A stretch of DNA of 64,000 nucleotides from Rhodospirillales bacterium 24-66-33 (GTDB lineage: Bacteria > Pseudomonadota > Alphaproteobacteria > Reyranellales > Reyranellaceae): the NCBI GenBank assembly GCA_002281855.1, contig NCHQ01000026.1, positions 12,015 through 76,014 of the forward strand, written 5' to 3'. Numbering within the stretch: the stretch's first letter is position 1; every line of letters starts with the position of its first letter. Of the stretch, positions 1 to 64,000 are shown piece after piece. A program made the translations under genes and the position numbers. The notes under the pieces are model-generated. The model was not told the origin of the DNA, did not search any database, and saw nothing but the letters and a program-made list of their open reading frames with translations.

Positions 1-738
1 GTCGAGCCGGCGATCCTTCAGGTTCTGACGGATCTGCAGAACGTTCTGTTCACTCATGGTGAACGTGACGTAGATCGGGTCGAGCTGCACGATCGTGGCG
101 AGCTTGGTGGCGGTCGAGGCACCGACCAACTCGCCGACCGAGATCAGATGCTTGCTGACGATGCCGTCGAACGGCGCGAGGACCGTCGTGTAGCCAAGGT
201 TCGTCTGGGCGACCGTGAGGTTGCCCTCGGCATTCTCGACATTGGCCCGCGCATTGTCGCGCTTGGCCTTGGCTGTATCGTAGGTGGCCTGCGCCGAGAC
301 GTTCTGGCGCAACAGGGTCTCCTGGCGGGTGAACTCGGCCTCCGCCTGGGCCAGCGAGGCCTTGGCGCCGTCGAGCTGGGCCTCGGCCTCCTTGACCTTG
401 GCCTTGTACATCGTCTGCTCGATGCCGAAGAGCTTGTCGCCCGTCTTCTTTACGGAGCCGTCGACATAGTCCTGAGAGACCAGGAAGCCCTCGACGCGGG
501 CGACGAGATCGACGGTCGCGAAGGCCACCGTGTTGCCGGTCAGCACCTCGAAGGGCGCGACCTCCTGCTTCACCGGGACACCGACGCTGACCTCGGCCGG
601 GGGCGGAGGCTGGAATTTGTTCTCCTGCTTGCAGCCGGCCACCAGCGCAGTCAGCGCGATCGCCGCGAGCAGGGGCGTCAGCGCCCGGAACGGTCTCGAT
701 ACTGCAAAAACAACGGCTTCATCGTTACGATTAGACAT
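1..738 (-). CDS. Efflux (RND-type) periplasmic adaptor / membrane-fusion lipoprotein; C-terminal part runs off the window
   Basis: Absent from the ORF track because there is no stop inside the window. Reverse-strand translation from ATG 738..736 reads MSNRNDEAVVFAVSRPFRALTPLLAAIALTALVAGCKQENKFQPPP (lipobox LVAGC). It continues ...VAFATVDLVARVEGFL...AQAEAEFTRQETLL...LDPIYVTFTMSEQ, which is typical of AcrA/MexA-like adaptors. The listed ORF 148..828 + is its low-complexity antisense shadow. Confidence 0.8.
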   Translation of the reverse strand, partial: MSNRNDEAVVFAVSRPFRALTPLLAAIALTALVAGCKQENKFQPPPPAEVSVGVPVKQEVAPFEVLTGNTVAFATVDLVARVEGFLVSQDYVDGSVKKTGDKLFGIEQTMYKAKVKEAEAQLDGAKASLAQAEAEFTRQETLLRQNVSAQATYDTAKAKRDNARANVENAEGNLTVAQTNLGYTTVLAPFDGIVSKHLISVGELVGASTATKLATIVQLDPIYVTFTMSEQNVLQIRQNLKDRRLD

Positions 739-814
739 ATTTCCGACGATGCTCCCCGCGAGGCCGGCCCCAGCGTTAGCGCATCCCCTGCAGGATTGCC
801 ACCGCCCAGGCCCA

Positions 815-1408
815 TCACAGGCGATTGAACAGCAGCGACAGATTGTTTGCCGGCATGTCGATGATGTCGGGCGCGGAAAAGCCCTGCGCGCAGGCCTGTT
901 CGATGACGGTCTCGAGGTCGCGCACGCCCCATGCGGAATTGCGCCGCTTCAGGTCGGCGTCGAAGGCCTCGTTGCTGGGCGCCGTATGCCGGCCGCCGCG
1001 CCGGTAGGGGCCATAGAGGAAGAACAGCCCGCGCGGAGGCAGCAGGCGGGCGGCCCCGGCGATGAGTCCGACCGCAGCCTCCCACGGCGCGATGTGGATC
1101 ATGTTGCAGCAGAGCACGGCGTCCGCGCGCTCGACGGGCCATACGGCTCGGGTGACGTCGATCTCCTGCGCCGGGCGGACATTGTCCAGGCCCAGCGTCC
1201 GCACCCAGTCGTCGATGCTGGCTCGTGCATCGGCATCGGGATCGCTGGGCTGAAAGGTGAGTTCCGGCCGGGCAGCCGCGTAGTGCACGATGTGCTCGCC
1301 GGTGCCGCTGGCGATCTCCAGCACGAGTCCCTCCCGAGGCAGTCGCGGCTGCAGCACGTCGAGGATGGGTTGCCGGTTGCGGGCCGCTGCCGGTGCCTGT
1401 CTTTTCAT
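815..1408 (-). CDS. DUF938-family protein (SAM-methyltransferase-like fold)
   Basis: 197-aa ORF with LEIASGTGEH (GxGxG-like SAM loop) and CCNMIHIAPW, as in DUF938 proteins. Its ATG overlaps the upstream stop (ATGA at 1405-1408). Confidence 0.75.
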   Translation of the reverse strand: MKRQAPAAARNRQPILDVLQPRLPREGLVLEIASGTGEHIVHYAAARPELTFQPSDPDADARASIDDWVRTLGLDNVRPAQEIDVTRAVWPVERADAVLCCNMIHIAPWEAAVGLIAGAARLLPPRGLFFLYGPYRRGGRHTAPSNEAFDADLKRRNSAWGVRDLETVIEQACAQGFSAPDIIDMPANNLSLLFNRL

Positions 1409-3705
1409 CGTGCCTCCTGGAGGGCTTGCCAGATCCGCGCGGGGGTCGCGGGACCGTCGAAGCCTTTCACGCCGAGCGGCGCCAGCGCGTCAAGGATGGC
1501 GTTGGCGATGGCGGGGAAGGCGGCGATGGCACCGGCCTCGCCACAGCCCTTCACCCCCAGCGGATTGGTCGTGCAGCGTGTGGCATTGAAGCCGAGGTCG
1601 AACGACGGCAGGTCGTCGGCGCGGGGCAGGGCGTAATCCATGAAGGATGCCGCCACCATCTGGCCCGAGGTGGCGTCATAGGCGGCACGCTCCAGCAGCA
1701 CCTGACCCGCCCCCTGGGCCATGGCGCCGTGCGCCTGGCCGGTCGCGATCATCGGATTGACGAGCACGCCGTAGTCGTCGACGGCCGTGTAGCGCGCCAG
1801 GTCGACCTGGCCGGTGTCGCGGTCGATCTCGACCTCGACGACGTGCGCCCCGTTGGGAAAGGTCATGTGCTCGCGTGTCCAGGCGTGGAACGTGTCGAGC
1901 GGCAGGCCCTTGTCGCGGCCGAGCGCCGCCACCTCGATCAGGCCGACGGCGCGATCGGTCCCGGAGACGACGAAGCGTCCGTCCTCGAAGCGGATGTCGG
2001 CTTCCGACGCTTCCAGCGCATCGGCCGCCAACACCGTGCCCTTGGCGATGATCTCGTCCGCGGCCCGCCAGAGCGCCGTGCCGCCCATGTAGGTCGCGCG
2101 CGAGCTGCCGTGGCCGCCACCGAACGGGATCGCGTCGGTATCGCCCTGCACGAGGCGGATCCGCGCATTGGGGACGCCCAGCCGGTGGGCCAGGATCTGC
2201 GGGAAGGTCGTCTCGTGGCCCTGGCCGATATGCTGCGTGCCGGTGATCAGCGAGATCGTGCCGTCTGCCTCGAAGCGCACGTCGACATTCTCGTCGGGTG
2301 GACCGCCGGTCGCCTTGATGTGATAGGCGAAGCCCAGCCCGCGCAGCCGGCCGCGCCCCTCGCTGTCGCGACGCCGCGCCTCGAATCCCGCACAGTCGGC
2401 ACGAACCAGCGCGAGGTCGAGCGATTCGGCGAAGTGGCCACTGTCGACCTCGAAGCCGAAGGCATTGGTCATCGGCATCGCCTCGGGCGGCACCATGTTC
2501 CAGCGCCTGAGGTCGGCACGATCGAAGCCGGTCTGACGGGCCGCGGCATCGATCAGGCGCTCGACGATGTTGATCGCCTCGGCGAAGCCCGGCCCGCGCG
2601 TCACCCCGATCGGCGCGGTGTTGGTGACGACCGCCACGACATGCAGCGCGATCGCGGGGATGCGGTACACCGAACCTTGCAGGTGGATGTACTGGTAGGT
2701 CTGCACGCCGCCGCCGGCGCCGGCCATGTAGGCGCCGAGATTGGCGAGGCTGGCGATCCTCAGGGCGAGGAACTTGCCCTGCGCATCGAGCGCCAGCGAT
2801 GCCTCGGCCCGCATGTCGCGCGCGGCATGATCCGACAGGAACACCTCGCTGCGGCTCGCGATCCATTTGACCGGCCGGCTAACCTTGCGCGCGGCCCACA
2901 GGACCAGCGCGTGCTCGACATAGGCGAAGTTCTTGGCGCCGAAGCCGCCGCCCACGTCGGGCGCCACGAACCGCACATCCTTCGGCTCGGCGCCGAGCGA
3001 GCGGGCGACGTGGTTGCGGTTGATGTGGATGTTCTGGCTGGAGACGTGGAGCGTATAGCGGCCGGTCGCGGGATCGAACGTGCCGACGCCGCCGCGCGGC
3101 TCCATCGGGTTCATCACGATGCGATGGTTGTCGAGGTCGAGCGACACGACGTGCGCCGCTGTGGCGAAGGCGGCTTCGGTACCGGCCGTGTCTCCGGTGT
3201 GCCAGTCGAGGCAGGTGTTGCCGGGGATCTCGTCGGCGAGAAGGGGCGCGCCCGCTGCCCGGGCGGCTTCCGCCGAGGCCACGGCCGGAAGGGCTTGATA
3301 GCCGACGACGATCAACTCCGCGGCATCGAGTGCCTCGGCGTGCGTCTCGGCCACGATCAGCGCCACGGGTTCGCCGGCGAAGCGGACCTTGTCAGACGCC
3401 AGCAGCGGCTGGGCTGCGAAGGCGAAGGGCTCGCCGGTCTGGATGTTCGCCTCGGCATAGGGCCGGAGCGGCATCAGCCCGTCCGCCGTTGCCTCGGTGG
3501 CGGTGAGGACGGCGAGCACGCCCGGAGCCGCGCGGGCGGCGGTGGCACCGATCGACCGGATGAGCGCATGGGCGTGCGGCGAGCGAAGCACGACAGCATG
3601 GGCCAGACGATCGAACTTCAGGTCGTCGAGATAGGCGCCGTGTCCGGTGACGAAGCGCGCATCTTCGCGCCGCCGGGGAGAGTCTCCCATCCGTTCGATC
3701 GTCAT
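1405..3705 (-). CDS. Xanthine dehydrogenase / aldehyde oxidase / CoxL-family molybdopterin-binding large subunit (no Fe-S or FAD subunit adjacent)
   Basis: Track ORF is 1405..3750. I prefer the start MTIERMGDSPRRREDARFVTGHGAYLDD (ATG 3705) because it makes an ATGA overlap with the stop of the upstream gene. Family motifs are RxEDxRFxTG, DVGGGFGAK, VTRGPGF and GVKGCGEAG. Confidence 0.9.
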   Translation of the reverse strand: MTIERMGDSPRRREDARFVTGHGAYLDDLKFDRLAHAVVLRSPHAHALIRSIGATAARAAPGVLAVLTATEATADGLMPLRPYAEANIQTGEPFAFAAQPLLASDKVRFAGEPVALIVAETHAEALDAAELIVVGYQALPAVASAEAARAAGAPLLADEIPGNTCLDWHTGDTAGTEAAFATAAHVVSLDLDNHRIVMNPMEPRGGVGTFDPATGRYTLHVSSQNIHINRNHVARSLGAEPKDVRFVAPDVGGGFGAKNFAYVEHALVLWAARKVSRPVKWIASRSEVFLSDHAARDMRAEASLALDAQGKFLALRIASLANLGAYMAGAGGGVQTYQYIHLQGSVYRIPAIALHVVAVVTNTAPIGVTRGPGFAEAINIVERLIDAAARQTGFDRADLRRWNMVPPEAMPMTNAFGFEVDSGHFAESLDLALVRADCAGFEARRRDSEGRGRLRGLGFAYHIKATGGPPDENVDVRFEADGTISLITGTQHIGQGHETTFPQILAHRLGVPNARIRLVQGDTDAIPFGGGHGSSRATYMGGTALWRAADEIIAKGTVLAADALEASEADIRFEDGRFVVSGTDRAVGLIEVAALGRDKGLPLDTFHAWTREHMTFPNGAHVVEVEIDRDTGQVDLARYTAVDDYGVLVNPMIATGQAHGAMAQGAGQVLLERAAYDATSGQMVAASFMDYALPRADDLPSFDLGFNATRCTTNPLGVKGCGEAGAIAAFPAIANAILDALAPLGVKGFDGPATPARIWQALQEAR

Positions 3706-5021
3706 GTGCGCAGCGTCTCCGCGTTCTGGGTCTGGCGCTTCTCGTCCCACCAGTCACGCATCTGCAGACCCCAGTAGGCAAGCTGCGTCGCCGCCCGGCC
3801 GGCAGCTCCCCCCGCCCAGCCGGTGCCGAAGGGCGCAAACAGCTGGCAGCGCGAGGGATCTCCGAGAATGCCGGCGGCGACCGCATCCGCTCCCGCGGCC
3901 GTCTGGGCGAGACCGTGGCCGCCGAAGGCCGAGCAGACCCAGAGCCCCGGCTCGATCTCGCCCACCTGGGGCATCTTGTGCGGTGCGTAGCCCATGATGC
4001 CGGGCCAGGCGTGGGCGATCTCGATAGAGCCGAGCTGCGGATAGACCGAGAGGATATCGCGCCGCATCATGTCGCGAAGTCGCTTGGGCTCCGTCGTGTC
4101 GGTCGTGATGCGACCGCCCCACAGGAGCCTGTCGCGATCGACGATGCGGTAATAGTCGCCGGCGCGGCGCGTGTCGGAGATCGCGCCGGTCCACTGGATC
4201 GCTTCGCCGAGCCGGGCCCCGAGCTTTTCGGTGACGGCGACGTAGGTCGCCACCGGCAACACCGCGCGCGCGATGCGCGGCTGCACGGCGCCGAGATCGG
4301 CATTGCCGGCCAGCACGACATGCGGCGCCCTCACGCTGCCACGCTGAGTGCGAAGTTGCCAGGCACCGCCGTCGCGCGTCAGCCCATCGCCCTCGGTGCT
4401 CTCATAGATCTTGCCACCCTGACGCTCGATGTCGGCGGCCAGAGCCAGTGCGAGGTTCAGCGGATGGATATGGAACGAGGTCGGGTCGTGGATCGCCTGA
4501 TGGTAGCGCGCCGTCGCGAGCACGGCGCGCACGCGCGAGGTCTCCCATGGCTCGAAGGAGGCGCCCAGCTGCTCCGCGAGCTTGCGTGTGCGGTCGGCGA
4601 AGCCTGCGCCCTGGTCGGTGCGCGAGACGCTGAGCTTGCCGGTCCCCATCAGGATGTCGGGGTGTCCGAGCTCGGTGATGGCGTTGCGGACGATCGCCAC
4701 GCCGCGCTGCGACTGGGCATAGAGTTGCCGGGCGTGATCGAGCCCCAGCCGGTCGATCAGCGCGCCCGATCGCTGGGCGTAGCCTGGACCGACGAAGCCG
4801 CCGTTGCGGCCAGACGCACCCCAGCCGATCCGTCGCCGCTCCACCAGGACCACCCGCTGGCCCTTTTGAGCCAGCAGCCGCGCCGTGTGCAGGCCCGCGA
4901 AGCCGCCGCCCACGACGGCGACGTCGGCCACCTCCTGCGTGGCCAGCGCTGGGCGTACCTTGTCTGCGTCTCGCGTAGCGGCATACCAGCTGGCCGGATA
5001 GTCGAATTCGGTCATGTCCAT
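3702..5021 (-). CDS. FAD-dependent oxidoreductase (DAO family, gamma-glutamylputrescine-oxidase-like)
   Basis: VAVVGGGFAGLHTARLLAQKGQRVVLVE is a dinucleotide-binding fold, and DAO-like length and layout fit. The start is taken at MDMTEFDY; the 5066 start only adds an Arg-rich leader. Confidence 0.85.
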   Translation of the reverse strand: MDMTEFDYPASWYAATRDADKVRPALATQEVADVAVVGGGFAGLHTARLLAQKGQRVVLVERRRIGWGASGRNGGFVGPGYAQRSGALIDRLGLDHARQLYAQSQRGVAIVRNAITELGHPDILMGTGKLSVSRTDQGAGFADRTRKLAEQLGASFEPWETSRVRAVLATARYHQAIHDPTSFHIHPLNLALALAADIERQGGKIYESTEGDGLTRDGGAWQLRTQRGSVRAPHVVLAGNADLGAVQPRIARAVLPVATYVAVTEKLGARLGEAIQWTGAISDTRRAGDYYRIVDRDRLLWGGRITTDTTEPKRLRDMMRRDILSVYPQLGSIEIAHAWPGIMGYAPHKMPQVGEIEPGLWVCSAFGGHGLAQTAAGADAVAAGILGDPSRCQLFAPFGTGWAGGAAGRAATQLAYWGLQMRDWWDEKRQTQNAETLRT

Positions 5022-5128
5022 TCTTCTCCGCGAGAAGAGGTGGCACGGGAAGGCTTGCGCGGCCACCTCCTCTCCCGCACTAATTTTGCCAGGGAATTTC
5101 TACCCGTTTCCAAAATTCGGGAGGACGC

Positions 5129-6730
5129 ATGTCGATCGATTTCGATGCTGTGATCATCGGCGCAGGCTTTGGCGGCATGTACATGCTGCACAAGCTTCGC
5201 CAGAAGGGCTTCACGGCGCGCGTGTTCGAGGCCGGCAAGGGCGTGGGCGGCACCTGGTACTGGAACCGCTATCCCGGCGCGCGCTGCGACGTCGAGAGCG
5301 TCCAGTATTCCTATCAGTTCGATCCCGACCTGGAGCAGGAATGGGACTGGAGCGAGCGCTACGCCACCCAGCCCGAACTCTTGCGCTACGCCAACCACGT
5401 CGCCGACCGCTACGACCTGCGCCGCGACATCCGCTTCGAGATGCGCGTGAGCAAGGCCGTCTTCGACGAGACCGCCAACCTGTGGCAGGTCGAGACCGAG
5501 AAGGTCGGCGGCGCCGCCGGCAAGGTCACGGCCCGCTTCGTGATCACCGCGATGGGTTGCCTGTCCTCGCCCAACACGCCGAAGATTCCCGGCCTCGAGG
5601 ATTTCAAGGGGCCGACCTATCACACCGGCAACTGGCCACATGAGGGCGTCGACTTCACCGGCAAGACCGTCGGCGTGATCGGCACCGGTTCCTCGGCCAT
5701 CCAGTCGATCCCGGTGATGGCGGAGCAGGCGAAGCACCTCACCGTCTTCCAGCGCACCGCCAACTACACCGTGCCGGCACACAACAAGCCGCTCGACCCC
5801 GACTATGTGAGCGAGGTGAAGGCGAACTATCGCGAGATGCGCAGGCGGGCCAAGACCAAGCCGGCCGGCATCGATTTCACGATCAATCCCGCCTCGGCCG
5901 CCGAGACGCCGGAGGAGGAGCGCAATCGCCAGTTCCAGGCGCGCTGGGACTATGGCGGGCTGGGCTTCATGGCCTCCTTCTCCGACCTGCTGCTGAACGA
6001 CGAGTCCAACAAGGTTGCGGCCGATTTCGTCCGGGCCAAGATCGGCGAGGTCGTGAAGGATCCGAAGACCGCGGCGGCGCTGGTGCCGAAAAACATCATC
6101 GGCTGCAAGCGGCTGTGCGTCGACACCGGCTACTGGGCGACCTTCAACCGGCCGAACGTGACCCTGGTCGATATCAGCGACGAGCCGATCGAGCGCATCA
6201 CGCCGACCGGCCTGCGCGCCAAGGGCGAGGATTACACCTTCGACTGCCTCGTCCTGGCGACGGGCTTCGACGCCATGACCGGGGCGCTGCTCAAGGTCGA
6301 CATTCGCGGCCGGGACGGCGTGACGCTGAAGGAGCGCTGGAATGAGGGGCCGAAGACCTATCTCGGCCTTACCGTCGTGGGCTTTCCCAACCTGTTCATG
6401 ATCACCGGCCCGGGCAGCCCCTCGGTGCTGACCAACATGCTGCCCTCGATCGAGCAGCATGTCGATTTCATCGCCGACTGCCTCGAAGCTTTGCGCAACA
6501 AGGGCAAGACCGTGATCGAGCCGGTGCCGGAGGCGCAGGAGGAATGGGTCGGCCATGTCGGTGACGTGTCCAACATCACGCTGCGCTCGACCTGCAGCTC
6601 CTGGTACGTCGGCGCCAACATCCCGGGCAAGCCGCGCGTCTTCATGCCGTATATCGGCGGCCTGCCGGCCTACATCCAGGCCTGCGAGAAGGTCGTGGCC
6701 AACGGCTACGAGGGCTTCGCGCTGGCGTAA
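5129..6730 (+). CDS. Type I Baeyer-Villiger monooxygenase (cyclohexanone-monooxygenase-like flavoprotein)
   Basis: FDAVIIGAGFGGMY is the FAD GxGxxG motif. The BVMO fingerprint is FKGPTYHTGNWPH (FxGxxxHxxxW). The second Rossmann motif is GVIGTGSSAIQ. Confidence 0.9.
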   Translation: MSIDFDAVIIGAGFGGMYMLHKLRQKGFTARVFEAGKGVGGTWYWNRYPGARCDVESVQYSYQFDPDLEQEWDWSERYATQPELLRYANHVADRYDLRRDIRFEMRVSKAVFDETANLWQVETEKVGGAAGKVTARFVITAMGCLSSPNTPKIPGLEDFKGPTYHTGNWPHEGVDFTGKTVGVIGTGSSAIQSIPVMAEQAKHLTVFQRTANYTVPAHNKPLDPDYVSEVKANYREMRRRAKTKPAGIDFTINPASAAETPEEERNRQFQARWDYGGLGFMASFSDLLLNDESNKVAADFVRAKIGEVVKDPKTAAALVPKNIIGCKRLCVDTGYWATFNRPNVTLVDISDEPIERITPTGLRAKGEDYTFDCLVLATGFDAMTGALLKVDIRGRDGVTLKERWNEGPKTYLGLTVVGFPNLFMITGPGSPSVLTNMLPSIEQHVDFIADCLEALRNKGKTVIEPVPEAQEEWVGHVGDVSNITLRSTCSSWYVGANIPGKPRVFMPYIGGLPAYIQACEKVVANGYEGFALA

Positions 6731-6757
6731 GGCGCGTCGTCCTGTGCCATACGAAAT

Positions 6758-6794
6758 GCCCTCTCCCCCCGCGTATGACGCGGGCGGAGAGGGC
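6758..6794 (+). terminator. GC-rich hairpin after the BVMO gene (putative intrinsic terminator)
   Basis: gccctctccccccgcg / tatga / cgcgggcggagagggc forms a 16-bp stem with one mismatch, followed by gcTTTgg. The T-tract is weak. Confidence 0.5.
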
Positions 6795-6884
6795 GCTTTG
6801 GAAGTATGGCCATAGATCATTGACGACAGCTATCGTATCGCCCTAAGTGTTAACGTGGTGGTTAACTAATGGCGGTGCTGGCCG

Positions 6885-7421
6885 ATGCGAAGAATCCTAG
6901 CCATCGTCGTCGCGGTCGTCCTGGCGACCATTGCGGCGATCCTGATCTACGCGGCGACCCGGCCCGATTCGTTTCGTGTCGAGCGTTCGGCGACGATGAA
7001 CGCGCCGGCCGAGAAGATTTTCCCCTACATAGACGGGCTGAAGCGCTGGACCGAATGGTCGCCCTATGAGGGCCGCGACCCGGCGATGAAGCGAGCCTAC
7101 AGCGGCGCCGAAAGCGGCAAAGGCGCCGTCTACGAATGGGACGGCAACGACAATGTCGGCAAGGGCCGCATGGAGATCGTCGATTCGACGCCGCCGCACA
7201 GGGTGGTGATCAAGCTCGATTTCCTGAAGCCCTTCGAAGGTCACAACATGGCCGAGCTGACCGTGGAACCGAAGGGCAGCCAGACGATTGTCACCTGGGC
7301 GATGTACGGTCCCAGCACCTTCATGACCAAGCTGATCGGCACCTTCATGGACATGGACGACATGATCGGTCGGGATTTTGCGGCAGGACTGGCGAAGCTG
7401 AAGACCGTCGTCGAGAAGTGA
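6885..7421 (+). CDS. SRPBCC-family protein (polyketide cyclase/dehydrase-like) with N-terminal membrane anchor
   Basis: 178-aa ORF with an N-terminal hydrophobic helix ILAIVVAVVLATIAAILIYAA. The following pattern F..I.....W..W.P...G...W is seen in SRPBCC/AHSA1-like proteins. Confidence 0.7.
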   Translation: MRRILAIVVAVVLATIAAILIYAATRPDSFRVERSATMNAPAEKIFPYIDGLKRWTEWSPYEGRDPAMKRAYSGAESGKGAVYEWDGNDNVGKGRMEIVDSTPPHRVVIKLDFLKPFEGHNMAELTVEPKGSQTIVTWAMYGPSTFMTKLIGTFMDMDDMIGRDFAAGLAKLKTVVEK

Positions 7422-7446
7422 AGTCACACTTATCGAGGAGGATCAC

Positions 7447-8079
7447 ATGAACCGCATGCTGCGCACGCTTGCCGTCGTTCTGGCGATGGGCTCGACGGCC
7501 GCGCTGGCCCAGGCACCGGCACCGGGAACCCTGCCGCCGGGAGTCTTCGTCGCGGAGCGCGACATCGCGCTGGCGACGGCCGGCACCTATACGCTCGACG
7601 AGCAGCACACCGCGGTGATCGTCCGCGTCTCCCATATCGGCTATTCGCAAAGCGTGTTCCGCTTCGACCGCGCCAAGGGCTCGCTCACCTGGGATCCCGC
7701 GGCAATCGACAAGTCGAAGCTCTCGGCTTCGGTCGAGACGGCTTCCATCACGACCAACGTGAAGGGCTTCGCCGAGGAGCTGGCGGGCGACAATTTCCTG
7801 AAGTCGAAGGCCTTTCCCGAAGCCACCTTCGTCTCGACATCGTTCAAGCCGGTCGACAAGACGCGCGGCAAGGTCGAGGGACAGTTCACCTTGATGGGCA
7901 AGACCAGGCCGGTCACCTTCGACGTCGAGCTGGGCGGTGTGGGCAAGGGATTCGAGGGCAAGCCGCGCATCGGCGTCCATGCCGTTGCGACGATCAATCC
8001 GCAGGATTACGGGCTGCCGCCGCTGTTCACAGACCCCATCCAGATCCAGATCGATACCGAGTTCGAGAAGAGCCCGTAG
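7447..8079 (+). CDS. YceI-family periplasmic (polyisoprenoid-binding-like) protein
   Basis: Signal peptide MNRMLRTLAVVLAMGSTAALAQA. YTLDEQHTAVIVRVSHIGYS..FRFD and the GKTRPVTFDVEL blocks are typical of YceI. Confidence 0.85.
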   Translation: MNRMLRTLAVVLAMGSTAALAQAPAPGTLPPGVFVAERDIALATAGTYTLDEQHTAVIVRVSHIGYSQSVFRFDRAKGSLTWDPAAIDKSKLSASVETASITTNVKGFAEELAGDNFLKSKAFPEATFVSTSFKPVDKTRGKVEGQFTLMGKTRPVTFDVELGGVGKGFEGKPRIGVHAVATINPQDYGLPPLFTDPIQIQIDTEFEKSP

Positions 8080-8093
8080 CCCAGGAGGATGAA

Positions 8094-8513
8094 ATGGCGG
8101 TCCAGCCGTATTTGTTTTTCAACGGCCGTTGCGAGGAGGCGCTCGCCTTCTACCAGGAGAGACTCGGCGCCAAGGTCGAGATGATGATGCGCTTCAAGGA
8201 GAATCCAGATACCGGTGCGGCGGAACACATGAAGGTCGATCCCGAGGCGGTGATGCATGCCAGCCTGCGGATCGGCGAGGCGATGATCATGTGCTCGGAC
8301 GGCATGGCGAACGACGGCAAGACGAACTTCCAGGGCTTTTCGCTGGCCCTCGATGTCGCGACCGAAGCGGAGGCCGACAAGGCGTTCGAGGCGCTGGCCA
8401 AGGAAGGCCAGATCCAGATGCCGATCGGCAAGACGTTCTTCTCGCCCCGCTTCGGCTGCGTCGCCGACAAGTTTGGCGTGTCGTGGATGGTGATGGTGCC
8501 GCAGGAGATGTGA
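8094..8513 (+). CDS. VOC-family protein (PhnB / glyoxalase-like)
   Basis: VQPYLFFNGRCEEALAFYQ..LGA and ...FGVSWMV are the hallmark N- and C-terminal blocks of PhnB-like VOC proteins. Confidence 0.85.
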   Translation: MAVQPYLFFNGRCEEALAFYQERLGAKVEMMMRFKENPDTGAAEHMKVDPEAVMHASLRIGEAMIMCSDGMANDGKTNFQGFSLALDVATEAEADKAFEALAKEGQIQMPIGKTFFSPRFGCVADKFGVSWMVMVPQEM

Positions 8514-8582
8514 GGCCTAGGCCTCGCAATGGAGCGCGCCACTCCAGTGGCGCGCTCATTGATCGTTCGATTACGAAGAAGA

Positions 8583-9812
8583 CTACTTCTTCTCGACGTT
8601 GGCCGAGCGCAGCGGCACGCCGAATTCGCGGCGGCAGACCTCGGCCAGGACCTCGACGCCCTTGCGGATCGTCTCGGGCTCCGGATTGGCGAAGCAGAGC
8701 CGCAGGCGCGAGCGGGCATATTCCTTGTTGGTCGACCATTCCTGGCCGGGGTTCAGCGAGACGCCGGCAGCCAGCGCCGCCTGGGCGAGCTTCGTCGTGT
8801 CCACGTTGTCGGGCAGCTTGATCCAGAGGTAGATGCCGCCCTCGGGATCGCCGAACTCGGCCTCGGTGCCGAACTGTTCGGCCAGCGCCTCGCGCAGGAC
8901 CTGCAGCTTGGCCGCCAGGGTCTTGTTGAGCTTGGGCACGTGGTTGGCGAAGTGCTGCGTGCAGAACTCCGCCAGCACCATCTGCTCGAGCGCGCCGGAG
9001 CCTGCGTCCTGCTTGAGGCCTAGGATACGACCGAGAATGTCCCACTTGGCCACGATGTAGCCGACCCGCAGCGCCGGGGCGATCGACTTGGAGAAGGAGC
9101 CGATGAAGATGACGCCTTCGCCCTTGGCCATGGCGTAGAGCGAGCGCGGACGCTTGCCGCTCCAGATCAGGTCGGAATAGCACTCGTCCTCGAAGATCAT
9201 GACGCCGTATTCGGCGGCGATCTTCAGCAGCTCGGCGCGGCGCGCCTCACCCATGATGGCGCCGGTCGGATTCTGCACCGTCGGGATCGTGTAGATGTAC
9301 TTGGGCTTGATACCCTTCTGCTTCAGCTCCTCGAGCTTCTGCTTCAGCACGTCGAGCCGCAGCCCCTCGCCGTCGAGCGGAATGCCCACGACATTGGCGC
9401 CCAGCTTGTTCAGCTTGGTGAGCGCGCCGCCATAGGTCTCCTGTTCGATGATGACGGTGTCGCCTTTCGTCACCAGCAGGCTGTTGATCAGGTCGAGGCC
9501 CTGCATCGAGCCCGAGGTGATCAGGATCTCGTCCGAGGCGCACTCGATGCCGGCATGGTCCTTGAGCTTGGCCGAGAGGAACTCGCGCAGCGGCTTGTAG
9601 CCCAGCGGACCGCTGTTCAGCCCGTAGGTCGCGAGCGTCGCGCCCTCGCGCGTCAGCACGGAGGTCGCCGCATCGATCAGCGCCTGGACGGGCACGTTCG
9701 CGGCGTCGTTATGGCCGCCGATGAAGTTGTATTTCGGAAAGCCGTTCCACTTGGCGGCGGGAGCGGGTGTGCCGGGCGCCAGCAGGGGCGCAAAATCGAA
9801 CGGAGCGGTCAT
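8583..9812 (-). CDS. PLP-dependent aminotransferase (class I/II)
   Basis: The start is placed at MTAPFDF (ATG 9812), preceded by a GAGGAA SD. The PLP-lysine block is GSFSKSIAPALRVGY. Confidence 0.85.
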   Translation of the reverse strand: MTAPFDFAPLLAPGTPAPAAKWNGFPKYNFIGGHNDAANVPVQALIDAATSVLTREGATLATYGLNSGPLGYKPLREFLSAKLKDHAGIECASDEILITSGSMQGLDLINSLLVTKGDTVIIEQETYGGALTKLNKLGANVVGIPLDGEGLRLDVLKQKLEELKQKGIKPKYIYTIPTVQNPTGAIMGEARRAELLKIAAEYGVMIFEDECYSDLIWSGKRPRSLYAMAKGEGVIFIGSFSKSIAPALRVGYIVAKWDILGRILGLKQDAGSGALEQMVLAEFCTQHFANHVPKLNKTLAAKLQVLREALAEQFGTEAEFGDPEGGIYLWIKLPDNVDTTKLAQAALAAGVSLNPGQEWSTNKEYARSRLRLCFANPEPETIRKGVEVLAEVCRREFGVPLRSANVEKK

Positions 9813-9881
9813 GGTCGTTTCCTCGTTGGTTGGCCAATTGCTGGGCCAACCAACGACGTTTCGCAACAATTTTGCGACGGG

Positions 9882-11504
9882 TCAGGCCGTCGCGCGGAAC
9901 GAATCGGTGTGGGCCATGTCCCAGGCCCGCCGCCAGCGCTTGTCGCTCGTGCCCGACACCAGCTCGCCCTCGGCCAGCGCCGGATAGAGGTCGGCGTAGG
10001 TCGCCACGACGCTGGGCGAGACGCGACGGGAGATGTGGATGGGCTTGAAGTCGGTCGGATGGTCGAGGCCGGCGGCGGCGGTGAGCTCGGCCAGCTCGTG
10101 CAGGGTGGCGCTATGGAAATTCACCACGCGTTCCATCTTGTCCGGCACGACCAGCGCCCGCTGGCGGGTCGGATCCTGGGTGGCGACCCCGGTGGGGCAA
10201 CGATCGGTGTGGCAGGACTGCGACTGGATGCAGCCGACCGCGAACATGAAGCCGCGCGCCGAATTGCACCAGTCGGCCCCCAGCGCCATCGCCCGGATGA
10301 TGTCGAAGGCGGTGATGATCTTGCCGGCGACACCGATCTTGATGCGCTGACGGGCGCCGATTCCCACCAGGGCGTTGTGTACGAGATGCAGCCCCTGCCG
10401 CATCGGCTTGCCGACATGGTCGAGGAACTCCATCGGCGCGGCGCCGGTGCCGCCCTCCTTGCCGTCGACGACGATGAAATCCGGATAGATCCCGGTCTCC
10501 AGCATCGCCTTGCAGATCGCCAGGAACTCCCATTCGTGGCCGACGCAGAGCTTGAAGCCGGCCGGCTTGCCGCCGGAGAGACGACGCATTTCGGCAATGA
10601 ACTTCATCATCTCGATGGGCGTCGTGAAGGCGGTGTGGTGCGAGGGCGAGATGCAGTCCACGCCGACCGGGACGCCGCGCGTCAGGGCAATTTCCTCGCT
10701 GACCTTGGGGGCCGGCAGGACACCGCCATGGCCGGGCTTGGCGCCCTGGCTGAGCTTCAGCTCGACCATCTTGACCTGCGGGTTGGCGGCGCCGGCGGCG
10801 AACCGCTCGGCCGAGAAGGTGCCGTCGGGGTTGCGGGCGCCGAAATAGCCGGAGCCGATTTCCCAGATGATGTCGCCGCCGCCCTCGCGATGGTAGGGGC
10901 TGTAGCCGCCTTCGCCGGTATCGTGCGCGAAGCCGCCCAGCCGGGCGCCGCCGTTGAGGGCACGGATGGCGTTGGCGCTGAGCGACCCGAAGCTCATGGC
11001 CGAGATGTTGAAGATCGACGCGGAATAGGGCTGCGTGCAGTCGGGCCCGCCGATGGTGATGCGGAACGGCTCCTTGCTGACCGGCGTGGGCGAGATCGAG
11101 TGCGTCATCCACTCGTAGCCTTCGGCATAGACATCGTAGTTGGTGCCGAAGGGCCGCACGTCCAGCACCAGCTTGGCGCGCTGGTAGACGATCGCGCGCC
11201 GGTCGCGCGGAAACGGCAGGCCGTCCTTCTCGCCCTCGAAGAAGTACTGGCGCATCTCGGGCCGGATCGCCTCGAAGATGAAGCGCAGATGGGCGGCGAT
11301 CGGATAGTTGCGCAACACCGCATGCTTCGTCTGGAGATAGTCGTAGAGGCCCACGAGTGCCAGGAAGAGAGCGATGGCGAACGCGACGCCGATCCACCAC
11401 GAGCGCGGATCGACGGCCCAGGCGATGCCCAGCAGCACGGCGAAGGCGGTCGCCAGCGTCCAGGTGATGAATCGCGGCGTGAGCGGCAGCGGCATCGATT
11501 TCAT
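9882..11504 (-). CDS. FMN-binding glutamate-synthase-family protein (GltB domain-2-like) with N-terminal TM helices
   Basis: 540 aa with two N-terminal TM segments. GGEGG..YH, KLSQGAKPGHGG.LP and DGKEGGTGAAP are blocks characteristic of the GltS FMN domain. Confidence 0.9.
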   Translation of the reverse strand: MKSMPLPLTPRFITWTLATAFAVLLGIAWAVDPRSWWIGVAFAIALFLALVGLYDYLQTKHAVLRNYPIAAHLRFIFEAIRPEMRQYFFEGEKDGLPFPRDRRAIVYQRAKLVLDVRPFGTNYDVYAEGYEWMTHSISPTPVSKEPFRITIGGPDCTQPYSASIFNISAMSFGSLSANAIRALNGGARLGGFAHDTGEGGYSPYHREGGGDIIWEIGSGYFGARNPDGTFSAERFAAGAANPQVKMVELKLSQGAKPGHGGVLPAPKVSEEIALTRGVPVGVDCISPSHHTAFTTPIEMMKFIAEMRRLSGGKPAGFKLCVGHEWEFLAICKAMLETGIYPDFIVVDGKEGGTGAAPMEFLDHVGKPMRQGLHLVHNALVGIGARQRIKIGVAGKIITAFDIIRAMALGADWCNSARGFMFAVGCIQSQSCHTDRCPTGVATQDPTRQRALVVPDKMERVVNFHSATLHELAELTAAAGLDHPTDFKPIHISRRVSPSVVATYADLYPALAEGELVSGTSDKRWRRAWDMAHTDSFRATA

Positions 11505-11559
11505 TCGGTTTCCTCAGGCTTCGTTGGCGGGCCGGATGCCCGCCGTCACTCTAGCGCAC

Positions 11560-12621
11560 TTAACTGCGTTCGAATGACACGCTCTTGACGACCGCGTAGA
11601 CCGGCCGCCCGGGAGCCAGGGCCAACCGATCGACCGACTTGGCGGTCAGCCGGGCCACCAGGACGGCGCCGTTGCAGTCCAGACGGATGTCGGCCTGCGC
11701 CGTCGACGTCGGGACAATCGACACGACCCGCCCCGCCAGCACGTTCAGCGCGCTGATCTCCTCGGGCCGCTGCAGGCTGAGCATCACGTCCCGTGCCCGG
11801 ATGTAGGCGCGCACCGGCGCCCCGATGGGGGCCTCGAGCCGCGGCACCTGCAATTCGCCTGCGGCGCTTTCCAGCACCGACAGGTGGAACGCCTCGTCGT
11901 GGCGGACGATCCTCGCGTCCAGCACCGCGCCGCCATCGGCGGCATCGGCCATCGGCAGGATGTCCTGGACCGGCCCGACCGCGGTCACCGTGCCCTCGGC
12001 CATGATCACGACCGTCGTGGCGAGCCGGGCAACCTCGGAGACCGAGTGGCTGACATAGAGGATGGGGACGCCGGCTTCGTCGCGCAGCCGCTCGATGAAG
12101 GGCAGGATCTCGGCCCGCCGCGCTTCGTCGAGCGAGGCCAGCGGCTCGTCCATGAGGAGCAGCCGCGGCCTCGCCAGCAGGGCCCGGCCGATCGCGACGC
12201 GCTGCTTCTCGCCGCCCGACAGCGAGTCGGGTTGGCGCTCGAGCAGATGGCCGATGCCCAGCAGCTCGACCACGCTGCCGAGATCGGCCGACGCGCCGCC
12301 GCCGCCGCGGACGAACCAGCGCCCGTAGAGCAGGTTGCGCCGCACGCTGAGATGCGGAAACAGGCGGCTGTCCTGGAAAACGTAGCCGATGCGCCTTTTA
12401 TGCGCGGGCACGAAGAGGCCGCGCTCTGTATCGACGAGCGTCTGCCCGTCGATGACGACGCGACCGCGGTCGGGTCGGATCAGCCCGCCGACGATGCTGA
12501 CCAGGCTGGTCTTGCCCGAGCCCGAGCGGCCGAACAGGGCGGTCAGCCCCGGCGCGGCGGTGAAACGGGCCTGGAGCCGGAAACGGCCGCGCCTGTGGTC
12601 GACGTCGACCTCGAGGCTCAT
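11560..12621 (-). CDS. modC: Molybdate ABC transporter ATP-binding protein
   Basis: Walker A is GRSGSGKTS, the signature is LSGGEKQRV and Walker B is LLLMDEP. The C-terminal TOBE-like domain (RVVSI...DIRLD...LVARLT) is typical of ModC. There is a 4-nt overlap with modB. Confidence 0.85.
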   Translation of the reverse strand: MSLEVDVDHRRGRFRLQARFTAAPGLTALFGRSGSGKTSLVSIVGGLIRPDRGRVVIDGQTLVDTERGLFVPAHKRRIGYVFQDSRLFPHLSVRRNLLYGRWFVRGGGGASADLGSVVELLGIGHLLERQPDSLSGGEKQRVAIGRALLARPRLLLMDEPLASLDEARRAEILPFIERLRDEAGVPILYVSHSVSEVARLATTVVIMAEGTVTAVGPVQDILPMADAADGGAVLDARIVRHDEAFHLSVLESAAGELQVPRLEAPIGAPVRAYIRARDVMLSLQRPEEISALNVLAGRVVSIVPTSTAQADIRLDCNGAVLVARLTAKSVDRLALAPGRPVYAVVKSVSFERS

Positions 12622-13304
12622 GCCGCCTGCCGCCGCGCGCCGATGCGCTTGGCCAGGAGCTCGGACCCGAGCAGCGCCAGCATGGAGATCGCGATCGACA
12701 CCAGGGTGAGGCGCATCGCGGCAGCGTCGCCGCCCGGCACCTGGGTCAGGGTGTAGATCAAGGCCGGCAGCGTCTGGGTTTCGCCCGGGATGTTAGACAC
12801 GAAGGTGATGGTCGCGCCGAACTCGCCCATCGACTTGGCGAAGGCGAGGATCGCGCCGGCGATGATGCCGGGCAGGCAGAGCGGCAGGGTGATGGTCGCG
12901 AAGACCCAGAGCGGATGGGCGCCCAGCGTGCCCGCGGCCGCTTCGAGGCGCTGGTCCACGGCCTCGATGGACAGGCGGATGGCGCGCACCAGCAGCGGAA
13001 AGCCCATGACGGCGCAGGCCAGCGCCGCGCCGGTCCAACGGAAGGAGAAGACGATGCCGAATTCGTCGGCGAGGAAGCTGCCGATCGGGCCGCGCCGGCC
13101 GAACGAGAGCAGCAGCAGGTAGCCGGTGACGACGGGCGGCAGGATCAGCGGCAGATGGACCAGCGTGTCGAGCAGGCTCTTGCCCCAGAAGCGTCTGCGC
13201 GCCAGCAGCCAGGCAATGGCGATGCCGAACGGCAGGCTGCAGAGCGTCGCCGTCGTGGCGATCAGGAGGCTCAGCCTTACGGCCGTCCATTCGTCCGGAG
13301 TCAT
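12618..13304 (-). CDS. modB: Molybdate ABC transporter permease
   Basis: 228 aa and 5-6 TM segments. The EAA loop is IEAVDQRLEAAAGTLGA..W..F..ITLPL, followed by the GEFGATI block. Confidence 0.8.
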   Translation of the reverse strand: MTPDEWTAVRLSLLIATTATLCSLPFGIAIAWLLARRRFWGKSLLDTLVHLPLILPPVVTGYLLLLSFGRRGPIGSFLADEFGIVFSFRWTGAALACAVMGFPLLVRAIRLSIEAVDQRLEAAAGTLGAHPLWVFATITLPLCLPGIIAGAILAFAKSMGEFGATITFVSNIPGETQTLPALIYTLTQVPGGDAAAMRLTLVSIAISMLALLGSELLAKRIGARRQAA

Positions 13305-13316
13305 GTCCTCTTCCGA

Positions 13317-14168
13317 TCAGGAAGGCGATATAGTCCTTCGGATATAGCGCTGCGTCCAGAGCCTGGTCGCCGCAGCGAGCCCGCGCCGCAGCGCGACCAG
13401 GGCGATCGCGAGCAGGGAGACCGCCAGCACCTTCTGCGCCGGCCGCGGCACCAGCTCGGGGTCGAGGTTGGCGGCCAGCACGCGCATCGGATCGATCCCG
13501 TTCACCAGCCCGTACCACGACGCTTCGAAAACGACCGTGATCAGCGTGGCGGCGGCGGCGAGCAGGAACAGGCCGCCGAAGCTCGTGCGGAGCCTCGGCG
13601 GCAGCACGCGCCACAGCATCAGCCAGGCGAACAGTCCGGCGGCGAAGGCCGCCTCGCCGATCTTGACCTTCGACTGGATGAAGAAGTGCAGGAGGGCCAG
13701 CGCGACGGCGGGATAGACCAGCCAGTGCAGGCGCTTCCAGTTGCGCTTCAGCCGCTTCTGCCAGCCGTTGGTCGAGGTGATCGCCAGCGCCACGAGGGCG
13801 AGGAGGGCCACGAAGCCGATGGTGAGATAGAAGCGCTTCACGATCTCCGTGGCGACGACGATCAGGTTCCATTTCTGGTCGAGCAGGTAGATCAGCAGGT
13901 GGGCGACGGCGTAGAGGGCAGCCGCTACGCCGACCCGTCGCCGGATGTGGATCAGCGGAGACCAGTCGAAGACGGCGCGCGCCGGCGTCAGCGCCAGCGA
14001 GACCAGCAGGAACGCGACGGCCCAGTCGCCGGTGGCATGCGTGGCCAGCGTCACGGGACGCGGATCGAGATCGCCCGTGTACCAGCGCCAGGCGAGATCG
14101 ACGGCGGGCAGGCAGAGGGCGACCAGCGTCGCGAGCCTCAGCCAGAAGATGATTCGCTGATTGGTCAC
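13317..14168 (-). CDS. MsrQ/YedZ-like ferric-reductase-type heme-b membrane protein with about 70-aa C-terminal TM extension
   Basis: The TGDWAVAFLLVSLALTPA, IRRRVGVAAALYAVAHLLIY and WKRLHWLVYPAVALALLHFF blocks carry conserved His in the TM helices, as in MsrQ. The stop lies 12 nt upstream of modB. Confidence 0.7.
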   Translation of the reverse strand: MTNQRIIFWLRLATLVALCLPAVDLAWRWYTGDLDPRPVTLATHATGDWAVAFLLVSLALTPARAVFDWSPLIHIRRRVGVAAALYAVAHLLIYLLDQKWNLIVVATEIVKRFYLTIGFVALLALVALAITSTNGWQKRLKRNWKRLHWLVYPAVALALLHFFIQSKVKIGEAAFAAGLFAWLMLWRVLPPRLRTSFGGLFLLAAAATLITVVFEASWYGLVNGIDPMRVLAANLDPELVPRPAQKVLAVSLLAIALVALRRGLAAATRLWTQRYIRRTISPS

Positions 14169-14215
14169 GCGAAAACCCTATCCGATGGCGCGATCAACGG
14201 CGGGTCAAAGATACG

Positions 14216-14896
14216 TCATCGCTGGTTGCCGAACAGGAACTTGTAGGTGCCGAACGTGGGTGCCGTCTCGACACCGAAGGACTTGAGTCGCGAGATCGTG
14301 AACAGGGAACGCGCGGCAGCGCCGACGGCTGAAACATCCGAGCCCTCGAGCAGTACGACCCATTCGGACTCGTCGGCCCGGGGATGGTCCATGCTCTTGT
14401 CCTGCAGGGGCGCGTGGACGACTTCGAGATCATTCTCGCCGACCGCGGCGCCCATGACGCCGGGACGCGCGGTCAGCTTCGGGAGCGCCTGCTCGGAGAG
14501 CCATTGGACCAACGCCTTGCGCCGGTGCGGATCCGGCACGAAGCGGACCGTGGCCAGCGCCGCGCCCGCTCCGTGCGTCTGGTCGACATGGATGCGAAGG
14601 GTCAGCCGGGTGAAATGTGTGAAGCGCGCCATCACCCTCTGGCTCCAAGGCGTCTGGTGATCCAGCGTCTGGAGATAGTTCGGCGTGCCGAGGATGGCGA
14701 CGGTGTCGCACTCGTAGACGGCGAGATATTTGGGCTTGCCGCGCACCGCGGCGTAGCGCCGGCCGCGATGGAATCCCGGCAGGTTCACGCGATCGTCGAT
14801 ATGCTCGCGGTTGTACCACTCGTTGTAGTCGCGCTCGTCCCGCGCCGACACGTCGGTGAACGTGAGCAGCATTCCCTTGCCGAAGAGGGACATCAT
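14216..14896 (-). CDS. Hypothetical protein (possibly a tandem ferredoxin-like / EthD-like fold)
   Basis: 226-aa ORF with normal composition and strong third-position GC. The N-terminal block LLTFTDV....E.DYNEWYN.EH resembles DUF4286/EthD-type proteins. That assignment is tentative. Confidence 0.6.
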   Translation of the reverse strand: MMSLFGKGMLLTFTDVSARDERDYNEWYNREHIDDRVNLPGFHRGRRYAAVRGKPKYLAVYECDTVAILGTPNYLQTLDHQTPWSQRVMARFTHFTRLTLRIHVDQTHGAGAALATVRFVPDPHRRKALVQWLSEQALPKLTARPGVMGAAVGENDLEVVHAPLQDKSMDHPRADESEWVVLLEGSDVSAVGAAARSLFTISRLKSFGVETAPTFGTYKFLFGNQR

Positions 14897-15006
14897 GACT
14901 CCTGTCGTGGACGCTCCGGATCCAAGCTCAACCTAACATCTTGCGGGCGTGCCTTGCATCTTCCGTAGCAGGCCCGTGCCGCGGCCGGGCGGTCAACACG
15001 CGCTTT

Positions 15007-15420
15007 TCACGCTCCGCCTCCCAGGTAGATCAGTGCGAGCAGAGCGAGCACGAGACACACGGCGGCCCAGAACCGCCACCTCAGGAAAATCCGGGAACCC
15101 AGGGGAGCCGGTCGGTGACGGCTCACCTGGGGTAGCGTGTCGACGATGCGCTGGGCGGTGCCTGCGGCGTCGCCCAGGGTCCAGCGCGTGTCGGGCAGGT
15201 TGATGAAGGTCGCGGCCAGGGATTTTGCCGCCTCGACGCGCGGCAGGAGCGCCAGGCGAGCCGCCTCCTGCCAGGGGTCGATACCGATACGTGTCAGCGC
15301 CGTGAGGACGGTGATGTCCTCGCCGCTGTTCGCGGCATCGCGTCTTTCGGTGCCGACGACGGTGAACAGAAAGGCCGTGTAACGGGCCCGGCTCAGCGCA
15401 TAGTCGGGAAGAACGGTCAT
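15007..15420 (-). CDS. Hypothetical tail-anchored membrane protein (paralog of 15506..16048)
   Basis: The start is moved to MTVLPDYAL (ATG 15420) by alignment with the paralog start MTLRPEYSL. It has the shared block TVLTALTRIGIDPWQEAARLA.LPR and a single C-terminal TM helix, FWAAVCLVLALLALIYLG. Confidence 0.65.
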   Translation of the reverse strand: MTVLPDYALSRARYTAFLFTVVGTERRDAANSGEDITVLTALTRIGIDPWQEAARLALLPRVEAAKSLAATFINLPDTRWTLGDAAGTAQRIVDTLPQVSRHRPAPLGSRIFLRWRFWAAVCLVLALLALIYLGGGA

Positions 15421-15505
15421 GGGCACCAGGTCGTACGGGGCGTGCAAGGGGAGATTTTGCGCGTGGCGCTGCAGGAGCGACCGCGCCGTGGAGCGCCTTC
15501 AGGAG

Positions 15506-16048
15506 TCAGGAGTTCTGCTGGAACTCTCGTCCCTCGGATTCGAGGTTGCGGCTGGGCGCGAGCTGCACGAGAAGGAAATAGAACGCCAGCGCGAGCGCTC
15601 CCCACATCAGCCAGCTCGCAAGACCCGGCTTCGGCTTCGGGAAACCGGCCCGCGTTGCCGTTGCAGGCCCACCCTGCTTGGCCTTCGGACGACCCGTCCG
15701 TTCGGACATGATGGCCGCTTCCAGCGAGGCGCGGGCTTCTTGTGTCTGCGGAATGTCGGCGACGGCGCCCTCTGGCAGCAACGCGACCAGGCGGGCCGCG
15801 ATCGTTGCGGCCTCGCTCGCCGGTGCCGTCCTGTCGGGCAGTCGAAGGATGGTGGCAGCCAGAGCCTCGGCCGCCGCGTCGCGCGGCAAGGCAGCGAGAC
15901 GCGCCGCCTCCTGCCACGGATCGATGCCGAGTCGCGACAGAGCCGAGAGCACGGTGACCTCCGTGCCCGCCGCGTCCTGGCCCAGCGAACCGAAGAGGAA
16001 GCCGTTATAGGCCGAGTGGCCGAGCGAATATTCCGGACGCAGAGTCAT
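15506..16048 (-). CDS. Hypothetical tail-anchored membrane protein (paralog of 15007..15420)
   Basis: The start is at MTLRPEYS (ATG 16048); the longer track ORF would overlap the groEL tail. It has the shared block TVLSALSRLGIDPWQEAARLAALPR and a C-terminal TM helix, WLMWGALALAFYFLLV. Confidence 0.65.
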   Translation of the reverse strand: MTLRPEYSLGHSAYNGFLFGSLGQDAAGTEVTVLSALSRLGIDPWQEAARLAALPRDAAAEALAATILRLPDRTAPASEAATIAARLVALLPEGAVADIPQTQEARASLEAAIMSERTGRPKAKQGGPATATRAGFPKPKPGLASWLMWGALALAFYFLLVQLAPSRNLESEGREFQQNS

Positions 16049-16094
16049 AGGGCCTCCGGCGCAAGTTGCCTGTTCGCGACGGTGAGGACACGGG

Positions 16095-17834
<1,740 letters not shown>

Positions 17835-17935
17835 CTAGATGGGGGCGTTGACCTGCAAAAGCCAGCGATTAATCGGACAGGCTATGTCCGAAAGACTACA
17901 TAAGACAGTCGGAGGTCCACCGCAAAGGAGGCTCC

Positions 17936-18589
17936 ATGGCGCGGAAAGCTGCAGGCCGCTTCGATCCCAAGGCCTTCCTGGCAACGGTGAGCCGCGGCCG
18001 GACGGTCAACGAGCATCGCCGGAACGGGGTTATCTTCCGGCAAGCGATGCCGTCCGATGCGGTGTTCTATGTGCTGCGTGGGCGGGTGAAGCTTGTCGTC
18101 ACCTCCAAGCAGGGCAAGGAGGCCGTGGTCGGGATCATGGGGCCCGGCGAGTTCTTCGGCGAAGGCTGTCTGATCGGCCAGCCGCTCAGGCTCGCGACGG
18201 CCAAGGCGCTGGTCGACTGCGAAGTCACACGGGTCGACAAGAACGAGATGCTCCGCGTGCTTCACGACGAGCCGGCGTTCGGCGAGATTTTCATGAAGCA
18301 TCTGCTGACGCGGAACAGCCGGGTCGAGGAAGATCTGGTCGACCAGCTCTTCAATTCGAGCGAGAAGCGGTTGGCCCGCACGCTGTTGCTGCTGGCGAAC
18401 TTCGGCAAGGAAGGCGGGCCACAGCCGATCATGACCAGGATCAGTCAGGAGACGCTGGCCGAGATCATCGGGACGACCCGTCCGCGTGTCAGCCATTTCA
18501 TGAACAAGTTCAGGAAGCTTGGCTTCATTTCCTACAACGGCCACCTGCACATTCACAGCTCGCTGCTCAGCGTGTTGCTGCAGGAATAG
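17936..18589 (+). CDS. Crp/Fnr-family transcriptional regulator
   Basis: The cNMP-binding-like beta-roll is FYVLRGRVKL...GPGEFFGE and the C-terminal HTH is ISQETLAEIIGTTRPRVSHFMNKFRKLG. There is no N-terminal Cys cluster, so it is not a classical FNR. Confidence 0.9.
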   Translation: MARKAAGRFDPKAFLATVSRGRTVNEHRRNGVIFRQAMPSDAVFYVLRGRVKLVVTSKQGKEAVVGIMGPGEFFGEGCLIGQPLRLATAKALVDCEVTRVDKNEMLRVLHDEPAFGEIFMKHLLTRNSRVEEDLVDQLFNSSEKRLARTLLLLANFGKEGGPQPIMTRISQETLAEIIGTTRPRVSHFMNKFRKLGFISYNGHLHIHSSLLSVLLQE

Positions 18590-18723
18590 GCATCAGGGAG
18601 CGGAGGGTGCGGCCTTTGGCCGACTGGTCACTATTGGACAGACTCTCGCCGCGGCGCAGCATACCTTGCGACGGTATCGCGGCAGGGGATTTTTCCCGCG
18701 ATACTCGCCGGGGGGCGCATTTC

Positions 18724-19818
18724 ATGCTGCATCTCGTCCCGCCCACACAGGGCCCAACGTCACACGACTCATCTCCGATCCCAGCGCGTCGTCCTGAGAT
18801 CGAAGCTGCGCGTCTCGCTGCGCTCGAGAGCTATGGCATCCTCGACACCGTGGTGGAGCCCGCCTTCGACCGGATCACCGAGATGGCCGCGGACCTGTTC
18901 GATGCGCCGATCGCGCTGCTGGGCTTCACCGGCCATTCCAACGTCTTCTTCAAGTCGCATCACGGGCTGACGACAAGCCATGCGCCGCGCGGGGCGGACC
19001 CCTCCCAGCCGGCGCTGGCGCCGTGGATCCGCAGCGAATTCAGGCAAGGCTTCCATGTCGAAGTGCCGCTGTACAGTTCAGACGGCTTCGAGATCGGAAT
19101 GCTATGCGTGATCGACCGCCGCCCGCGTCGGATCGAGGAGCCACAGATCCGCCATCTGCGCGCCCTGGGCGGCATCGCAACCGATCTGCTGGCGATGCGG
19201 CTTGCGGCGCGGCGCACGCTGGCCCAGGCCGAGATCACCACCAGCGAGGTCGACCATCGCGCGATGAACAGCCTGCAGTTCGTGGCGAGCCTGCTGCAGC
19301 TGCAGGGCCGCGCTTCGGCCTCGCCCGAGGTGACGCACCAACTGCGCGCTGCCGCCAACCGCGTGTTGGCGGTGGCGCGTGTGCACCGGATCTTCTCGAC
19401 CCACGAAACCGCCGGGCGCGTGCCGATCGTGGCCCATCTCCGGAGGCTCTGCGAGGAGCTGTCGACCAGCGTCGGCAGCGAGATCAGGCTGGAGGGCGCC
19501 GACGAGGTCGACGTGCCGAAGGAGCAGGTGCTGCCGATTGGCCTGATCGTCAACGAGCTGGCCACCAACGCGCGCAAGCATGCCGGCGACCCGATCACGA
19601 TCACGTTCCACCGGCTGGCCGAGGGCGCCTACGAGCTCTGCGTGCTCGACGAGGGGCCGGGCCTGCCGGCGGGGTTCGATGTCGCGGCGCCGTCAGGTCT
19701 GGGCCTCGGCATGAAGGTCGTGAATGCGCTGGTGGCCCAGTTGCAGGGTAAGCTCACGGCGCATTCCAATCCGGTCGGCCGTGGCTCATGCTTCAAGGTC
19801 ACGTTCCCGATCGGCTGA
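18724..19818 (+). CDS. Soluble GAF-domain sensor histidine kinase (HisKA_2 type)
   Basis: The real start is MLHLVPP (ATG 18724). Upstream of it, the 659-aa track ORF only reads through crp out of frame. The GAF-like block is YGILDT..E..FDRIT..A..LF..PIAL..F, the H-box is EVDHRAMNSLQFVASLLQLQ and the N-box is IVNELATNARKHAG. The G-box is DEGPGLP...SGLGLGMKVV. Confidence 0.85.
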   Translation: MLHLVPPTQGPTSHDSSPIPARRPEIEAARLAALESYGILDTVVEPAFDRITEMAADLFDAPIALLGFTGHSNVFFKSHHGLTTSHAPRGADPSQPALAPWIRSEFRQGFHVEVPLYSSDGFEIGMLCVIDRRPRRIEEPQIRHLRALGGIATDLLAMRLAARRTLAQAEITTSEVDHRAMNSLQFVASLLQLQGRASASPEVTHQLRAAANRVLAVARVHRIFSTHETAGRVPIVAHLRRLCEELSTSVGSEIRLEGADEVDVPKEQVLPIGLIVNELATNARKHAGDPITITFHRLAEGAYELCVLDEGPGLPAGFDVAAPSGLGLGMKVVNALVAQLQGKLTAHSNPVGRGSCFKVTFPIG

Positions 19819-19830
19819 CGAAAGGTCCAT

Positions 19831-20694
19831 TTGCTTACCCTCCGGATTCGCCACCGCACCACCTATCTCTATCACGCACCCGTCCGGCTGGGGCCGCATC
19901 GGCTGATGCTGCGGCCGCGCGAGAGCAGAGAGCTGCGGCTGGTGTCGCATGAGGTCACGGTGACGCCGGCGGCCACCGTCACCTGGGCGCACGACGTGTT
20001 CGGCAATGCCGTAGCGACGGCGGGCTTCGAGGGGCTCACCGACCGGCTGGTGGTCGACAGCGAGGCGGTGCTCACGCTGGGCGCCGATCCGTGGCCGGTG
20101 TTCGACATCGCCACCGTCGCGACGCGCTATCCCTTCGCCTACACCGACGCCGACTGGCGTGACCTGGGCGCGCTGGTGGTGCCGCAGTATCTCGATCCCG
20201 ATCGGAAGCTGCTGGCCTGGGCGAACGGGTTCGTGCGCAGCGTCCCCACGGACACGCTGTCTCTGCTGAAGGACCTCAGCGCCGGCGTTGCCCAGCAGAT
20301 CGGCTATCAGAGCCGCGAGAGCGAGGGCACGCAGGCGCCGCTGGAGACCCTGGCCCGCGGGCTGGGATCGTGCCGCGACCTGGCCGTGCTGTTCGTCGAG
20401 GCGGCGCGCTGCCTGCGCTTCGGTGCGCGGCTCTGCTCGGGCTATCTCTTCAGGCCGGATCGGGCGACGGGAAACTACGAAGCCGACTCCACCCATGCCT
20501 GGGCCGAGGTCTATGTGCCGGGTGCCGGCTGGATCACCTTCGATCCGACCAACCGCAGCGTCGGCGGGCACAACCTCATCCCGGTCGCCGTAGCGCGCGA
20601 GATCTGGCAGGTGACTCCGGTGTCGGGTGACTTCATCGGCGCCAGCGACGCCTTTCGCGGCCTCTGGGTCGACCTCAACGTGACGCCCCTCTGA
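19831..20694 (+). CDS. Transglutaminase-family protein (Bact_transglu_N plus transglutaminase core)
   Basis: LRIRHRTTYLYHAPV is the typical N-terminal domain start. The core has GSCRDLAVLFVEAARCLRFGARLCSGY (catalytic Cys) followed by HAWAEVYVPGAGWITFDPT (His/Asp). Confidence 0.85.
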   Translation: MLTLRIRHRTTYLYHAPVRLGPHRLMLRPRESRELRLVSHEVTVTPAATVTWAHDVFGNAVATAGFEGLTDRLVVDSEAVLTLGADPWPVFDIATVATRYPFAYTDADWRDLGALVVPQYLDPDRKLLAWANGFVRSVPTDTLSLLKDLSAGVAQQIGYQSRESEGTQAPLETLARGLGSCRDLAVLFVEAARCLRFGARLCSGYLFRPDRATGNYEADSTHAWAEVYVPGAGWITFDPTNRSVGGHNLIPVAVAREIWQVTPVSGDFIGASDAFRGLWVDLNVTPL

Positions 20695-20718
20695 GAGCGC
20701 TGTCGAGCGCGGCCGGGA

Positions 20719-21825
20719 TCAGGGCGCCTTGCGCGCTTTCTCGCCGACCACGATGCGGATGGCGGCGTCGGTCGGGCTGGGTGTCTGGGGCCCGTTGAGG
20801 GTGCCGCGGAACCGGCCCCAGTTGGCCGGCCAGTCTCCCTTGCTCGCGTTGAAGCCGGCCCCGCCCAGCGCGTCCACGAGGGCGGCCGCGGCCTCGTGTG
20901 TCGCCGGATCGCTGCCGTCCCGGACCAGGACGACGACGCCGTAGATTCCGGCCACGCCACCCCAGGTCCAGGTTTCAGGCGCCCAGCCCGCCCGGCCCAG
21001 ATCGGCGGAAATGGCCGCGCCGATGGCGGGTGCGTCGGAGATCTGGCCCAGCAGGAACAGGGCGGCCTTGGTCCCACTGTAGCGTTGCAGGCTCGCGACG
21101 AAAGGCGACGGCGGTGGCGGGGGCGGCTCTGCCGGTGCCGGAGGAGATGCTTGCGCAGCCATTTCCGGCTGCGGCTCCTGGGCTGCTTCCGGCGTCTTGG
21201 AGGTGGCGTCCCTGACCAGCTTGCCCAGGTCGGCGAGACGCCGCCGGATTTCGGCGGCATCGAACAGCGGGGTTCGCGCGGGTTCGGGGGCGGGCGCGCT
21301 CTCGCGCGGTGGCCGCGCTGCCCGTTCGGTCGCCTCACGCGCGGCCTGCTCGAACGCCGCGGCCCGCTCGCGCGCTCTGTCGGCCTGTTCGGCGAGGGTC
21401 GCCGCCTGGGTCCGGGCGAGCGAGACCTCCTGTTCGAGCGTTGCCGCCCGGCCCTGGGCCGTGGCGATCTCCCGTTCGAGGGCGGCCAGCTTCTCGCGCG
21501 CCGCCGATGCTTCGCGCTCGTGCTGGGCGGCCTGGCTTTCCAGCCCCTTGTAGTGATCGAGCGCCGACTGTTCGTGAGCGCGCACGGCGCCGCCGTAGCG
21601 AAACGACAGGAAGGTCGTGATGCCCAGCGCCGACACGGCCAGGATGGTGGCGACAAGGCTTACGATCATGGCCTTGTCCATGATCGACGCCCATCCCCGC
21701 AGCTGATCGATGTCCATGTTCACCGGCTTGTTGGAGCGCATGCCAAGCCCGTGCCCTCCCGGCACTCGATTAACAATCGGCAAATCGCCGCCGCCCGGTG
21801 AATTGTCGTGACAAATCGGAGGCAT
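20719..21825 (-). CDS. Hypothetical membrane-anchored coiled-coil protein with Pro-rich linker and C-terminal globular domain
   Basis: This is the maximal ORF. Likely starts are at M29, M37 or M50, none with a convincing SD. One TM helix (IVSLVATILAVSALGITTFL) is followed by about 100 aa of A/E/R/Q heptad-like sequence, then a PAPAEPPPPPPSP linker and a roughly 120-aa C-terminal domain. Confidence 0.6.
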   Translation of the reverse strand: MPPICHDNSPGGGDLPIVNRVPGGHGLGMRSNKPVNMDIDQLRGWASIMDKAMIVSLVATILAVSALGITTFLSFRYGGAVRAHEQSALDHYKGLESQAAQHEREASAAREKLAALEREIATAQGRAATLEQEVSLARTQAATLAEQADRARERAAAFEQAAREATERAARPPRESAPAPEPARTPLFDAAEIRRRLADLGKLVRDATSKTPEAAQEPQPEMAAQASPPAPAEPPPPPPSPFVASLQRYSGTKAALFLLGQISDAPAIGAAISADLGRAGWAPETWTWGGVAGIYGVVVLVRDGSDPATHEAAAALVDALGGAGFNASKGDWPANWGRFRGTLNGPQTPSPTDAAIRIVVGEKARKAP

Positions 21826-21939
21826 GGCCCGCGCCCGCGGTGGCTCATGCGGAATGAGATGCTGAGCCAGCGTTCAATGACGGATCGGGCCGAACTGTCG
21901 AGCGTATGGCGTTGCCTGCCGATCGGCAGAGCCGCCTGT

Positions 21940-22191
21940 CTAGGCGCGCCGGCCCTGGAGGACGACAGCCCGGCCTTCATCCTTGAGCCGAACCGTATCA
22001 GCGGCGAGCTGTGTCCATCCCCGTCGCGCGCAATCCTTCGCGATAGCCTCCACTTCGAAGAAGCCGAGACGCATGCGTAACGCGACGGTATCGAGCATCC
22101 GCCAGGCGCCGGGCACCATGCCGGACGTTTCTTCCGCTAGAGCTGCGCAGAAGTCCCGCGCACGATTGTCCGGAACGGAAGGCGTAGACAT
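21940..22191 (-). CDS. Hypothetical small protein (83 aa)
   Basis: An AGGAG SD lies 6 nt upstream of ATG 22191. Composition is normal and I recognise no family. Confidence 0.5.
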   Translation of the reverse strand: MSTPSVPDNRARDFCAALAEETSGMVPGAWRMLDTVALRMRLGFFEVEAIAKDCARRGWTQLAADTVRLKDEGRAVVLQGRRA

Positions 22192-22448
22192 TGACCACTC
22201 CTGGGCTGCTCACGACGGCTGCGATTTGCGGCACCCGGATGCGTTCGGCTTCGTGGGGCGCTGCGTCACCCTATGTCAGATCAGAGAGACCGCCGTCGAC
22301 ACTCTTCCTCGCGATATCCACATCACTTGTCGCCGGCGATGTCGCGGCCTGCCTGCTGGAGCCGGACAGGTGGAATTCGCGAAGATCAGGATCCTCCGAA
22401 GGCGCAGCGGCTTGGTCTATGCTCCATACTCTTCGGGAGGAAAAAACC

Positions 22449-23633
22449 ATGAAAATCGCCAGGATCGAGGATCTTCACTGCGACGCCGGATGGCGCGACT
22501 TCTCGTTTCTCAAGGTCACGACCGATGACGGGCTGGTCGGCTGGTCCGAGTACAATGAAGGCTATGGCAGCGCCGGCCTCACCGCCGTCATCCGGCGCAT
22601 GGCGCAGGGACTGATCGGCCAGGACCCGCGTCCCATCGAGCGCATCATGTCGACGCTCTACGCCGTCACCCGCCAGGCGCCGGGCGGCATCAACCAGCAG
22701 GCGATGGCCGCCATCGAGAATGCGCTGATCGACGTGAAGGCCAAGGCGCTGGGCATCCCCGTCTGCGAGCTGTTCGGCGGGCCGGTGCGCGACCGCCTGC
22801 CGCTCTACTGGTCGCATTGCGGCAGCTACCGGTTCCGCAATGCCGAGGTCATGGGCGTCGAGCCGGTGCGCTCGCTCGACGATCTGGTGAAGCTCGGCCG
22901 GCATGTGAAGGAGCGCGGCTTCAAGGCGCTCAAGACCAACATCTTCCGCTTCGATCTCGATCCGCCGAACATGTACCAGCCGGGCTTCGGCCGCAGCCCG
23001 GGCGGGCCCGAGCTGAACGTCGACGGCGCCGTGCTGGGCGCGATCTCCGACGGGCTGGCGGCCTTTCGCCAGGGCGCCGGTCACGAGATGGGCATCCTTC
23101 TCGACACCAATTTCAACTTCAAGACCGAGGGCTACATCAAGGTCGCGCGGACCTGCGAGCCCTACAACCTGTTCTGGATGGAGATCGATTCCTACGATCC
23201 GGAGGGGCTGCGCCTGATCCGCGACCGCGCCACGATGCCGATCGCTTCGTGCGAATCGCTGTTCGGCCGCCGCCAGTTCCGGCCGTTCTTCGAGAACCGC
23301 TCGATCGACGTCGCGATCATCGACGTGCCATGGAACGGCCTCGCGGAGTCGCTGAAGATCGCGTCGATGGCCGAGGCCTATGAGATCAACTGCGCGCCGC
23401 ATAATTTCTACGGCCACATGTCGACCCTGATGAGTGCACACCTGTGCGCCGCCATGCCGAACTTCCGCATCATGGAAATCGATATCGATGACGTGCCATG
23501 GAAGGACGATCTGGTGACTCATCCGCCAGTGATCCAGAATGGCGAACTGATCGTGCCCACCCGGCCCGGCTGGGGTGCCGACATCAACGAGGAGGCGGTC
23601 AAGGCGCATCCGCCGAAGAACCCGCATCCCTGA
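22449..23633 (+). CDS. Enolase-superfamily enzyme (mandelate racemase / muconate lactonizing family, acid-sugar-dehydratase-like)
   Basis: The start is MKIARIEDLH (ATG 22449, GGGAGGA SD). It has LKVTTDDGLVGWSE, AIENALIDVKAKALG.PV.ELFGG and metal-ligand-type blocks (LDTNF, WMEID, CESL). Confidence 0.9.
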   Translation: MKIARIEDLHCDAGWRDFSFLKVTTDDGLVGWSEYNEGYGSAGLTAVIRRMAQGLIGQDPRPIERIMSTLYAVTRQAPGGINQQAMAAIENALIDVKAKALGIPVCELFGGPVRDRLPLYWSHCGSYRFRNAEVMGVEPVRSLDDLVKLGRHVKERGFKALKTNIFRFDLDPPNMYQPGFGRSPGGPELNVDGAVLGAISDGLAAFRQGAGHEMGILLDTNFNFKTEGYIKVARTCEPYNLFWMEIDSYDPEGLRLIRDRATMPIASCESLFGRRQFRPFFENRSIDVAIIDVPWNGLAESLKIASMAEAYEINCAPHNFYGHMSTLMSAHLCAAMPNFRIMEIDIDDVPWKDDLVTHPPVIQNGELIVPTRPGWGADINEEAVKAHPPKNPHP

Positions 23634-23646
23634 GAGGACTGAAGAC

Positions 23647-24285
23647 ATGGTCTACGAGTTTCGCACCTACACGCTGGCGCCCGGCAAGATGCCGGAATAC
23701 CTCAAGGCCGCCGAGACGATCGGCCGCCCGGCGCGCGGCAACAATTACGGCGTCAACCACGGCTACTGGACCTCGGAGTTCGGCGCGCTGAACCAGATCT
23801 GGCATCTGTGGAAGTACGACAGCTACGAGGAGCGCACGCGCCTGCGCACCGAGCTGCAGAAGAACAAGGACTGGACCGAGAAGTACCTGCCGATCGTGCG
23901 GACCTGCGTGGTCCGCCAGGACCTGCGCCTGATGAACACCGTGGTCGACATCAAGCCGGACGACGGTACCACCGGCAACATCTACGAACTGCGCATCTAT
24001 CGCTGCGGCCTGGGCGGCGCGGTGCAGTACGGCAAGGACTTCAAGGAAGTCCAGGCGGCGCGCGAGAAGTACTCGCCGATCTGGGGCGCCTGGACCGGCG
24101 AGTTCCCGCAGCCCAACGAGTGGATCCATCTCTGGCGCTACAAGAACCTGCAGGAGCGCTTCGAGGCCCGCGCCGCGGCGATGAAGGATCCGGCGTGGCA
24201 GGCCTATCTCGCCAAGGGCCCGGCCAAGCTGCAGGAGATGCACTCGACCCTGCTGCTGCCGACCAACTACTCGCCGCTGAAGTAG
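23647..24285 (+). CDS. NIPSNAP-family protein (two NIPSNAP repeats)
   Basis: The start is MVYEFRTYTL (ATG 23647, GAGAGGA SD). The motif YE.R.Y......(Y/F) occurs twice (MVYEFRTYTLAPG, NIYELRIYRCGLG), as does IWHLW.Y / IHLWRY. Confidence 0.8.
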   Translation: MVYEFRTYTLAPGKMPEYLKAAETIGRPARGNNYGVNHGYWTSEFGALNQIWHLWKYDSYEERTRLRTELQKNKDWTEKYLPIVRTCVVRQDLRLMNTVVDIKPDDGTTGNIYELRIYRCGLGGAVQYGKDFKEVQAAREKYSPIWGAWTGEFPQPNEWIHLWRYKNLQERFEARAAAMKDPAWQAYLAKGPAKLQEMHSTLLLPTNYSPLK

Positions 24286-24318
24286 AACAGACGACATAAA
24301 CGAAACAGACGAAACGAA

Positions 24319-24344
24319 CACCCCGGGGAGCGATCCCCGGGGTG
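24319..24344 (+). terminator. Perfect 10-bp hairpin (caccccgggg / agcgat / ccccggggtg), possible terminator or attenuator
   Basis: It sits between the NIPSNAP stop and the next start codon. No T-tract follows on the + strand. Confidence 0.35.
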
Positions 24345-24374
24345 TGGTGGCTTGGATATTGCGAGGACCGGCGC

Positions 24375-26708
24375 ATGGATACGTTCGACGACAGTCTTGC
24401 CTTCGTGAAGTTCGGCGTCGGCCAGCCGGTGACGCGCAAGGAGGATCCGACCCTGCTGCGGGGCCAGGGCCGCTACACCGACGACATCAATCTTCCGGGC
24501 CAGGCTTATGCGGTGATGGTGCGCAGCCGTAACGCGCACGGAATGCTGAAGGGCATCGACACGTCCGAGGCGAAGGGGCTGCCGGGGGTTCTCATGATCC
24601 TGACGGCGGCCGATCTCGACGAGGCGGGCTTCGGCCCGCTGATGTGCCCGCTCAACATCCCGCAACGCGACGGCACGCCGATGAAGACGCCGCCGCGCTG
24701 GTCGCTGGCGAAGGACAAGGTGCGCTTCGCGGGCGAGGTGGTGGCCGTGGTGGTGGCGGAGACGGCCGTGCAGGCCAAGGATGCCGCCGAAGCCGTGATG
24801 CTCGATATCGAGGAGCTGCCGGCCGTGACCAGCCCCGAGGCGGCGCTGGCCGACGGCGCGCCGCAGATCCATGACGATGCGCCGGGCAACCTCGTGCTCG
24901 ATTTCCATTTCGGCAATGCCGACGCTGTCGCCAAAGGCTTCGCCGAGGCCGCGCACGTCACGAGGCTCGAGATCGATTCTCAGCGTATCGTGGTCAACGC
25001 CATGGAGCCTCGCTCGGCGATCGGTTCGTACGACACGGCGAAGGACCGCTGGGTGCTGAACGTCGGTTGCCAGGGCGTGTTCGGCCTGCGCGGCGGCCTC
25101 GCCAAGGACGTGCTCAAGGTCACGCCCGACAAGCTCCACGTGCTCACCGGCAATGTCGGCGGTTCGTTCGGCATGAAGGCGCCGCCCTATCCGGAATATG
25201 CGCCGCTGCTGCTGGCGGCTAAGAAGCTCGGCCGGCCGGTGAAATGGACCGACGAGCGGTCCGAGAGTTTCCTGTCGGATCATCATGGTCGCGATCACGA
25301 GCGCGTCGCCGAGCTGGCATTGGACAAGGACGGCAGGTTCCTCGCGGTGCGCCTCACCGGCTACGGCAATGCCGGCGCCTACATCTATCCGCCGATGCCG
25401 GCCACGACGAACGCGGTGAAGAACCTGATCGACGTCTACCGGACGCCGGCCATGGAGGTGAATTCCAAGATCGTCTTCACCAACTGCACGCCGATCGCGG
25501 CCTATCGCGGCGCCGGCCGTCCCGAAGGCAACTATTTCATGGAGCGCCTGATCGACACGGCCGCCCGCGAGATGGGCATCGACGGCATCGAACTGCGGCG
25601 GCGCAATCACATCGCGCCGGAGCAGATGCCGTACAAGTCGCCGGCCAACAATCTCTACGATTCGGGCGAGTTCCGCGCCATCCTCGACGAGACGCTGCAG
25701 ATCTCCGACTGGCACGGGTTCGCGGCCCGCAGGGAAGAGAGTGCGAAGCGCGGCAGGCTGCGCGGCCGCGGCGTCGGCAGCTATCTCGAAGTGACGGCGC
25801 CGGCCGGCAAGGAGCATGGCGGAATCCGCTTCGAGCCCGATGGTGACGTCACCATGCTGAGCGGCACGCTCGACTACGGCCAGGGCCATGCCTCGGCCTT
25901 CGCCCAGGTGCTGACCGGCCTGCTGGGCATTCCCTTCGAACGCTTCAAGCTGCTGCAGGGCGACAGTGACCAGCTCAAGGCCGGCGGCGGCACCGGCGGT
26001 TCGCGCTCAGCGCTGGTGGGCGCGGAAGCTTTCCTCGAGGCCAGCAAGAAGGTCATCGACCAGGGCAAGCAGATCGCCGCGCATGTGCTCGAAGCGTCGG
26101 TGGCCGACATGGAATTCGACAAGGGGCGCTTCAAGATCGCCGGCACCGACCGCGGCATCGGAATCCTCGAGCTGGCGCAGAAGCTGCGCGACGGTCTGGC
26201 GCTGCCGGACGACGTGCCGCAGACGCTCGACGTCGCGCATGTCTCCGATACGCCGCCCTCGTCGTTCCCCAACGGCTGTCATGTCTGCGAGGTCGAGATC
26301 GATCCCGAGACCGGCACGATCGAACTGGTGCGCTACTTCATGGTCAACGACTTCGGCACGGTGATCAATCCGTTGCTGGTCGAGGGCCAGGCGCATGGCG
26401 GCGTCGTGCAGGGGCTCGGCCAGGCGACCATGGAGCGCACCGTCTATGACGAGCAGGGCCAGCTGCTGACCGGCTCGTTCACCGACTACGCCCTGCCGCG
26501 GGCGCAGGACGCGCCGAGCTTCACGATCCAGAGCCATCCCGTGCCGGCCAAGACCAACACGCTCGGCGTGAAGGGCTGCGGCGAGGCAGGCTGCGCCGGG
26601 GCCCTGCCGTCGATCATGAACGCCATCGTCGATGCGCTGGGCGGCAAGCACATCGACATGCCGGCGACGCCGGAGAAGGTGTGGCGGGCGCTGAACGAGG
26701 GTAAGTAA
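24375..26708 (+). CDS. CoxL/xanthine-dehydrogenase-family molybdopterin-binding large subunit (form-II-CoxL-like motif; no small or medium subunit adjacent)
   Basis: The start is MDTFDDSLAFVKFGVGQPVTRKEDPTLLRGQGRYTDD (ATG 24375, GCGAGGA SD). Motifs are GNVGGSFGMK, AAYRGAGRPEG and GVKGCGEAG. Confidence 0.9.
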   Translation: MDTFDDSLAFVKFGVGQPVTRKEDPTLLRGQGRYTDDINLPGQAYAVMVRSRNAHGMLKGIDTSEAKGLPGVLMILTAADLDEAGFGPLMCPLNIPQRDGTPMKTPPRWSLAKDKVRFAGEVVAVVVAETAVQAKDAAEAVMLDIEELPAVTSPEAALADGAPQIHDDAPGNLVLDFHFGNADAVAKGFAEAAHVTRLEIDSQRIVVNAMEPRSAIGSYDTAKDRWVLNVGCQGVFGLRGGLAKDVLKVTPDKLHVLTGNVGGSFGMKAPPYPEYAPLLLAAKKLGRPVKWTDERSESFLSDHHGRDHERVAELALDKDGRFLAVRLTGYGNAGAYIYPPMPATTNAVKNLIDVYRTPAMEVNSKIVFTNCTPIAAYRGAGRPEGNYFMERLIDTAAREMGIDGIELRRRNHIAPEQMPYKSPANNLYDSGEFRAILDETLQISDWHGFAARREESAKRGRLRGRGVGSYLEVTAPAGKEHGGIRFEPDGDVTMLSGTLDYGQGHASAFAQVLTGLLGIPFERFKLLQGDSDQLKAGGGTGGSRSALVGAEAFLEASKKVIDQGKQIAAHVLEASVADMEFDKGRFKIAGTDRGIGILELAQKLRDGLALPDDVPQTLDVAHVSDTPPSSFPNGCHVCEVEIDPETGTIELVRYFMVNDFGTVINPLLVEGQAHGGVVQGLGQATMERTVYDEQGQLLTGSFTDYALPRAQDAPSFTIQSHPVPAKTNTLGVKGCGEAGCAGALPSIMNAIVDALGGKHIDMPATPEKVWRALNEGK

Positions 26709-26711
26709 GTG

Positions 26712-26804
26712 ATGTCGTCATCCTGAGCGCAGCGAAGGATCTCGCGCGCGCAAGGGAGTGCGTTGGCCGCCCCGCAAGGTCCTTCGCTGCGCTCAGGACG
26801 ACAT
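26712..26804. repeat. Intergenic palindromic (REP/MITE-like) element, family A, copy 1
   Basis: The arms atgtcgtcatcctgagcgcagcgaaggatc and ggtccttcgctgcgctcaggacgacat are inverted repeats. The same arms recur at 63601..63688. The element lies between convergent genes. Confidence 0.8.
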
Positions 26805-26821
26805 GAGAGGCAGGTAGCCCG

Positions 26822-27391
26822 TTAGCTGACCTTCGCCTCGATCTCGATCGTCTTCTTGACGGCGGGGCGCTCCAGCATGCGGGCGTGGTGGGCTTCCAGC
26901 GCCGGGAAGTCGCCCGGCTGGCGCTCGAGCTGGTCGCGGAAGCGCCAGTAGACGCGGAACAAATGGATGTCGGCGATCGAATAGCGATCGCCCAGGATCC
27001 ACGTCCGGTCGCCCAGGCGCTTGTCGGCCACGGCATAGAGTTCGCGTGCCTCGGCCACGCCCTGCCGGATCGCCGGATGGATCGTCGAGGCGACGTAGGA
27101 CATCCAGGAGATGGCCTGCGCCTCGGCCTCGATGTCGCCCGCGTGCAACAGGCCGGCCGCCGGATAGGTGCGGGCGAGATAGTAGAGGATGCCGGCCACC
27201 TCGGTGAGCGGACGGCCGTCGATCATCAGCACGGGAACCTTGCCTGCCGGATTGACGGCAAGGAATTCGGCGTTGCGCGTTTCCTTGCGCGGCACCGACA
27301 CCGCGTGCTTGTCGAACGGGGCGCCCACTTCGTGGAGGGCGATATGGGCTGCCATCGAGCTGGAGCCGGGCGAGTAATACAGGGTGAGCAT
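26822..27391 (-). CDS. Glutathione S-transferase family protein
   Basis: The start is MLTLYYSPGSSS (ATG 27391). The thioredoxin-like N-domain has NP.GKVPVL..DG..L.E..AIL.YL and the C-domain has the S.ADI block. Confidence 0.9.
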   Translation of the reverse strand: MLTLYYSPGSSSMAAHIALHEVGAPFDKHAVSVPRKETRNAEFLAVNPAGKVPVLMIDGRPLTEVAGILYYLARTYPAAGLLHAGDIEAEAQAISWMSYVASTIHPAIRQGVAEARELYAVADKRLGDRTWILGDRYSIADIHLFRVYWRFRDQLERQPGDFPALEAHHARMLERPAVKKTIEIEAKVS

Positions 27392-27444
27392 GGCCAACCG
27401 TACCACGCCTGTCATAGCGGTCGAAGGTTGGTTATCCTGCCGTC

Positions 27445-28443
27445 ATGATCACTCTCCTGCTGTCGTCCCACGCGCAGCGTATCTGGGGCGAGCGCATCGC
27501 GGTCGCCGTGCCGCCGGGCACGCTGTCCTTCCTCACCGCCGAGGAGGCGCTGGCGGCCGAAGGGCCAAGTGCCGCCGACATCGCCTTCATGACCCGCGAG
27601 GTCACGGGCAAATCCAGCCCGAGCCATCCGACGCCCGAACTGCGGGGCTTCGACGCGGTGGTCGAGAAGTCGCCGAACCTGAAATGGCTGCAGATCCATC
27701 CGGCCGGCGCCGAGCGCCCGATCTATCGCCAGCTGCGGGCGCGCGGCGTCAAGGTGACGACCGCCTCGGGCGCCACGGCGGTCACCGTGGCGCACAGCAC
27801 GCTGGGCGCCGTGATCGCGATCAACCGGCGCTTCCCGCTGCTCGCGGACGCGCAGCGCCGCCATGCCTGGGAGCCGCGGCTGGCCGAGCGTTCGCCGCGC
27901 GACCTCGCGGGCCAGTGCGCCGTCATCGTCGGTATGGGCCCGATCGGGCGCAACATCGCCTCGCTGCTTGGAATGCTGGGCATGCGCACGATCGGCGTGC
28001 GCCGGACGGCCGAGCCCGTGGAGCCGTGCGAAAGGGTCGTCGCCTACGAGCAATTGCACGAGGTGCTGCCGCAGGCCGACTGGCTGATCCTGTGCTGCCC
28101 GGCCTCGCCGGTGACGCGCGGCATCGCCAATGCGGCGGCCTTTGCCGCGATGCCCGAGGGCGCCCACCTGATCAACGTGGCGCGCGGTGAGATCGCGGTC
28201 GAGCAGGACGTCATTGCGGTACTGCAGAGCGGCAAGCTGGCCGGCGCCTATCTCGACGTGTTCGAGCGCGAGCCGCTCGATGCGGCGTCGCCGCTCTGGG
28301 ATCTGCCCAACGTGCTGGTGTCGCCGCACACCGCCAGCCATTCGCTGGGCCAGAACGAGGCGATCTTCGGCATCTTCCTCGACAACCTGGCGCGCTTCCG
28401 CGCCGGTCAGGCGTTGCGCAACGACGTCGACAATCTGGGCTGA
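27445..28443 (+). CDS. D-isomer-specific 2-hydroxyacid dehydrogenase family protein (NAD-binding)
   Basis: GQCAVIVGMGPIGRNIA is the GxGxxG motif. The catalytic-type blocks are LINVARGE and VSPHTAS. Confidence 0.85.
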   Translation: MITLLLSSHAQRIWGERIAVAVPPGTLSFLTAEEALAAEGPSAADIAFMTREVTGKSSPSHPTPELRGFDAVVEKSPNLKWLQIHPAGAERPIYRQLRARGVKVTTASGATAVTVAHSTLGAVIAINRRFPLLADAQRRHAWEPRLAERSPRDLAGQCAVIVGMGPIGRNIASLLGMLGMRTIGVRRTAEPVEPCERVVAYEQLHEVLPQADWLILCCPASPVTRGIANAAAFAAMPEGAHLINVARGEIAVEQDVIAVLQSGKLAGAYLDVFEREPLDAASPLWDLPNVLVSPHTASHSLGQNEAIFGIFLDNLARFRAGQALRNDVDNLG

Positions 28444-29351
28444 AGCGCCTGCGCCACGGCGTGGCGATCGAGGCGCGCGCGCAGCCCGATCACGACCAGC
28501 TTGCCCGGTCTCGCGCCGGCAGGGGCCTCGTCGATCTCGAAGCGCCGGCCGACGACGTGCAGCGCTACACCGTTCAGGATGCCCTTGGCGCGCAGAACGC
28601 CCGTGCCCGGTGCGCTGAGGCGTTGGCCCAGTTCAGCGACATCGATGCCTTCGGGGACGTCCAGCTCCAGCGAATCGTACAGCGAAGCGGCGTCTGGTGC
28701 GCCCGGCGTGGTGAGTGTCGCCGACAGGCGCGGCAGGGTGCCGTCGCGCAATCCCAACAGCAGGTCGGGTGCGATCTCGGCCCGTGTCGTCGGCAGGATC
28801 CGTGCCGCAGGACTCTCGGCGGCGAGCCAGGCGAGGGTCTGCTGAAGCGAGGCACCGTCCACGAGATCGCAGCGGTTGGCGACGACGAGGTCGGCGGAGC
28901 TGAGCTGGCGGGTGATCGTGTCGCCGAGATAGGCGTCCTCAGCCATCGTCCGCACGGTCTCGACATCCACCATCACGACGATGCCGTCGATGCGATAGGG
29001 CAAGAGAAGGGAGACGGCGCTGGCCACCATGCCGGGCAGGGCGACGCCGCTGGTCTCCAGCACCACGCGCTCGATGTCCGGCCGCTGCGCGGGCAGCGTC
29101 ATCAGCGTGTCCATAAGATCCGAGCCATAGCTGCAGCACACGCAGCCGCCGGAGATTTCCAGCGTGTCGCCGTCCGACGACACGATCAGGTCGCGGTCGA
29201 TCGGCGTCGCGCCGAAATCGTTCACCAGCACGGCGAGCCGCTGGCCGTCGGCGGCGCGCAGCAGGCGGTTGACCAGCGTCGTCTTGCCGGTCCCGAGATA
29301 GCCGCCGATCACCGTGACCGGCAGCCGTCCGCCAGGCCGTGTCTCCCTCAC
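28407..29351 (-). CDS. COG0523 / CobW-like G3E-family GTPase (metallochaperone-type)
   Basis: The start is placed at GTG 29351 (VRETRPGGRLPVTVIGG), which overlaps the upstream TGA as GTGA. The P-loop is GGYLGTGKTTL, the metal motif is GGCVCCS and the ETSG block is present. The 536-aa track ORF is an out-of-frame read-through of the amidohydrolase. Confidence 0.85.
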   Translation of the reverse strand: MRETRPGGRLPVTVIGGYLGTGKTTLVNRLLRAADGQRLAVLVNDFGATPIDRDLIVSSDGDTLEISGGCVCCSYGSDLMDTLMTLPAQRPDIERVVLETSGVALPGMVASAVSLLLPYRIDGIVVMVDVETVRTMAEDAYLGDTITRQLSSADLVVANRCDLVDGASLQQTLAWLAAESPAARILPTTRAEIAPDLLLGLRDGTLPRLSATLTTPGAPDAASLYDSLELDVPEGIDVAELGQRLSAPGTGVLRAKGILNGVALHVVGRRFEIDEAPAGARPGKLVVIGLRARLDRHAVAQALQPRLSTSLRNA

Positions 29352-30997
29352 GCTCCGTTGGCGGGGAAGGGGCGGCCGCCCTGGACCGTGCCCCAGATGC
29401 GCACGTCCTTGAGAGTCTCCGGTGCGATCTCCAGCGGATCGTCCTCCAGCACGGCGAAGTCGGCGCGCTTGCCGCATTCGATCGAGCCGACCTCGCCATC
29501 GAGCTTTAGCGTCCAGGCGGCACCCAGGGTGATCGTCCGCAGCGCATCGGCCACCGAGATGCACTCGGTGGTGCCCAGCACGCGGCCGCTGGCGGTGCGG
29601 CGGTTGACGGCGCCCCAGGCGGTGAAGAGCGGGCCGAGCGGCGTCACCGGCGCGTCGGAATGGATGGCGAGCGGCACGCCGCTGGCCAACGCCGTCGCGC
29701 AGGCGTTCATGCGCATCGCGCGCTCCGGTCCGACCGTCGTCTCGTAATGCTGGTCGCCCCAGTAGAAATGATGGTTGGGGAACAGGTTGGCGCACATGCC
29801 GAGCCGCGCCATGCGCCGGAACTGCGCGGCATCGGCCAGCTGGCAATGCTGCAGGGTGAAGCGATGGTCGCGGGCCGGCTGGTCGAGCAGGGCGCCTTCC
29901 AGGCAATCCAGCGCCATCTCGGTCGCCTGGTCGCCATTGGTATGGCTGTGCACCAGAACGCCCTTCTCGAGGGCAAGCTTGTAGACGCCGGTGATCGCCT
30001 CGGGCGGCGTGTACCACAGGCCGTTGGGCGCACCGTTATAGTAGCCGGGCCAGCGCAGCCGCGCCGAAAAGCCCTGGATCGAGCCGTCGACGAACAGCTT
30101 GATGGCGCCCAGCCGCAGCCGGTCGGTCGATTTGGTCTTGAGCTTCACGGCCATGTCGACCACCTGCTCGGGCGTCAGCGCCTGGAAGCGGCGGAACGAC
30201 ACGATGCGGACGGGGAAGCCCGCTTCGCCGGTGACGCGCGCCATCATCGACACCGCGTCGTCCGGCAGCAGGTTCGCGAGATCGGTCGCGGTCGTGACGC
30301 CCTGGCGAACGCAGAGCTTGGCGAAGCGCCGAAGGCCAGCCTCGTCGTTGGCAAGCGCTTCGCGGTCGAAGCCGACATGGGCGCCGACGATCGTCATCGC
30401 CTCGGGCCCCTTCAGCTCGCCGGTCGGCAGGCCGTCGGCACCGAGCGGGATGCCGGGGTGGTTGACGCCCGGCCGCAGCAGGCCGGCCAGCTCCAGCGCG
30501 CGGGTGTTCACATTGAAGATGTGGCCGCTGGCATGCATCACGCCGACTGCGCGCGTCGTCGACACGCGGTCGAAGTCGGCACGCACGACGCGGCGGTCGC
30601 CGTAATAGATCGGATCGAGGCCCCAGCCGGCGAGCGATTCCGTGGGCGAGCCGAGCTGGCGTTCGGCTTCCTGCAAGCGCGTCACCACGTCCTCGATGGA
30701 CTGGGCGCCGGGCCACACCTTGCCCTCGGGATCCATGCGGTCGAAGCGTCCGAGATAGGTGTAGCGCCAGAAGGTGCCTTCGGCGGCGTGGCTGTGGCCC
30801 TCGACGAAGCCCGGCATCAGCACCTTGTCGGCGAACGTGTCGTCCAGCGTGTAGGTGCCCCAGCCGGCAAGCTCCTCCAGCGGGCCTGCGCCCAGGATGC
30901 GGCCCTCACGGACCGCCACATGCGTGGCCTCCGGACGGGCGGGGTTCATGGTGAGGATGCGGCGGGCGCGGAAGATCGTGATCGGGCTCGGTGTCAT
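29348..30997 (-). CDS. Amidohydrolase-family metal-dependent hydrolase (Amidohydro_3 type)
   Basis: The start is MTPSPITIFRARRILTM. The metal motif is PGFVEGHSHA (HxH), later His/Asp ligand blocks are VHSHTNGD and AIHSDAPV, and the size is about 550 aa. Confidence 0.85.
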   Translation of the reverse strand: MTPSPITIFRARRILTMNPARPEATHVAVREGRILGAGPLEELAGWGTYTLDDTFADKVLMPGFVEGHSHAAEGTFWRYTYLGRFDRMDPEGKVWPGAQSIEDVVTRLQEAERQLGSPTESLAGWGLDPIYYGDRRVVRADFDRVSTTRAVGVMHASGHIFNVNTRALELAGLLRPGVNHPGIPLGADGLPTGELKGPEAMTIVGAHVGFDREALANDEAGLRRFAKLCVRQGVTTATDLANLLPDDAVSMMARVTGEAGFPVRIVSFRRFQALTPEQVVDMAVKLKTKSTDRLRLGAIKLFVDGSIQGFSARLRWPGYYNGAPNGLWYTPPEAITGVYKLALEKGVLVHSHTNGDQATEMALDCLEGALLDQPARDHRFTLQHCQLADAAQFRRMARLGMCANLFPNHHFYWGDQHYETTVGPERAMRMNACATALASGVPLAIHSDAPVTPLGPLFTAWGAVNRRTASGRVLGTTECISVADALRTITLGAAWTLKLDGEVGSIECGKRADFAVLEDDPLEIAPETLKDVRIWGTVQGGRPFPANGA

Positions 30998-31085
30998 GCA
31001 CCGGACAGTAGCGGTCACGCGGCGCGAGGCCAATCGGTAGTCAGAAAAGCGACGGCGGTATCGGATGACACCGCCGTCCGTCGCC

Positions 31086-32342
31086 TTATCTGACCATGTT
31101 GCGCGGCACGTCGCGGAACGGCTTGGTGGTGTCGATGCTCGGCTCCTTGGGCATCTTGAGGACGCGCTCGGAGATGATGTTGCGCTGGATCTCGTCGGTG
31201 CCGCCGGCGATCGACGTCGCCGGGACCGAGACCAGGATCTCGGCGATCACGCCGTTCATCGGGCTGTCGGAGCCGGAGAGCAGCGCATCGGCACCGGAGA
31301 GCTGGGTGTGCACGCGCGCGGCGGCGCGGGCGACATGGCTCGAGACCAGCTTGCCGAGCGAGCCTTCGGGACCCTGCGGCTTGCCCTGCTGGGCGGCGGC
31401 GCGTGCTCGGCGCGCCGTCCATTCTGCGGCCTTGGACATGACCAGCAGCCGCGCGATCTCCTGGCGCACCACCGGATCCTCGAAGTGGCCGGTTTCCTTG
31501 GCCCGCTCCAGGATCAGATCGACCCGGCCCGCACGCTGCGGATACCACTTGTAGGGCTCCATCGTGGTCGCGATCTCGGCCCGCTCCTCGTCGTAGGCGC
31601 GGCCCTTGCGGTCCGAACCCATGGCCCAGCTGCGCAAGCCATCGGCGCCACGCCGCTCGTGCATCAGCGTCGTCGTCGTCACGGCCCAGCCGTCACCCAC
31701 GTTGGCGACCAGGAATTCCGGCTCGACCACGGCGTCGGTCAGGAACACCTGGTTGAACGAGGCATGGCCGTTCATCTGCTTCAGCGGCTGCACGTTCACG
31801 CCGGGCTGGTGCATGTCGATGATGAAGTAGGACAGGCCCTTGTGCTTGGTCTGGTCCCAGTCGGTGCGGGCCAGCAGCAGGCCCCAGTGCGCGTGATGGG
31901 CCGAGGTCGTCCAGACCTTCTGGCCGTTCACGATCCACTTGTTGCCCTTCATCTCGGCGCGCGTGACGGCGCCGGCCACGTCGGAGCCGGAACCGGGTTC
32001 GCTGAACAGCTGGCACCACGTATCCTCGCCCGTGAGGATACGGCGCAGGTACTTCTCCTTATGGAGATCCGTGCCGTGCGCCAGGATGGTCGCGGCGGCC
32101 AGGGTGCGGATGCCGGCCTTGGCGACGCCGATCGCGCCGATGCGCGCGAATTCCTCGTCGACGACGGGCACGAGACCGGCCGGCAGGTCGCGGCCATACC
32201 ATTCCTTCGGCCAGCCGGGGACGCCCCAGCCGGAATCGGCCAGCTTGTTGCGCCATTCGACGAGGCCCAGTTCGGGATTCCAGTTGGCTTCCAGCCAGGC
32301 GCGGACTTCGGCGCGGACGGAGTCTTCGGTGAGTTCGCTCAT
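31086..32342 (-). CDS. Acyl-CoA dehydrogenase family protein (418 aa)
   Basis: Blocks CQLFSEPGSGSD, KWIVNGQKVWTT and GGTDEIQRNIISERVL identify an ACAD fold. Confidence 0.9.
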   Translation of the reverse strand: MSELTEDSVRAEVRAWLEANWNPELGLVEWRNKLADSGWGVPGWPKEWYGRDLPAGLVPVVDEEFARIGAIGVAKAGIRTLAAATILAHGTDLHKEKYLRRILTGEDTWCQLFSEPGSGSDVAGAVTRAEMKGNKWIVNGQKVWTTSAHHAHWGLLLARTDWDQTKHKGLSYFIIDMHQPGVNVQPLKQMNGHASFNQVFLTDAVVEPEFLVANVGDGWAVTTTTLMHERRGADGLRSWAMGSDRKGRAYDEERAEIATTMEPYKWYPQRAGRVDLILERAKETGHFEDPVVRQEIARLLVMSKAAEWTARRARAAAQQGKPQGPEGSLGKLVSSHVARAAARVHTQLSGADALLSGSDSPMNGVIAEILVSVPATSIAGGTDEIQRNIISERVLKMPKEPSIDTTKPFRDVPRNMVR

Positions 32343-32353
32343 CTTCCTGCTCC

Positions 32354-33484
32354 TCAGTCGGCCCAGTGCTGCATCATCTGTTCGCGGTGATAGTGGGCAT
32401 CGCCCAGCAGCACCTCCGAACTCTTGGCGCGCTTGAACCAGAGATGGGTGTCGTTGTCCCAGGTGAAGCCGATGCCGCCATGGATCTGGATGGCGTGCAC
32501 GGCCGTCTGCAGGGCGGCCTCGCTGGCGGCCGCCTTGGCGATCGATGCGACGGCTGCGATGTCCTCGTCGCCCTCGTCGAGCGCCGCGGCCGCATAGTAG
32601 GCGGCTGACTTCGCCAGTTCGACGTCGACCAGCATGTCGGCATGCTTGTGCTTCATCGACTGGAAGGAGGCGATGGGCCGGCCGAACTGCATGCGCATTT
32701 GCGCGTAGGCCAGGGCATCCTCGCGCAGTCGCTCGGAAACACCGGCCATCTCGTTGGACAGGCAGACCGCCGCCTCGACCAGGGTGCGGGCGAACGGCGC
32801 CGCCGCGGCGCCGGCCTCGCCCAGCAGCGTGGCCTCGACACCCTTGAAGTCCAGGCGTGCAAGTTTACGCGTCGGGTCCATCACCTTGAGGTTCCGCCGC
32901 TCCAGTCCCTGGGCGTCACCCTTGACGGTGAACAGCGAGAGGCCCGCCTCGCCCGAGGTTCCGGCGGCGCGCGCCAGTACGACGATGAGATCGGCGGTGT
33001 GGCCATCCAGCACGTAGCTCTTGTGGCCGTCGAGCTTCCAGGTGCTTCCGGTTTGCGTGGCCGTCATCCGGGTCGCTGCAGCGTCCCAATGGGCGGGGTC
33101 CTCGACCCAGGCCAGCGTGGCGATCGTGTCGCCCGCGGCAATGCCGGGGAGCAGGGCCTGCTTCTGGTCTTCGGTGCCGGCGTTCAGGATCGCGCTTGTC
33201 GCGAGGACGGCCGTCGAGAAGAACGGCGCGCAGAGCAGCGCCCGGCCCATCTCCTCCAGCACGATTCCGAGTTCACCGAAGCCGAAACCCTGTCCGCCAT
33301 AGGCCTCGGGGATGCGCACCGCGGTAAGGCCGAGTTCGGTATTGAGCTTGCGCCAGGCGGCGGGCTCGAAGCCGGCGTCGGTTTCCATCAGGCGCCGCAC
33401 CTCCTTGGTGGGCGAGCGCTCGCCGAGAAACCGGCGCAGGCTGGTCCTGAATTCTTCCTGCTCGCCGGAGAAACTGAACTTCAT
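32354..33484 (-). CDS. Acyl-CoA dehydrogenase family protein (376 aa)
   Basis: Blocks WKLDGHKSYV, FQSMKH and IQIHGGIGFTWDND identify an ACAD fold. It lies 11 nt upstream of the second ACAD gene. Confidence 0.9.
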   Translation of the reverse strand: MKFSFSGEQEEFRTSLRRFLGERSPTKEVRRLMETDAGFEPAAWRKLNTELGLTAVRIPEAYGGQGFGFGELGIVLEEMGRALLCAPFFSTAVLATSAILNAGTEDQKQALLPGIAAGDTIATLAWVEDPAHWDAAATRMTATQTGSTWKLDGHKSYVLDGHTADLIVVLARAAGTSGEAGLSLFTVKGDAQGLERRNLKVMDPTRKLARLDFKGVEATLLGEAGAAAAPFARTLVEAAVCLSNEMAGVSERLREDALAYAQMRMQFGRPIASFQSMKHKHADMLVDVELAKSAAYYAAAALDEGDEDIAAVASIAKAAASEAALQTAVHAIQIHGGIGFTWDNDTHLWFKRAKSSEVLLGDAHYHREQMMQHWAD

Positions 33485-33491
33485 CGAAAAT

Positions 33492-33522
33492 CCTCCCAGT
33501 GTCGATTTTAGGCACTGGGAGG
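33492..33522 (-). promoter_or_regulatory. Perfect 10-bp stem-loop that contains the Shine-Dalgarno of the ACAD operon
   Basis: The mRNA sense is CCUCCCAGUG-ccuaaaaucga-CACUGGGAGG-auuuucg-AUG. The SD GGGAGG is the 3-prime arm of the stem. Confidence 0.45.
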
Positions 33523-33620
33523 GATGACCGAAAGCTCCCGGAGAGTGCCGGGAATTGCAGGGCGAGACTTCGCCGGATTTAGAGTCTCTCGGGCGGAGAA
33601 AGATCAGCTGTTCGAAAACA

Positions 33621-33731
33621 CCTCACCCTGAGGAGCGCTCCGGAGGAGCGCGTCTCGAAGGGTGGGCACGCGCACCGCGTTTGTTGCCCATCCTTCGAGA
33701 CGGCCACTTCGTGGCCTCCTCAGGATGAGGT
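33621..33731. repeat. Intergenic nested-hairpin (REP/MITE-like) element, family B, copy 1
   Basis: Sequence is cctcaccctgagga...gcgtctcgaagggtgggc...gcccatccttcgagacggcc...tcctcaggatgaggt. A second, inverted copy lies at 54507..54618. Confidence 0.8.
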
Positions 33732-33786
33732 TGGTGGGTCAATCTGAGACAAGAGGCCTTGGCAGCGTCACCTCTGAAGTTCGACC

Positions 33787-36700
33787 TCAGACGTGGAGTA
33801 GATCTATGTGAACTGCCGATGGGTCCTGTGCGCCCGTGGCTACGAAACCGAAGCTGGTCTCGCCGTCATGGACGATCGTCCCGTTGTACGAGGCGTTGCC
33901 GATGACGTACCCGCTCGCGTCGTGCGACACGATGACCGCATTCCAGATGTCCGTTATCTGGTTGCTGGTCTCTATCTTGATCTGCCAGCCGGTGACGTTG
34001 CTGGGTCCGTCGTTTTCGAGCGTCACGCTGCCGTTGAAGCCGCCGGACCAGGAGTTCACGATCGCGAACACGGCGTCGACATCTCCGGAGCTGGCCGGCG
34101 GCGTTGGCGTCGGAGGAGGCGTCACCGCTGCGTCATCGTCGACGATGGTGGCCGTGCCGGTGGCGCGCGAGATGGTGGCGCCCACCGCATTGGTCAGCAC
34201 GACGCCGAAATGCTCGTTGCCTTCGACAAGCTTGTCGGACGTGATCTGGATCGTGATCGTCTTGCTCTGCTCGCCCGCCGCGAAGGTCACGTGGCCGTTG
34301 CTGGCGATGAAGTCCGCCGCGCCGGCCTCGCCGTAGACGGTCTGATAGTCCACCGTGACCTCGTGCGTGGCGGCCTCGGAGAGCGTGAGCACGAAGCTCG
34401 CCGTCGGACCGGCAGGCGCACTGCCATCGCCCGGCGCATCCTCGTGGAACTGGTATTCGATGGGCGTCAGGTAGCCCATCTTGGTCTGGTTCACGCCGGT
34501 CCAGTTGTCGGTGAGGATGCCGCCAGTGTCGCTCGAGTTGGGGTTCCACGACCAGAAGGTCCAGCTCGGCCCCTTCTGCCCGGGTGCCAGGTCGGACGTG
34601 CCGTCATTGTCGAAGTCACCGCCGAGATACGAGGTGATGGCTTCCAGCCACGGCGCGTCCTTCGGGTCGACCAGCTTGGTGCCGAATTCGCCGATCCACA
34701 CCGGCGCGATGCCTTCCTTGTAGATGTAGCCCCACATCTGATCGAACTTGGCGGGCAGGTTGGCGGGGAAGTCGGCGCCCTGGAACCACGGCTGCTTGTA
34801 GACCGAGTTGGGGTAGTCGTGCGCCGAGTAGACGAGTCTGTCGTCGAGCGCGAGGTCGATCGGCCGGTCGCGCACGCCCATCAGGTTGCCGCCCCACCAG
34901 TAGCTCTCGCCTTTATAGGTGCCGACCCCCTCGACGAAGATCAGCCAGTTGGGATTGACCGTGCCGATGGCATTGCCGGCGGTCTCGGCCGCCAGCGCCC
35001 AATCGTTGGCGCCGCCGCCGCCCCAGGTGCCGTTGTGGGGCTCGTTGTGCAGGTCCGCGCCGATGACGGTGGGATCGTCGGCGTAGCGCGCCGCCAGCAT
35101 CTTCCAGTCGGCGACCCAGGAGGCCTGCGTGTACTGGCCGTCGTACCACAGGCCATTATCGGACGTTCCGGCGCCAGCGTTGCTGCGATGATGGTCGAGG
35201 ATGATCTTGAGGCCGACCTGGCCGGCATAGTCGACGATCTTGTCCATGATCTGCAGCGCCGACAGGCCCGTGAGGTCGGGATTCTTGTTGAAGTCGATGC
35301 CGTTGGGCGCTGCATTCGTGTGCAGCATTTCGCTCGAGAAGGGCAGGCGGATGGTGTTGAAGCCGAGATCGACCATCTGGTCCATCATGTCCTTGTAGCC
35401 GCGCGTCCACAGGCCATGCGGCGCGAAGGTCGAGGATTCGAAGCCGAACCAGTTCACACCCGCGATCTGCACCGTGTGGCCGGCCGAGTCGACGATCTGG
35501 TTGCCCGAGGTGCTGAGCCAGCCCGGCGCCGCGCCGGTGCCGGGATTGCCCTCGACAACCGAGGCGTCGGAGATGCTGAGCGTCGGCAGGGTCGGCGTGG
35601 CATTGTCGTCGTTGAGGATCGTGCCGATGGCGACGCCGTCGGCGATCACGGCACCGGTCGGCGAAGACAGGGTCAGCTTGAGCGTCTCGTTTGACTCGAC
35701 CGCCGTGTCGCCGCTCACCTGGACGTTGATGACCTTGGAGATCTCGCCGGCCGCGAAGGTCAGGGTCCCCGTCTGGGCCGTGTAGTCCTGCCCCGCTTTC
35801 GCCGTGCCGTTGGCGGTGGTGTATGCGACGGTGACCGGGCCCGAGGTGGCGGCGGACAGGGTGACTGTAAACGCGAGGGCGCTGGTGCCGTTGTTTCCTT
35901 CCGTGACCGTGGCATCGGCGACGGAAATCCTCGCATCGTCGTTGACGATCGTGCCGACGGCGGCGCCGTCGGCGATCTTTCCGCCGGTCGCCGTCGTGAG
36001 GTTGACCTTCATGCCTTCGTTGATTTCGACGGTGGTGTCGCCGATCACCTTCACGTTGATGACCTTGGAGGTTTCGCCGGCGGCAAAGGTGACGGTTCCG
36101 GTCTGGGCTATGTAGTCCGCGCCGGCCTTGGCGCTGCCGTCCGCGGTGGCATAGGTGACCGTGACCGGCCCGCTGGTGGCTTCCGAGAGGGTGACGGTGA
36201 AGGCGAGATCGCGCGTACCGCTGTCGCCTTCCTTCATCGAGGCGTCGGCGATGGCGATTTTGGGAACGATCACGTCGTCGGTGAGGATCGTGCCCGCCGC
36301 CGCACCGTCGGCCAGGGTGGCGCCCGTCGGCGCCGATAGCCTCAACGCAAGCGTTTCGTTGAGTTCGGCGACTCTGTCGCCGTTGATCGTGACGCTGACG
36401 GTCTTCTCCGTCTCGCCGGCCGCGAAGGTGATCGTGCCGGACTTGGCGACATAATCCTGGCCGGCCGTCGCGGTGCCGTCCGCGGTCGCGTAGGCGACCG
36501 TCACCGGTCCGGTGGCCGCCTGGGAAAGGCTGACGGTGAAGACCATCTGCTTGGTGCCGCTGTTGCCCTCGATGACCGAGGCGTCGCCGACCGTGAGGGT
36601 CGGCAGGACCGGCGGCTCGTTGCCCTCTCCGTTCAGCGACAGGCCGGTCGCCGCCGTGCCGCCCGTTGCACCCGGAGTCGCCTGGAAGCCGAAGGTGACG

Positions 36701-36921
36701 CTCCCGCCCGAGGGGACGTTCGCATTGTAGGAGGCATTGCGCAGGACATAGTGGGTGCCGACATGGCTGACGATCTCGGCGCCCCAGATGTTCGTGATGG
36801 CGAAGCCGGCGTCGAATTCGACGGTCCAGCCCCGGGTCCCGGAGGTGCCGCCCTCGACCGTCATGTTGCCGATGAAGCCCGAGCCCCAATTGTCCTTGAC
36901 CGTGTACTTCACCGTCGCCAT
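33787..36921 (-). CDS. Multidomain GH5 glycanase: CBM2-like, 3 Calx-beta repeats, GH5 (apparently nested in a 4th Calx-beta), CBM2-like; no signal peptide
   Basis: A GGAGG SD lies 7 nt upstream of ATG 36921. The N-terminus is MATVKYTVKDNWGSGFIGNMTV...FGFQA. Three repeats of about 111 aa (aa 106-439) carry SGPVTV.YAT.DG.A.AG.DY...GT.TFAAGE. The GH5 blocks are DLHNEPHN (acid/base) and VWIGEFG (nucleophile). The C-terminal module is AIVNSWSGGFNGSVTLEN...FGFVA. Confidence 0.9.
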   Translation of the reverse strand: MATVKYTVKDNWGSGFIGNMTVEGGTSGTRGWTVEFDAGFAITNIWGAEIVSHVGTHYVLRNASYNANVPSGGSVTFGFQATPGATGGTAATGLSLNGEGNEPPVLPTLTVGDASVIEGNSGTKQMVFTVSLSQAATGPVTVAYATADGTATAGQDYVAKSGTITFAAGETEKTVSVTINGDRVAELNETLALRLSAPTGATLADGAAAGTILTDDVIVPKIAIADASMKEGDSGTRDLAFTVTLSEATSGPVTVTYATADGSAKAGADYIAQTGTVTFAAGETSKVINVKVIGDTTVEINEGMKVNLTTATGGKIADGAAVGTIVNDDARISVADATVTEGNNGTSALAFTVTLSAATSGPVTVAYTTANGTAKAGQDYTAQTGTLTFAAGEISKVINVQVSGDTAVESNETLKLTLSSPTGAVIADGVAIGTILNDDNATPTLPTLSISDASVVEGNPGTGAAPGWLSTSGNQIVDSAGHTVQIAGVNWFGFESSTFAPHGLWTRGYKDMMDQMVDLGFNTIRLPFSSEMLHTNAAPNGIDFNKNPDLTGLSALQIMDKIVDYAGQVGLKIILDHHRSNAGAGTSDNGLWYDGQYTQASWVADWKMLAARYADDPTVIGADLHNEPHNGTWGGGGANDWALAAETAGNAIGTVNPNWLIFVEGVGTYKGESYWWGGNLMGVRDRPIDLALDDRLVYSAHDYPNSVYKQPWFQGADFPANLPAKFDQMWGYIYKEGIAPVWIGEFGTKLVDPKDAPWLEAITSYLGGDFDNDGTSDLAPGQKGPSWTFWSWNPNSSDTGGILTDNWTGVNQTKMGYLTPIEYQFHEDAPGDGSAPAGPTASFVLTLSEAATHEVTVDYQTVYGEAGAADFIASNGHVTFAAGEQSKTITIQITSDKLVEGNEHFGVVLTNAVGATISRATGTATIVDDDAAVTPPPTPTPPASSGDVDAVFAIVNSWSGGFNGSVTLENDGPSNVTGWQIKIETSNQITDIWNAVIVSHDASGYVIGNASYNGTIVHDGETSFGFVATGAQDPSAVHIDLLHV
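35605..36606. repeat. Intragenic tandem repeat, three units of about 333/339/330 bp (Calx-beta coding)
   Basis: The units correspond to protein repeats aa 106-216, 217-329 and 330-439. They also show up as three mutually similar antisense ORFs in the track (35474..35785, 35804..36115, 36155..36454), each ending ...SPAAKV.VP.WA. Confidence 0.75.
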
Positions 36922-37001
36922 TGCCTGCCTCCACTCGGTTCCGCGGACTCAAAGTTGCCATCGACTCTCTGACAGTAAATCTTCAGCCGCGGCGCTAGTC
37001 G

Positions 37002-38213
37002 GTGAACGCGGCGGGAAACTCGGCGAACCGTACTGCCCACGGCGGGAAGTGCGGCGCTTGCCTCGCTTCGCCAAATGCCCAATCTTGCGCCGGACTTCCG
37101 CCGCGTCCTCCGGAGTTCACGATCTTGTCCGCTTTCCTGCTTACCCGGTGGAACGGTCTGCCCCTGTTCTGGCGGGCCCAGCTTGCGGGATGGGGACTCT
37201 TCGCGATTGTGAATGTCATGGCGCAGCGCGTGGCCTTCCACAGCTACGGCGTCGCCTTCGCCCGCACCGGCCTCATCCTTCTGTGTCTTGTGATGATCTC
37301 GACGGCGATGCACGCCGTTTACGTCTCGCGACGTTTCGAGGCCCGTGTGTCGCTCGGGGGCATGGCGCTGATCGGCCTGCTGTCGCTTCTCGGCGCGCTG
37401 GCGACCGCGACCGCGATCGTGGCCGCGCACGAAGCCCTTCCCTGGCTGGTGACGCCCGATCGGCGCGGGACCGAGGAATTCCTCATCCCCCTCGTGCATT
37501 ATTTCTTCGTCCTGGCGGGATGGAGCCTCGCCTATTTCTGGCTGCGCGCCGAACTGGCGGAGCAGGCCGAGCACCGCAAGGCCATGCGTGCGCAGGCTGA
37601 GACCCTGCGGGCCGAACTCGAGCAACTGCGGCTCCAGCTCGACCCGCACTTTCTCTTCAACGCCCTGAACGGGGTCGCCGAGGAGATCCCCGAGCACCCG
37701 GCGGCCGCCCTCGAGATGCTGCGCAACCTCAGCGCCTACCTGCGCCATTCGCTCGACGGGATCGATCATACGGTCGTAACCGTTTCGAAAGAAGTTGCCG
37801 GCTTGATGGCCTATCTCGGCGTCCAGAGGGCGCGCTTCGGTAACCGCCTGCACGCGCGTCTCGACGTGATGCCCGAGGCCGCACAATGGCGCATCGCGAG
37901 TTTCCTGCTGCAGCCGCTGGTGGAGAATGCCGTGAAGCACGGCCGGCGCGACGATGGCCTCGACCTCCGCATCGACATTCGCCTGTCGGGCGATACGCTT
38001 CACGTCGAGGTCGAGAATAGCGGCGCGCTCGACGGGACGCCGCGACCGGCGCACCGCCGGCGCCCGGGTATCGGGGTGGAGAACGTGCGCCGTCGTCTCG
38101 CGCTGCACTATCCGGACCGGCATGCCTTCAGCCTAACCGAGATCGGCGAGCATGCCGGGGACAAGAAAGTGATCGCGACACTCGAACTCAAGGGCGAGCC
38201 GTGCGGGTCCTGA
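37002..38213 (+). CDS. LytS/YehU-type sensor histidine kinase (His_kinase domain)
   Basis: Several N-terminal TM helices are followed by LRLQLDPHFLFNALNGV (H-box of the LytS family) and LLQPLVENAVKHG (N-box). The start is uncertain: GTG 37002, or in-frame TTG 37125 with GGAG 10 nt upstream. Confidence 0.85.
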   Translation: MNAAGNSANRTAHGGKCGACLASPNAQSCAGLPPRPPEFTILSAFLLTRWNGLPLFWRAQLAGWGLFAIVNVMAQRVAFHSYGVAFARTGLILLCLVMISTAMHAVYVSRRFEARVSLGGMALIGLLSLLGALATATAIVAAHEALPWLVTPDRRGTEEFLIPLVHYFFVLAGWSLAYFWLRAELAEQAEHRKAMRAQAETLRAELEQLRLQLDPHFLFNALNGVAEEIPEHPAAALEMLRNLSAYLRHSLDGIDHTVVTVSKEVAGLMAYLGVQRARFGNRLHARLDVMPEAAQWRIASFLLQPLVENAVKHGRRDDGLDLRIDIRLSGDTLHVEVENSGALDGTPRPAHRRRPGIGVENVRRRLALHYPDRHAFSLTEIGEHAGDKKVIATLELKGEPCGS

Positions 38214-38914
38214 TCGTCGACGACGAGCCGCTGGCCCGCAGCGCCCTGCGGCGGCTGCTTGCGGCTCATGCCCAGGTGGAGATCGTCGGCGAAGCCGACA
38301 GTACCGAAGCCGCCCGCCAACAGGTCGCGAGCACCCAGCCCGACCTCGTTCTCCTCGACATCGAGCTGGGCGGCGGCCGCGACGGTTTCGACCTGCTCGA
38401 CTCGCTGGTGCGCCGGCCCATCGTGGTCTTCGTCACGGCCTATGCCGAACACGCGGTCGATGCCTTTGCCGTCGAAGCCGTCGATTTTCTGCTCAAGCCG
38501 GTGGAGCCGGCGCGCCTCGAACGGGCACTTGCGCGCGCGGCGCGGGAGATTGCCCTGTCGGCGCGGCCGCCAGGTCCCGGGGCGATCGAGCTGCGGACAC
38601 CGCGTCGAACGTTGCTGGTCGCGCCGGCCGAGATCGTGGCGCTCTGCGCCGACGGCGATTTCGTGCGCGTGTTCGTGGCCGGGCAGCCGCCGGTGATGAT
38701 CCTGCGCACGCTGGCGCATTTCGAAGAGGTGCTGCCGGCCGACTCGTTCGTGCGGCTGGGCCGGTCGGTGATGATCAATCGCGACCGGTTGCGCCGCTTC
38801 GATGCGCCGACGCGGTCGACCAGCCGGCTCTTCCTCGAAGGCATGACCGATCCGCTCGTCATCGGCCGCGCGGCAACGGCCCGTCTGCGCGAGGTGCTGG
38901 CGGATAAAGGCTGA
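38201..38914 (+). CDS. LytR/AlgR-family response regulator (receiver plus LytTR DNA-binding domain)
   Basis: MRVLIVDDEPLAR...DLVLLDIELGG is the receiver, with the phospho-Asp in LLDI. The C-terminal LytTR-type block is ...IVALCADGDFVRVF...FVRLGRSVMINRD. There is a 13-nt overlap with the kinase gene. Confidence 0.9.
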   Translation: MRVLIVDDEPLARSALRRLLAAHAQVEIVGEADSTEAARQQVASTQPDLVLLDIELGGGRDGFDLLDSLVRRPIVVFVTAYAEHAVDAFAVEAVDFLLKPVEPARLERALARAAREIALSARPPGPGAIELRTPRRTLLVAPAEIVALCADGDFVRVFVAGQPPVMILRTLAHFEEVLPADSFVRLGRSVMINRDRLRRFDAPTRSTSRLFLEGMTDPLVIGRAATARLREVLADKG

Positions 38915-38978
38915 CCGTCCGGGGCGGTCTGGCACCGAAGCTGCAAGGCTCCTGCCGCAAACGTCGCGGGAGGACCCC

Positions 38979-39962
38979 ATGAAGGCCGTCGTCATTCATG
39001 CCACCGGAGGACCCGAGCAACTCGTGCTGGCCGATCTGCCGGATCCGGTGCCCGGAGCGGGCGAGGTCCTGATCGACGTCGCCTATGCCGGCTGTAACTG
39101 GGCCGACACGCAGGTTCGCATGGGTATCTATCCGCATCCCATGACCTATCCGATGGTGCTGGGCTTCGAGGTCTCGGGGACGGTGGCCGCCGTGGGGCCC
39201 GGCGTGACGGGCGTCGAGGTGGGCGATCGCGTCGCGACCTTCCCGGAGAAAGGCGGCGCCTATGCGGAGAAGTGCGTCGCCTCGGCCACGGGCCTGATCA
39301 AGCTGCCGGATGCGGTCGGCCTGGACGTAGGGGCGGCCTTTCCCATCCAGGCGCTGACCGCCTGGCACATGATGTGGACGATCTATGGTGGCATCGGGCC
39401 GGGCGATACGGTGCTGGTGAACGCGATCGGCGGCGGCGTCGGGCTGATGTGCACTCAGCTTGCCGTCCATGCCGGCGCGCGCGTGATCGGCACGACGGGG
39501 ACGCCGGGCAAGGAGGCCAAGGCCCTGGCTTACGGCGCCTCGCGGGTCGTAGTGACCTCGCAGGAGGATTTCGAGCCTGCCGTGCTCGACTTCACCGGGG
39601 GCAAGGGCGTCGAGCTGGCGATCGATTCCTACGGCGCCACGATGCTCGACCGCACCTTCGGGGTCGTGAAGATGCTGGGCCACATCATCAGCATCGGCGA
39701 AGCCGAGGGGCAGCCGTTGAAGAACATCCGCGAGCGCATCCTGCCGCGATCCCAGACCTTCACCCGCCTGCATCTCGGCCATATCGACCAGACGTCGGCC
39801 GAATGGCGGCAGGGCGTCGACCAGGTGATGGCCGGTCTCGTCGAGGGCTGGCTCAAAGTGCCCATCGAGGGTGTGTTCCCGCTCAGCCAGGCGGCGGAGA
39901 TGCACCGCCGCCTCGAAGGCCGGGGCGTGGCCGGCAAGCTGCTGCTGAAAGCAGGTGGCTAA
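38979..39962 (+). CDS. NADPH:quinone reductase / zinc-type alcohol dehydrogenase-like (MDR superfamily)
   Basis: MKAVVIHATGGPEQLVLADLPDP.PG.GEVLIDV and GFEVSGTVAAVG fit the family. The NAD(P) motif is AIGGGVG. Confidence 0.85.
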   Translation: MKAVVIHATGGPEQLVLADLPDPVPGAGEVLIDVAYAGCNWADTQVRMGIYPHPMTYPMVLGFEVSGTVAAVGPGVTGVEVGDRVATFPEKGGAYAEKCVASATGLIKLPDAVGLDVGAAFPIQALTAWHMMWTIYGGIGPGDTVLVNAIGGGVGLMCTQLAVHAGARVIGTTGTPGKEAKALAYGASRVVVTSQEDFEPAVLDFTGGKGVELAIDSYGATMLDRTFGVVKMLGHIISIGEAEGQPLKNIRERILPRSQTFTRLHLGHIDQTSAEWRQGVDQVMAGLVEGWLKVPIEGVFPLSQAAEMHRRLEGRGVAGKLLLKAGG

Positions 39963-40001
39963 AATTCTTCTCCTCCCCGTCAAACGGGGGAGGAATTTGA
40001 T

Positions 40002-41591
40002 TCAGCGATCCAGCCAGACGTCCTCGAAGCGCCAGTTGTTGTAGATGCTGTTGATGTGCAGCGTCACGTTCTTGACGTGCGGCTGCCAGCAGCCGGCGAT
40101 GCGGCCGTGGCTGATGATCGGTCGCGCCACGTCCTCCTGCAGCTTGCGGTCGATCTCCCAGACCATCTCCTGGCGCTTCCTGCGGTCGGTTTCGCGCGAC
40201 TGTTCCTCGAAGAGCTTGGTCATCTCCGGGTCGCAGTAGTTGTTGTAATTGCGCAGCGAGCCGCAGGCGTAGCCCTCGAACAGGGTCACGTCCGGATCGT
40301 CGACCGCGCTGCCGGTGAGGTTGAGCGCGACGACATAGTCCTTCTTGAAGACGCGGTTGTAGTAGATCGTCGTATCGATGATCTCGAGTTCGGCATCGAT
40401 CCAGATCTGCTTGAGCTGGTCGATCAGGATCACCGCGGGATCCTTGAAGGTGGCGATGTTGCGGGTGCTGACCTTCAGCTTGAGCCGCTTGTCGGGCCCA
40501 TAGCCCGCCTCCTTCATCAGCGTGCGGGCCTCCTCGCGGGACTTATCAACGTCGCCATAGCCGATCAGACCCTTAAGCTTCTCCGCAGGCAGGCCCCAGA
40601 CGCCGTCGGGCGGCGGCAGCAGGGCGCCACCCATCCTGCCTTCGCCTTCGCTCAGGATCCTGATGAAGGCGTCGCGGTCGAGCGTCAGTGCCATGGCGCG
40701 GCGGATCTTGGGATTGTCGAAGGGCGCGACCTCTCGATTGATGATAAGGTTGGTGCTGACGCCGCTCTCGCGCATCGTGCACTGCGCCTGGGGAGCGTCG
40801 CGCTTGATGTTCTTCAGTAACGGCACGGTGATGTCGGCGGGAAACGTCATGTCGAACCTGCCGGCGACGAACGACAGCATGCGTGTCGAGCGGTCGGCGA
40901 TGATCGAGAACTCGATGGCATCGAGATACGGGCGTCCCGGCTTCCAGTAATCCGGATTCTTAACCAGCTTGATGCCCTCGTTCATCCTGAAGTCAGCCAG
41001 TTTGAACGGCCCGGTGCCGACCGGCTTGCGCCGCATGTCGGCGGCCGGCACGTGGCAGGGATAGATCGGCGTGTAACCGGAGGCGAGCAATGCCAGCAGC
41101 GATGGTTGCGGCTGCTTCAGGTGGAAGGTCACCTGCGACGGGCCGTCGGCGGTCACCTTCTCGACATTGGTGTACCAGGCGCGGCGCGGATTGCGGCGCA
41201 GTCGGTCGGGCGTGAGGATGAGATCGAAAGTGCAGGCCACGTCTGCCGCCGAGAAGGGCTTGCCGTCGTGCCACTTCACGCCGTCGCGGGTCTTGAAGAC
41301 GAGCTTGCGTCCCTCGTCCTTGGTTTCCCAGCCCGTCGCGAGGTCGGGCACGATGGACTCGAGGCTGTTCTTCGGAACGTTCTGATCGAAGACCACGAGG
41401 TTGTTGTAGATCGCCATGAAGGGGACGGCGACCGAGACGGTCGATTCCTCATGGATGGAGGCGCTGGGCGGCGTGTCCATGTGCTGTATGCGCAGCGTGC
41501 CGCCGCTTTTCTGGGCCCATCCGGTGCCGGACCATCCGATGAGGGCTGCTGCGATGCAGATCGAAACGAAACGCGTCTTTGCGACTTTCAT
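40002..41591 (-). CDS. ABC transporter substrate-binding protein, family 5 (peptide/nickel/opine type); no permease or ATPase adjacent
   Basis: The start is MKVAKTRFVSICIAAALIGWSGTGWAQ (signal peptide; ATG 41591). GGTLRI and WHDGKPFSAADV are typical SBP_bac_5 blocks. Confidence 0.9.
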   Translation of the reverse strand: MKVAKTRFVSICIAAALIGWSGTGWAQKSGGTLRIQHMDTPPSASIHEESTVSVAVPFMAIYNNLVVFDQNVPKNSLESIVPDLATGWETKDEGRKLVFKTRDGVKWHDGKPFSAADVACTFDLILTPDRLRRNPRRAWYTNVEKVTADGPSQVTFHLKQPQPSLLALLASGYTPIYPCHVPAADMRRKPVGTGPFKLADFRMNEGIKLVKNPDYWKPGRPYLDAIEFSIIADRSTRMLSFVAGRFDMTFPADITVPLLKNIKRDAPQAQCTMRESGVSTNLIINREVAPFDNPKIRRAMALTLDRDAFIRILSEGEGRMGGALLPPPDGVWGLPAEKLKGLIGYGDVDKSREEARTLMKEAGYGPDKRLKLKVSTRNIATFKDPAVILIDQLKQIWIDAELEIIDTTIYYNRVFKKDYVVALNLTGSAVDDPDVTLFEGYACGSLRNYNNYCDPEMTKLFEEQSRETDRRKRQEMVWEIDRKLQEDVARPIISHGRIAGCWQPHVKNVTLHINSIYNNWRFEDVWLDR

Positions 41592-41744
41592 TGTGGTTTC
41601 CTCCGACGATGTCTTGTTGTTGGTGCTCTGGTCTCCGTTGGTTTGCAGTGCGAATGAAAGCCTAGACCGGGCGCCGCCGTGGTGTCGACCCGCCGCCACG
41701 GTCTGCTATCGTCCGCCGCCGTTTCGGAATTCGAGGAGAGTCCA

Positions 41745-42611
41745 GTGACCACTGCCCCCCAGCGCCTGCGCGCCCTGCTGGCCGAGCCCGGCCTCGTCGT
41801 CATGCCGGCCGTGTGGGATGGGCTCACCGCCAAGCTGACCTATGGCGAGGGCTTCAAGACCGCCTTCCTCTCGGGCTCCTGCGTCGCCGCCAGCCGCCTC
41901 GGCGGTCCCGACCTCGATCTCGTCTCGTTCGGCGAGATGTTCGATTCCTTCAACATGGTGCACAGCGCGGCGCCCGACCTGCTGGTGCTGGCCGACGGCG
42001 ATCATGGATACGGCAATGCGATGAACGTTCAGCGCACCGTCAGCGCCTATGGCCGCGCCGGCGCCGCCGCGGTGCTCATCGAGGACAAGATCACGCCGCG
42101 TGCGCTCACGGCCGCCGGCAAGCCCTGTCTGCCGCGCGAGGAAGCGCGCATGAAGATCCGCGCCGCCGTCCAGGCCGCCAGGGAGTCGGGCATCCTCGTG
42201 CTGGCGCGCACCGACTGCCGCCCGACGCAGGGCATCGACGAGGCCGTCGCGCGCATCGAGATGTATGTCGAGGAAGGCGCCGACATCCTGTTCCTCGACT
42301 CGCCGGCCGACGACGAGGAGATCAAGCGTGGGATCGCCGCCGCCAAGGGGAAGCCGTCCTTTGCCGTCCTGTCGCCCGGTGCGCCGCGCGCCACGCCTTC
42401 GCAGAAGGAAGCTCTCGCGCTCGGCTTCAAGATCGGCACCTATCCGACGGGCATGCTCTCACCGGCCGCCGCCGGAATGAAGGCGGGCCTGGCGGCGCTC
42501 AAGGCCGGGGAGGCAGAAAGCAAGAGTGCGCTGTCGCCGGCCGATCTGCGCGCGACCTTGGGCTATGCCGACTACGATACCGCGGCGAAGCCTTTCATCG
42601 TGAAGGCCTGA
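41745..42611 (+). CDS. Isocitrate lyase / PEP mutase family protein (2-methylisocitrate-lyase / carboxyvinyl-carboxyphosphonate-phosphorylmutase-like)
   Basis: The start is placed at GTG 41745 (GAGGAGAG SD). Blocks are LVVMPAVWDGLTA, ADGDHGYGN, AAVLIEDK, LARTD and ADILFLDSP. Confidence 0.8.
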   Translation: MTTAPQRLRALLAEPGLVVMPAVWDGLTAKLTYGEGFKTAFLSGSCVAASRLGGPDLDLVSFGEMFDSFNMVHSAAPDLLVLADGDHGYGNAMNVQRTVSAYGRAGAAAVLIEDKITPRALTAAGKPCLPREEARMKIRAAVQAARESGILVLARTDCRPTQGIDEAVARIEMYVEEGADILFLDSPADDEEIKRGIAAAKGKPSFAVLSPGAPRATPSQKEALALGFKIGTYPTGMLSPAAAGMKAGLAALKAGEAESKSALSPADLRATLGYADYDTAAKPFIVKA

Positions 42612-42620
42612 CGTCGGCCC

Positions 42621-43061
42621 ATGAAGCGCAAGACCAGCAAGGCATTCGTCTATCTCGGCGCCTCCTCGATTCACGGTCTCGGCTGCTTTGCCGACATCGA
42701 CATCAAGAAGGACGAGCTGGTCCGGGTGTGGGACGGCAAGGACAGCCGCTTTATTCCCGTCGCGAGGGCTCATGCCTCGCCGCAGGTGCATCTCATCAAG
42801 CGCTTCGGCATCCGGACCGCGCGCGGATACTGGGTGCCGCTCGATTTCCTGCGCATTTCGACCGGCTGGTACATGAACCACGCGGCCGAGCCCAACATCG
42901 GCTCCGACGACGGTGACGTGACCTACTACGCCCTGCGCGACATCGAGGCCGGCGAGGAACTCACCATGGACTACCGGCTCATGGACGAGGATTACGACAA
43001 TCTGGACCGTGACGAGGTCGTCCCGGCCGCCGCGCGGCCGAAATCGCGCCGTCGCCGCTGA
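42621..43061 (+). CDS. SET-domain protein (putative protein-lysine methyltransferase)
   Basis: IHGLGCFA...I.K.ELV matches the SET N-region. GWYMNHAAEPN matches NH(S/A)xxPN. ALRDIEAGEELTMDY matches the (E)ELTxDY catalytic-Tyr block. The gene starts 9 nt after the upstream stop. Confidence 0.75.
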   Translation: MKRKTSKAFVYLGASSIHGLGCFADIDIKKDELVRVWDGKDSRFIPVARAHASPQVHLIKRFGIRTARGYWVPLDFLRISTGWYMNHAAEPNIGSDDGDVTYYALRDIEAGEELTMDYRLMDEDYDNLDRDEVVPAAARPKSRRRR

Positions 43062-43120
43062 GCAGCGGTTTCGGCAACCCGCCGGGCGCCTCCCCGTTCG
43101 CTTCCGAAGAGGAGAGCGAC

Positions 43121-43300
43121 ATGAACCAGGATCCGAACCCCAAACCCCGCGACGGCGACAATCTCGACGTCGAGCGCGGGCCTGATATCGAGGAGCGCGT
43201 GCCGCCCCGCGATGGAGACACGTCCCGGACCGTCGGGCCCGAAGACGAGGATCGGCGCGTGCGACCGGGCGAAAAGCGGCCGCACGGAACGATGCCCTGA
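43121..43300 (+). CDS. Small hydrophilic protein, 59 aa, with internal PRDGD repeat (below the ORF-track cutoff)
   Basis: A GAGGAGAG SD ends 5 nt upstream of ATG 43121. The translation is MNQDPNPKPRDGDNLDVERGPDIEERVPPRDGDTSRTVGPEDEDRRVRPGEKRPHGTMP. Third codon positions are overwhelmingly G/C. Confidence 0.45.
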   Translation: MNQDPNPKPRDGDNLDVERGPDIEERVPPRDGDTSRTVGPEDEDRRVRPGEKRPHGTMP

Positions 43301-43308
43301 GCCGTAAG

Positions 43309-43740
43309 CTACAGGTGGTCCTTCTCGAAATCCTCGCAGGACAGGCCTAGCGCGGACAGGCCGTCGGCCAGATGATCGGCGAGCAGGGGCTGGCCGAGCA
43401 GATAGGCCGAGGTCCGGTCGTTGCGCGCGTCCCGGGCCTGGGTGCGGAGATCCTCCCAGTCATCGAGGTCGCCGTCGCCGCGGCCGAGCCACAGCAAGGC
43501 CACAAGATCGACCTGCTCATCCTCGTCGAGCGCCGCGATGAAGGCCACGAGTTCGGCCTGGGTCGGATCGTCCTCGTGTTCTTCCAGGATCGAGACCCCG
43601 CCATCGTCGGCGGCATTCGAGGCTGAATCGGGATCCGTCTCGACATCCTGAACGTCGAATTCTCGTGCCTTCACGATGATGTGGCAAACCATGTCGGTCG
43701 CGATCGCGAGAGCGGGCGGGTTCGTGAGGCCGTCGGACAT
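43309..43740 (-). CDS. DUF3775-family protein
   Basis: The start is MSDGLTNPPALAI (ATG 43740). The acidic block is ELVAFIAALDEDEQVDLVALLWLGRGD, followed by YLLG.PLLADHL, as in DUF3775 proteins. The 393-aa track ORF upstream of this is Arg/Pro-rich read-through. Confidence 0.7.
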   Translation of the reverse strand: MSDGLTNPPALAIATDMVCHIIVKAREFDVQDVETDPDSASNAADDGGVSILEEHEDDPTQAELVAFIAALDEDEQVDLVALLWLGRGDGDLDDWEDLRTQARDARNDRTSAYLLGQPLLADHLADGLSALGLSCEDFEKDHL

Positions 43741-43820
43741 CGAGCGTCTCCAGAGGGTCTGCAGGTCAGGCCGTCCAACGATTGGCCCTCCGATACGTTC
43801 CGGAAGGGACGTCCGCAGCA

Positions 43821-45272
43821 TCACACCAGTGCCGCCAGGTAGGCCTCGGCGTGCGCGGAGTCCGCGGATGATCCTGCGAATCCGACATAACCATCGGGAC
43901 GGATGAGCTGCAGCGTGTGGCCCCCGGGGACTGCCGTCACCAGTCGGGGAAACCTTGCCGCAAGGGCCGTCACGACGGCGGCCGGACCCAAGGCGGTGAA
44001 CCTGCGGCCGCCCGTCCCCTCGGGAAGCCGCCGCGGCCAGCGTTCCCCGGGCTCCGGGCCGTCCGAGACTCCGGCGGACCGCGCGGTCAGGGGGCTGTCC
44101 GGATAGCCGATATCCATCTCGGCAAGCTGGTCGGCGACCCGGTGCCGGATCTGCGGAAAGCCAGCGGCAAACCGCAGGATCGCATTCCGCACATCCTGCA
44201 GGAGCGGATTGCGGAGCGTCGCGGCTTCGGTCATCAGCCCGGCATTGCGCAGCACACGATCGCCGACGGCGCTGCGCTCCCGCGAATAGCTGTCGAGCAG
44301 GGACGGCCTGGCGGCACCTTCGATCACGAGCGCGAGTTTCCAGGCGAGATTGAAGGCGTCCTGCATGCCGGTATTCATGCCCTGACCGCCCGCCGGGCTG
44401 TGGATGTGGGCGGCATCGCCCGCTAGGAACACGCGGCCCTTGGAATAATCCCTGACCTTGCGCTCGTTGATGCGGAAGGCGGCAAGCCACACCGGATCGG
44501 ACATGACGATGCCGGGCGAGCCGCGGCGCGCCATCAACGCGTTGATCTGGTCGAGTGTCGGGTCGGGATGAGGGGCGGCACCGCTGGCGGGCCCCAGATC
44601 GGCGATCACCCGCCAGCGATCGCCGTCGATGGGAAAGAAAGCCAGGATGCCGTCGCGGTGCCAGAAGATGTGCAGATGATCCAGGGGGCTGAGGCCCGAG
44701 ATATGGCCATCGGCCAGCGCCCAGTGCGACTGCAGCGTCGAGCCCTCAAACTCGAAGCCGAGCCCATGGCGCACCGCCGAGTGGGCGCCGTCGCAGCCGA
44801 CCAGCCAGTCCGCCTCGACCGTATCGGGAGCGCCGCTCCGTCGGGCGAGCGTGGCCCTGACCGACGAGCCCGTGTCGGTGAACCCGGTCAGTTCGACCTC
44901 GCGCTCGACCGTCACGCCGGACGCGGCCAGCCGCTCCTCCAGCACGCGCTCGGTCTCGCTTTGCGCGATCATCAGCGCATAGGCGAAGCGGCTGTCGATC
45001 ACGTCGAACGAAATCTCGGCGACGACCTCGGTGCCGGTCGAGATCCGGGCGCCGTGCGCCGGCGCGCCTGCGGCCACGAAGTCCGTGGCGTAACCGGCAT
45101 CGTCGAACAGCTCGAGCGTGCGGCTCCACAGCACGAGCGCCTTCGACTTGTCGGTTCGGTGCGCTGCCTTGTCGATGATTCGAACGGGAATACCGTGGCG
45201 GACGAGCTCGTTGGCGAGCGTGAGGCCGACCGGGCCCGCGCCCGAGATGAGCACTTTCGGATGATCCGCCAA
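43821..45272 (-). CDS. FAD-dependent aromatic-ring monooxygenase (PheA/TfdB-like, FAD_binding_3 plus C-terminal thioredoxin-like domain)
   Basis: TTG start at 45272 with an AAGGAGAG SD. The GxGxxG motif is VLISGAGPVGLTLANEL, with DG.HS and GRVFLAGDAAHIHSPAGGQGMNTG blocks. Confidence 0.9.
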   Translation of the reverse strand: MADHPKVLISGAGPVGLTLANELVRHGIPVRIIDKAAHRTDKSKALVLWSRTLELFDDAGYATDFVAAGAPAHGARISTGTEVVAEISFDVIDSRFAYALMIAQSETERVLEERLAASGVTVEREVELTGFTDTGSSVRATLARRSGAPDTVEADWLVGCDGAHSAVRHGLGFEFEGSTLQSHWALADGHISGLSPLDHLHIFWHRDGILAFFPIDGDRWRVIADLGPASGAAPHPDPTLDQINALMARRGSPGIVMSDPVWLAAFRINERKVRDYSKGRVFLAGDAAHIHSPAGGQGMNTGMQDAFNLAWKLALVIEGAARPSLLDSYSRERSAVGDRVLRNAGLMTEAATLRNPLLQDVRNAILRFAAGFPQIRHRVADQLAEMDIGYPDSPLTARSAGVSDGPEPGERWPRRLPEGTGGRRFTALGPAAVVTALAARFPRLVTAVPGGHTLQLIRPDGYVGFAGSSADSAHAEAYLAALV

Positions 45273-45545
45273 GATACTCTCCTTGCAGGATATGGCCGAT
45301 CGACCCTAGCCCCGCTCCGCAGTGCGGCCAATCGGTCCTTGCAAAAGCCTCCGCGAAAGGCCATATGCAGGCGGTCGATAGACGGACAGACGATTTTGGT
45401 CCGCGTTTCCGGTTTCGCCGGCAGCCCGCTCCACGAACTTTGATCCCGAAAACCAGTGCGAATTCGACGGCCGGCTGCGCGTTCCCTGATTTTTGTGTGG
45501 GACGCCGCGCGGTTCAGCATATCTAAAGTAGTGAAAGGGTTACCC

Positions 45546-45758
45546 ATGGCGACGGGAACCGTGAAGTGGTTCAATATTCAGAAGGGCTTCGGCTTCATCC
45601 AGCCGGACAACGGCGGTGCCGATGCCTTCGTGCACATCAGCGCCGTCGAGCGCGCCGGCATGGGCACGCTGAACGAAGGTCAGAAGGTCGAGTATGAACT
45701 CGTCTCCGATCGTCGCAGCGGCAAGATGTCGGCCGACAACCTGAAGTCGGTCGGCTGA
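45546..45758 (+). CDS. Cold-shock protein (CspA family)
   Basis: [34 protein letters not shown] carries the RNP1 motif KGFGFI and the RNP2 motif AFVH. It is 70 aa with a long 5-prime untranslated region upstream. Confidence 0.95.
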
Positions 45759-45805
45759 TCACGCGGCTGCCGGTAACGGCGGCCACGTTCAGCGACATGA
45801 GATGA

Positions 45806-45833
45806 CCCCGCACCCTCTGGGTGCGGGGTTTTT
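45806..45833 (+). terminator. Rho-independent terminator of the csp gene
   Basis: ccccgcaccc / tct / gggtgcgggg forms a perfect 10-bp stem followed by TTTTT. Confidence 0.85.
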
Positions 45834-45948
45834 CATTGCCTTTCGGGCGAGTTGGTTCGCCAGACGACGCATCTGTCTACGCGTTTCCGACGGGGAATGC
45901 GCAGATACGCCCTCATGGTCGACGGACCTGAAACGATGTGGAGGCCCC

Positions 45949-46164
45949 ATGGCCAAGAAATCCAGCAAGCGTACGGAGTACGTGCTGTTCAACGTCACCT
46001 ACGAAGACGGCAGCCAGCGCTCCAACCGCCGCGTACCGCTTGAGGCCCTCGAAGGGCTCGAGAAGGATCTGCCCGCCCGCGAAATCATTGCGGAGCAGGA
46101 TCGTGAAGTCGCCGAGAAGTCCGGCAAGCCCGCGCTCGTCATCAAAACGCTCGTGCGCGCCTGA
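45949..46164 (+). CDS. Small conserved-looking hypothetical protein (71 aa)
   Basis: The start is MAKKSSKRTEYVLFNVTYEDGSQRSNRRVP (ATG 45949, GTGGAGG SD). Composition is normal. The longer track ORF reads through the csp terminator. Confidence 0.6.
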   Translation: MAKKSSKRTEYVLFNVTYEDGSQRSNRRVPLEALEGLEKDLPAREIIAEQDREVAEKSGKPALVIKTLVRA

Positions 46165-46166
46165 GG

Positions 46167-46850
46167 TCAGGAGACAGTCGACGGGGCCGCTTCCGGCGGG
46201 GTGGGGGGCAGCAGCCGGTCGATGGCCGTGATCCAGGCGTGGCGTGCTTCCTCTGCCGACAGGCCGTGGCGTTCGCGCATGCGACCCCAGCTTTCGAAAT
46301 CGGTCAACTGCTCAAGCGCGATCAGCAATACCTTGCGATCGACCTCGGGCAGATCGGCGAGTTCGGCGCGATAGTTAAGGGCCAGACCCGTCCACATGAC
46401 GTTGCGAATCCGGCTGATCCGCGCTCGTACCAGTTCCGATTCTTTCTGATGTTGCAGCAGCACCCGCCATAGCGTCAGCCAACGCTCGCAGATGGCGGAA
46501 CGCCTCTCGACAAGGGACCGCACGCGTTCGGCCCGGGTGCCGCTCCGGTCTCGGCGGACGGCGCGGGCCATCGCCTCGGCGAAGGCATAGTCGGCCGCGG
46601 CGATGGTGAGTGCCGGAAGATCATCGAAGCGCTCGAAGACCGATCGCACGGAATACCCGGCGCGCTTGGCGATCTGTGCCGCCGTCGGCGCCTCCGGCCC
46701 CTCGTTCAGCAATTCCAGATAGGCTTCGATGATGAGCTGCTTGGTCCGTTCGCTGCGGAGCGCGCGGCCGTCCATGCGGCGGGGCTTTGCGGGGCTCTCC
46801 GCGCCCTGAACTGAAGGAGTCATTTGTTCGCTGTTCGGCACCGTATCCAT
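46167..46850 (-). CDS. TetR/AcrR-family transcriptional regulator
   Basis: The N-terminal HTH is RSERTKQLIIEAYLELLNEG...PTAAQIAKRAGYSVRSVFERF. Confidence 0.9.
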   Translation of the reverse strand: MDTVPNSEQMTPSVQGAESPAKPRRMDGRALRSERTKQLIIEAYLELLNEGPEAPTAAQIAKRAGYSVRSVFERFDDLPALTIAAADYAFAEAMARAVRRDRSGTRAERVRSLVERRSAICERWLTLWRVLLQHQKESELVRARISRIRNVMWTGLALNYRAELADLPEVDRKVLLIALEQLTDFESWGRMRERHGLSAEEARHAWITAIDRLLPPTPPEAAPSTVS

Positions 46851-46962
46851 CGCTTCGCTACCGCGGCCAGTCGCCGAGGTGCGCTAATTGTGCCCCCCTT
46901 GATGCCCCTTCGCCAGTGCGGGTGTCACGCAACTTCGCCGCGCTCCGGGCGTTGAACCCATC

Positions 46963-47115
46963 ATGAGCAAGACCGTCCAGCGCACCCCCAACGACCGCCA
47001 GCACCAGGCGGCCCTTCGTGTATCGACCAAGCAGATCGCCAAGGACGCGGTGCGGGGCGGTCCGAAGTCGGTGAAGAAGGACAAGCGCCCGACCGGCCAG
47101 GGCCAGAAGGGTTAG
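46963..47115 (+). CDS. Possible small basic protein (50 aa), below the ORF-track cutoff
   Basis: The translation is MSKTVQRTPNDRQHQAALRVSTKQIAKDAVRGGPKSVKKDKRPTGQGQKG. Third-position GC bias is strong, but there is no clear SD. Confidence 0.4.
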   Translation: MSKTVQRTPNDRQHQAALRVSTKQIAKDAVRGGPKSVKKDKRPTGQGQKG

Positions 47116-47146
47116 AGGAGCGCGGCCGGCACGCCCGAGCCGTGCC

Positions 47147-48151
47147 GTGCGCGTCGCGGTCTTCAGCACGAAGCCCTACGACCGGCAGTTCCTGGATTCC
47201 GCCAACACGTCGGCCCATCATCAGCTGGTCTATCTCGAACCTCGCTTGACCGTCGAAACCACTGCCTTGGCGCGGGACGTGTCGGCCGTGTGCGCTTTCG
47301 TGAACGATTCGCTTTCGGCGGAGGTGCTCGAGCCGCTCGCCCGACAGGGCGTCTGCCTCGTGGCGCTGCGCTGCACTGGTTTCAACAATGTCGACCTCGT
47401 CGCGGCCCGGAAGCTCGGCATCACGGTGGCGCGCGTACCCGAATATTCACCGCATGCGGTCGCGGAGCATGCCGTCACGCTGGTCCTGGCGCTGAACCGC
47501 CGCATCCACCGCGCCTATGCCCGCGTGCGCGAGGGCAACTTCGCGCTGGAGGGGCTGCTGGGCTTCGACATGAAGAGCCGCACCGTCGGCGTCGTCGGCA
47601 CCGGACGGATCGGCGCCACCTTCGCCCGCATCCTTGCGGGCTTCGGCTGCACGATCCTGGCCGTCGATCCGGCGCCCGACCCGGCCTGCATCGCGGCGGG
47701 CGTGCGCTATGTCGACCTGCCCGATCTGCTGGAGGCCTCCGACATCGTCTCGCTCCATTGCCCGCTGACGCCCGGCACCCGTCACCTGATCGACGCGGCA
47801 GCGCTGGCCCGCATGCGTCCGGGCGCGATGCTGATCAACACCAGCCGCGGCGCGGTGATCGATACGCCGGCGGTGATCGCGGCGCTGAAGGACGGCCGCC
47901 TCGGTCATCTCGGGCTCGACGTCTACGAGGAGGAGGCCGACCTCTTCTTCGAGGACCTCTCCGACAAGGTGATCCAGGACGACGTCTTTGCCCGGCTGCT
48001 GTCCTTTCCCAACGTTCTCGTCACCGGGCATCAGGCGTTCTTCACGGCCGACGCGCTGCAGGGCATCGCGCGCACAACCATCGCCAACATCACGGGCTTC
48101 GAGCGGGACGGCCGGGCGGTCCACGAAATTTCGGTCGAGAAGCTCGCCTGA
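47147..48151 (+). CDS. ldhA: D-lactate dehydrogenase (fermentative, 2-hydroxyacid dehydrogenase family)
   Basis: GTG start. (M)RVAVFSTKPYDRQFL..., ALRCTGFNNVDL, EYSPHAVAEHA..L.L.LNRRIHRAY.R.REGNF.LEGL.GF and GVVGTGRIG are collinear with enterobacterial LdhA. Confidence 0.85.
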   Translation: MRVAVFSTKPYDRQFLDSANTSAHHQLVYLEPRLTVETTALARDVSAVCAFVNDSLSAEVLEPLARQGVCLVALRCTGFNNVDLVAARKLGITVARVPEYSPHAVAEHAVTLVLALNRRIHRAYARVREGNFALEGLLGFDMKSRTVGVVGTGRIGATFARILAGFGCTILAVDPAPDPACIAAGVRYVDLPDLLEASDIVSLHCPLTPGTRHLIDAAALARMRPGAMLINTSRGAVIDTPAVIAALKDGRLGHLGLDVYEEEADLFFEDLSDKVIQDDVFARLLSFPNVLVTGHQAFFTADALQGIARTTIANITGFERDGRAVHEISVEKLA

Positions 48152-48185
48152 CGTCCCGAAGGACGCCAGGGACGGGAGCGGCAGC

Positions 48186-48452
48186 CTAGGCCCGCCGCCC
48201 GCGCACCAGTCCGACGATCAGGAGCAGGATGATCGCACCCAACGCCGCGAAGAGAATCTGGGCGAGAAGCCCGCCGCCCAGGTCGAGACCGAGACGGGGA
48301 GATAGCAGGCCCGCGAACAGCGCGCCGGCGATGCCGACCAGCAGGTCGCCCACCAGCCCGAAGCCCGTCCCGCGGACGACCTTGCCGGCCAACCAGCCGG
48401 CCACGATGCCGACGACGAGAATGACGAGAATGCTTTCGGCCGACATATTCAT
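48186..48452 (-). CDS. GlsB/YeaQ/YmgE-family stress-response membrane protein
   Basis: The start is MNMSAESILVILVVGIVAGWLAGKVV.G.GFGL.GD...GI.GA..G, the classic family pattern. It is 88 aa. Confidence 0.85.
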   Translation of the reverse strand: MNMSAESILVILVVGIVAGWLAGKVVRGTGFGLVGDLLVGIAGALFAGLLSPRLGLDLGGGLLAQILFAALGAIILLLIVGLVRGRRA

Positions 48453-48630
48453 CGTGAGATCTCCGGGCCGTTCCGCGGACGCGCAGCACATCGGCGCCCG
48501 GTCAACGCGTCGCACCTCGCCGCGTTGCGCCCGCTCATTGCCGCAATTGCGCCGCTGCGGGAGGCTATGGCACAGGCTGCCGGGGCCACTACATTCCGGC
48601 TCACAATCAGCCCTCGAGGAAGACCAGTTC

Positions 48631-48906
48631 ATGCGCCGCATCCTTCTCCCCCTGCTCTGCCTGTCCTTTCTGCCGGCCGTCGCCCAGGCCGCCGACCAGG
48701 CCGCCGCCACGGCGTGTTCCGCGCAGCTCTCCAAGGACGGCCAGCTCCTCTACAGCAAGGTGGCGCCCACGATGACGCCCCAGACCGACATCAAGGACGC
48801 CCTCACCAGCGTCGCCCGTCCGATGGTGATGGGTGGCTCGATGTCGCGCGACACCGCCCGCGCCGCCGCCGAGGCTGCCGGTGAGTGCCTGAAGTTCCTG
48901 AAGTGA
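48631..48906 (+). CDS. Small secreted hypothetical protein (91 aa)
   Basis: The signal peptide is MRRILLPLLCLSFLPAVAQA. The mature part has two Cys and no recognised family. Confidence 0.6.
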   Translation: MRRILLPLLCLSFLPAVAQAADQAAATACSAQLSKDGQLLYSKVAPTMTPQTDIKDALTSVARPMVMGGSMSRDTARAAAEAAGECLKFLK

Positions 48907-48928
48907 TGCTTCGGCCCTAGGGCCACTG

Positions 48929-50143
48929 TCACGACGCTGGCGGTGCGGGCCTTCTGCGCAGCGCCAGCACCATGGCGCCGGTGAGCACGAGGCCGGCGAC
49001 CGCCATCACGACGATGGCGCCACGAGCGCCGAGTTCTTCGGACAGTCCGCCGGCCGCGAGTTGGCCGAGCGGGCCCGTGCCGATGCATACGGTGACGACA
49101 CCCATCAGCCGGGAACGCATCTCGGGCGGCGCTTCGGTCAGCATCAGGGTCGATTGCATGTTGCCGAAGCCCGCGGTGCCAAAGCCGCCGATCACCAGCA
49201 GGGCGAAGGCCAGCCAGTAGAATGGCGACAGCGCCATGAAGATGAGCGCGACCATGAACAGCGCCGCGCCGCCGGCAAACGCTAATCGCCGGTCCAAGCG
49301 CAGCAGACCCGCCGCGATCAGCGCGCCGCCCAGCAAGGCCCCCAGTGGCTCGCCGGCCGCCAGCAGGCCGACCAGCGCCGGCGAGACGTGGAACTCGCCC
49401 TGCCCGAGCGGTGCGACGAGGCCGGAATAGGCAAAGGCGAACGCATTCGTGACGATGGTGACGCCGAACACCAGCAGGATGATGGGCCGCGTCCAGGCGA
49501 AGCGAAGCCCGTCTGCGATCTCGTGCGGGATGCGCATCAGGTCGAGCCGTCGCGTCAGTTGGGCATGTGCGAGGCCGGCGATCGCGAAAGCGCCGGCGAA
49601 TTGCACGAGGGCGGTGAGGGTGTAGGCCCCCTTCATGCCCAGCCATTCGAAAGCGATGCCGCCCAGGAGCGGACCGACCGCGCGCGTCGCCGCCGAGGTG
49701 ACGCTGTCGAGGGCGATGGCGTTGACGATGCGGTGCGGGCCGGCGACCTCGCCGACCATGCGCCGGCGGGTCGACATTTCGGTCGACCACATCGTGCCGG
49801 AGACGAGATTGCCCAGCGCCACATGCCAGACCTCGAGATGACCCGCGACGGCGAGCGAGGCGAGCAGGGTCGAGATCAGGGCCGGCACGACCAGCGCCAG
49901 CATGAAGATCAGCTTGCGGTTCACCGCCTCGGAGATGGCCCCGGCGAAGGCGCCGAACAGGAGCTGCGGGATCTGCCGCAAGGCGACCACGACGGTGACG
50001 GCGAAGGCGGAGTGCGTGACCTCCCAGGCGAACAGGCCAGACGCCAGCAGCTCCAGCCAGCGCATCGCATTGGCGAAGGCGCCGACCAGCCAGAGTCTCA
50101 GGAAGTCGGGCGAGCGCAACAGCTCCCGGATCGGCGAGTCCAT
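48929..50143 (-). CDS. MFS transporter
   Basis: 404 aa and about 12 TM segments. The N-terminal block F..LW.G......G......L..W is typical of enterobactin-exporter-like MFS proteins. Confidence 0.85.
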   Translation of the reverse strand: MDSPIRELLRSPDFLRLWLVGAFANAMRWLELLASGLFAWEVTHSAFAVTVVVALRQIPQLLFGAFAGAISEAVNRKLIFMLALVVPALISTLLASLAVAGHLEVWHVALGNLVSGTMWSTEMSTRRRMVGEVAGPHRIVNAIALDSVTSAATRAVGPLLGGIAFEWLGMKGAYTLTALVQFAGAFAIAGLAHAQLTRRLDLMRIPHEIADGLRFAWTRPIILLVFGVTIVTNAFAFAYSGLVAPLGQGEFHVSPALVGLLAAGEPLGALLGGALIAAGLLRLDRRLAFAGGAALFMVALIFMALSPFYWLAFALLVIGGFGTAGFGNMQSTLMLTEAPPEMRSRLMGVVTVCIGTGPLGQLAAGGLSEELGARGAIVVMAVAGLVLTGAMVLALRRRPAPPAS

Positions 50144-50195
50144 TGGCCGGAGGTTACCCGTCCCTCACCGCGAGGCGAAGCCCGGCAGGCGATTT

Positions 50196-51650
50196 TTAGC
50201 GCCCGATCTCCTCCAGATTGACGCCTGCCGTCTCGATGCGAAACCACCAGGTGATCAGCGCGCCGAGGAGGGACGTGAAGACGAGGGCGGTCAGCAGGAA
50301 GTCGGTGCCGGCATCGGCCAGGATCACCGGGAAGATGAAGGCCGTCAGCACAGCGCCGATCTTGGCGAAGGCGGCGGCGAAGCCCGCACCCTTGCCGCGA
50401 ATGTGGGTCGGGAAGACCTCGCCGGCCAGCAGGTAGGTCTGCGAATTGGGCCCGAGGTTGGTCATGAAATTGAACAGCATGAAGCCCCCGAACAGCAACA
50501 TCGTGCGCGCCGGCTCCTCGACATGGGACTGCAGCGCCGCCATCGCGAGCCCGACGGCGCAGCCGAGAAAACCGAGCACCTGCAGCCGGATGCGGCCGAC
50601 CTTGTCGGAGAGCAGCACGGCGGCGAGGATGCCCACGATCAGCAGCGTGTCCACCAGCGCCGCGCCCTTCGCGCCCTCGAGGTCGCGGGCGATGATGGCC
50701 GACACGTTGTGGGCGTTCGTGACCTCGTGACCAATCGTGTGGGCGAGGATCGTCGGCGTGAAGATGCCGATGCCGTAGGTCCCGAGGTCCTGCAGGAACC
50801 AGGGCACCGAGGCCAGGATCGTGGCGCGTCGGTTCTTCTTGTTGAAGAGGTCGGCCCAGCGGCCGCGCCGGTGGTGGCTGTGATGGGCGGGGTCGTCGCT
50901 CCCGGCCAGGCGCACCTGCTTGGGATATTGCGGCTTGCGCTTCAGCAGCCGCCGCAGCTCGCGCTCGGCCTCCTCGCGGCGGCCGCGGCTCACCAGCCAC
51001 TGGCCGCTATCGCTCACGAACAACCGGGCGAACACGACGAAGGCGGCGGGCACGATCGCCGTGGCGTACATCCAGCGCCAGGCGTCGAGCGAGGCATCGA
51101 AGGTCAGGATCGCGAAGCCCAGCGCCGTGCCGGCCAGCGCGCCGATTGCCTGGAAGGCGAAGGCGGCCAGCACCAGCTTGCCGCGGTCGCGGCTGGGAAT
51201 GCTCTCGGAGATCACGAGGTGCGCGGTGGGATAGTCGCAGCCCAGCGCCACGCCGACGCCGAACAGAAAGAAGACCAGCCAGCCGAAACTCGGTGCGATG
51301 GTCAGGCCGGCCAGGAAGATGACGAAGACCAGCATCTCGATCACGAACATGCGGCGCCGGCCGTAGACGTCGGCCAGGCCGCCCAGCGCCACGGCGCCGA
51401 TCATGATACCGGCCAGGGTGGCGGCGCTCACGATGCCCTTGCCCGTGGGCGAAAGACCGAACTCCTCGACGATCAGCGGCAGGGCGACGCCGGTCATGAA
51501 CACGACCAGGCCTTCGAAGAACTTGCCGGCGGTGGCAAGCGTCCAGATGCGCCACTGCATCTGGGTCATCGGCACGCTGGGTGTGGGGGTCCCGTCGGGC
51601 CATGACGGGGTTTGGTCGATATAGCCCTGGACGCTTTGAGGTTCAGCCAT
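50196..51650 (-). CDS. MFS transporter (sugar-porter / metabolite:H+ symporter-like)
   Basis: GGLADVYGRRRMF is the MFS loop 2-3 motif. WLVSRGRREEAEREL matches the PESPRWL...GR..EA region. There are 12 TM segments. Confidence 0.9.
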   Translation of the reverse strand: MAEPQSVQGYIDQTPSWPDGTPTPSVPMTQMQWRIWTLATAGKFFEGLVVFMTGVALPLIVEEFGLSPTGKGIVSAATLAGIMIGAVALGGLADVYGRRRMFVIEMLVFVIFLAGLTIAPSFGWLVFFLFGVGVALGCDYPTAHLVISESIPSRDRGKLVLAAFAFQAIGALAGTALGFAILTFDASLDAWRWMYATAIVPAAFVVFARLFVSDSGQWLVSRGRREEAERELRRLLKRKPQYPKQVRLAGSDDPAHHSHHRRGRWADLFNKKNRRATILASVPWFLQDLGTYGIGIFTPTILAHTIGHEVTNAHNVSAIIARDLEGAKGAALVDTLLIVGILAAVLLSDKVGRIRLQVLGFLGCAVGLAMAALQSHVEEPARTMLLFGGFMLFNFMTNLGPNSQTYLLAGEVFPTHIRGKGAGFAAAFAKIGAVLTAFIFPVILADAGTDFLLTALVFTSLLGALITWWFRIETAGVNLEEIGR

Positions 51651-51720
51651 CTGGACAGATTACCCAGCGAGGTTACGCTGTGGTGTCTGAAAAGCAAAAA
51701 ACACAAATCAGGGAAACGCC

Positions 51721-52695
51721 ATGAAGAGACGGAGCCTGCTCGTCGCGGCCCTTGCCGCGCCGTCGATCGTCCCTGCCGTTGCGTTCGGTCAGGGGAGCTG
51801 GCCGAACAAGACGGTGAAGTTCATCTGTCCCTTCGCGGCAGGTGGCGGCACCGACACGGTCAGCCGTCTGATGTGCGATCAGCTCTCCAAGAACCTCGGC
51901 CAGACCTTCGTGGTCGAGAACAAGGGCGGTGCGGGCGGCAACATCGGTACGGTCGAACTCACGCGGGCGGCCCCCGACGGCTACACGATCGGCCTCATCT
52001 CGGTGGCCAGCCATACGCTGAACCCGATGCTCTACGGCAGGCTGCCCTACAATCCGGACAGGGACATCGTGGCGGTCTCGCGCGTGGCCATCCTCGCCAA
52101 CCTGCTGGGCGTGACGCCGTCGCTGCCGGCCAACAACGTCGCGGAGCTGATCGCGCTCTGCAAGAAGGAGCCGGGCAAGTATTCCTTCGCCTCGTCGGGT
52201 CCGGGCACGTCGCTGCACCTGAGCGGCGAGTTGTTCAAGAAGCTGGCCGGCGTCGACATCATCCACGTGCCCTACAAGGGCGCCGGCCCGGTCTATTCCG
52301 ACCTGATGGCCGGTATCGTGAACATGATGTTCGCCAACATGCCCTCGATGCTGCCGCAGGTCCGCGCCGGAAAGCTCAAGGGGCTGGGCGTGACCTCGGC
52401 CCAGCGCTCCAAGGCGGCGCCCGACATCCCAGCCATTGCCGAGACCGTGCCGGGCTATGTCGCCACCTCATGGTATGGGATCGGCGCGCCGGCGGGCACG
52501 CCCGAACCGATCCTCGCCAGGCTCGAAGCCGCGATCGCCGAGGCGCTGAAGTCGCCCGACATCCAGAAGCGCTGGAACGACGATCTCGGCCTCGACATGC
52601 CGCCGCCGGGCCGCGCCGGCTTCGACCGGTTTCTGGCCGAGGACCGCAAGCTCTGGGAGCCCGCGGTCAAGGCCTCGGGCGTGAAGCTCGACTGA
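51721..52695 (+). CDS. Bug-family (TctC-like) tripartite tricarboxylate transporter substrate-binding protein; orphan
   Basis: The signal peptide is MKRRSLLVAALAAPSIVPAVAFG. WPNKTVKFICPFAAGGGTDTVSR and VENKGGAGGNIG are blocks diagnostic of Bug proteins. Confidence 0.9.
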   Translation: MKRRSLLVAALAAPSIVPAVAFGQGSWPNKTVKFICPFAAGGGTDTVSRLMCDQLSKNLGQTFVVENKGGAGGNIGTVELTRAAPDGYTIGLISVASHTLNPMLYGRLPYNPDRDIVAVSRVAILANLLGVTPSLPANNVAELIALCKKEPGKYSFASSGPGTSLHLSGELFKKLAGVDIIHVPYKGAGPVYSDLMAGIVNMMFANMPSMLPQVRAGKLKGLGVTSAQRSKAAPDIPAIAETVPGYVATSWYGIGAPAGTPEPILARLEAAIAEALKSPDIQKRWNDDLGLDMPPPGRAGFDRFLAEDRKLWEPAVKASGVKLD

Positions 52696-52713
52696 TCCTC
52701 TTCGGGAGTAATT

Positions 52714-54477
52714 TTGATGTCAGTTCAATTTGCCGAAACCCCTGACGAAGCCGGAGAGATCGCCGCACGCTGGCTCGATTCGTTCGCGGCCGCGCTTCAG
52801 GCGCAGGATCCCGCGGCCGTCGCGGCGACGTTCCTGCCCGATGGGCATTGGCGCGACGTGCTGGCCTTCACCTGGGACGTCGTCACCCATTCCGGGCGGG
52901 CGGCGATCGAGGCGGCGCTGGCGCCGGTGCTGGCGCGCACCGCCGCGAACAACGTGGAGATCCCCGGCACGCGCACGCCGCCGCGCCGCGTGAAGCGCGC
53001 CGGCACCGAGTGCATCGAGGCGATCTTCGAGTTCGAGACCGCCTTCGGCCATGCCAACGCCGTGGTGCGCCTCGTCGAGGCCGACGGCGCGTGGCGGGCC
53101 TGGTCGCTGCTCACCACGCTCGAGGATCTGCAGGGCTGGCCCGACGGAAGGCCGCGCGAGCTGAGCGACGCCGAGCGCTACAGCCGCGACTTCGGCGGCG
53201 CCAACTGGCTCGACCAGCGGGTGAAGGCGCAGGCCTACGAGGATCGCGATCCCGCCGTGCTCGTGGTCGGTGGCGGCCAGGCGGGTCTCGCCACCGCCGC
53301 CCGCCTGCGGGCGCTCGGTGTCGATACGCTGATCGTCGATCGTCACCAGCGCATCGGCGACAACTGGCGGCGGCGATACCACTCGCTCACCCTGCACAAC
53401 GAGGTGCACGTCAATCACCTGCCGCTGATGCCGTTCCCCTCGACCTTCCCGGTGTTCATTCCCAAGGACAAGCTGGCGAACTGGTTCGAGTCCTATGTCG
53501 AGAATCTCGACCTCAACTACTGGACCGACACGCAGCTCACCGCGGGCCGCTACGACGAGGCAACGCGGCGCTGGACGGTGACCTTGCTGCGTGGCGACGG
53601 GACGGAGCGCATGCTGCATCCACGCCATGTCGTCTTCGCGACCGGCGTGAGCGCCATTCCGATCAAGCCGTCGCTGCCGGGCCTCGACACGTTTGCCGGC
53701 ACGGTCATGCATTCCGGCGCCTACACCAACGGCGCGGAGTGGAAGGGGCGCAAGGCGATCGTCGTGGGTACTGGAAACAGCGGCCACGACGTGGCGCAGG
53801 ATCTCTGCGCCAGCGGTGCCGATGTGACCCTGGTGCAGCGCAGCCCGACCTATGTCGTGTCGATCCGCGAGGCGCAGAAGGTCTATGCGATCTACACCGA
53901 AGGCCTGCCGTTCGAGGATTGCGACCTGCTGGCCGCCGCCTCGCCCTATCCGGTGCTGCAGCGCGCCTACCAGCTCTCGACCGCCGAGATGCGACAGGTC
54001 GATCGCGATCTCCTGTCGGGCCTGGAGAAGCGCGGCTTCCACCTGACCTACGGCGAGGACGATACCGGCTTCCAGATGATGTATCTGCGTCGCGGCGGCG
54101 GCTACTACTTCAACGTCGGCTGCTCCGACATGATCGTCGAGGGTCGGATCAAGCTGCTGCAGTACGACGACATCTCAGGGTTCGAAGCCGGCGGCGTGCG
54201 CCTGAAGGACGGCACGCTGCGTGAGGCCGAGCTGGTGGTCGTCGCCACCGGCTACATGAACCAGCAGGAAACGGTGCGCGCCTTCCTGGGCGACGCCGTG
54301 GCCGACCGCATCGGCCCGGTCTGGGGCTTCGACGCCGGCGGCGAGCTCGCCAACATGTTCAAGCCGACGCCGCAGCCCGGCCTGTGGTTCATCGCCGGCA
54401 GCCTGGCCCAGTGCCGCATCTACTCGCGCTACCTCGCTTTGCAGATCAAGGCCCGCGAGGAGGGGCTGATTCCTTAG
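52714..54477 (+). CDS. NAD(P)/FAD-dependent flavin monooxygenase-like oxidoreductase with NTF2/SnoaL-like N-terminal extension
   Basis: VLVVGGGQAGLATAARL is the FAD motif. The second Rossmann motif is AIVVGTGNSGHD, and the WRRRYHSLTLH block is present. An N-terminal region of about 160 aa precedes them. Confidence 0.85.
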   Translation: MMSVQFAETPDEAGEIAARWLDSFAAALQAQDPAAVAATFLPDGHWRDVLAFTWDVVTHSGRAAIEAALAPVLARTAANNVEIPGTRTPPRRVKRAGTECIEAIFEFETAFGHANAVVRLVEADGAWRAWSLLTTLEDLQGWPDGRPRELSDAERYSRDFGGANWLDQRVKAQAYEDRDPAVLVVGGGQAGLATAARLRALGVDTLIVDRHQRIGDNWRRRYHSLTLHNEVHVNHLPLMPFPSTFPVFIPKDKLANWFESYVENLDLNYWTDTQLTAGRYDEATRRWTVTLLRGDGTERMLHPRHVVFATGVSAIPIKPSLPGLDTFAGTVMHSGAYTNGAEWKGRKAIVVGTGNSGHDVAQDLCASGADVTLVQRSPTYVVSIREAQKVYAIYTEGLPFEDCDLLAAASPYPVLQRAYQLSTAEMRQVDRDLLSGLEKRGFHLTYGEDDTGFQMMYLRRGGGYYFNVGCSDMIVEGRIKLLQYDDISGFEAGGVRLKDGTLREAELVVVATGYMNQQETVRAFLGDAVADRIGPVWGFDAGGELANMFKPTPQPGLWFIAGSLAQCRIYSRYLALQIKAREEGLIP

Positions 54478-54506
54478 AACCTTTCCGCCTTTGAGTTGCC
54501 CCACTT

Positions 54507-54618
54507 ACCTCATCCTGAGGAGGCCCGAAGGGCCGTCTCGAAGGATGGGCAACAGACGTGGTGCTCGTGCCCACCCTTCGAGACGCACTCCTTCGGAGTG
54601 TTCCTCAGGGTGAGGGTG
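54507..54618. repeat. Intergenic nested-hairpin element, family B, copy 2 (inverted relative to copy 1)
   Basis: Its reverse complement aligns end to end with 33621..33731. It lies between convergent genes. Confidence 0.8.
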
Positions 54619-54647
54619 TTGCTGGAAAGACCTAGTCGAAGAAAACT

Positions 54648-55838
54648 CTAAATGAACTGGCGGATCGTCGCGATCACCACCAGGGCGCCGATCGCCATGA
54701 CGGCGCTGCCCAGCGAGATCACGGAGAGTGCGCGGCCGGGTGACAGGCGGCCCATATGGGCGGCGATCCAGAAGAAGGGATCGTTGACGTGGCAGATCGC
54801 CATCGATCCCGCGCCGACGGCGGCGGCTGCGAGGGCCCGGCCCGAGTCGCTGTCGAGGCCGAGCGCCGGCAGCATCGGCTCGACCATGCCGGAGGCGGTG
54901 AGCACGGCGGTGAGCGAGTTGCCCTGCATCGTCTTCACGATGGCCGCCGCCAGGAACGGCGTCAGCACGCCGTAGCGCGGATGCAGCGCATACTCGGCCA
55001 GGAGCTCCGACATGCCGGTCTCGTCGAAGACGCGCGCCAGGCCGCCCGACGCGCCGACCGCCATCAGGAGCGGCGCCCAGGAGCGGCCCGCCAGGACCGA
55101 GGGTTCCCAGCGGCGGGCGAGCACGATCGCCAGGGTGACGGCGATGGCCGTCAGCATCAGCGGCTTGGAGATACCGATGTAGAATTCGCGTGCGCCGCCC
55201 CTGCCCAGGGGTTCGCTCGGCATCTGGGCCACCGACTGCAGGACCAGCAGCAGGAGCGGGATGCCGACGCACAGCCAGGCCCAGGAAAGCCCGCCTTCGG
55301 CCGGCTGCGAAGGGACCTGCCGCGCCACGTGCCACCAGCCCAGTGCCACGGCGAGAGCGGCGACCGGGAGCGCGACCATGAATTCCGTACGAACATCGGC
55401 CTTCATGACCGAGGCCGCGGCGACTGCGAGCGGTGAGGGGGCCATGAGGGACGCGACCGCGAGGAGCGTGAGCGCCAGGCCCAGCGCACGCCGCGGTGCG
55501 TCCTGCCCGGCAGGTTGCAGCAGCGCCAGCCCGCCCGAGGCCGAGGCGCCCAGTCCCGCCACCAGCCCCGCCACGGCGGACGTGCCGGTGCCGAGCGGCG
55601 TGCGCAGCACGAGGCCGCTGACCAGAGCGCCCGCGACGACCAGGAGCCCGGTCTGCTCCAGCGCCGCCGTGAAGCCCAGGCCGAACGCCTTACCGACCGA
55701 ATCGAACGTCATGTCGGCGGCGATGCCATAGACCACCACGGTGGCCATGATCGCGAGGAAGACGGGCAGCCGGACGCTCTGGACCAGGAAGACGATGGCG
55801 ACGACGGCGATTGGCAGCAGGAGCGAGGCGAGAAACAT
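54648..55838 (-). CDS. GntP-family (gluconate:H+ symporter-like) permease
   Basis: IVKTMQGNSLTAVLTASGMV and GAGSMAICHVNDPFFW match the conserved GntP blocks (K..QGSs.vA, G.GS...SHvNDsgFW). At 396 aa it is shorter than typical family members. Confidence 0.8.
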   Translation of the reverse strand: MFLASLLLPIAVVAIVFLVQSVRLPVFLAIMATVVVYGIAADMTFDSVGKAFGLGFTAALEQTGLLVVAGALVSGLVLRTPLGTGTSAVAGLVAGLGASASGGLALLQPAGQDAPRRALGLALTLLAVASLMAPSPLAVAAASVMKADVRTEFMVALPVAALAVALGWWHVARQVPSQPAEGGLSWAWLCVGIPLLLLVLQSVAQMPSEPLGRGGAREFYIGISKPLMLTAIAVTLAIVLARRWEPSVLAGRSWAPLLMAVGASGGLARVFDETGMSELLAEYALHPRYGVLTPFLAAAIVKTMQGNSLTAVLTASGMVEPMLPALGLDSDSGRALAAAAVGAGSMAICHVNDPFFWIAAHMGRLSPGRALSVISLGSAVMAIGALVVIATIRQFI

Positions 55839-57063
55839 GACGAGACGAATCTTAGTGTCCTGCTACAGTCTCGTCATGCGCCTCCTCGTCGCTCTCCTGA
55901 TGTTGCTCGGTCTCGCGTCGCCCGTCCATGCAGAGGCGCTGGTCCGGATCGTGGGCAAGGACTTCGTCGAGCCAAACGGTCGCATCCTGCGTCTCAAGGG
56001 AATCAGCCTCGGCAACTGGTTGATGCCCGAAGGCTACATGTTCAAGTTCGAGGTCGCGAAGTCGCCGCACCAGATCTACGGCGCCTTCGACCGGCTTCTG
56101 GGCCCGGAGCGCGCCGCCCAGTTCTGGCAGCGCTACCGTGACACCTACGTGACAGAGGACGACATCCGCTTCATCAAGTCGGCCGGCTTCAACATGGTGC
56201 GGATCCCGCTGCACTGGCGGTTGTTCATGACCGCCGACGGCGAAGTGACGGGCGAGGGGTGGTCGCTGCTCGACCGGGTCGTCGGCTGGGCCGCCGCCAC
56301 CGGGCTCTACGTTATCCCGGACCTGCATGCCGCGCCCGGCGGACAGACCGGGATCAACCACGATGACGGGCCGGGCTACCCCCTGATGTTCTACGTGGCG
56401 CGCAATCGTGACCTCACGGTGAAGCTCTGGCGTGCCGTGGCGCAACGGTACCGCGGTAACCCGGTTATCCTGGGCTACGACATCCTGAACGAGCCGATCG
56501 CGCCCTACCATGACGTGGCGACGCTGAATGCGCGACTGGAACCCTTCTACAAGCGGACGACGGCGGCGATCCGCGAGGTCGATCCCGAGCGCATCGTGAT
56601 CCTGGCGGGCGGCCAGTGGAGCTCGAGCTTCGCCATGCTCGGGCGACCGTTCGCCCGCAACCTGGCCTACACCTACCATTCGTTCTGGGCCTCCACGCAA
56701 CGCGACTCGATCCAGCGGCACCTGAACTTCGCCAACCTCCACGACGTGCCGCTGTTCCTCGGCGAGACAGGCGAACTCAATGACGAGTGGAACGAAGAGT
56801 TCCGCCGCCTGCACGAGGCGCACGGCATCGGCTGGTCGTTCTGGACCTACAAGAATCTCGATACCCAATCGACCATCGTGTCGATCCCGCGGCCCGATGG
56901 CTGGAGCGAGATCGTGGCCTACGCTGACGGCGCTCGAAAGGAAAGGCCGCCGCAGGACCTGGTCGAGCGGGCCCTCGGGCAGTATCTGGACGGCATCCGG
57001 TTCCGCAATGGAACGGTGCGTTGGTCCTATCTTGCGTCGCTCGGCCTAAGAGGCGGCCCCTAG
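55837..57063 (+). CDS. Secreted glycoside hydrolase family 5 protein (beta-glucanase/glucosidase-like)
   Basis: The signal peptide is ...MRLLVALLMLLGLASPVHA; an alternative start is ATG 55876. FNMVRIPLHW is the GH5 strand-2 block, YDILNEPIAP is the acid/base NEP motif and LFLGETGE is the nucleophile block. Confidence 0.85.
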   Translation: MTRRILVSCYSLVMRLLVALLMLLGLASPVHAEALVRIVGKDFVEPNGRILRLKGISLGNWLMPEGYMFKFEVAKSPHQIYGAFDRLLGPERAAQFWQRYRDTYVTEDDIRFIKSAGFNMVRIPLHWRLFMTADGEVTGEGWSLLDRVVGWAAATGLYVIPDLHAAPGGQTGINHDDGPGYPLMFYVARNRDLTVKLWRAVAQRYRGNPVILGYDILNEPIAPYHDVATLNARLEPFYKRTTAAIREVDPERIVILAGGQWSSSFAMLGRPFARNLAYTYHSFWASTQRDSIQRHLNFANLHDVPLFLGETGELNDEWNEEFRRLHEAHGIGWSFWTYKNLDTQSTIVSIPRPDGWSEIVAYADGARKERPPQDLVERALGQYLDGIRFRNGTVRWSYLASLGLRGGP

Positions 57064-58287
57064 CAGTCGGCGCAAGGCGTCGGCAGCGCCATGACGGGGA
57101 CGTGCGCGGGCAGCCTCGACGGTGGCTTCCAGAATGCCCTGGAGCGGGTCCGTCGTCGTGCCGGCAACGGTGGATGCCTGGGCTTTCAGGGCATCCAGCC
57201 GGCCGAGAGCGTCGACCGTCGCCTCGGTGAGTCCGGCGGGGCTGTACTGGGACATGGCCACACCATGCCCGCCCTCGAAGGCAGGCCAGGCGAAGGCACA
57301 TTCTGCAGGCGCCACGATGGGGATACCCATCCGGCGCGCCTCGTTGGAGATCGCCGAACCACGCGTCCTGTAGGACTCGGGATCGTAGGGAAGCAGCAGC
57401 AGGTCGGTATGCGAAAGCAGATCGACATAGGCTTCGTCGGACAGCACACCTCTTCGTATGTCGACGCGTGACCCCAGCCTCTCGAGGTCGTCGAAGATCC
57501 AGCTGTCGCCCTCGGCATCGGACCCCGTGACGATGCCATGGACCGTGAAGTGCGATGTCGCGTGGCGCTCCAGCAGCGCCGGGATGGCTTCGGGCAGGAG
57601 GCGATATCCTTTCGAGCGATTGGCAAAGCCGGCGATCGTCAAATGCGGATGATCGGTCGCATCCGCATGCGAGTCTTCGGGGGCGGAGGGCAGGGCGATA
57701 CCGGCACCCGGTGCCACCCCTACGTCGAAGGGCAGCAGCGCGCGATAGAAGGCGGCCATCGGTTCGGTCTCGCTGTAGGCGACGAGACGCCGGCGGTCGC
57801 CAACCGCCTTGAGAAGAGCGGTGAAGCCCCGGCGCGCCTCCTGGTGGAACGGGATCGCGGCAGGATTGTCCGGCGCAAGCCGGTGGTGCGGACCGTAGAG
57901 CAGCCACATCAGCACCTGTGGCGGAGGCTTCAGCGGGTGGCGCCCCAAGACACGCGCCACGGAGGCAGCCAGGACCTGATCGCAGCAGGGCAGGATCAGG
58001 ATGTCGGGCCAGGTGCCAAGCTGTTTCAGGGCGCGCGCCAGCTCGCGGCTCGTCTGGGCGACGCGGGCCTCGAACTCTCGGGGACTGGCGTAGTCGCGGC
58101 CATAGACAGGGCCGGTGAAGGTTGCCGTGCAGTCGAGCGCGCGCGCGACGTCGGGCGTGGCGGCGATGGAACCAAGGCAAGCGGCGTCGATACCCAACCG
58201 GTCAAGCTCGGCCTGCAACCGGTCGACCGCGGCGTAGTGGTGCCCGCCGTGGGAATGGACGGCCGGATCGACGATGAGCGTCTTCAT
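57046..58287 (-). CDS. Glycosyltransferase, GT-B fold (GT1/GT4-like)
   Basis: The start is MKTLIVDPAVHSHGGHHY (ATG 58287, overlapping the upstream stop as ATGA). The C-terminal block LLLLPYDPESYRTRGSAISNEARRMGIPIVAP resembles the GT4 E-x7-E region. Confidence 0.75.
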   Translation of the reverse strand: MKTLIVDPAVHSHGGHHYAAVDRLQAELDRLGIDAACLGSIAATPDVARALDCTATFTGPVYGRDYASPREFEARVAQTSRELARALKQLGTWPDILILPCCDQVLAASVARVLGRHPLKPPPQVLMWLLYGPHHRLAPDNPAAIPFHQEARRGFTALLKAVGDRRRLVAYSETEPMAAFYRALLPFDVGVAPGAGIALPSAPEDSHADATDHPHLTIAGFANRSKGYRLLPEAIPALLERHATSHFTVHGIVTGSDAEGDSWIFDDLERLGSRVDIRRGVLSDEAYVDLLSHTDLLLLPYDPESYRTRGSAISNEARRMGIPIVAPAECAFAWPAFEGGHGVAMSQYSPAGLTEATVDALGRLDALKAQASTVAGTTTDPLQGILEATVEAARARPRHGAADALRRLLGAAS

Positions 58288-59181
58288 CGGCACTGTTGTA
58301 GCGTGCGCCAGGCGGGACGATAGCGCTCCACTGCCTGGCGCAGCCGCATCGCGGCACGCCATCGCAAGCCGAATTCGCCGGCATTGTAGAGATGCTGCTG
58401 CGGCGCCCGCACCTGCAGCTCGGGGAACACGAAAAGGCGGCCGCCGGCGCGTCCGATCGCTTCGTTGAAGGCGACATGCTCGGAGGCTTCGCGTCCCTGG
58501 GCGTCGAGGCCGACATATCTCGCCTTCAGCGCGTAGGGCATGCGGTAGAGGCCCAGCCCGCCGAACGCCGAGCGAACTTCGATCGGTTGCATCTGCGGAG
58601 GCAATGCAATCTGCCGGTCGAAGACCTCGCGGAACTTCGCGGCCTCGAACGACTCCCGGGCAGGCCGTTCCCAGATCCGGTGCCAGCAATCGTGCGGGCA
58701 CCAGGTTGGATGCCGCAGCGCCCAGATATCGTAGTAACGGGGCGACGCGCTCGCGAACACGGCGGCCCGGTCGGGGGGCGGCGCCGAGCCACTCGGCCGC
58801 TCGGGCGTAGGATCCGAGGTCGAGGGGCGCGGCGAGCACGTCGTCCATGTCGGCGACGACCATGTGGCCGTACTCCGCGAAGGCCGAGCCGCGCACTTCC
58901 TCGAGGCAGGCGTTGCGCGCGAACGCGATCCGTTCGGTCCGCCGCTCGAGCCGTCCGGCGAGCTCGCCGAGATCGAGGACCTTTCCTGCCCGTTCCTTGC
59001 CCATCCAGTCCCGTAACAGGGTGGCGGTGGCGTCGGTTGCGTCGCTGACGGCGAAGATGAAGGCCGTTCGATCGTAGAGCCGCGACAGGTCGGCGAGATT
59101 GGCGAGAACGTCCGGCAGCCAGCGGGCGCAGTCGCGGGCCGTGCCGACGAACACGGCGCTGTCGAGGCTCTTTTCCGTCAT
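58284..59181 (-). pseudogene. Frameshifted (or recoded) putative glycosyltransferase-like gene; the frame switches at a G6/C6 tract (58775..58780)
   Basis: The frame from ATG 59181 is MTEKSLDSAVFVGTARDCARWLPDVLANL...AAEWLGAAP, and it turns Arg/Pro-rich immediately after the C6 run. The +1 frame continues as ...DRAAVFASASPRYYDIWALRHPTWCPHDCW... down to a stop at 58284 that overlaps the next ATG. Confidence 0.6.
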
Positions 59182-59203
59182 GCCGCCGCCAGCGTTCCGG
59201 GGG

Positions 59204-60238
59204 TCATCGTCGTTCGCCCATGAATGAACGGGCATGACCGAGCACGTTCCGTGTCCCGGCAGCCAGCGAGTCGAGGAAGCGGATCCACGTGCCCCTGCTG
59301 CCGGTCGAGCGGGCATCGAGCGCCCGCTTCATCAGCGCCTGCGAATGGGCGTGGCGCCAGTCGCCGAAGGAGGCCCGGATGGACGAGGCCTCCTGGTCGA
59401 GGACGCGCTGGACCAGCTGGAGGATGTGGGTGCTGATCGGACCCCAGTCCTTGGTCGAGGAATTGTAGGTGCCGCCCATGACCGTGGCATTCGAATGCTT
59501 GTTGGAGCCGTGCATGCGATAGCCATAGAGGGCATCGTGAATGGCGATCGAGCCCGTCAGCAGGCCGGCGAATGTCGACAGGTAGTAGTCGAGATAGAGT
59601 CTCAGGTCCTGGTCCGGGACGACGAGCACCAGGTCCACGAAGCTACGCCGGAACATCATGCTCGCCATGCTGTTCGTGGCGCTGAGCGCCGTCCAGTGCG
59701 GATGAAGGGTCAGCCGCCGGTTCCGGGGAAAGGAAAGCTGGCCGGTCGTGGCGTCGATCGTCGGCACCATGGCCGGGTCGATTCCGCCGTGGCCCGTGAC
59801 GTCATGCTCGAACCACCACGCCGTCCCTGCCAGGAGATGGTCATCGGCGTCTATGATGTGCGAATCGCAGTAGGTGAGGGCGACGGGGAAGTCGGCATTC
59901 ATGTGAACGCACAGATGCCGCTCTATGAAATTCTCATACCAGACATCGTCGGAGTCCAGGAAGGCGACGAAGGGCGTGTCCAAATGCGCGAGTCCGCGCT
60001 TGATCGCGCCGGTCTGCCCGACATTGGTGTCCAGAGGGATATAGTCGAATCTCGAATCGCCGAGACGCGACAGGCAATGGCGAATCTCTTCGTCGGAATT
60101 GTCCGTCGAGGCATCGTCGATGACGAGCGTACGCAGGTTTCGGCAGGACTGGCGAGCGACCGACTCGATGGCGCGCCCGACGAAGGCGCCATTGTTGTAG
60201 TTGGCAATCACCACTCCGACCGGGGGTGCTGAAGGCAT
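59204..60238 (-). CDS. Glycosyltransferase family 2
   Basis: The start is MPSAPPVGVVIANYNNGAFVGRAIESVARQS...LVIDDASTDNS (ATG 60238). The DxD motif lies in FLDSDDVW. The 744-aa track ORF upstream of it is antisense read-through of the T1SS gene. Confidence 0.9.
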   Translation of the reverse strand: MPSAPPVGVVIANYNNGAFVGRAIESVARQSCRNLRTLVIDDASTDNSDEEIRHCLSRLGDSRFDYIPLDTNVGQTGAIKRGLAHLDTPFVAFLDSDDVWYENFIERHLCVHMNADFPVALTYCDSHIIDADDHLLAGTAWWFEHDVTGHGGIDPAMVPTIDATTGQLSFPRNRRLTLHPHWTALSATNSMASMMFRRSFVDLVLVVPDQDLRLYLDYYLSTFAGLLTGSIAIHDALYGYRMHGSNKHSNATVMGGTYNSSTKDWGPISTHILQLVQRVLDQEASSIRASFGDWRHAHSQALMKRALDARSTGSRGTWIRFLDSLAAGTRNVLGHARSFMGERR

Positions 60239-60493
60239 GCTGACCGTTTCCGTCTGCTTGATTGAAGGCTGGCGATCGCACGGAACATGCGGCTGCCTGA
60301 AGATGGTCGACGTTGCTACGCGCTGCAACCTCAAGCCCGACTGTCGCCGGCAGGGCTGCCATGTCGCATGGCCGACGCCGTGAATTCCCCTCCAAAGCCG
60401 CTTTCCGCTCAAAAGGGCGAGACAGCCGCGCTTCGCGAATGCTAGGGGTCTCCAGCCCGCCGTCCGGGGACGGCAGGGCGGACGATCAGGGAC

Positions 60494-62293
60494 GTGACGA
60501 GTAAGATGACGCGGGCCCCTTCTCCTGCAGCTGGATCGCCACGGACAGAGCTGGCGGAGGCGCTGCGGTCCTGTCGCACCTCCTATTTGGGGGTCGCGCT
60601 CTTCACCGCCGTCCTGAACATTCTCTACCTCACGGGCTCGTTCTTCATGCTCCAGGTCTACGACCGGGTGCTGCCGAGCCGCAGCGTTCCCACCCTGGTT
60701 GCACTCTGCATCCTCGCCCTCGGCCTCTACGGCTTCCAGGCCATCCTGGATATCGTCCGCAATCGGGTCCTGATCCGCATCGCCGGCGGGTTTGCCGAGA
60801 CGATGGACCGCCGGGTCTATCACCTGCTGGTCAAGCTGCCGCTGCGGGCGCCGCAGATGAACGGCTTCGAGCCGGTCCGCGACCTCGACCAGATCCGCAG
60901 CTTCATGTCGGGCACTGGTCCCGCGGCGCTGTTCGACCTGCCCTGGATGCCGCTCTATCTCGGCATCTGCTACCTGTTCCATCCGTTGATCGGGCTCACC
61001 GCGACGGTCGGCGCACTGATCCTGGTCGCCATCACCTTCGTGACCGAGGTCAAGGTCCGCCAGCCGTCGATCGAGGTCTCGTCGCTCTCCAGCCGGCGGA
61101 GCAGCCTCGCCGAAGCGAGTCGCCGCAATTCGGAGGTCCTCCATGCGATGGGCATGGTCGGCCGCTTCGCCCAGCAGTGGTCGGACTATGGACGTCGCTA
61201 CGTCGACGCGCATCAGAAGGCGGGCGACATCACCGGCGGCATGGGAAGCTTCTCGCGCGCGTTGCGCATGGCGCTGCAATCGGCCGTGCTGGCGGTCGGC
61301 GCCTATCTCGTGATCAAGCAGCAGGCCACGGCCGGCATCATCATCGCCGGCTCCATCCTCTCCGCGCGGGCGCTGGCGCCGGTCGAGCAGGTGATCGCGC
61401 AATGGCGTGTCTTCGTTTCGGCCCGCCAGAGCTGGCACCGGCTCAACAACCTGCTGGCGCGAATCCCGGACGATCGCGACATGATGCAGTTGCCGAGGCC
61501 CAAGGGGTCGCTGTCGGTCGAAGCCGTCAGCGTGGCGCCGCCGGGCGTGAACATGATCGTGGCTCGTGACGTCGCCTTCGTCCTGAAGGCCGGCCAGGGC
61601 CTGGGCATCATCGGCCCCAGCGCGTCCGGCAAGTCGTCGCTAGTGCGCGCGCTCGTGGGCGTATGGCGGCCGGTCGGCGGCAAGGTCCGGATCGACGGTG
61701 CCACCCTCGACCAGTGGTCTTCCGAGGCCTTGGGCGAGCATATCGGCTATCTGCCGCAGGACATGGAGCTTTTCGCCGGCACGGTCGCACAGAACATCGC
61801 CCGCCTGGAGCCCGAACCCGACGCCACCAAGGTGATCGCGGCGGCGCAGGCCGCCGGCGTGCACGAGCTGATTCTCGGCCTGCCCAACGGCTACGAGACC
61901 GAGATGGGCGAAGGCGGCACCGCCTTGTCGGCCGGACAGCGTCAGCGCGTCGGGCTGGCGCGGGCGCTCTATGGCGATCCCTTCCTCGTCGTGTTGGACG
62001 AGCCCAATTCGAGCCTCGATCATGAGGGTGAGGAGGCCCTGACCCGCGCCATCATGTCGGTGCGGGCACGCGGCGGCATCGCCGTCGTCGTGGCCCACAG
62101 GCCGAGTGCCTTGGCCGCGGTCGACCAGCTCCTGGTGATGCGCGGTAACCGGCAGCAAGCCTTCGGGCCGAAGGATGCGGTGCTGCGGGAGACGCTGAAG
62201 GCCGCGATGCCGCAGGCCGCCGGCACCCAGGCGGCGGGCGCCCCGCCGTCTCCGCTTCGGATGCCGGTCGGTCGCCCGCGGGAGCCGTCATGA
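60494..62293 (+). CDS. Type I secretion system ABC transporter (PrtD/AprD/PrsD family permease-ATPase, no C39 peptidase domain)
   Basis: FFMLQVYDRVLPSRS is the hallmark PrtD-family block. Walker A is GPSASGKSS, the signature is LSAGQRQRV and Walker B is LVVLDEPNSSLD. The start is GTG 60494 or ATG 60506. Confidence 0.9.
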   Translation: MTSKMTRAPSPAAGSPRTELAEALRSCRTSYLGVALFTAVLNILYLTGSFFMLQVYDRVLPSRSVPTLVALCILALGLYGFQAILDIVRNRVLIRIAGGFAETMDRRVYHLLVKLPLRAPQMNGFEPVRDLDQIRSFMSGTGPAALFDLPWMPLYLGICYLFHPLIGLTATVGALILVAITFVTEVKVRQPSIEVSSLSSRRSSLAEASRRNSEVLHAMGMVGRFAQQWSDYGRRYVDAHQKAGDITGGMGSFSRALRMALQSAVLAVGAYLVIKQQATAGIIIAGSILSARALAPVEQVIAQWRVFVSARQSWHRLNNLLARIPDDRDMMQLPRPKGSLSVEAVSVAPPGVNMIVARDVAFVLKAGQGLGIIGPSASGKSSLVRALVGVWRPVGGKVRIDGATLDQWSSEALGEHIGYLPQDMELFAGTVAQNIARLEPEPDATKVIAAAQAAGVHELILGLPNGYETEMGEGGTALSAGQRQRVGLARALYGDPFLVVLDEPNSSLDHEGEEALTRAIMSVRARGGIAVVVAHRPSALAAVDQLLVMRGNRQQAFGPKDAVLRETLKAAMPQAAGTQAAGAPPSPLRMPVGRPREPS

Positions 62294-63594
62294 GCCCGCC
62301 CGTGTCCGTCCCGGCCATCACCCGCAAACCCCTCCTGATCGGCGTCGCCGCCTGCCTCCTCCTCGTGTTCGGGGTCGGCGGCTGGGCGGCCACGACGCAG
62401 CTGTCCGGCGCGGTGATCGCGCCCGGTAAGCTCGTCGTCGACACGAACGTGAAGAAGATCCAGCACCCGTCCGGCGGCGTGGTCGGCGAGCTGCTGGTCA
62501 AGGAAGGCGACCGGGTGAAGCAGGGCGACGTCGTCGTCCGGCTCGACGGAACGCAGGCCAAGGCGAATCTCGGGATCGTGACCAAGGCGCTCGAGGAACT
62601 GGCGGCCCGCCAGGCGCGCTTCGAGGCGGAGCGCGACAACGACCGGGTGGTCGAGTTCCCACCCGAACTGACCTCGCGGGCAAGCGATCCGGAGATCGCG
62701 CGCCTGATGAGCGGCGAGCAGAAGCTGTTCGAAATGCGCCGCACCGCGCGCGACGGCCAGAAGGCCCAGCTCAAGGAGCAGATCAAGCAGCTCCACCTCC
62801 AGATCGACGGCACCCAGGCGCAGGAAGCCGCCAAGGGCAAGGAGCTGAAGCTGCTGGCGCAGGAGCTGGAGGGTGTGCGCACGCTCTGGAAGCAGAACCT
62901 GGTGCCGATCAGCCGGGTGACCACCCTGGAACGCGATTCGGCCCGCATGGAGGGCGAGCGCTCCGCCCTGGTCGCCTCGCTGGCACAGAGCCGCGGCCGC
63001 ATCGCCGAGCTCGAACTCAAGATTCACCAGATCGACCAGGATCTCAGCAGCGAGGTCGGCAAGGAACTGGCCGAGATCCGCGCCAAGAAGTCGGAGATGA
63101 GCGAGCGACGGATCTCGGCCGAGGATCAGTTGAAGCGCATCGATCTCGTGTCACCGCAGAACGGCAGGGTGTTCCAGAGGAACGTCCACACCGTCGGCGG
63201 CGTCGTCCAGGCGGGCGAGCCGCTCATGCTGATCGTGCCGGACTCCGACTCGCTGATCGTCGAGGCCAAGGTGGCGCCCCAGGACATCGACCAGATCCAC
63301 ATCGGCCAGCACGCCGTCCTGCGCTTCGCCGCCTTCAACCAGCGCACGACCCCCGAGGTCGATGGCGAGGTGATCCATATCGGCGCCGACGTCACGCAGG
63401 AGGACAGGGCGACCGAGCCCTATTACTCCGTGCGGATCCGCGTTTCCGAAGGCGAACTGTCCCGTCTCGAGGGACTGCACCTGCTGGCCGGCATGCCGGT
63501 CGAAGCCTTCATCCAGACCACGCCGCGCACCGTGGCATCGTTCCTGGTCAAGCCGCTGACGGACCAGCTCGCGCGCGCCTTCCGCGGGCGGTGA
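62290..63594 (+). CDS. Type I secretion system periplasmic adaptor (HlyD/PrtE/PrsE family)
   Basis: There is a 4-nt overlap with the ABC gene. It has an N-terminal TM helix, a long coiled coil, and C-terminal blocks P.DI..I..GQ.A.LRF.AF and ...VKPL.DQ, typical of T1SS membrane-fusion proteins. Confidence 0.9.
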   Translation: MSPPVSVPAITRKPLLIGVAACLLLVFGVGGWAATTQLSGAVIAPGKLVVDTNVKKIQHPSGGVVGELLVKEGDRVKQGDVVVRLDGTQAKANLGIVTKALEELAARQARFEAERDNDRVVEFPPELTSRASDPEIARLMSGEQKLFEMRRTARDGQKAQLKEQIKQLHLQIDGTQAQEAAKGKELKLLAQELEGVRTLWKQNLVPISRVTTLERDSARMEGERSALVASLAQSRGRIAELELKIHQIDQDLSSEVGKELAEIRAKKSEMSERRISAEDQLKRIDLVSPQNGRVFQRNVHTVGGVVQAGEPLMLIVPDSDSLIVEAKVAPQDIDQIHIGQHAVLRFAAFNQRTTPEVDGEVIHIGADVTQEDRATEPYYSVRIRVSEGELSRLEGLHLLAGMPVEAFIQTTPRTVASFLVKPLTDQLARAFRGR

Positions 63595-63600
63595 GTTTTT

Positions 63601-63688
63601 GTCGTCCTGAGCGAAGCGAAGGACCTGACAGAACGACCAATGGACTCCTTGGCGAACGTGAGATCCTTCGCTGCGCTCAGGATGACAT
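63601..63688. repeat. Intergenic palindromic element, family A, copy 2
   Basis: The arms are gtcgtcctgagcgaagcgaaggacc and gatccttcgctgcgctcaggatgac. The right arm overlaps the last codons and the stop of the GMC gene. Confidence 0.75.
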
Positions 63689-64000
63689 GGTGTCCTGCAG
63701 AACCATCTCCGCCGCCTTCTCGCCGATCATGATCGAGGGGGCGTTGGTGTTGCCGGAGGTCAGCGTCGGCATGATCGAGGCGTCGGCGATGCGCAGCCCT
63801 TCGATGCCGTGCACGCACAGCCGCGCATCGACCACGGCCATCGCATCCGAGCCCATCTTGCATGTGCCGACCGGGTGATAGGTCGTCTCGGCGGCCCGGC
63901 GCACCCAGTCGAGGATCTCGTCGTCGCTGTTGCCGCCCGGTCCCGGCGCGATCTCGGCCACCTGCAGCGGCGCCATGGCCGGTGCGGTCATGATGGCGCG
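63677..64000 (-). CDS. GMC-family oxidoreductase (choline-dehydrogenase-like), C-terminal part; N-terminus lies beyond the window
   Basis: TTYHPVGTCKMG and LRIADASIMP....GNTNAP.IMIGEKAA are the conserved C-terminal GMC blocks. Confidence 0.85.
   Translation of the reverse strand, partial: RAIMTAPAMAPLQVAEIAPGPGGNSDDEILDWVRRAAETTYHPVGTCKMGSDAMAVVDARLCVHGIEGLRIADASIMPTLTSGNTNAPSIMIGEKAAEMVLQDTMSS

Follow-up and report, generated by a model that had tools for sequence, protein, structure and literature searches.

The 64-kb stretch of DNA analysed here (the window) carries on its reverse strand a complete gene for a large modular cellulase, with a two-component system encoded divergently upstream and genes of a type I secretion system (T1SS) further to the right. 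The cellulase gene and its parts are laid out as follows:

36928..36932, reverse strand: Shine–Dalgarno sequence GGAGG, 6 nt 5′ of the ATG, by direct reading of the sequence
33787..36921, reverse strand: predicted leaderless modular GH5 endoglucanase of Reyranella, a complete open reading frame of 1,044 aa plus stop with an ATG start
36625..36918, reverse strand: N-terminal CBM2, aa 2–99, with the aromatics W12, W46 and Y65 and no Cys
35590..36609, reverse strand: three tandem Calx-beta domains, aa 105–444, from profile matches and repeats
35527..35589, reverse strand: short Calx-beta-like leading strand LPTLSISDASVVEGNPGTG, fused to the GH5 core
34447..35526, reverse strand: GH5 catalytic core, aa 466–825, from Pfam, structure matches and motifs
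34117..34419, reverse strand: fourth, more divergent Calx-beta domain, aa 835–935, from a profile match
33823..34089, reverse strand: C-terminal CBM2, aa 945–1033, preceded by a Pro/Thr linker, from Pfam and an AF2 model
33790..33822, reverse strand: tail PSAVHIDLLHV, a putative T1SS recognition motif, from conservation and an AF2 model

An in-frame TGA lies nine codons upstream of the ATG, and reading of the intervening sequence finds no ATG, GTG or TTG, so that a longer N-terminus is impossible. The 1,044-aa protein contains no hydrophobic segment (maximum 19-residue Kyte–Doolittle value, 1.35), and position 1 of the CBM_2 profile aligns at its residue 2; judged by hydropathy and by this start of the profile, the protein lacks an N-terminal Sec or Tat signal, as expected of a type I secretion substrate. 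An earlier note on this DNA had claimed a strong Shine–Dalgarno sequence, no signal peptide and no upstream start, and all three hold. The protein contains 112 Asp plus Glu against 45 Lys plus Arg. Sec or Tat is the route of most CBM2-bearing cellulases, and longest-ORF calls at several related loci carry arginine-rich N-terminal extensions, both of which would suit a mis-assigned start codon and an ordinary Sec- or Tat-secreted enzyme. Those extensions, however, are unconserved and have no hydrophobic core, whereas 91 of 120 homologs begin with the same MA[TS][VI]xYxVxDNWGSGF; with the upstream stop and the correctly spaced ribosome-binding site, this leaves a mis-assigned start with a negligible chance.

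Pfam returns the order CBM2, three Calx-beta, GH5, Calx-beta and CBM2, bearing out the architecture first proposed by eye, with whole-protein matches to Calx-beta (1.6e-68, four stretches), Cellulase/GH5 (4.8e-51, aa 484–796) and CBM_2 (2e-31, two stretches). Scored alone against PF00553 (cut-off 24), the N-terminal module reaches 68.8 bits over profile positions 1–99 of 101 and the C-terminal module 61.1 bits over positions 3–87 of 101; the AF2 model of the former is a β-sandwich with a pLDDT of about 76–88. The planar aromatic triad of CBM2a type (W12, W46 and Y65, and their equivalents) is invariant in both modules and presumably corresponds to W17, W54 and W72 of Cex. The N/C-terminal disulfide, common in Sec-secreted CBM2 modules if not strictly defining, is absent: the whole protein has no Cys, nor do 100 of 120 homologs, which are about 1,000–1,800 aa long.

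The four Calx-beta segments score 73.9, 64.3, 69.6 and 56.2 bits alone (PF03160, gathering score 27). The roughly 111-aa periodicity noticed earlier appears in the DNA as a 330-nt tandem repeat of two copies with 76% identity, and the protein repeats are 55–60% identical. Aligned with the Ca2+ ligands of NCX1 CBD1 and CBD2, the protein has TADGSAKAGADY, GDTTVEINE and NDD opposite TEDGTANAGSDY, DDDIFEEDE and DDD, keeping the acidic set only in part. The RTX nonapeptide GGxGxDxUx has no match in the 1,044 residues, either by regular expression or by Pfam PF00353. Because the Ca2+-ligand motifs are only partly conserved, the idea that Calx-beta repeats stand in for RTX repeats stays conjectural.

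The catalytic core matches the GH5 profile (PF00150) at 174.3 bits over aa 484–796 (cut-off 23.5). Both of the motifs read from the sequence are present, HNEPHN at 625 with the putative acid/base Glu627 and IGEFG at 743 with the putative nucleophile Glu745, and NEP and GEFG are invariant family-wide (alignments A1 and A4). Among solved structures, 8FC0, 1ECE, 4TUF and 3W6M are the nearest, with matches to CelE2 (8FC0; E 4.6e-180, aa 448–824, about 75% identity on a rough reading of the alignment), Acidothermus E1 (1ECE; E 1.8e-118, aa 448–824), Xanthomonas EngXCA (4TUF; 9.1e-78) and Pyrococcus EGPh (about 1e-68). The statement that this architecture could not be mapped to a characterized enzyme was thus wrong. 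Structures of the E1, EngXCA and EGPh type we take to belong to GH5 subfamily 1 (GH5_1). These three enzymes share the GH5 core and its NEP and GEFG motifs; they carry classical signal peptides and, to our knowledge, neither Calx-beta domains nor a C-terminal acidic-hydrophobic tail. CelE2 is a metagenome-derived GH5 endoglucanase with Calx-beta (Pimentel et al. 2023, as cited in PMC12120621), and the GH5–Calx-beta architecture had already been noted in 2011 (PMC3245306). The window protein shares with CelE2 the catalytic core, the preceding Calx-beta-like strand, with which the CelE2 crystal fragment also begins, and the association of GH5 with Calx-beta; the solved CelE2 chain is a fragment, whereas the window protein has two CBM2 and four Calx-beta domains. 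The gene product is a cellulose-binding endo-β-1,4-glucanase of the E1/CelE2 type of GH5, as predicted from these matches.

The gene had also seemed less GC-rich than its surroundings, and horizontal acquisition had been suggested. Its GC content is indeed slightly lower (65.7% against 67.1% for the window), a shortfall located in codon position 1; but the argument for horizontal transfer fails, because a GC3 of 0.89 is typical of the window (range 0.81–0.95).

At the other end of the protein, the sequence ...HIDLLHV places an acidic residue and then hydrophobic ones at the extreme C-terminus, the form of a PrtD-type signal at the level of sequence; Ghigo and Wandersman reportedly described this ending for PrtD-type substrates in 1994. 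The acidic and hydrophobic character claimed for ...SAVHIDLLHV recurs in 44 of the 49 alphaproteobacterial members whose C-terminus is complete, where such ends persist despite differing last domains (DLLHV, VDLII, DFLFG, FDHLV and QYDIL), against 4 of 29 orthologs elsewhere (4 of 19 actinobacterial and none of 10 planctomycete). Within the tail, conservation reaches at least 90% at P1034, V1037 and D1040-L-L. The Pfam CBM_2 profile does not cover the tail, but in the AF2 model residues 1038–1043 form a final β-strand, and the tail aligns with the last part of the N-terminal CBM2, so that its conservation could be partly structural rather than that of a signal.

Comparison across the family points to secretion of the cellulase, C-terminus first, by an ABC-type (type I) exporter as the most likely route, because relatives in other genomes adjoin type I exporters. 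PrtD and AprE-type genes lie directly beside the cellulase at eight loci (L015, L027, L029, L040, L047, L062, L063 and, with a gap of 17 nt, L089) and are 48–72% identical to the T1SS pair in the window; exporter linkage at 7 of 51 loci compares with a background of about 2% (binomial P about 7e-5). Most of the linked cases concern a long GH5+GH18 paralog or a Xanthobacteraceae form. The short form, to which the window cellulase belongs, is linked only at L027, where the next gene encodes a second leaderless protein, a GH18 without Cys that ends in QQFDVL, and PrtD comes after it. Some relatives, such as P0074 and P0119, have RTX repeats near the C-terminus. At least 10 of the 14 actinobacterial orthologs whose 5′ end is intact have Sec-like leaders, and planctomycete orthologs carry N-terminal extensions. 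The conserved termini, the exporter adjacency in eight genomes and the actinobacterial leaders together favour the earlier idea of a T1SS-exported glycanase.

Known type I substrates offer several parallels. T1SS substrates have uncleaved C-terminal signals and fold outside the cell driven by Ca2+, and some lack Cys (PMC3034196). The glycanases PlyA and PlyB are exported through PrsDE, and with ExsH they resemble the window protein as leaderless polysaccharide hydrolases of Alphaproteobacteria with PrtD-type ABC/MFP export, for which substrate and exporter genes need not adjoin (PMC10925705). Their catalytic folds are unrelated to that of the window protein, and they act on acidic exopolysaccharide or succinoglycan made by the producer itself. 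Their repeats are RTX-like or heptapeptide repeats, not Calx-beta with CBM2. Serralysin-family proteases and family I.3 lipases likewise have no N-terminal signal, retain their C-terminal signal uncleaved and depend on Ca2+ to fold outside the cell, and some of them are also without Cys (PMC3034196); unlike the window protein they carry GGxGxDxUx repeats, and its tail, unlike theirs, is modelled as the final CBM2 strand. Tandem Ca-binding Ig-like or Calx-beta-like repeats recall the LapA-family giant adhesins, and Calx-beta repeats 1 and 2 give weak Pfam LapA-domain matches (24.0 and 18.5 bits, where the gathering score is 27). These adhesins are far larger than the window protein, which differs also in its enzymatic core, and LapG or LapD genes and a retention module were not identified.

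Upstream of the cellulase lies a conserved regulatory module:

36922..37124, no strand: divergent intergenic region between cellulase and sensor kinase
36997..37028, reverse strand: bipartite direct repeat GTTCGCCGAGT-N10-GTTCACCGACT, 21 bp start to start, a putative LytTR-regulator operator
37125..38213, forward strand: LytS-like membrane histidine kinase (Pfam His_kinase PF06580)
38201..38914, forward strand: response regulator with receiver and LytTR DNA-binding domains

The conservation of a LytS-like kinase, a LytTR regulator and this repeat upstream of the cellulase is a new finding. The earlier note had passed over the gene pair and the operator. Pfam scores are 68.6 bits for His_kinase, 80.1 for Response_reg and 45 for LytTR; the regulator reaches the cut-off of no NCBIfam equivalog, and no such model matches the kinase. 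The kinase likely starts at the TTG at 37125, within a longest open reading frame that begins at 37002. Among alphaproteobacterial loci the kinase is present in 41 of 51 and the regulator in 40 of 51, and both are absent from all 31 other loci. The direct repeat, at −107/−86 relative to the cellulase ATG, is the only one with 21-bp spacing in the window and had no match in 100 shuffles; it recurs at 18 of 32 loci by a strict pattern, and at nearly all by eye, with position and orientation conserved across genera. At L047 and L062 it is duplicated, standing upstream of both PrtD and the cellulase. In the classic LytTR layout, 9-bp repeats are separated by a spacer of 12 bp, so that the period is 21 bp. 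Direct repeats upstream of promoters serve as binding sites for LytTR dimers (PMC4227749), and two such repeats are found here as in known LytTR systems. AgrCA, AlgZR, BtsSR/YpdAB and LytSR are further alike in pairing a PF06580 kinase with a polytopic membrane N-terminus and a receiver–LytTR regulator. The cellulase appears to be switched on by its neighbouring two-component regulator, which would bind the repeat at 36997..37028. The literature searched contained no case of a LytTR two-component system controlling a secreted cellulase.

The same neighbours bear on a different exit, by holin- or peptidoglycan-hydrolase-dependent release, regulated lysis or vesicles. Leaderless chitinases of Serratia are reportedly released with the help of a holin or a peptidoglycan hydrolase, and if such a route applied here, control by a LytS/LytTR-type system would echo LytSR control of holin-like genes. 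In keeping with this, the kinase and regulator are conserved neighbours, most loci have no T1SS genes within about 10 kb, and a gene for a GH25 muramidase is found about 2 kb rightward of the T1SS, just beyond the window. We nevertheless regard it as quite improbable: holin, endopeptidase or lysis genes are conserved beside the cellulase at none of the loci examined, and type I export is favoured by direct adjacency to a T1SS in eight genomes, by operators shared with it and by conservation of the acidic-hydrophobic tail.

For type I export of the cellulase, the window holds one candidate pair:

60494..62293, forward strand: PrtD-type T1SS ABC permease/ATPase, candidate exporter
62290..63594, forward strand: HlyD/AprE-type T1SS membrane-fusion adaptor, candidate exporter

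The T1SS identity assigned to 60494..63594 is secure: the ABC protein scores 724.1 bits against TIGR01842 (cut-off 510.15) and the adaptor 397.5 bits against TIGR01843 (cut-off 208.65), the latter with Pfam HH_AprE and Beta-barrel_AprE matches. A TolC/PrtF-type gene was not found among the large genes of the window or within 10 kb to its right; this outer-membrane component is commonly encoded elsewhere. The proposed pairing with the cellulase, 23.6 kb away, is unproven. The cellulase may instead be served by another PrtD/AprE-type pair elsewhere in the genome, for example one linked to a long GH5+GH18 paralog, with 60494..63594 handling other clients. In a neighbour-joining tree the window PrtD falls outside the clade of Reyranella cellulase-linked PrtDs, as its sister clade; next to relatives of the window pair with 80% and 72% identity comes the gene for an unrelated giant DUF4114 protein of 1,424–1,812 aa, which has neither leader nor Cys and is apparently their own substrate; no LytTR-type operator precedes the window PrtD; and the window pair has no flanking genes in common with cellulase-linked exporters. 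The tree, however, is a rough one without support values, and the window pair belongs to the same lineage as the Reyranella cellulase-linked pairs (66–72% identity), a lineage whose basal branch (L027) and Xanthobacteraceae cluster are also cellulase-linked. It is, moreover, the only T1SS seen and has no adjacent substrate of its own, and a PrtD-type exporter can serve several substrates with similar tails, as PrsDE does for many proteins (PMC10925705). Export through a different pair is therefore a serious contender that we rate somewhat short of an even chance, and 60494..63594 is a candidate only.

What the secreted enzyme would act on may be approached in the same way. The T1SS glycanases known so far process exopolysaccharide made by the producer itself (PMC10925705), and the candidate exporter adjoins glycosyltransferase genes of GT2 and GT1-like type as well as a second GH5, so that the main substrate might be the bacterium's own cellulose or exopolysaccharide, trimmed in biofilms as by PlyA/PlyB and ExsH, rather than plant, algal or amoebal cellulose. 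This we consider unlikely: two CBM2 modules with an intact aromatic triad and an endoglucanase-like core fit binding to insoluble cellulose, GH18 chitinase-like domains fused or adjacent in paralogs suggest foreign cell walls, and cellulose synthase genes are linked at none of the loci seen.

Taken as a whole, a leaderless cellulase exported by a T1SS through its C-terminus under LytTR control is, in our judgement, a probable account of this locus and its relatives, drawn from comparative sequence analysis. Transcription would most likely be controlled by the LytS-like kinase and the LytTR regulator, both encoded divergently from the cellulase, through the repeat at 36997..37028, and the protein would be made without an N-terminal leader, its catalytic core set between two Cys-free CBM2 modules with four Calx-beta β-sandwiches as spacers. 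A PrtD/AprE-type ABC exporter would most likely recognize the uncleaved C-terminus ...P..V..DLL[HND][VAL], and the chain would pass unfolded, C-terminus first, through an ABC–adaptor–TolC conduit that bypasses the periplasm. Outside the cell, the β-sandwich modules would fold, probably aided by Ca2+ on the Calx-beta domains.

The cellulase gene lies on the minus strand of the window, with a Shine-Dalgarno sequence, GGAGG, 6 nt from its ATG:

33787..36921, minus strand, cellulase ORF, 1,044 aa

Nine codons before this ATG stands an in-frame TGA, and the stretch between the two contains no ATG, GTG or TTG, so a longer N-terminus is impossible; this stop and the conserved start together rule out a hidden leader. 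The N-terminal CBM_2 match places residue 2 at profile position 1, and a search for a hydrophobic stretch along the whole protein found none, in agreement with the absence of a leader described in the earlier note. The protein is free of cysteine and strongly acidic (112 acidic versus 45 basic residues). That note had also read a lower GC content as a mark of horizontal acquisition. The gene is 65.7% GC versus 67.1% for the window, and its GC3, 0.89, falls within the range of the window genes (0.81–0.95), so we rejected this deduction: composition gives no sign of recent acquisition.

Several other ORFs of up to 628 aa, including 33808..35694 (plus strand) and 35156..36961 (minus strand), overlap the cellulase gene antisense or out of frame; their codon-position GC pattern is atypical, and they are the usual artefact of DNA of about 67% GC. 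A sigma-70 promoter and terminator scan yielded nothing exceeding chance, and an Rfam scan of 33400..37300 gave no match near gathering scores. A nested long hairpin (outer arms 16 nt, inner arms 18 nt; RNA fold −84.5 kcal/mol, z = −9.4) occurs twice between genes of the window, at 33620..33731 and about 54536..54583. In other Reyranella loci it recurs 3′ of the cellulase gene, about 100 nt past the stop in L010 and L011; it is present in L084–L086 too and matched no Rfam family. It resembles a REP-like element or a terminator/stabiliser.

Pfam comparison of the whole protein identified Calx-beta domains in four stretches (1.6e-68), a Cellulase/GH5 domain at aa 484–796 (4.8e-51) and CBM_2 in two stretches (2e-31), and every non-catalytic segment exceeded the gathering score when scanned alone. 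The periodicity of about 111 aa, given in the earlier note, is a true 330-nt tandem repeat, with 55–60% identity for the three N-terminal Calx-beta copies and 42% for the fourth. The two CBM2 modules share 38% identity with invariant aromatics W12, W46 and Y65. The C-terminal match follows the CBM_2 profile only up to position 87 (of 101), so that the 11 terminal residues, PSAVHIDLLHV, fall outside it. AlphaFold2, run on an alignment of 41 sequences, predicts confident β-sandwiches in all six accessory modules and a final β-strand at residues 1038–1043. The GH5 core is modelled poorly in the full-length prediction (pLDDT 30–60, pTM 0.36); its identity rests on sequence matches to solved structures. 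The best of these is the metagenomic endoglucanase CelE2 (8FC0, E 4.6e-180, aa 448–824), followed by Acidothermus E1 (1ECE, 1.8e-118), Xanthomonas EngXCA and Pyrococcus EGPh, so that the core does have characterised counterparts, contrary to the first impression. The catalytic glutamates are E627 (HNEPHN) and E745 (IGEFG), and the Calx-beta domains keep only part of the NCX1 Ca2+-ligand set. The protein is thus a GH5 member with true CBM2 and Calx-beta modules and, because nonapeptides are absent, it is not an RTX protein. Proteins named Reyranella are 90–94% identical to it, which places the window in this alphaproteobacterial genus. The GH5–Calx-beta combination has already been remarked in Azospirillum genomes, with a relative in Azorhizobium (PMC3245306), and, going by the citation in PMC12120621, a 2023 paper deals with CelE2 and its GH5 and Calx-beta domains.

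The family comprises 6,646 matches at E ≤ 1e-10, of which we examined the termini of the best 120. A leaderless CBM2 start is common to 91 of these, the remainder being fragments or carrying another leaderless N-terminal module, and 100 of the 120 are cysteine-free. Scanning genomes with the GH5 core provided a comparison set that includes 51 alphaproteobacterial loci, in 49 of which the C-terminus is complete. Whatever their last domain, 44 of these 49 proteins have the tail to which the earlier note had drawn attention, an acidic residue and then hydrophobic ones (DLLHV, VDLII, DFLFG, FDHLV and QYDIL are examples); it is present in only 4 of 19 orthologues from Actinobacteria and in none of 10 from planctomycetes. 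RTX repeats occur near the C-terminus of some relatives. Of the 14 orthologues from Actinobacteria whose 5′ end is intact, at least 10 have Sec-like leaders, such as MGYGRFVGRVGVLAVALGIGLAGPAIAAAD, on cores 70–75% identical to that of the window cellulase; planctomycete orthologues have N-terminal extensions. By family, core identity is 70–75% in Mycobacteriaceae (Mycobacterium/Mycolicibacterium, loci L032–L060) and about 60% in Planctomycetes (L067–L083), and the actinobacterial genes are large and often include Calx-beta domains. These features indicate that the enzyme has crossed phyla, its export signals being refitted afterwards.

A PrtD/AprE-type exporter pair, 48–72% identical to the window pair, lies directly beside the cellulase in seven alphaproteobacterial loci: downstream in L015, L029, L040 and L063, upstream in L047 and L062, and separated by one intervening gene in L027. 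Against a generous background of 2%, seven of 51 loci corresponds to a binomial P of about 7e-5. Independent gene calls added an eighth case, L089, in which regulator and kinase are followed by the divergent cellulase, the ABC gene after 17 nt and the adaptor. The protein pairs P0237/P0056, P0207/P0087, P0209/P0065 and P0190/P0097 suggest four further cellulase–PrtD co-occurrences, which are excluded from these counts. L027 most closely parallels the window cellulase gene, with a short-form cellulase like that of the window (end VHVDLDV), then a leaderless, cysteine-free GH18 protein (end QQFDVL), then PrtD. This separate chitinase-like gene occupies L027 4631..6235; elsewhere GH18 is fused to GH5 in 1,600–1,800-aa forms ending FDHLV or QYDIL (for example P0053, P0067 and P0092), and these leaderless GH18 domains often begin with a repeated '...NPATDKLDFGWFQ' module.

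Type I secretion uses a C-terminal signal that stays uncleaved and has no periplasmic intermediate; its substrates are cysteine-poor and undergo extracellular Ca2+-driven folding (PMC3034196). The rhizobial glycanases PlyA and PlyB are exported by PrsDE (PMC10925705). The termini, the exporter linkage and the RTX repeats of relatives fit these traits and this precedent. Judged from sequence, the window cellulase is thus most likely exported by a type I system, the part of the earlier proposal that the termini and the eight linked loci bear out. In the papers we found, with incomplete coverage of the literature, type I export of GH5–Calx-beta cellulases is not reported.

The weak point of the proposal is the pairing with the type I secretion genes of the window itself, which lie in the following surroundings:

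55741..57063, plus strand, GH5b, a second, unrelated GH5 gene with a classical Sec signal, LLVALLMLLGLASPVHA/EA
57046..59316, minus strand, GT1-like gene beside GH5b
59204..60238, minus strand, GT2 gene beside GH5b
60494..62293, plus strand, PrtD-type ABC gene
62290..63594, plus strand, HlyD/AprE-type adaptor gene

The two exporter proteins score well above their cut-offs (TIGR01842, 724 bits against 510; TIGR01843, 397.5 bits against 208.65), and their identification as a type I system stands. The GT2 gene is divergent from the pair, with the GT1-like gene and GH5b near. These surroundings are polysaccharide-related and recall the rhizobial pss/prsDE region. We considered whether GH5b might be a decayed cellulase paralogue beside the exporter, and rejected this on its 24% identity to a family member and its classical Sec signal. 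No substrate gene adjoins the pair, and no TolC gene was found among the large genes of the window or in the 10 kb to the right. PrtD homologues range in identity without a gap from 93% to 64%, and those at 80% and 72% (L087 and L088) are followed by the gene of an unrelated giant DUF4114-type protein:

L087, 13228..18666, DUF4114 protein, 1,812 aa
L088, 13286..17560, DUF4114 protein, 1,424 aa

This protein is leaderless, cysteine-free and acidic, with a C-terminal DUF4114 match and the end DFDYNDVVVRLTLA, and is probably the adjoining exporters' own substrate; no homologue of it was found in the window. In a rough, midpoint-rooted neighbour-joining tree without support values, the window PrtD clade is sister to the cellulase-linked PrtDs of Reyranella, with the L027 PrtD basal to both, and the Xanthobacteraceae cellulase-linked PrtDs cluster across the root. 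Orthology could not be argued from flanking genes, as the window and cellulase-linked systems have none in common. The tree gives sister clades only. No LytTR operator was found upstream of the window pair. The lineage of the window pair is therefore the right one, and no other candidate is visible, but we rate the pair as slightly less likely than not to be the cognate exporter of the cellulase.

In the window, Roseococcus, Aquabacter and Azorhizobium alike, no neighbours of the cellulase are conserved except a divergent PF06580 histidine kinase and LytTR response regulator. The kinase is present in 41 and the regulator in 40 of the 51 alphaproteobacterial loci, and both are absent from all 31 actinobacterial and planctomycete loci. 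Footprinting upstream of the cellulases revealed the motif GTTC[AG][CT]CGA[GC]T directly repeated at a spacing of exactly 21 bp, the pair being located 85–136 bp 5′ of the cellulase start and always oriented as the cellulase gene. Of 32 loci, 18 have the strict pattern, and most of the remaining ones show a degenerate upstream half-site. The window holds a single such site, and 100 shuffled sequences gave no match:

36997..37028, upstream of the cellulase, putative operator

The kinase ORF in its longest form, from a GTG at 37002, overlaps this site, and the segment 37002..37124 has no counterpart in orthologues. From ortholog alignment the true start is likely the TTG at 37125, which leaves a 203-bp intergenic region between cellulase and kinase. 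In L047 and L062 the exporter genes sit between the regulator pair and the cellulase; because the bipartite site precedes both PrtD and cellulase there, exporter and cellulase probably form one regulon. Classic LytTR sites consist of 9-bp repeats with a 12-bp spacer. LytTR regulators bind as dimers to direct repeats 5′ of promoters (PMC4227749), a layout that the window operator matches. The regulator falls below all NCBIfam equivalog cut-offs, with a BtsR-like best match, and the kinase has no equivalog match. The association of a LytTR-type kinase/regulator and operator with the cellulase is a new observation; LytTR control of this family is absent from the papers found in our incomplete coverage of the literature.

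Alongside the directly observed architecture, missing leader, family-wide conserved termini, exporter linkage in relatives and conserved operator, we propose an export route. The unfolded, nascent, cysteine-free cellulase would be recognized through its C-terminus by a PrtD-type ABC protein and exported C-terminus first. Outside the cell the C-terminal CBM2 and the Calx-beta sandwiches would fold, probably aided by Ca2+ in spite of the partly kept NCX1 ligand set, and the two CBM2 modules would hold the endoglucanase on insoluble cellulose. The GH18 domains fused or adjacent in paralogues hint at foreign cell walls as the target. A broader reading, which we offer tentatively and consider somewhat doubtful, is that of a portable alphaproteobacterial 'sense-and-secrete' cassette comprising the kinase/regulator, the bipartite operator, at least one leaderless glycoside hydrolase and, in some genomes, a PrtD/AprE exporter. 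The hydrolases of such a cassette would form a non-RTX class of type I substrates. In it, an entire carbohydrate-binding module would also serve as the secretion signal, its last β-strand bearing the acidic-hydrophobic motif, and Calx-beta sandwiches would replace RTX repeats as a Ca2+-driven folding ratchet. More speculatively, the N-terminal CBM2, last out of the channel, may transiently tether the enzyme at the cell surface.

The cellulase behaves like the type I-secreted glycanases PlyA, PlyB and ExsH and resembles PrtD-type substrates in its tail, but differs from both in fold, in having no RTX repeats and in its CBM2 as the C-terminal module. Gram-negative cellulases are usually assumed to exit via Sec or Tat and then type II secretion. 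How cellulases leave rhizobia-like Alphaproteobacteria without type II systems is acknowledged as unclear (PMC10925705), and this family offers a concrete, testable answer: an endoglucanase with a CBM2 tail and no RTX repeats that would be exported in a single type I step. Because Actinobacteria have the same core with Sec-like leaders, the family also exhibits one enzyme refitted to different envelopes. The inducers of cellulase secretion in soil and freshwater Alphaproteobacteria can be approached directly through the conserved operator and the kinase/regulator pair, and a CBM2-type C-terminal export tag could serve enzyme secretion from Gram-negative hosts.

Follow-up and report, generated by a model that had tools for sequence, protein, structure and literature searches.

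A predicted stand-alone SET-domain methyltransferase of Reyranella and its derived position behind a PEP-mutase-family gene

The window, the 64,000-nucleotide stretch of DNA that was analysed, belongs to a Reyranella, a genus put in Hyphomicrobiales by NCBI taxonomy, the order that the first-pass annotation had named. Its picture of a free-living soil bacterium needs qualifying, as the available part of PMC12993568 describes Reyranella as amoeba-associated. On the plus strand, an open ORF with an ATG start (42621..43061; 146 aa and stop) encodes a protein with a Pfam SET domain. Directly upstream lies a gene of the PEP-mutase/isocitrate-lyase superfamily (41745..42611, plus strand, 288 aa; PF13714 PEP_mutase, E 3.7e-38), whose TGA stop at 42609-42611 is separated from the ATG of the SET gene at 42621 by a spacer of 9 nt (42612..42620). 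Downstream by 59 nt follows a small ORF of 59 codons (43121..43300, plus strand), and convergent with it, the two stops lying 8 nt apart, is a DUF3775 gene of about 143 aa (43309..43740, minus strand; Pfam E 4.1e-29). The 393-aa ORF listed at this place (43309..44490) is too long and runs into the real gene that follows. Further on are a gene for an FAD-binding aromatic-ring hydroxylase-like protein (43821..45272, minus strand; PF01494, E 3.6e-87), a cold-shock-domain protein (45456..45758, plus strand) and a weak TetR-family match (46167..46850, minus strand). The ORF 44568..45443 gave conserved tblastn matches and was set aside as the opposite-strand shadow of the hydroxylase-like gene. A LytTR-type two-component pair, consisting of a His_kinase (37002..38213) and a response regulator (38201..38914), both on the plus strand, is located on the other side of the SET gene.

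The first-pass annotation had read the 146-aa ORF as a SET-domain protein and proposed an hmmscan search for the domain. This search matched Pfam SET (PF00856) with E 3.2e-10 and 40.8 bits, where the gathering cut-off asks for 22.4; the match spans residues 19-118 of the protein and positions 1-104 of the 105 in the profile. A search of the window's genome with the same profile found the same place with 40.4 bits. The sequence features that had been pointed out are present in the translation exactly where they had been placed: GWYMNHAAEPN at residues 82-92, DIEAGEELTMDY at 107-118 and the basic tail PKSRRRR at 140-146. With a significant domain match, and with the catalytic Tyr and the SAM-binding signatures kept in the alignments described below, the call of a genuine SET-domain protein is sound. 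Its GC3 of 0.857, compared with 0.86-0.89 in the neighbouring genes, corresponds to native codon usage. NCBIfam holds no model for the protein, a PADLOC search returned nothing, and a search of PHROGs gave a single weak match of unknown function.

All three core signatures can be aligned with the SET domain of MLL1. The GxG SAM-binding motif, or motif I (H18-G19-L20-G21; 42672..42683, plus strand), matches IHGRG of MLL1, and the NHxxPN block (N86-H87-A-A-E-P91-N92; 42876..42896, plus strand) matches NHSCEPN, with no Cys inside. The ELxxDY block (E113-L-T-M116-D-Y118; 42957..42974, plus strand), identified by conservation and by alignment with ELTYDY of MLL1, contains the catalytic-site Tyr. 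Among 108 aligned relatives, G21, N86, H87, N92 and D122 are invariant and G19, P91, E112, E113, T115, D117 and Y118 are conserved in at least 90% of the sequences; in an alignment of 20 sequences Y118 is invariant as well. This conservation suggests that the SAM-binding and catalytic-Tyr signatures are under selection. Elsewhere, F62 lies opposite a Tyr of MLL1 in the SET-I region, and M116 aligns with the first Tyr of ELTYDY, a position that we take to be the Phe/Tyr product-specificity switch of SET enzymes. Two more SET genes, both distant, were found in a search of the window's genome and have Phe at this position: a minimal form of 116 aa (G000:C5:9583-9879; L001 1468..1818, plus strand) and a form of 200 aa with a basic low-complexity N-terminal extension (G000:C49:9650-9952; L003 1483..2085, minus strand).

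Searches against solved structures also point to a SET fold. With the single sequence as query, the best PDB chain is the MLL1 SET domain (E 5.9e-6, residues 3-127), followed by other KMT2 proteins and SET1; with a profile of the 108 relatives the match to MLL1 SET improves to E 1.6e-19, far beyond what chance would give, and KMT2B/C/D, SET1, NSD, EZH2 and ASH1L are also found. An AlphaFold2 model built on the alignment of 108 relatives has a mean pLDDT of 78 and a pTM of 0.65, the pLDDT being low only after about residue 121 (55-47). When this model was compared with Foldseek, the matches listed were SET domains, the best with E 1.5e-5 but with low TM values of 0.38-0.45. VIA retrieved 120 chains with Z of at least 8 (best Z 10.7, rmsd 2.0 over 82 residues), and the 50 that it listed are SET proteins. 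In the ESM Atlas, all 30 of 30 neighbours are bacterial SET clusters.

Both ends of the protein are basic. The N-terminus MKRKTSKA (42621..42644, plus strand) occurs as MKRKxSKA or xKRKWxKA in 61 of 61 orthologues. In the alignment with MLL1 it falls on the strand just N-terminal to the SET domain, so that it would belong to the fold from about residue 3 on and not be a detachable leader. At the other end, a DN[LI]xR[DE] motif, again present in all 61 orthologues, is followed by an Arg/Lys-rich tail (43008..43058, plus strand) that is predicted to be disordered, as judged from the low pLDDT. Within these 61 proteins the tail has a median length of 17 residues (range 5-43) and a median net charge of +6, with a charge of at least +3 in 57 of them; its sequence varies and its composition stays constant. 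The conserved acidic segment RxMDxxxDNLxRD and the basic tail would occupy the place of a post-SET zinc module. C22 is the sole Cys of the protein, none being found in NHAAEPN or after Y118, so that there is no zinc post-SET module. The basic tails and the DNLxRD segment are missing from the more distant relatives in alignment A1.

How this architecture relates to known SET proteins can be seen from two groups. The catalytic SET domains of eukaryotic KMT2 proteins (MLL1-4, SET1) are the best solved sequence relatives, matching nearly the whole protein including the N-flanking strand. The identity in fold alignments is about 25-30%, however, and the Reyranella protein differs from them in having no other domains, no post-SET Cys cluster, no Cys in NHxxPN and a Met at the first Tyr of ELTYDY. 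In its dimensions it is similar to two minimal SET-domain lysine methyltransferases, Go1-SET of Methanosarcina mazei and vSET of the chlorella virus PBCV-1, the latter (3kma) being among the fold matches of the model. All three consist of a single SET domain of about 120-150 aa that carries GxG, NHxxPN and ELxxDY and has no zinc pre-SET or post-SET modules. The window's protein nevertheless represents a distinct subfamily, set apart by its SET-I sequence, by the conservation of the DNLxRD segment and by basic tails at both the N-terminus and the C-terminus.

The existence of bacterial SET genes in free-living species has been known for years, as stated in the accessible sections of PMC3980110 and PMC10117894, and NCBI already names members of the present subfamily as SET-domain proteins. 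A word-indexed search yielded 114 relatives, many titled 'SET domain-containing protein' and some filed under Reyranella or Enhydrobacter. An exhaustive search of representatives at 50% identity gave 1327 clusters at E of at most 1e-3, 106 at 1e-10 or below, and only 2 at 1e-30 or below; beyond these two closest clusters, the relatives that follow are proteins of 120-135 aa with at most 44% identity. The nearest relatives outside the subfamily are short bacterial SET proteins with 40-44% identity, not eukaryotic ones, and a cluster look-up of them returned metagenomic singletons. In species-representative genomes, relatives are encoded in 488 of 600 candidate stretches from many phyla. Within the genus an orthologue is found in 65 of 104 genomes (51 of the 81 of high quality), compared with none of 16 genomes from the other five genera of the family. 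As judged from these searches, the window's SET protein belongs to a narrow, Reyranella-restricted subfamily that sits among a very large number of short SET proteins of bacteria.

To place the window's gene order in this context, its neighbours were located by tblastn around the SET gene in 60 further genomes of the genus, out of 63 that gave a strong match (G053, G071 and G108 were left out). The PEP-mutase gene is directly upstream on the same strand, at a distance of 8-92 nt, in 24 of the 60 loci. It lies about 2.3 kb away with opposite-strand genes in between in three more; there is no PEP-mutase in ten loci, where the SET gene stands divergent beside an SBP5 transporter gene, and none of the window's neighbours is present in the remaining 23. 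Adjacency is therefore missing in 36 of 60 loci, and in a maximum-likelihood tree of 61 SET proteins it occurs in two subclades and nowhere in a basal clade of 16 rows. The genes next to SET elsewhere are heterogeneous and have no common theme (among them enoyl-CoA hydratase, ABC transporter, glycosyltransferase, GST, SNase, DUF3141, luciferase-like, toxin/HTH). Sixteen orthologous loci from the species-representative search gave the same picture; they are mostly duplicates of the 60-genome set and were not counted. These neighbour lists are approximate, because the GC3-filtered gene calls missed the SET gene itself in six of 16 representative loci. In the three loci with a distant enzyme gene, the genes in between are DUF2950 and DUF3300 on the opposite strand (L106 2689..4868, minus strand, and likewise L102 and L108). 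In one distant orthologous locus (L140 2436..5432, plus strand), another PEP_mutase paralogue and a group-1 glycosyltransferase are found directly upstream on the same strand. This paralogue is 29% identical to the window's enzyme, and its place beside SET may be a coincidence, given the many PEP_mutase paralogues in each genome.

The enzyme gene has a distribution of its own. An orthologue with 82-99% identity is found in 114 of 121 genomes of the family and 102 of 104 of the genus, with or without SET. It is kept in closed genomes without SET (G029 and G034) and lies far from SET, by tens of kb or on another contig, in G003, G030, G045, G104 and G109. As for its activity, the protein is far below every NCBIfam equivalog cut-off, the best being prpB with 146 bits against 354, and the solved proteins nearest to it are petal death protein, 2,3-dimethylmalate lyase and oxaloacetate acetylhydrolase. 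The first-pass annotation had presented the SET gene and this enzyme gene as a pair worth following through synteny. With adjacency in just 24 of 60 loci and two subclades, and an enzyme gene that is nearly universal in the genus regardless of SET and often distant from it, neither the pair as a meaningful unit nor the enzyme as a partner of SET was borne out; the operon-based reading is largely a by-product of the gene order in this lineage, and the PEP-mutase gene is a neighbour of SET. Set against the other genomes, the SET gene emerges as a self-contained accessory gene of the genus Reyranella, and its position directly behind the enzyme gene as a lineage-specific rearrangement.

The 100 nt upstream of SET suggest how this position came about. 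Of the 46 loci with a long spacer, 38 have a promoter-like element, TTG[AC]-N17-20-G[GCT][TC]A, located 55-80 nt before the SET ATG. It is present whatever gene lies upstream, in four contexts (loci L088-L143, for example L107, L121 and L129), and a short leader travels with it and with SET through these four contexts. Dinucleotide shuffles of the upstream regions gave 1.55 matches on average and never more than 5, compared with the 38 observed, a control that overstates the support for the element because the pattern was defined after viewing the data and the loci are kin. The conserved element is probably a promoter that travels with the SET gene. In the window's own clade, alignment A3 contains three spacer states: 76-89 nt with the element kept, 32 nt with the leader only, and 9 nt with everything lost. 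Read from these states, the 9-nt spacer arose as nested deletions in this clade removed sequence beside a core gene unrelated to SET, and the nine nucleotides would be the remnant left after deletion of SET's own upstream element. The location of SET behind the enzyme gene, being a recent accident of the lineage, says little about the target of SET. The locus cautions against guilt by association, as its operon-like spacer would have come from recent deletions.

What follows for transcription is specific to the window. A promoter and terminator scan of 41500-43700 found no terminator-like site, and its sole promoter-like site is on the minus strand. The 9-nt spacer, the absence of such sites between the two genes and the deletion of the upstream element together make co-transcription with the enzyme gene, as claimed by the first-pass annotation, plausible here, and SET is now probably transcribed by read-through; this state is derived, and read-through does not imply shared function. 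Contigs from four RNA libraries of one sample, whose strains share about 90-99% identity with the window, span the greater part of SET at a depth of 2-7. Two short ones, of 133 and 188 nt with their end at 42648, run across the upstream stop and reach only 28 nt into SET, less than the 31-letter rule for crossing contigs. Because contigs cannot show a transcript and carry-over of DNA is possible, they are not evidence for co-transcription. A loose contig end at 42619 matches the leader of the SBP5-adjacent type, which indicates that several strains are mixed in the sample. A search of Rfam with the SET leaders of four loci and with 41000-44000 of the window found no family; a match to sR19 was rejected as chance, at 20 bits against a threshold of 45. 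The RNA fold of the spacer between SET and the small ORF is unremarkable (z -0.32).

The best explanation of the protein itself is that it is a catalytically competent, stand-alone, SAM-using SET-domain methyltransferase, a prediction made from its sequence. Regarding its role, we favour with moderate confidence a cytoplasmic protein-lysine methyltransferase that its basic tails keep on a nucleic-acid-bound target, encoded by a self-contained accessory gene that came to stand behind the enzyme gene only secondarily. By homology, the NHxxPN and ELTxDY segments would form the SET core, SAM would sit in a pocket lined by the GxG turn (G19/G21) and N86-H87, and the target amine would enter a channel at Tyr118. 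In the same way, the acidic segment RxMDxxxDNLxRD and the disordered Arg/Lys-rich tail would replace the zinc post-SET module. The enzyme would work inside the bacterium on a lysine of a DNA-bound or RNA-bound protein, of the nucleoid or the ribosome, and its tails would anchor it to the polyanion. We infer the intracellular, nucleic-acid-bound protein target from the basic N-terminus and tail, the native codon usage and the promoter-like element of the gene. Precedents for endogenous nucleoid targets are Go1-SET, which methylates the DNA-binding protein MC1-alpha (PMC3980110, in the portion available), and cpnSET, which methylates Hc1 (PMC10117894, likewise in part). Searches of the genome with the models for the histone fold (PF00808) and Hc1 (PF07432) found no homologues, so that the known kinds of endogenous SET target were not found with these two models.

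Several other readings have to be weighed against a methyltransferase of nucleic-acid-bound proteins. One of them, a SET-fold protein that binds a partner without methyl transfer, is scarcely credible. The replacement of the MLL1 Tyr by F62 and the missing post-SET zinc module could be taken in its favour, yet the core SAM-binding and catalytic signatures are strongly conserved in 108 sequences, and minimal SET proteins without post-SET modules, such as Go1-SET and vSET, are reported to be active in the parts of PMC3980110 and PMC10117894 at hand. We also think it improbable that the protein methylates a small molecule like BurB of Burkholderia thailandensis, a SET-domain methionine S-methyltransferase. 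BurB is likewise a short bacterial SET protein with an NH...ELxxDY core, it demonstrates that such a protein can methylate a free amino acid (PMC12542666, as far as its available text goes), it is among the PDB matches (9l4t, E 0.0097), and a metabolic gene adjoins SET in the window. The similarity is not full-length, though: it is limited to the shared core at residues 85-121, compared with 3-127 for MLL/SET1, no polyketide or DMSP-pathway genes accompany SET here, and biosynthetic neighbours do not recur in any context. The disordered basic tails, typical of macromolecule binders, likewise suggest a macromolecular target unlike that of BurB. A functional pair, in which SET methylates the PEP-mutase/isocitrate-lyase enzyme or a metabolite made by it, is highly unlikely and the least supported when set beside the BurB-like and effector readings. 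The shared strand, the 9-nt spacer free of terminator-like sites, the adjacency in 24 of 60 loci and the different paralogue two genes upstream of SET in L140 speak for it; these are outweighed by the loci that lack the arrangement, including the whole basal clade, by the presence of the enzyme gene in 102 of 104 genus genomes compared with 65 of 104 for SET, by its retention in the closed SET-less genomes and its remote location in five others, by the promoter-like element that SET keeps wherever the spacer is 76-92 nt, and by the DUF2950 and DUF3300 genes that separate the two in three loci.

A role outside the bacterium is conceivable, since basic tails of this kind would serve for nuclear import or type IV secretion just as well. 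On this account, which we regard as unlikely, the protein would be translocated into amoebae or other protists, enter the nucleus by means of its basic ends and there methylate histones of the host, in the manner of RomA/LegAS4, NUE and BtSET. There is just as small a chance for the fuller version, a minimal KMT2-like nucleomodulin of a non-pathogenic, amoeba-associated alphaproteobacterium whose termini serve as export and nuclear-import signals and which marks histones in grazing amoebae; if true, such a protist-directed nucleomodulin would widen the range of SET effectors past the classical pathogens. In favour of an effector, the solved proteins closest in sequence are KMT2-family H3K4 methyltransferases, the gene has a patchy distribution in the genus, and the protein is rich in Lys and Arg at both termini. 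In alphaproteobacteria, positive charge at the C-terminus is known to act as a type IV signal. The nucleomodulins, namely Legionella RomA/LegAS4, Chlamydia NUE/cpnSET, Burkholderia BtSET and Bacillus anthracis BaSET, are bacterial SET-domain proteins as well, and make up most of the characterised ones according to what is available of PMC10117894 and PMC3980110; Reyranella, for its part, is reported to be associated with amoebae. None of them, however, is among the close sequence matches listed. They are secreted by dedicated systems, whereas in the window's protein the fold begins at about residue 3 and leaves no room for an N-terminal secretion signal; some also carry extra domains, such as the ankyrin domains named for the Legionella enzyme in the title of PMC10653858, which the window's protein does not. 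Of 64 genomes with SET, 27 gave a match to the model of the VirB4-family ATPase (PF03135) and 37 gave none, the latter including the closed genomes G003, G016 and G022. The native codon usage and the nearest relatives, which are short bacterial and not eukaryotic SET proteins, also argue against an effector.

Among environmental bacteria SET-domain proteins are widespread, and an endogenous target is known for hardly any of them. Being conserved in the genus, compact, and equipped with its own promoter-like element and basic tails, the Reyranella subfamily is a tractable candidate for finding such targets. The small ORF downstream of SET (43121..43300) is a feature of the locus in its own right. 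Searches of Pfam, PADLOC and PHROGs gave no match to it, and the ESM Atlas no clear one. Matches to it occur in 31 of 121 family genomes, and in six of these (G104, G045, G116, G105, G109 and G084) it stands divergent beside the PEP-mutase gene, with SET far away or not found. It has a strong Shine-Dalgarno-like GAGGAG 6-8 nt before its ATG and a GC content by codon position of 0.80/0.49/0.80. Full-length and directly downstream of SET it is present in 13 of the 60 loci, with the near-invariant C-terminus PEDEDRRVRPGE(K/R)RPxGTMP.
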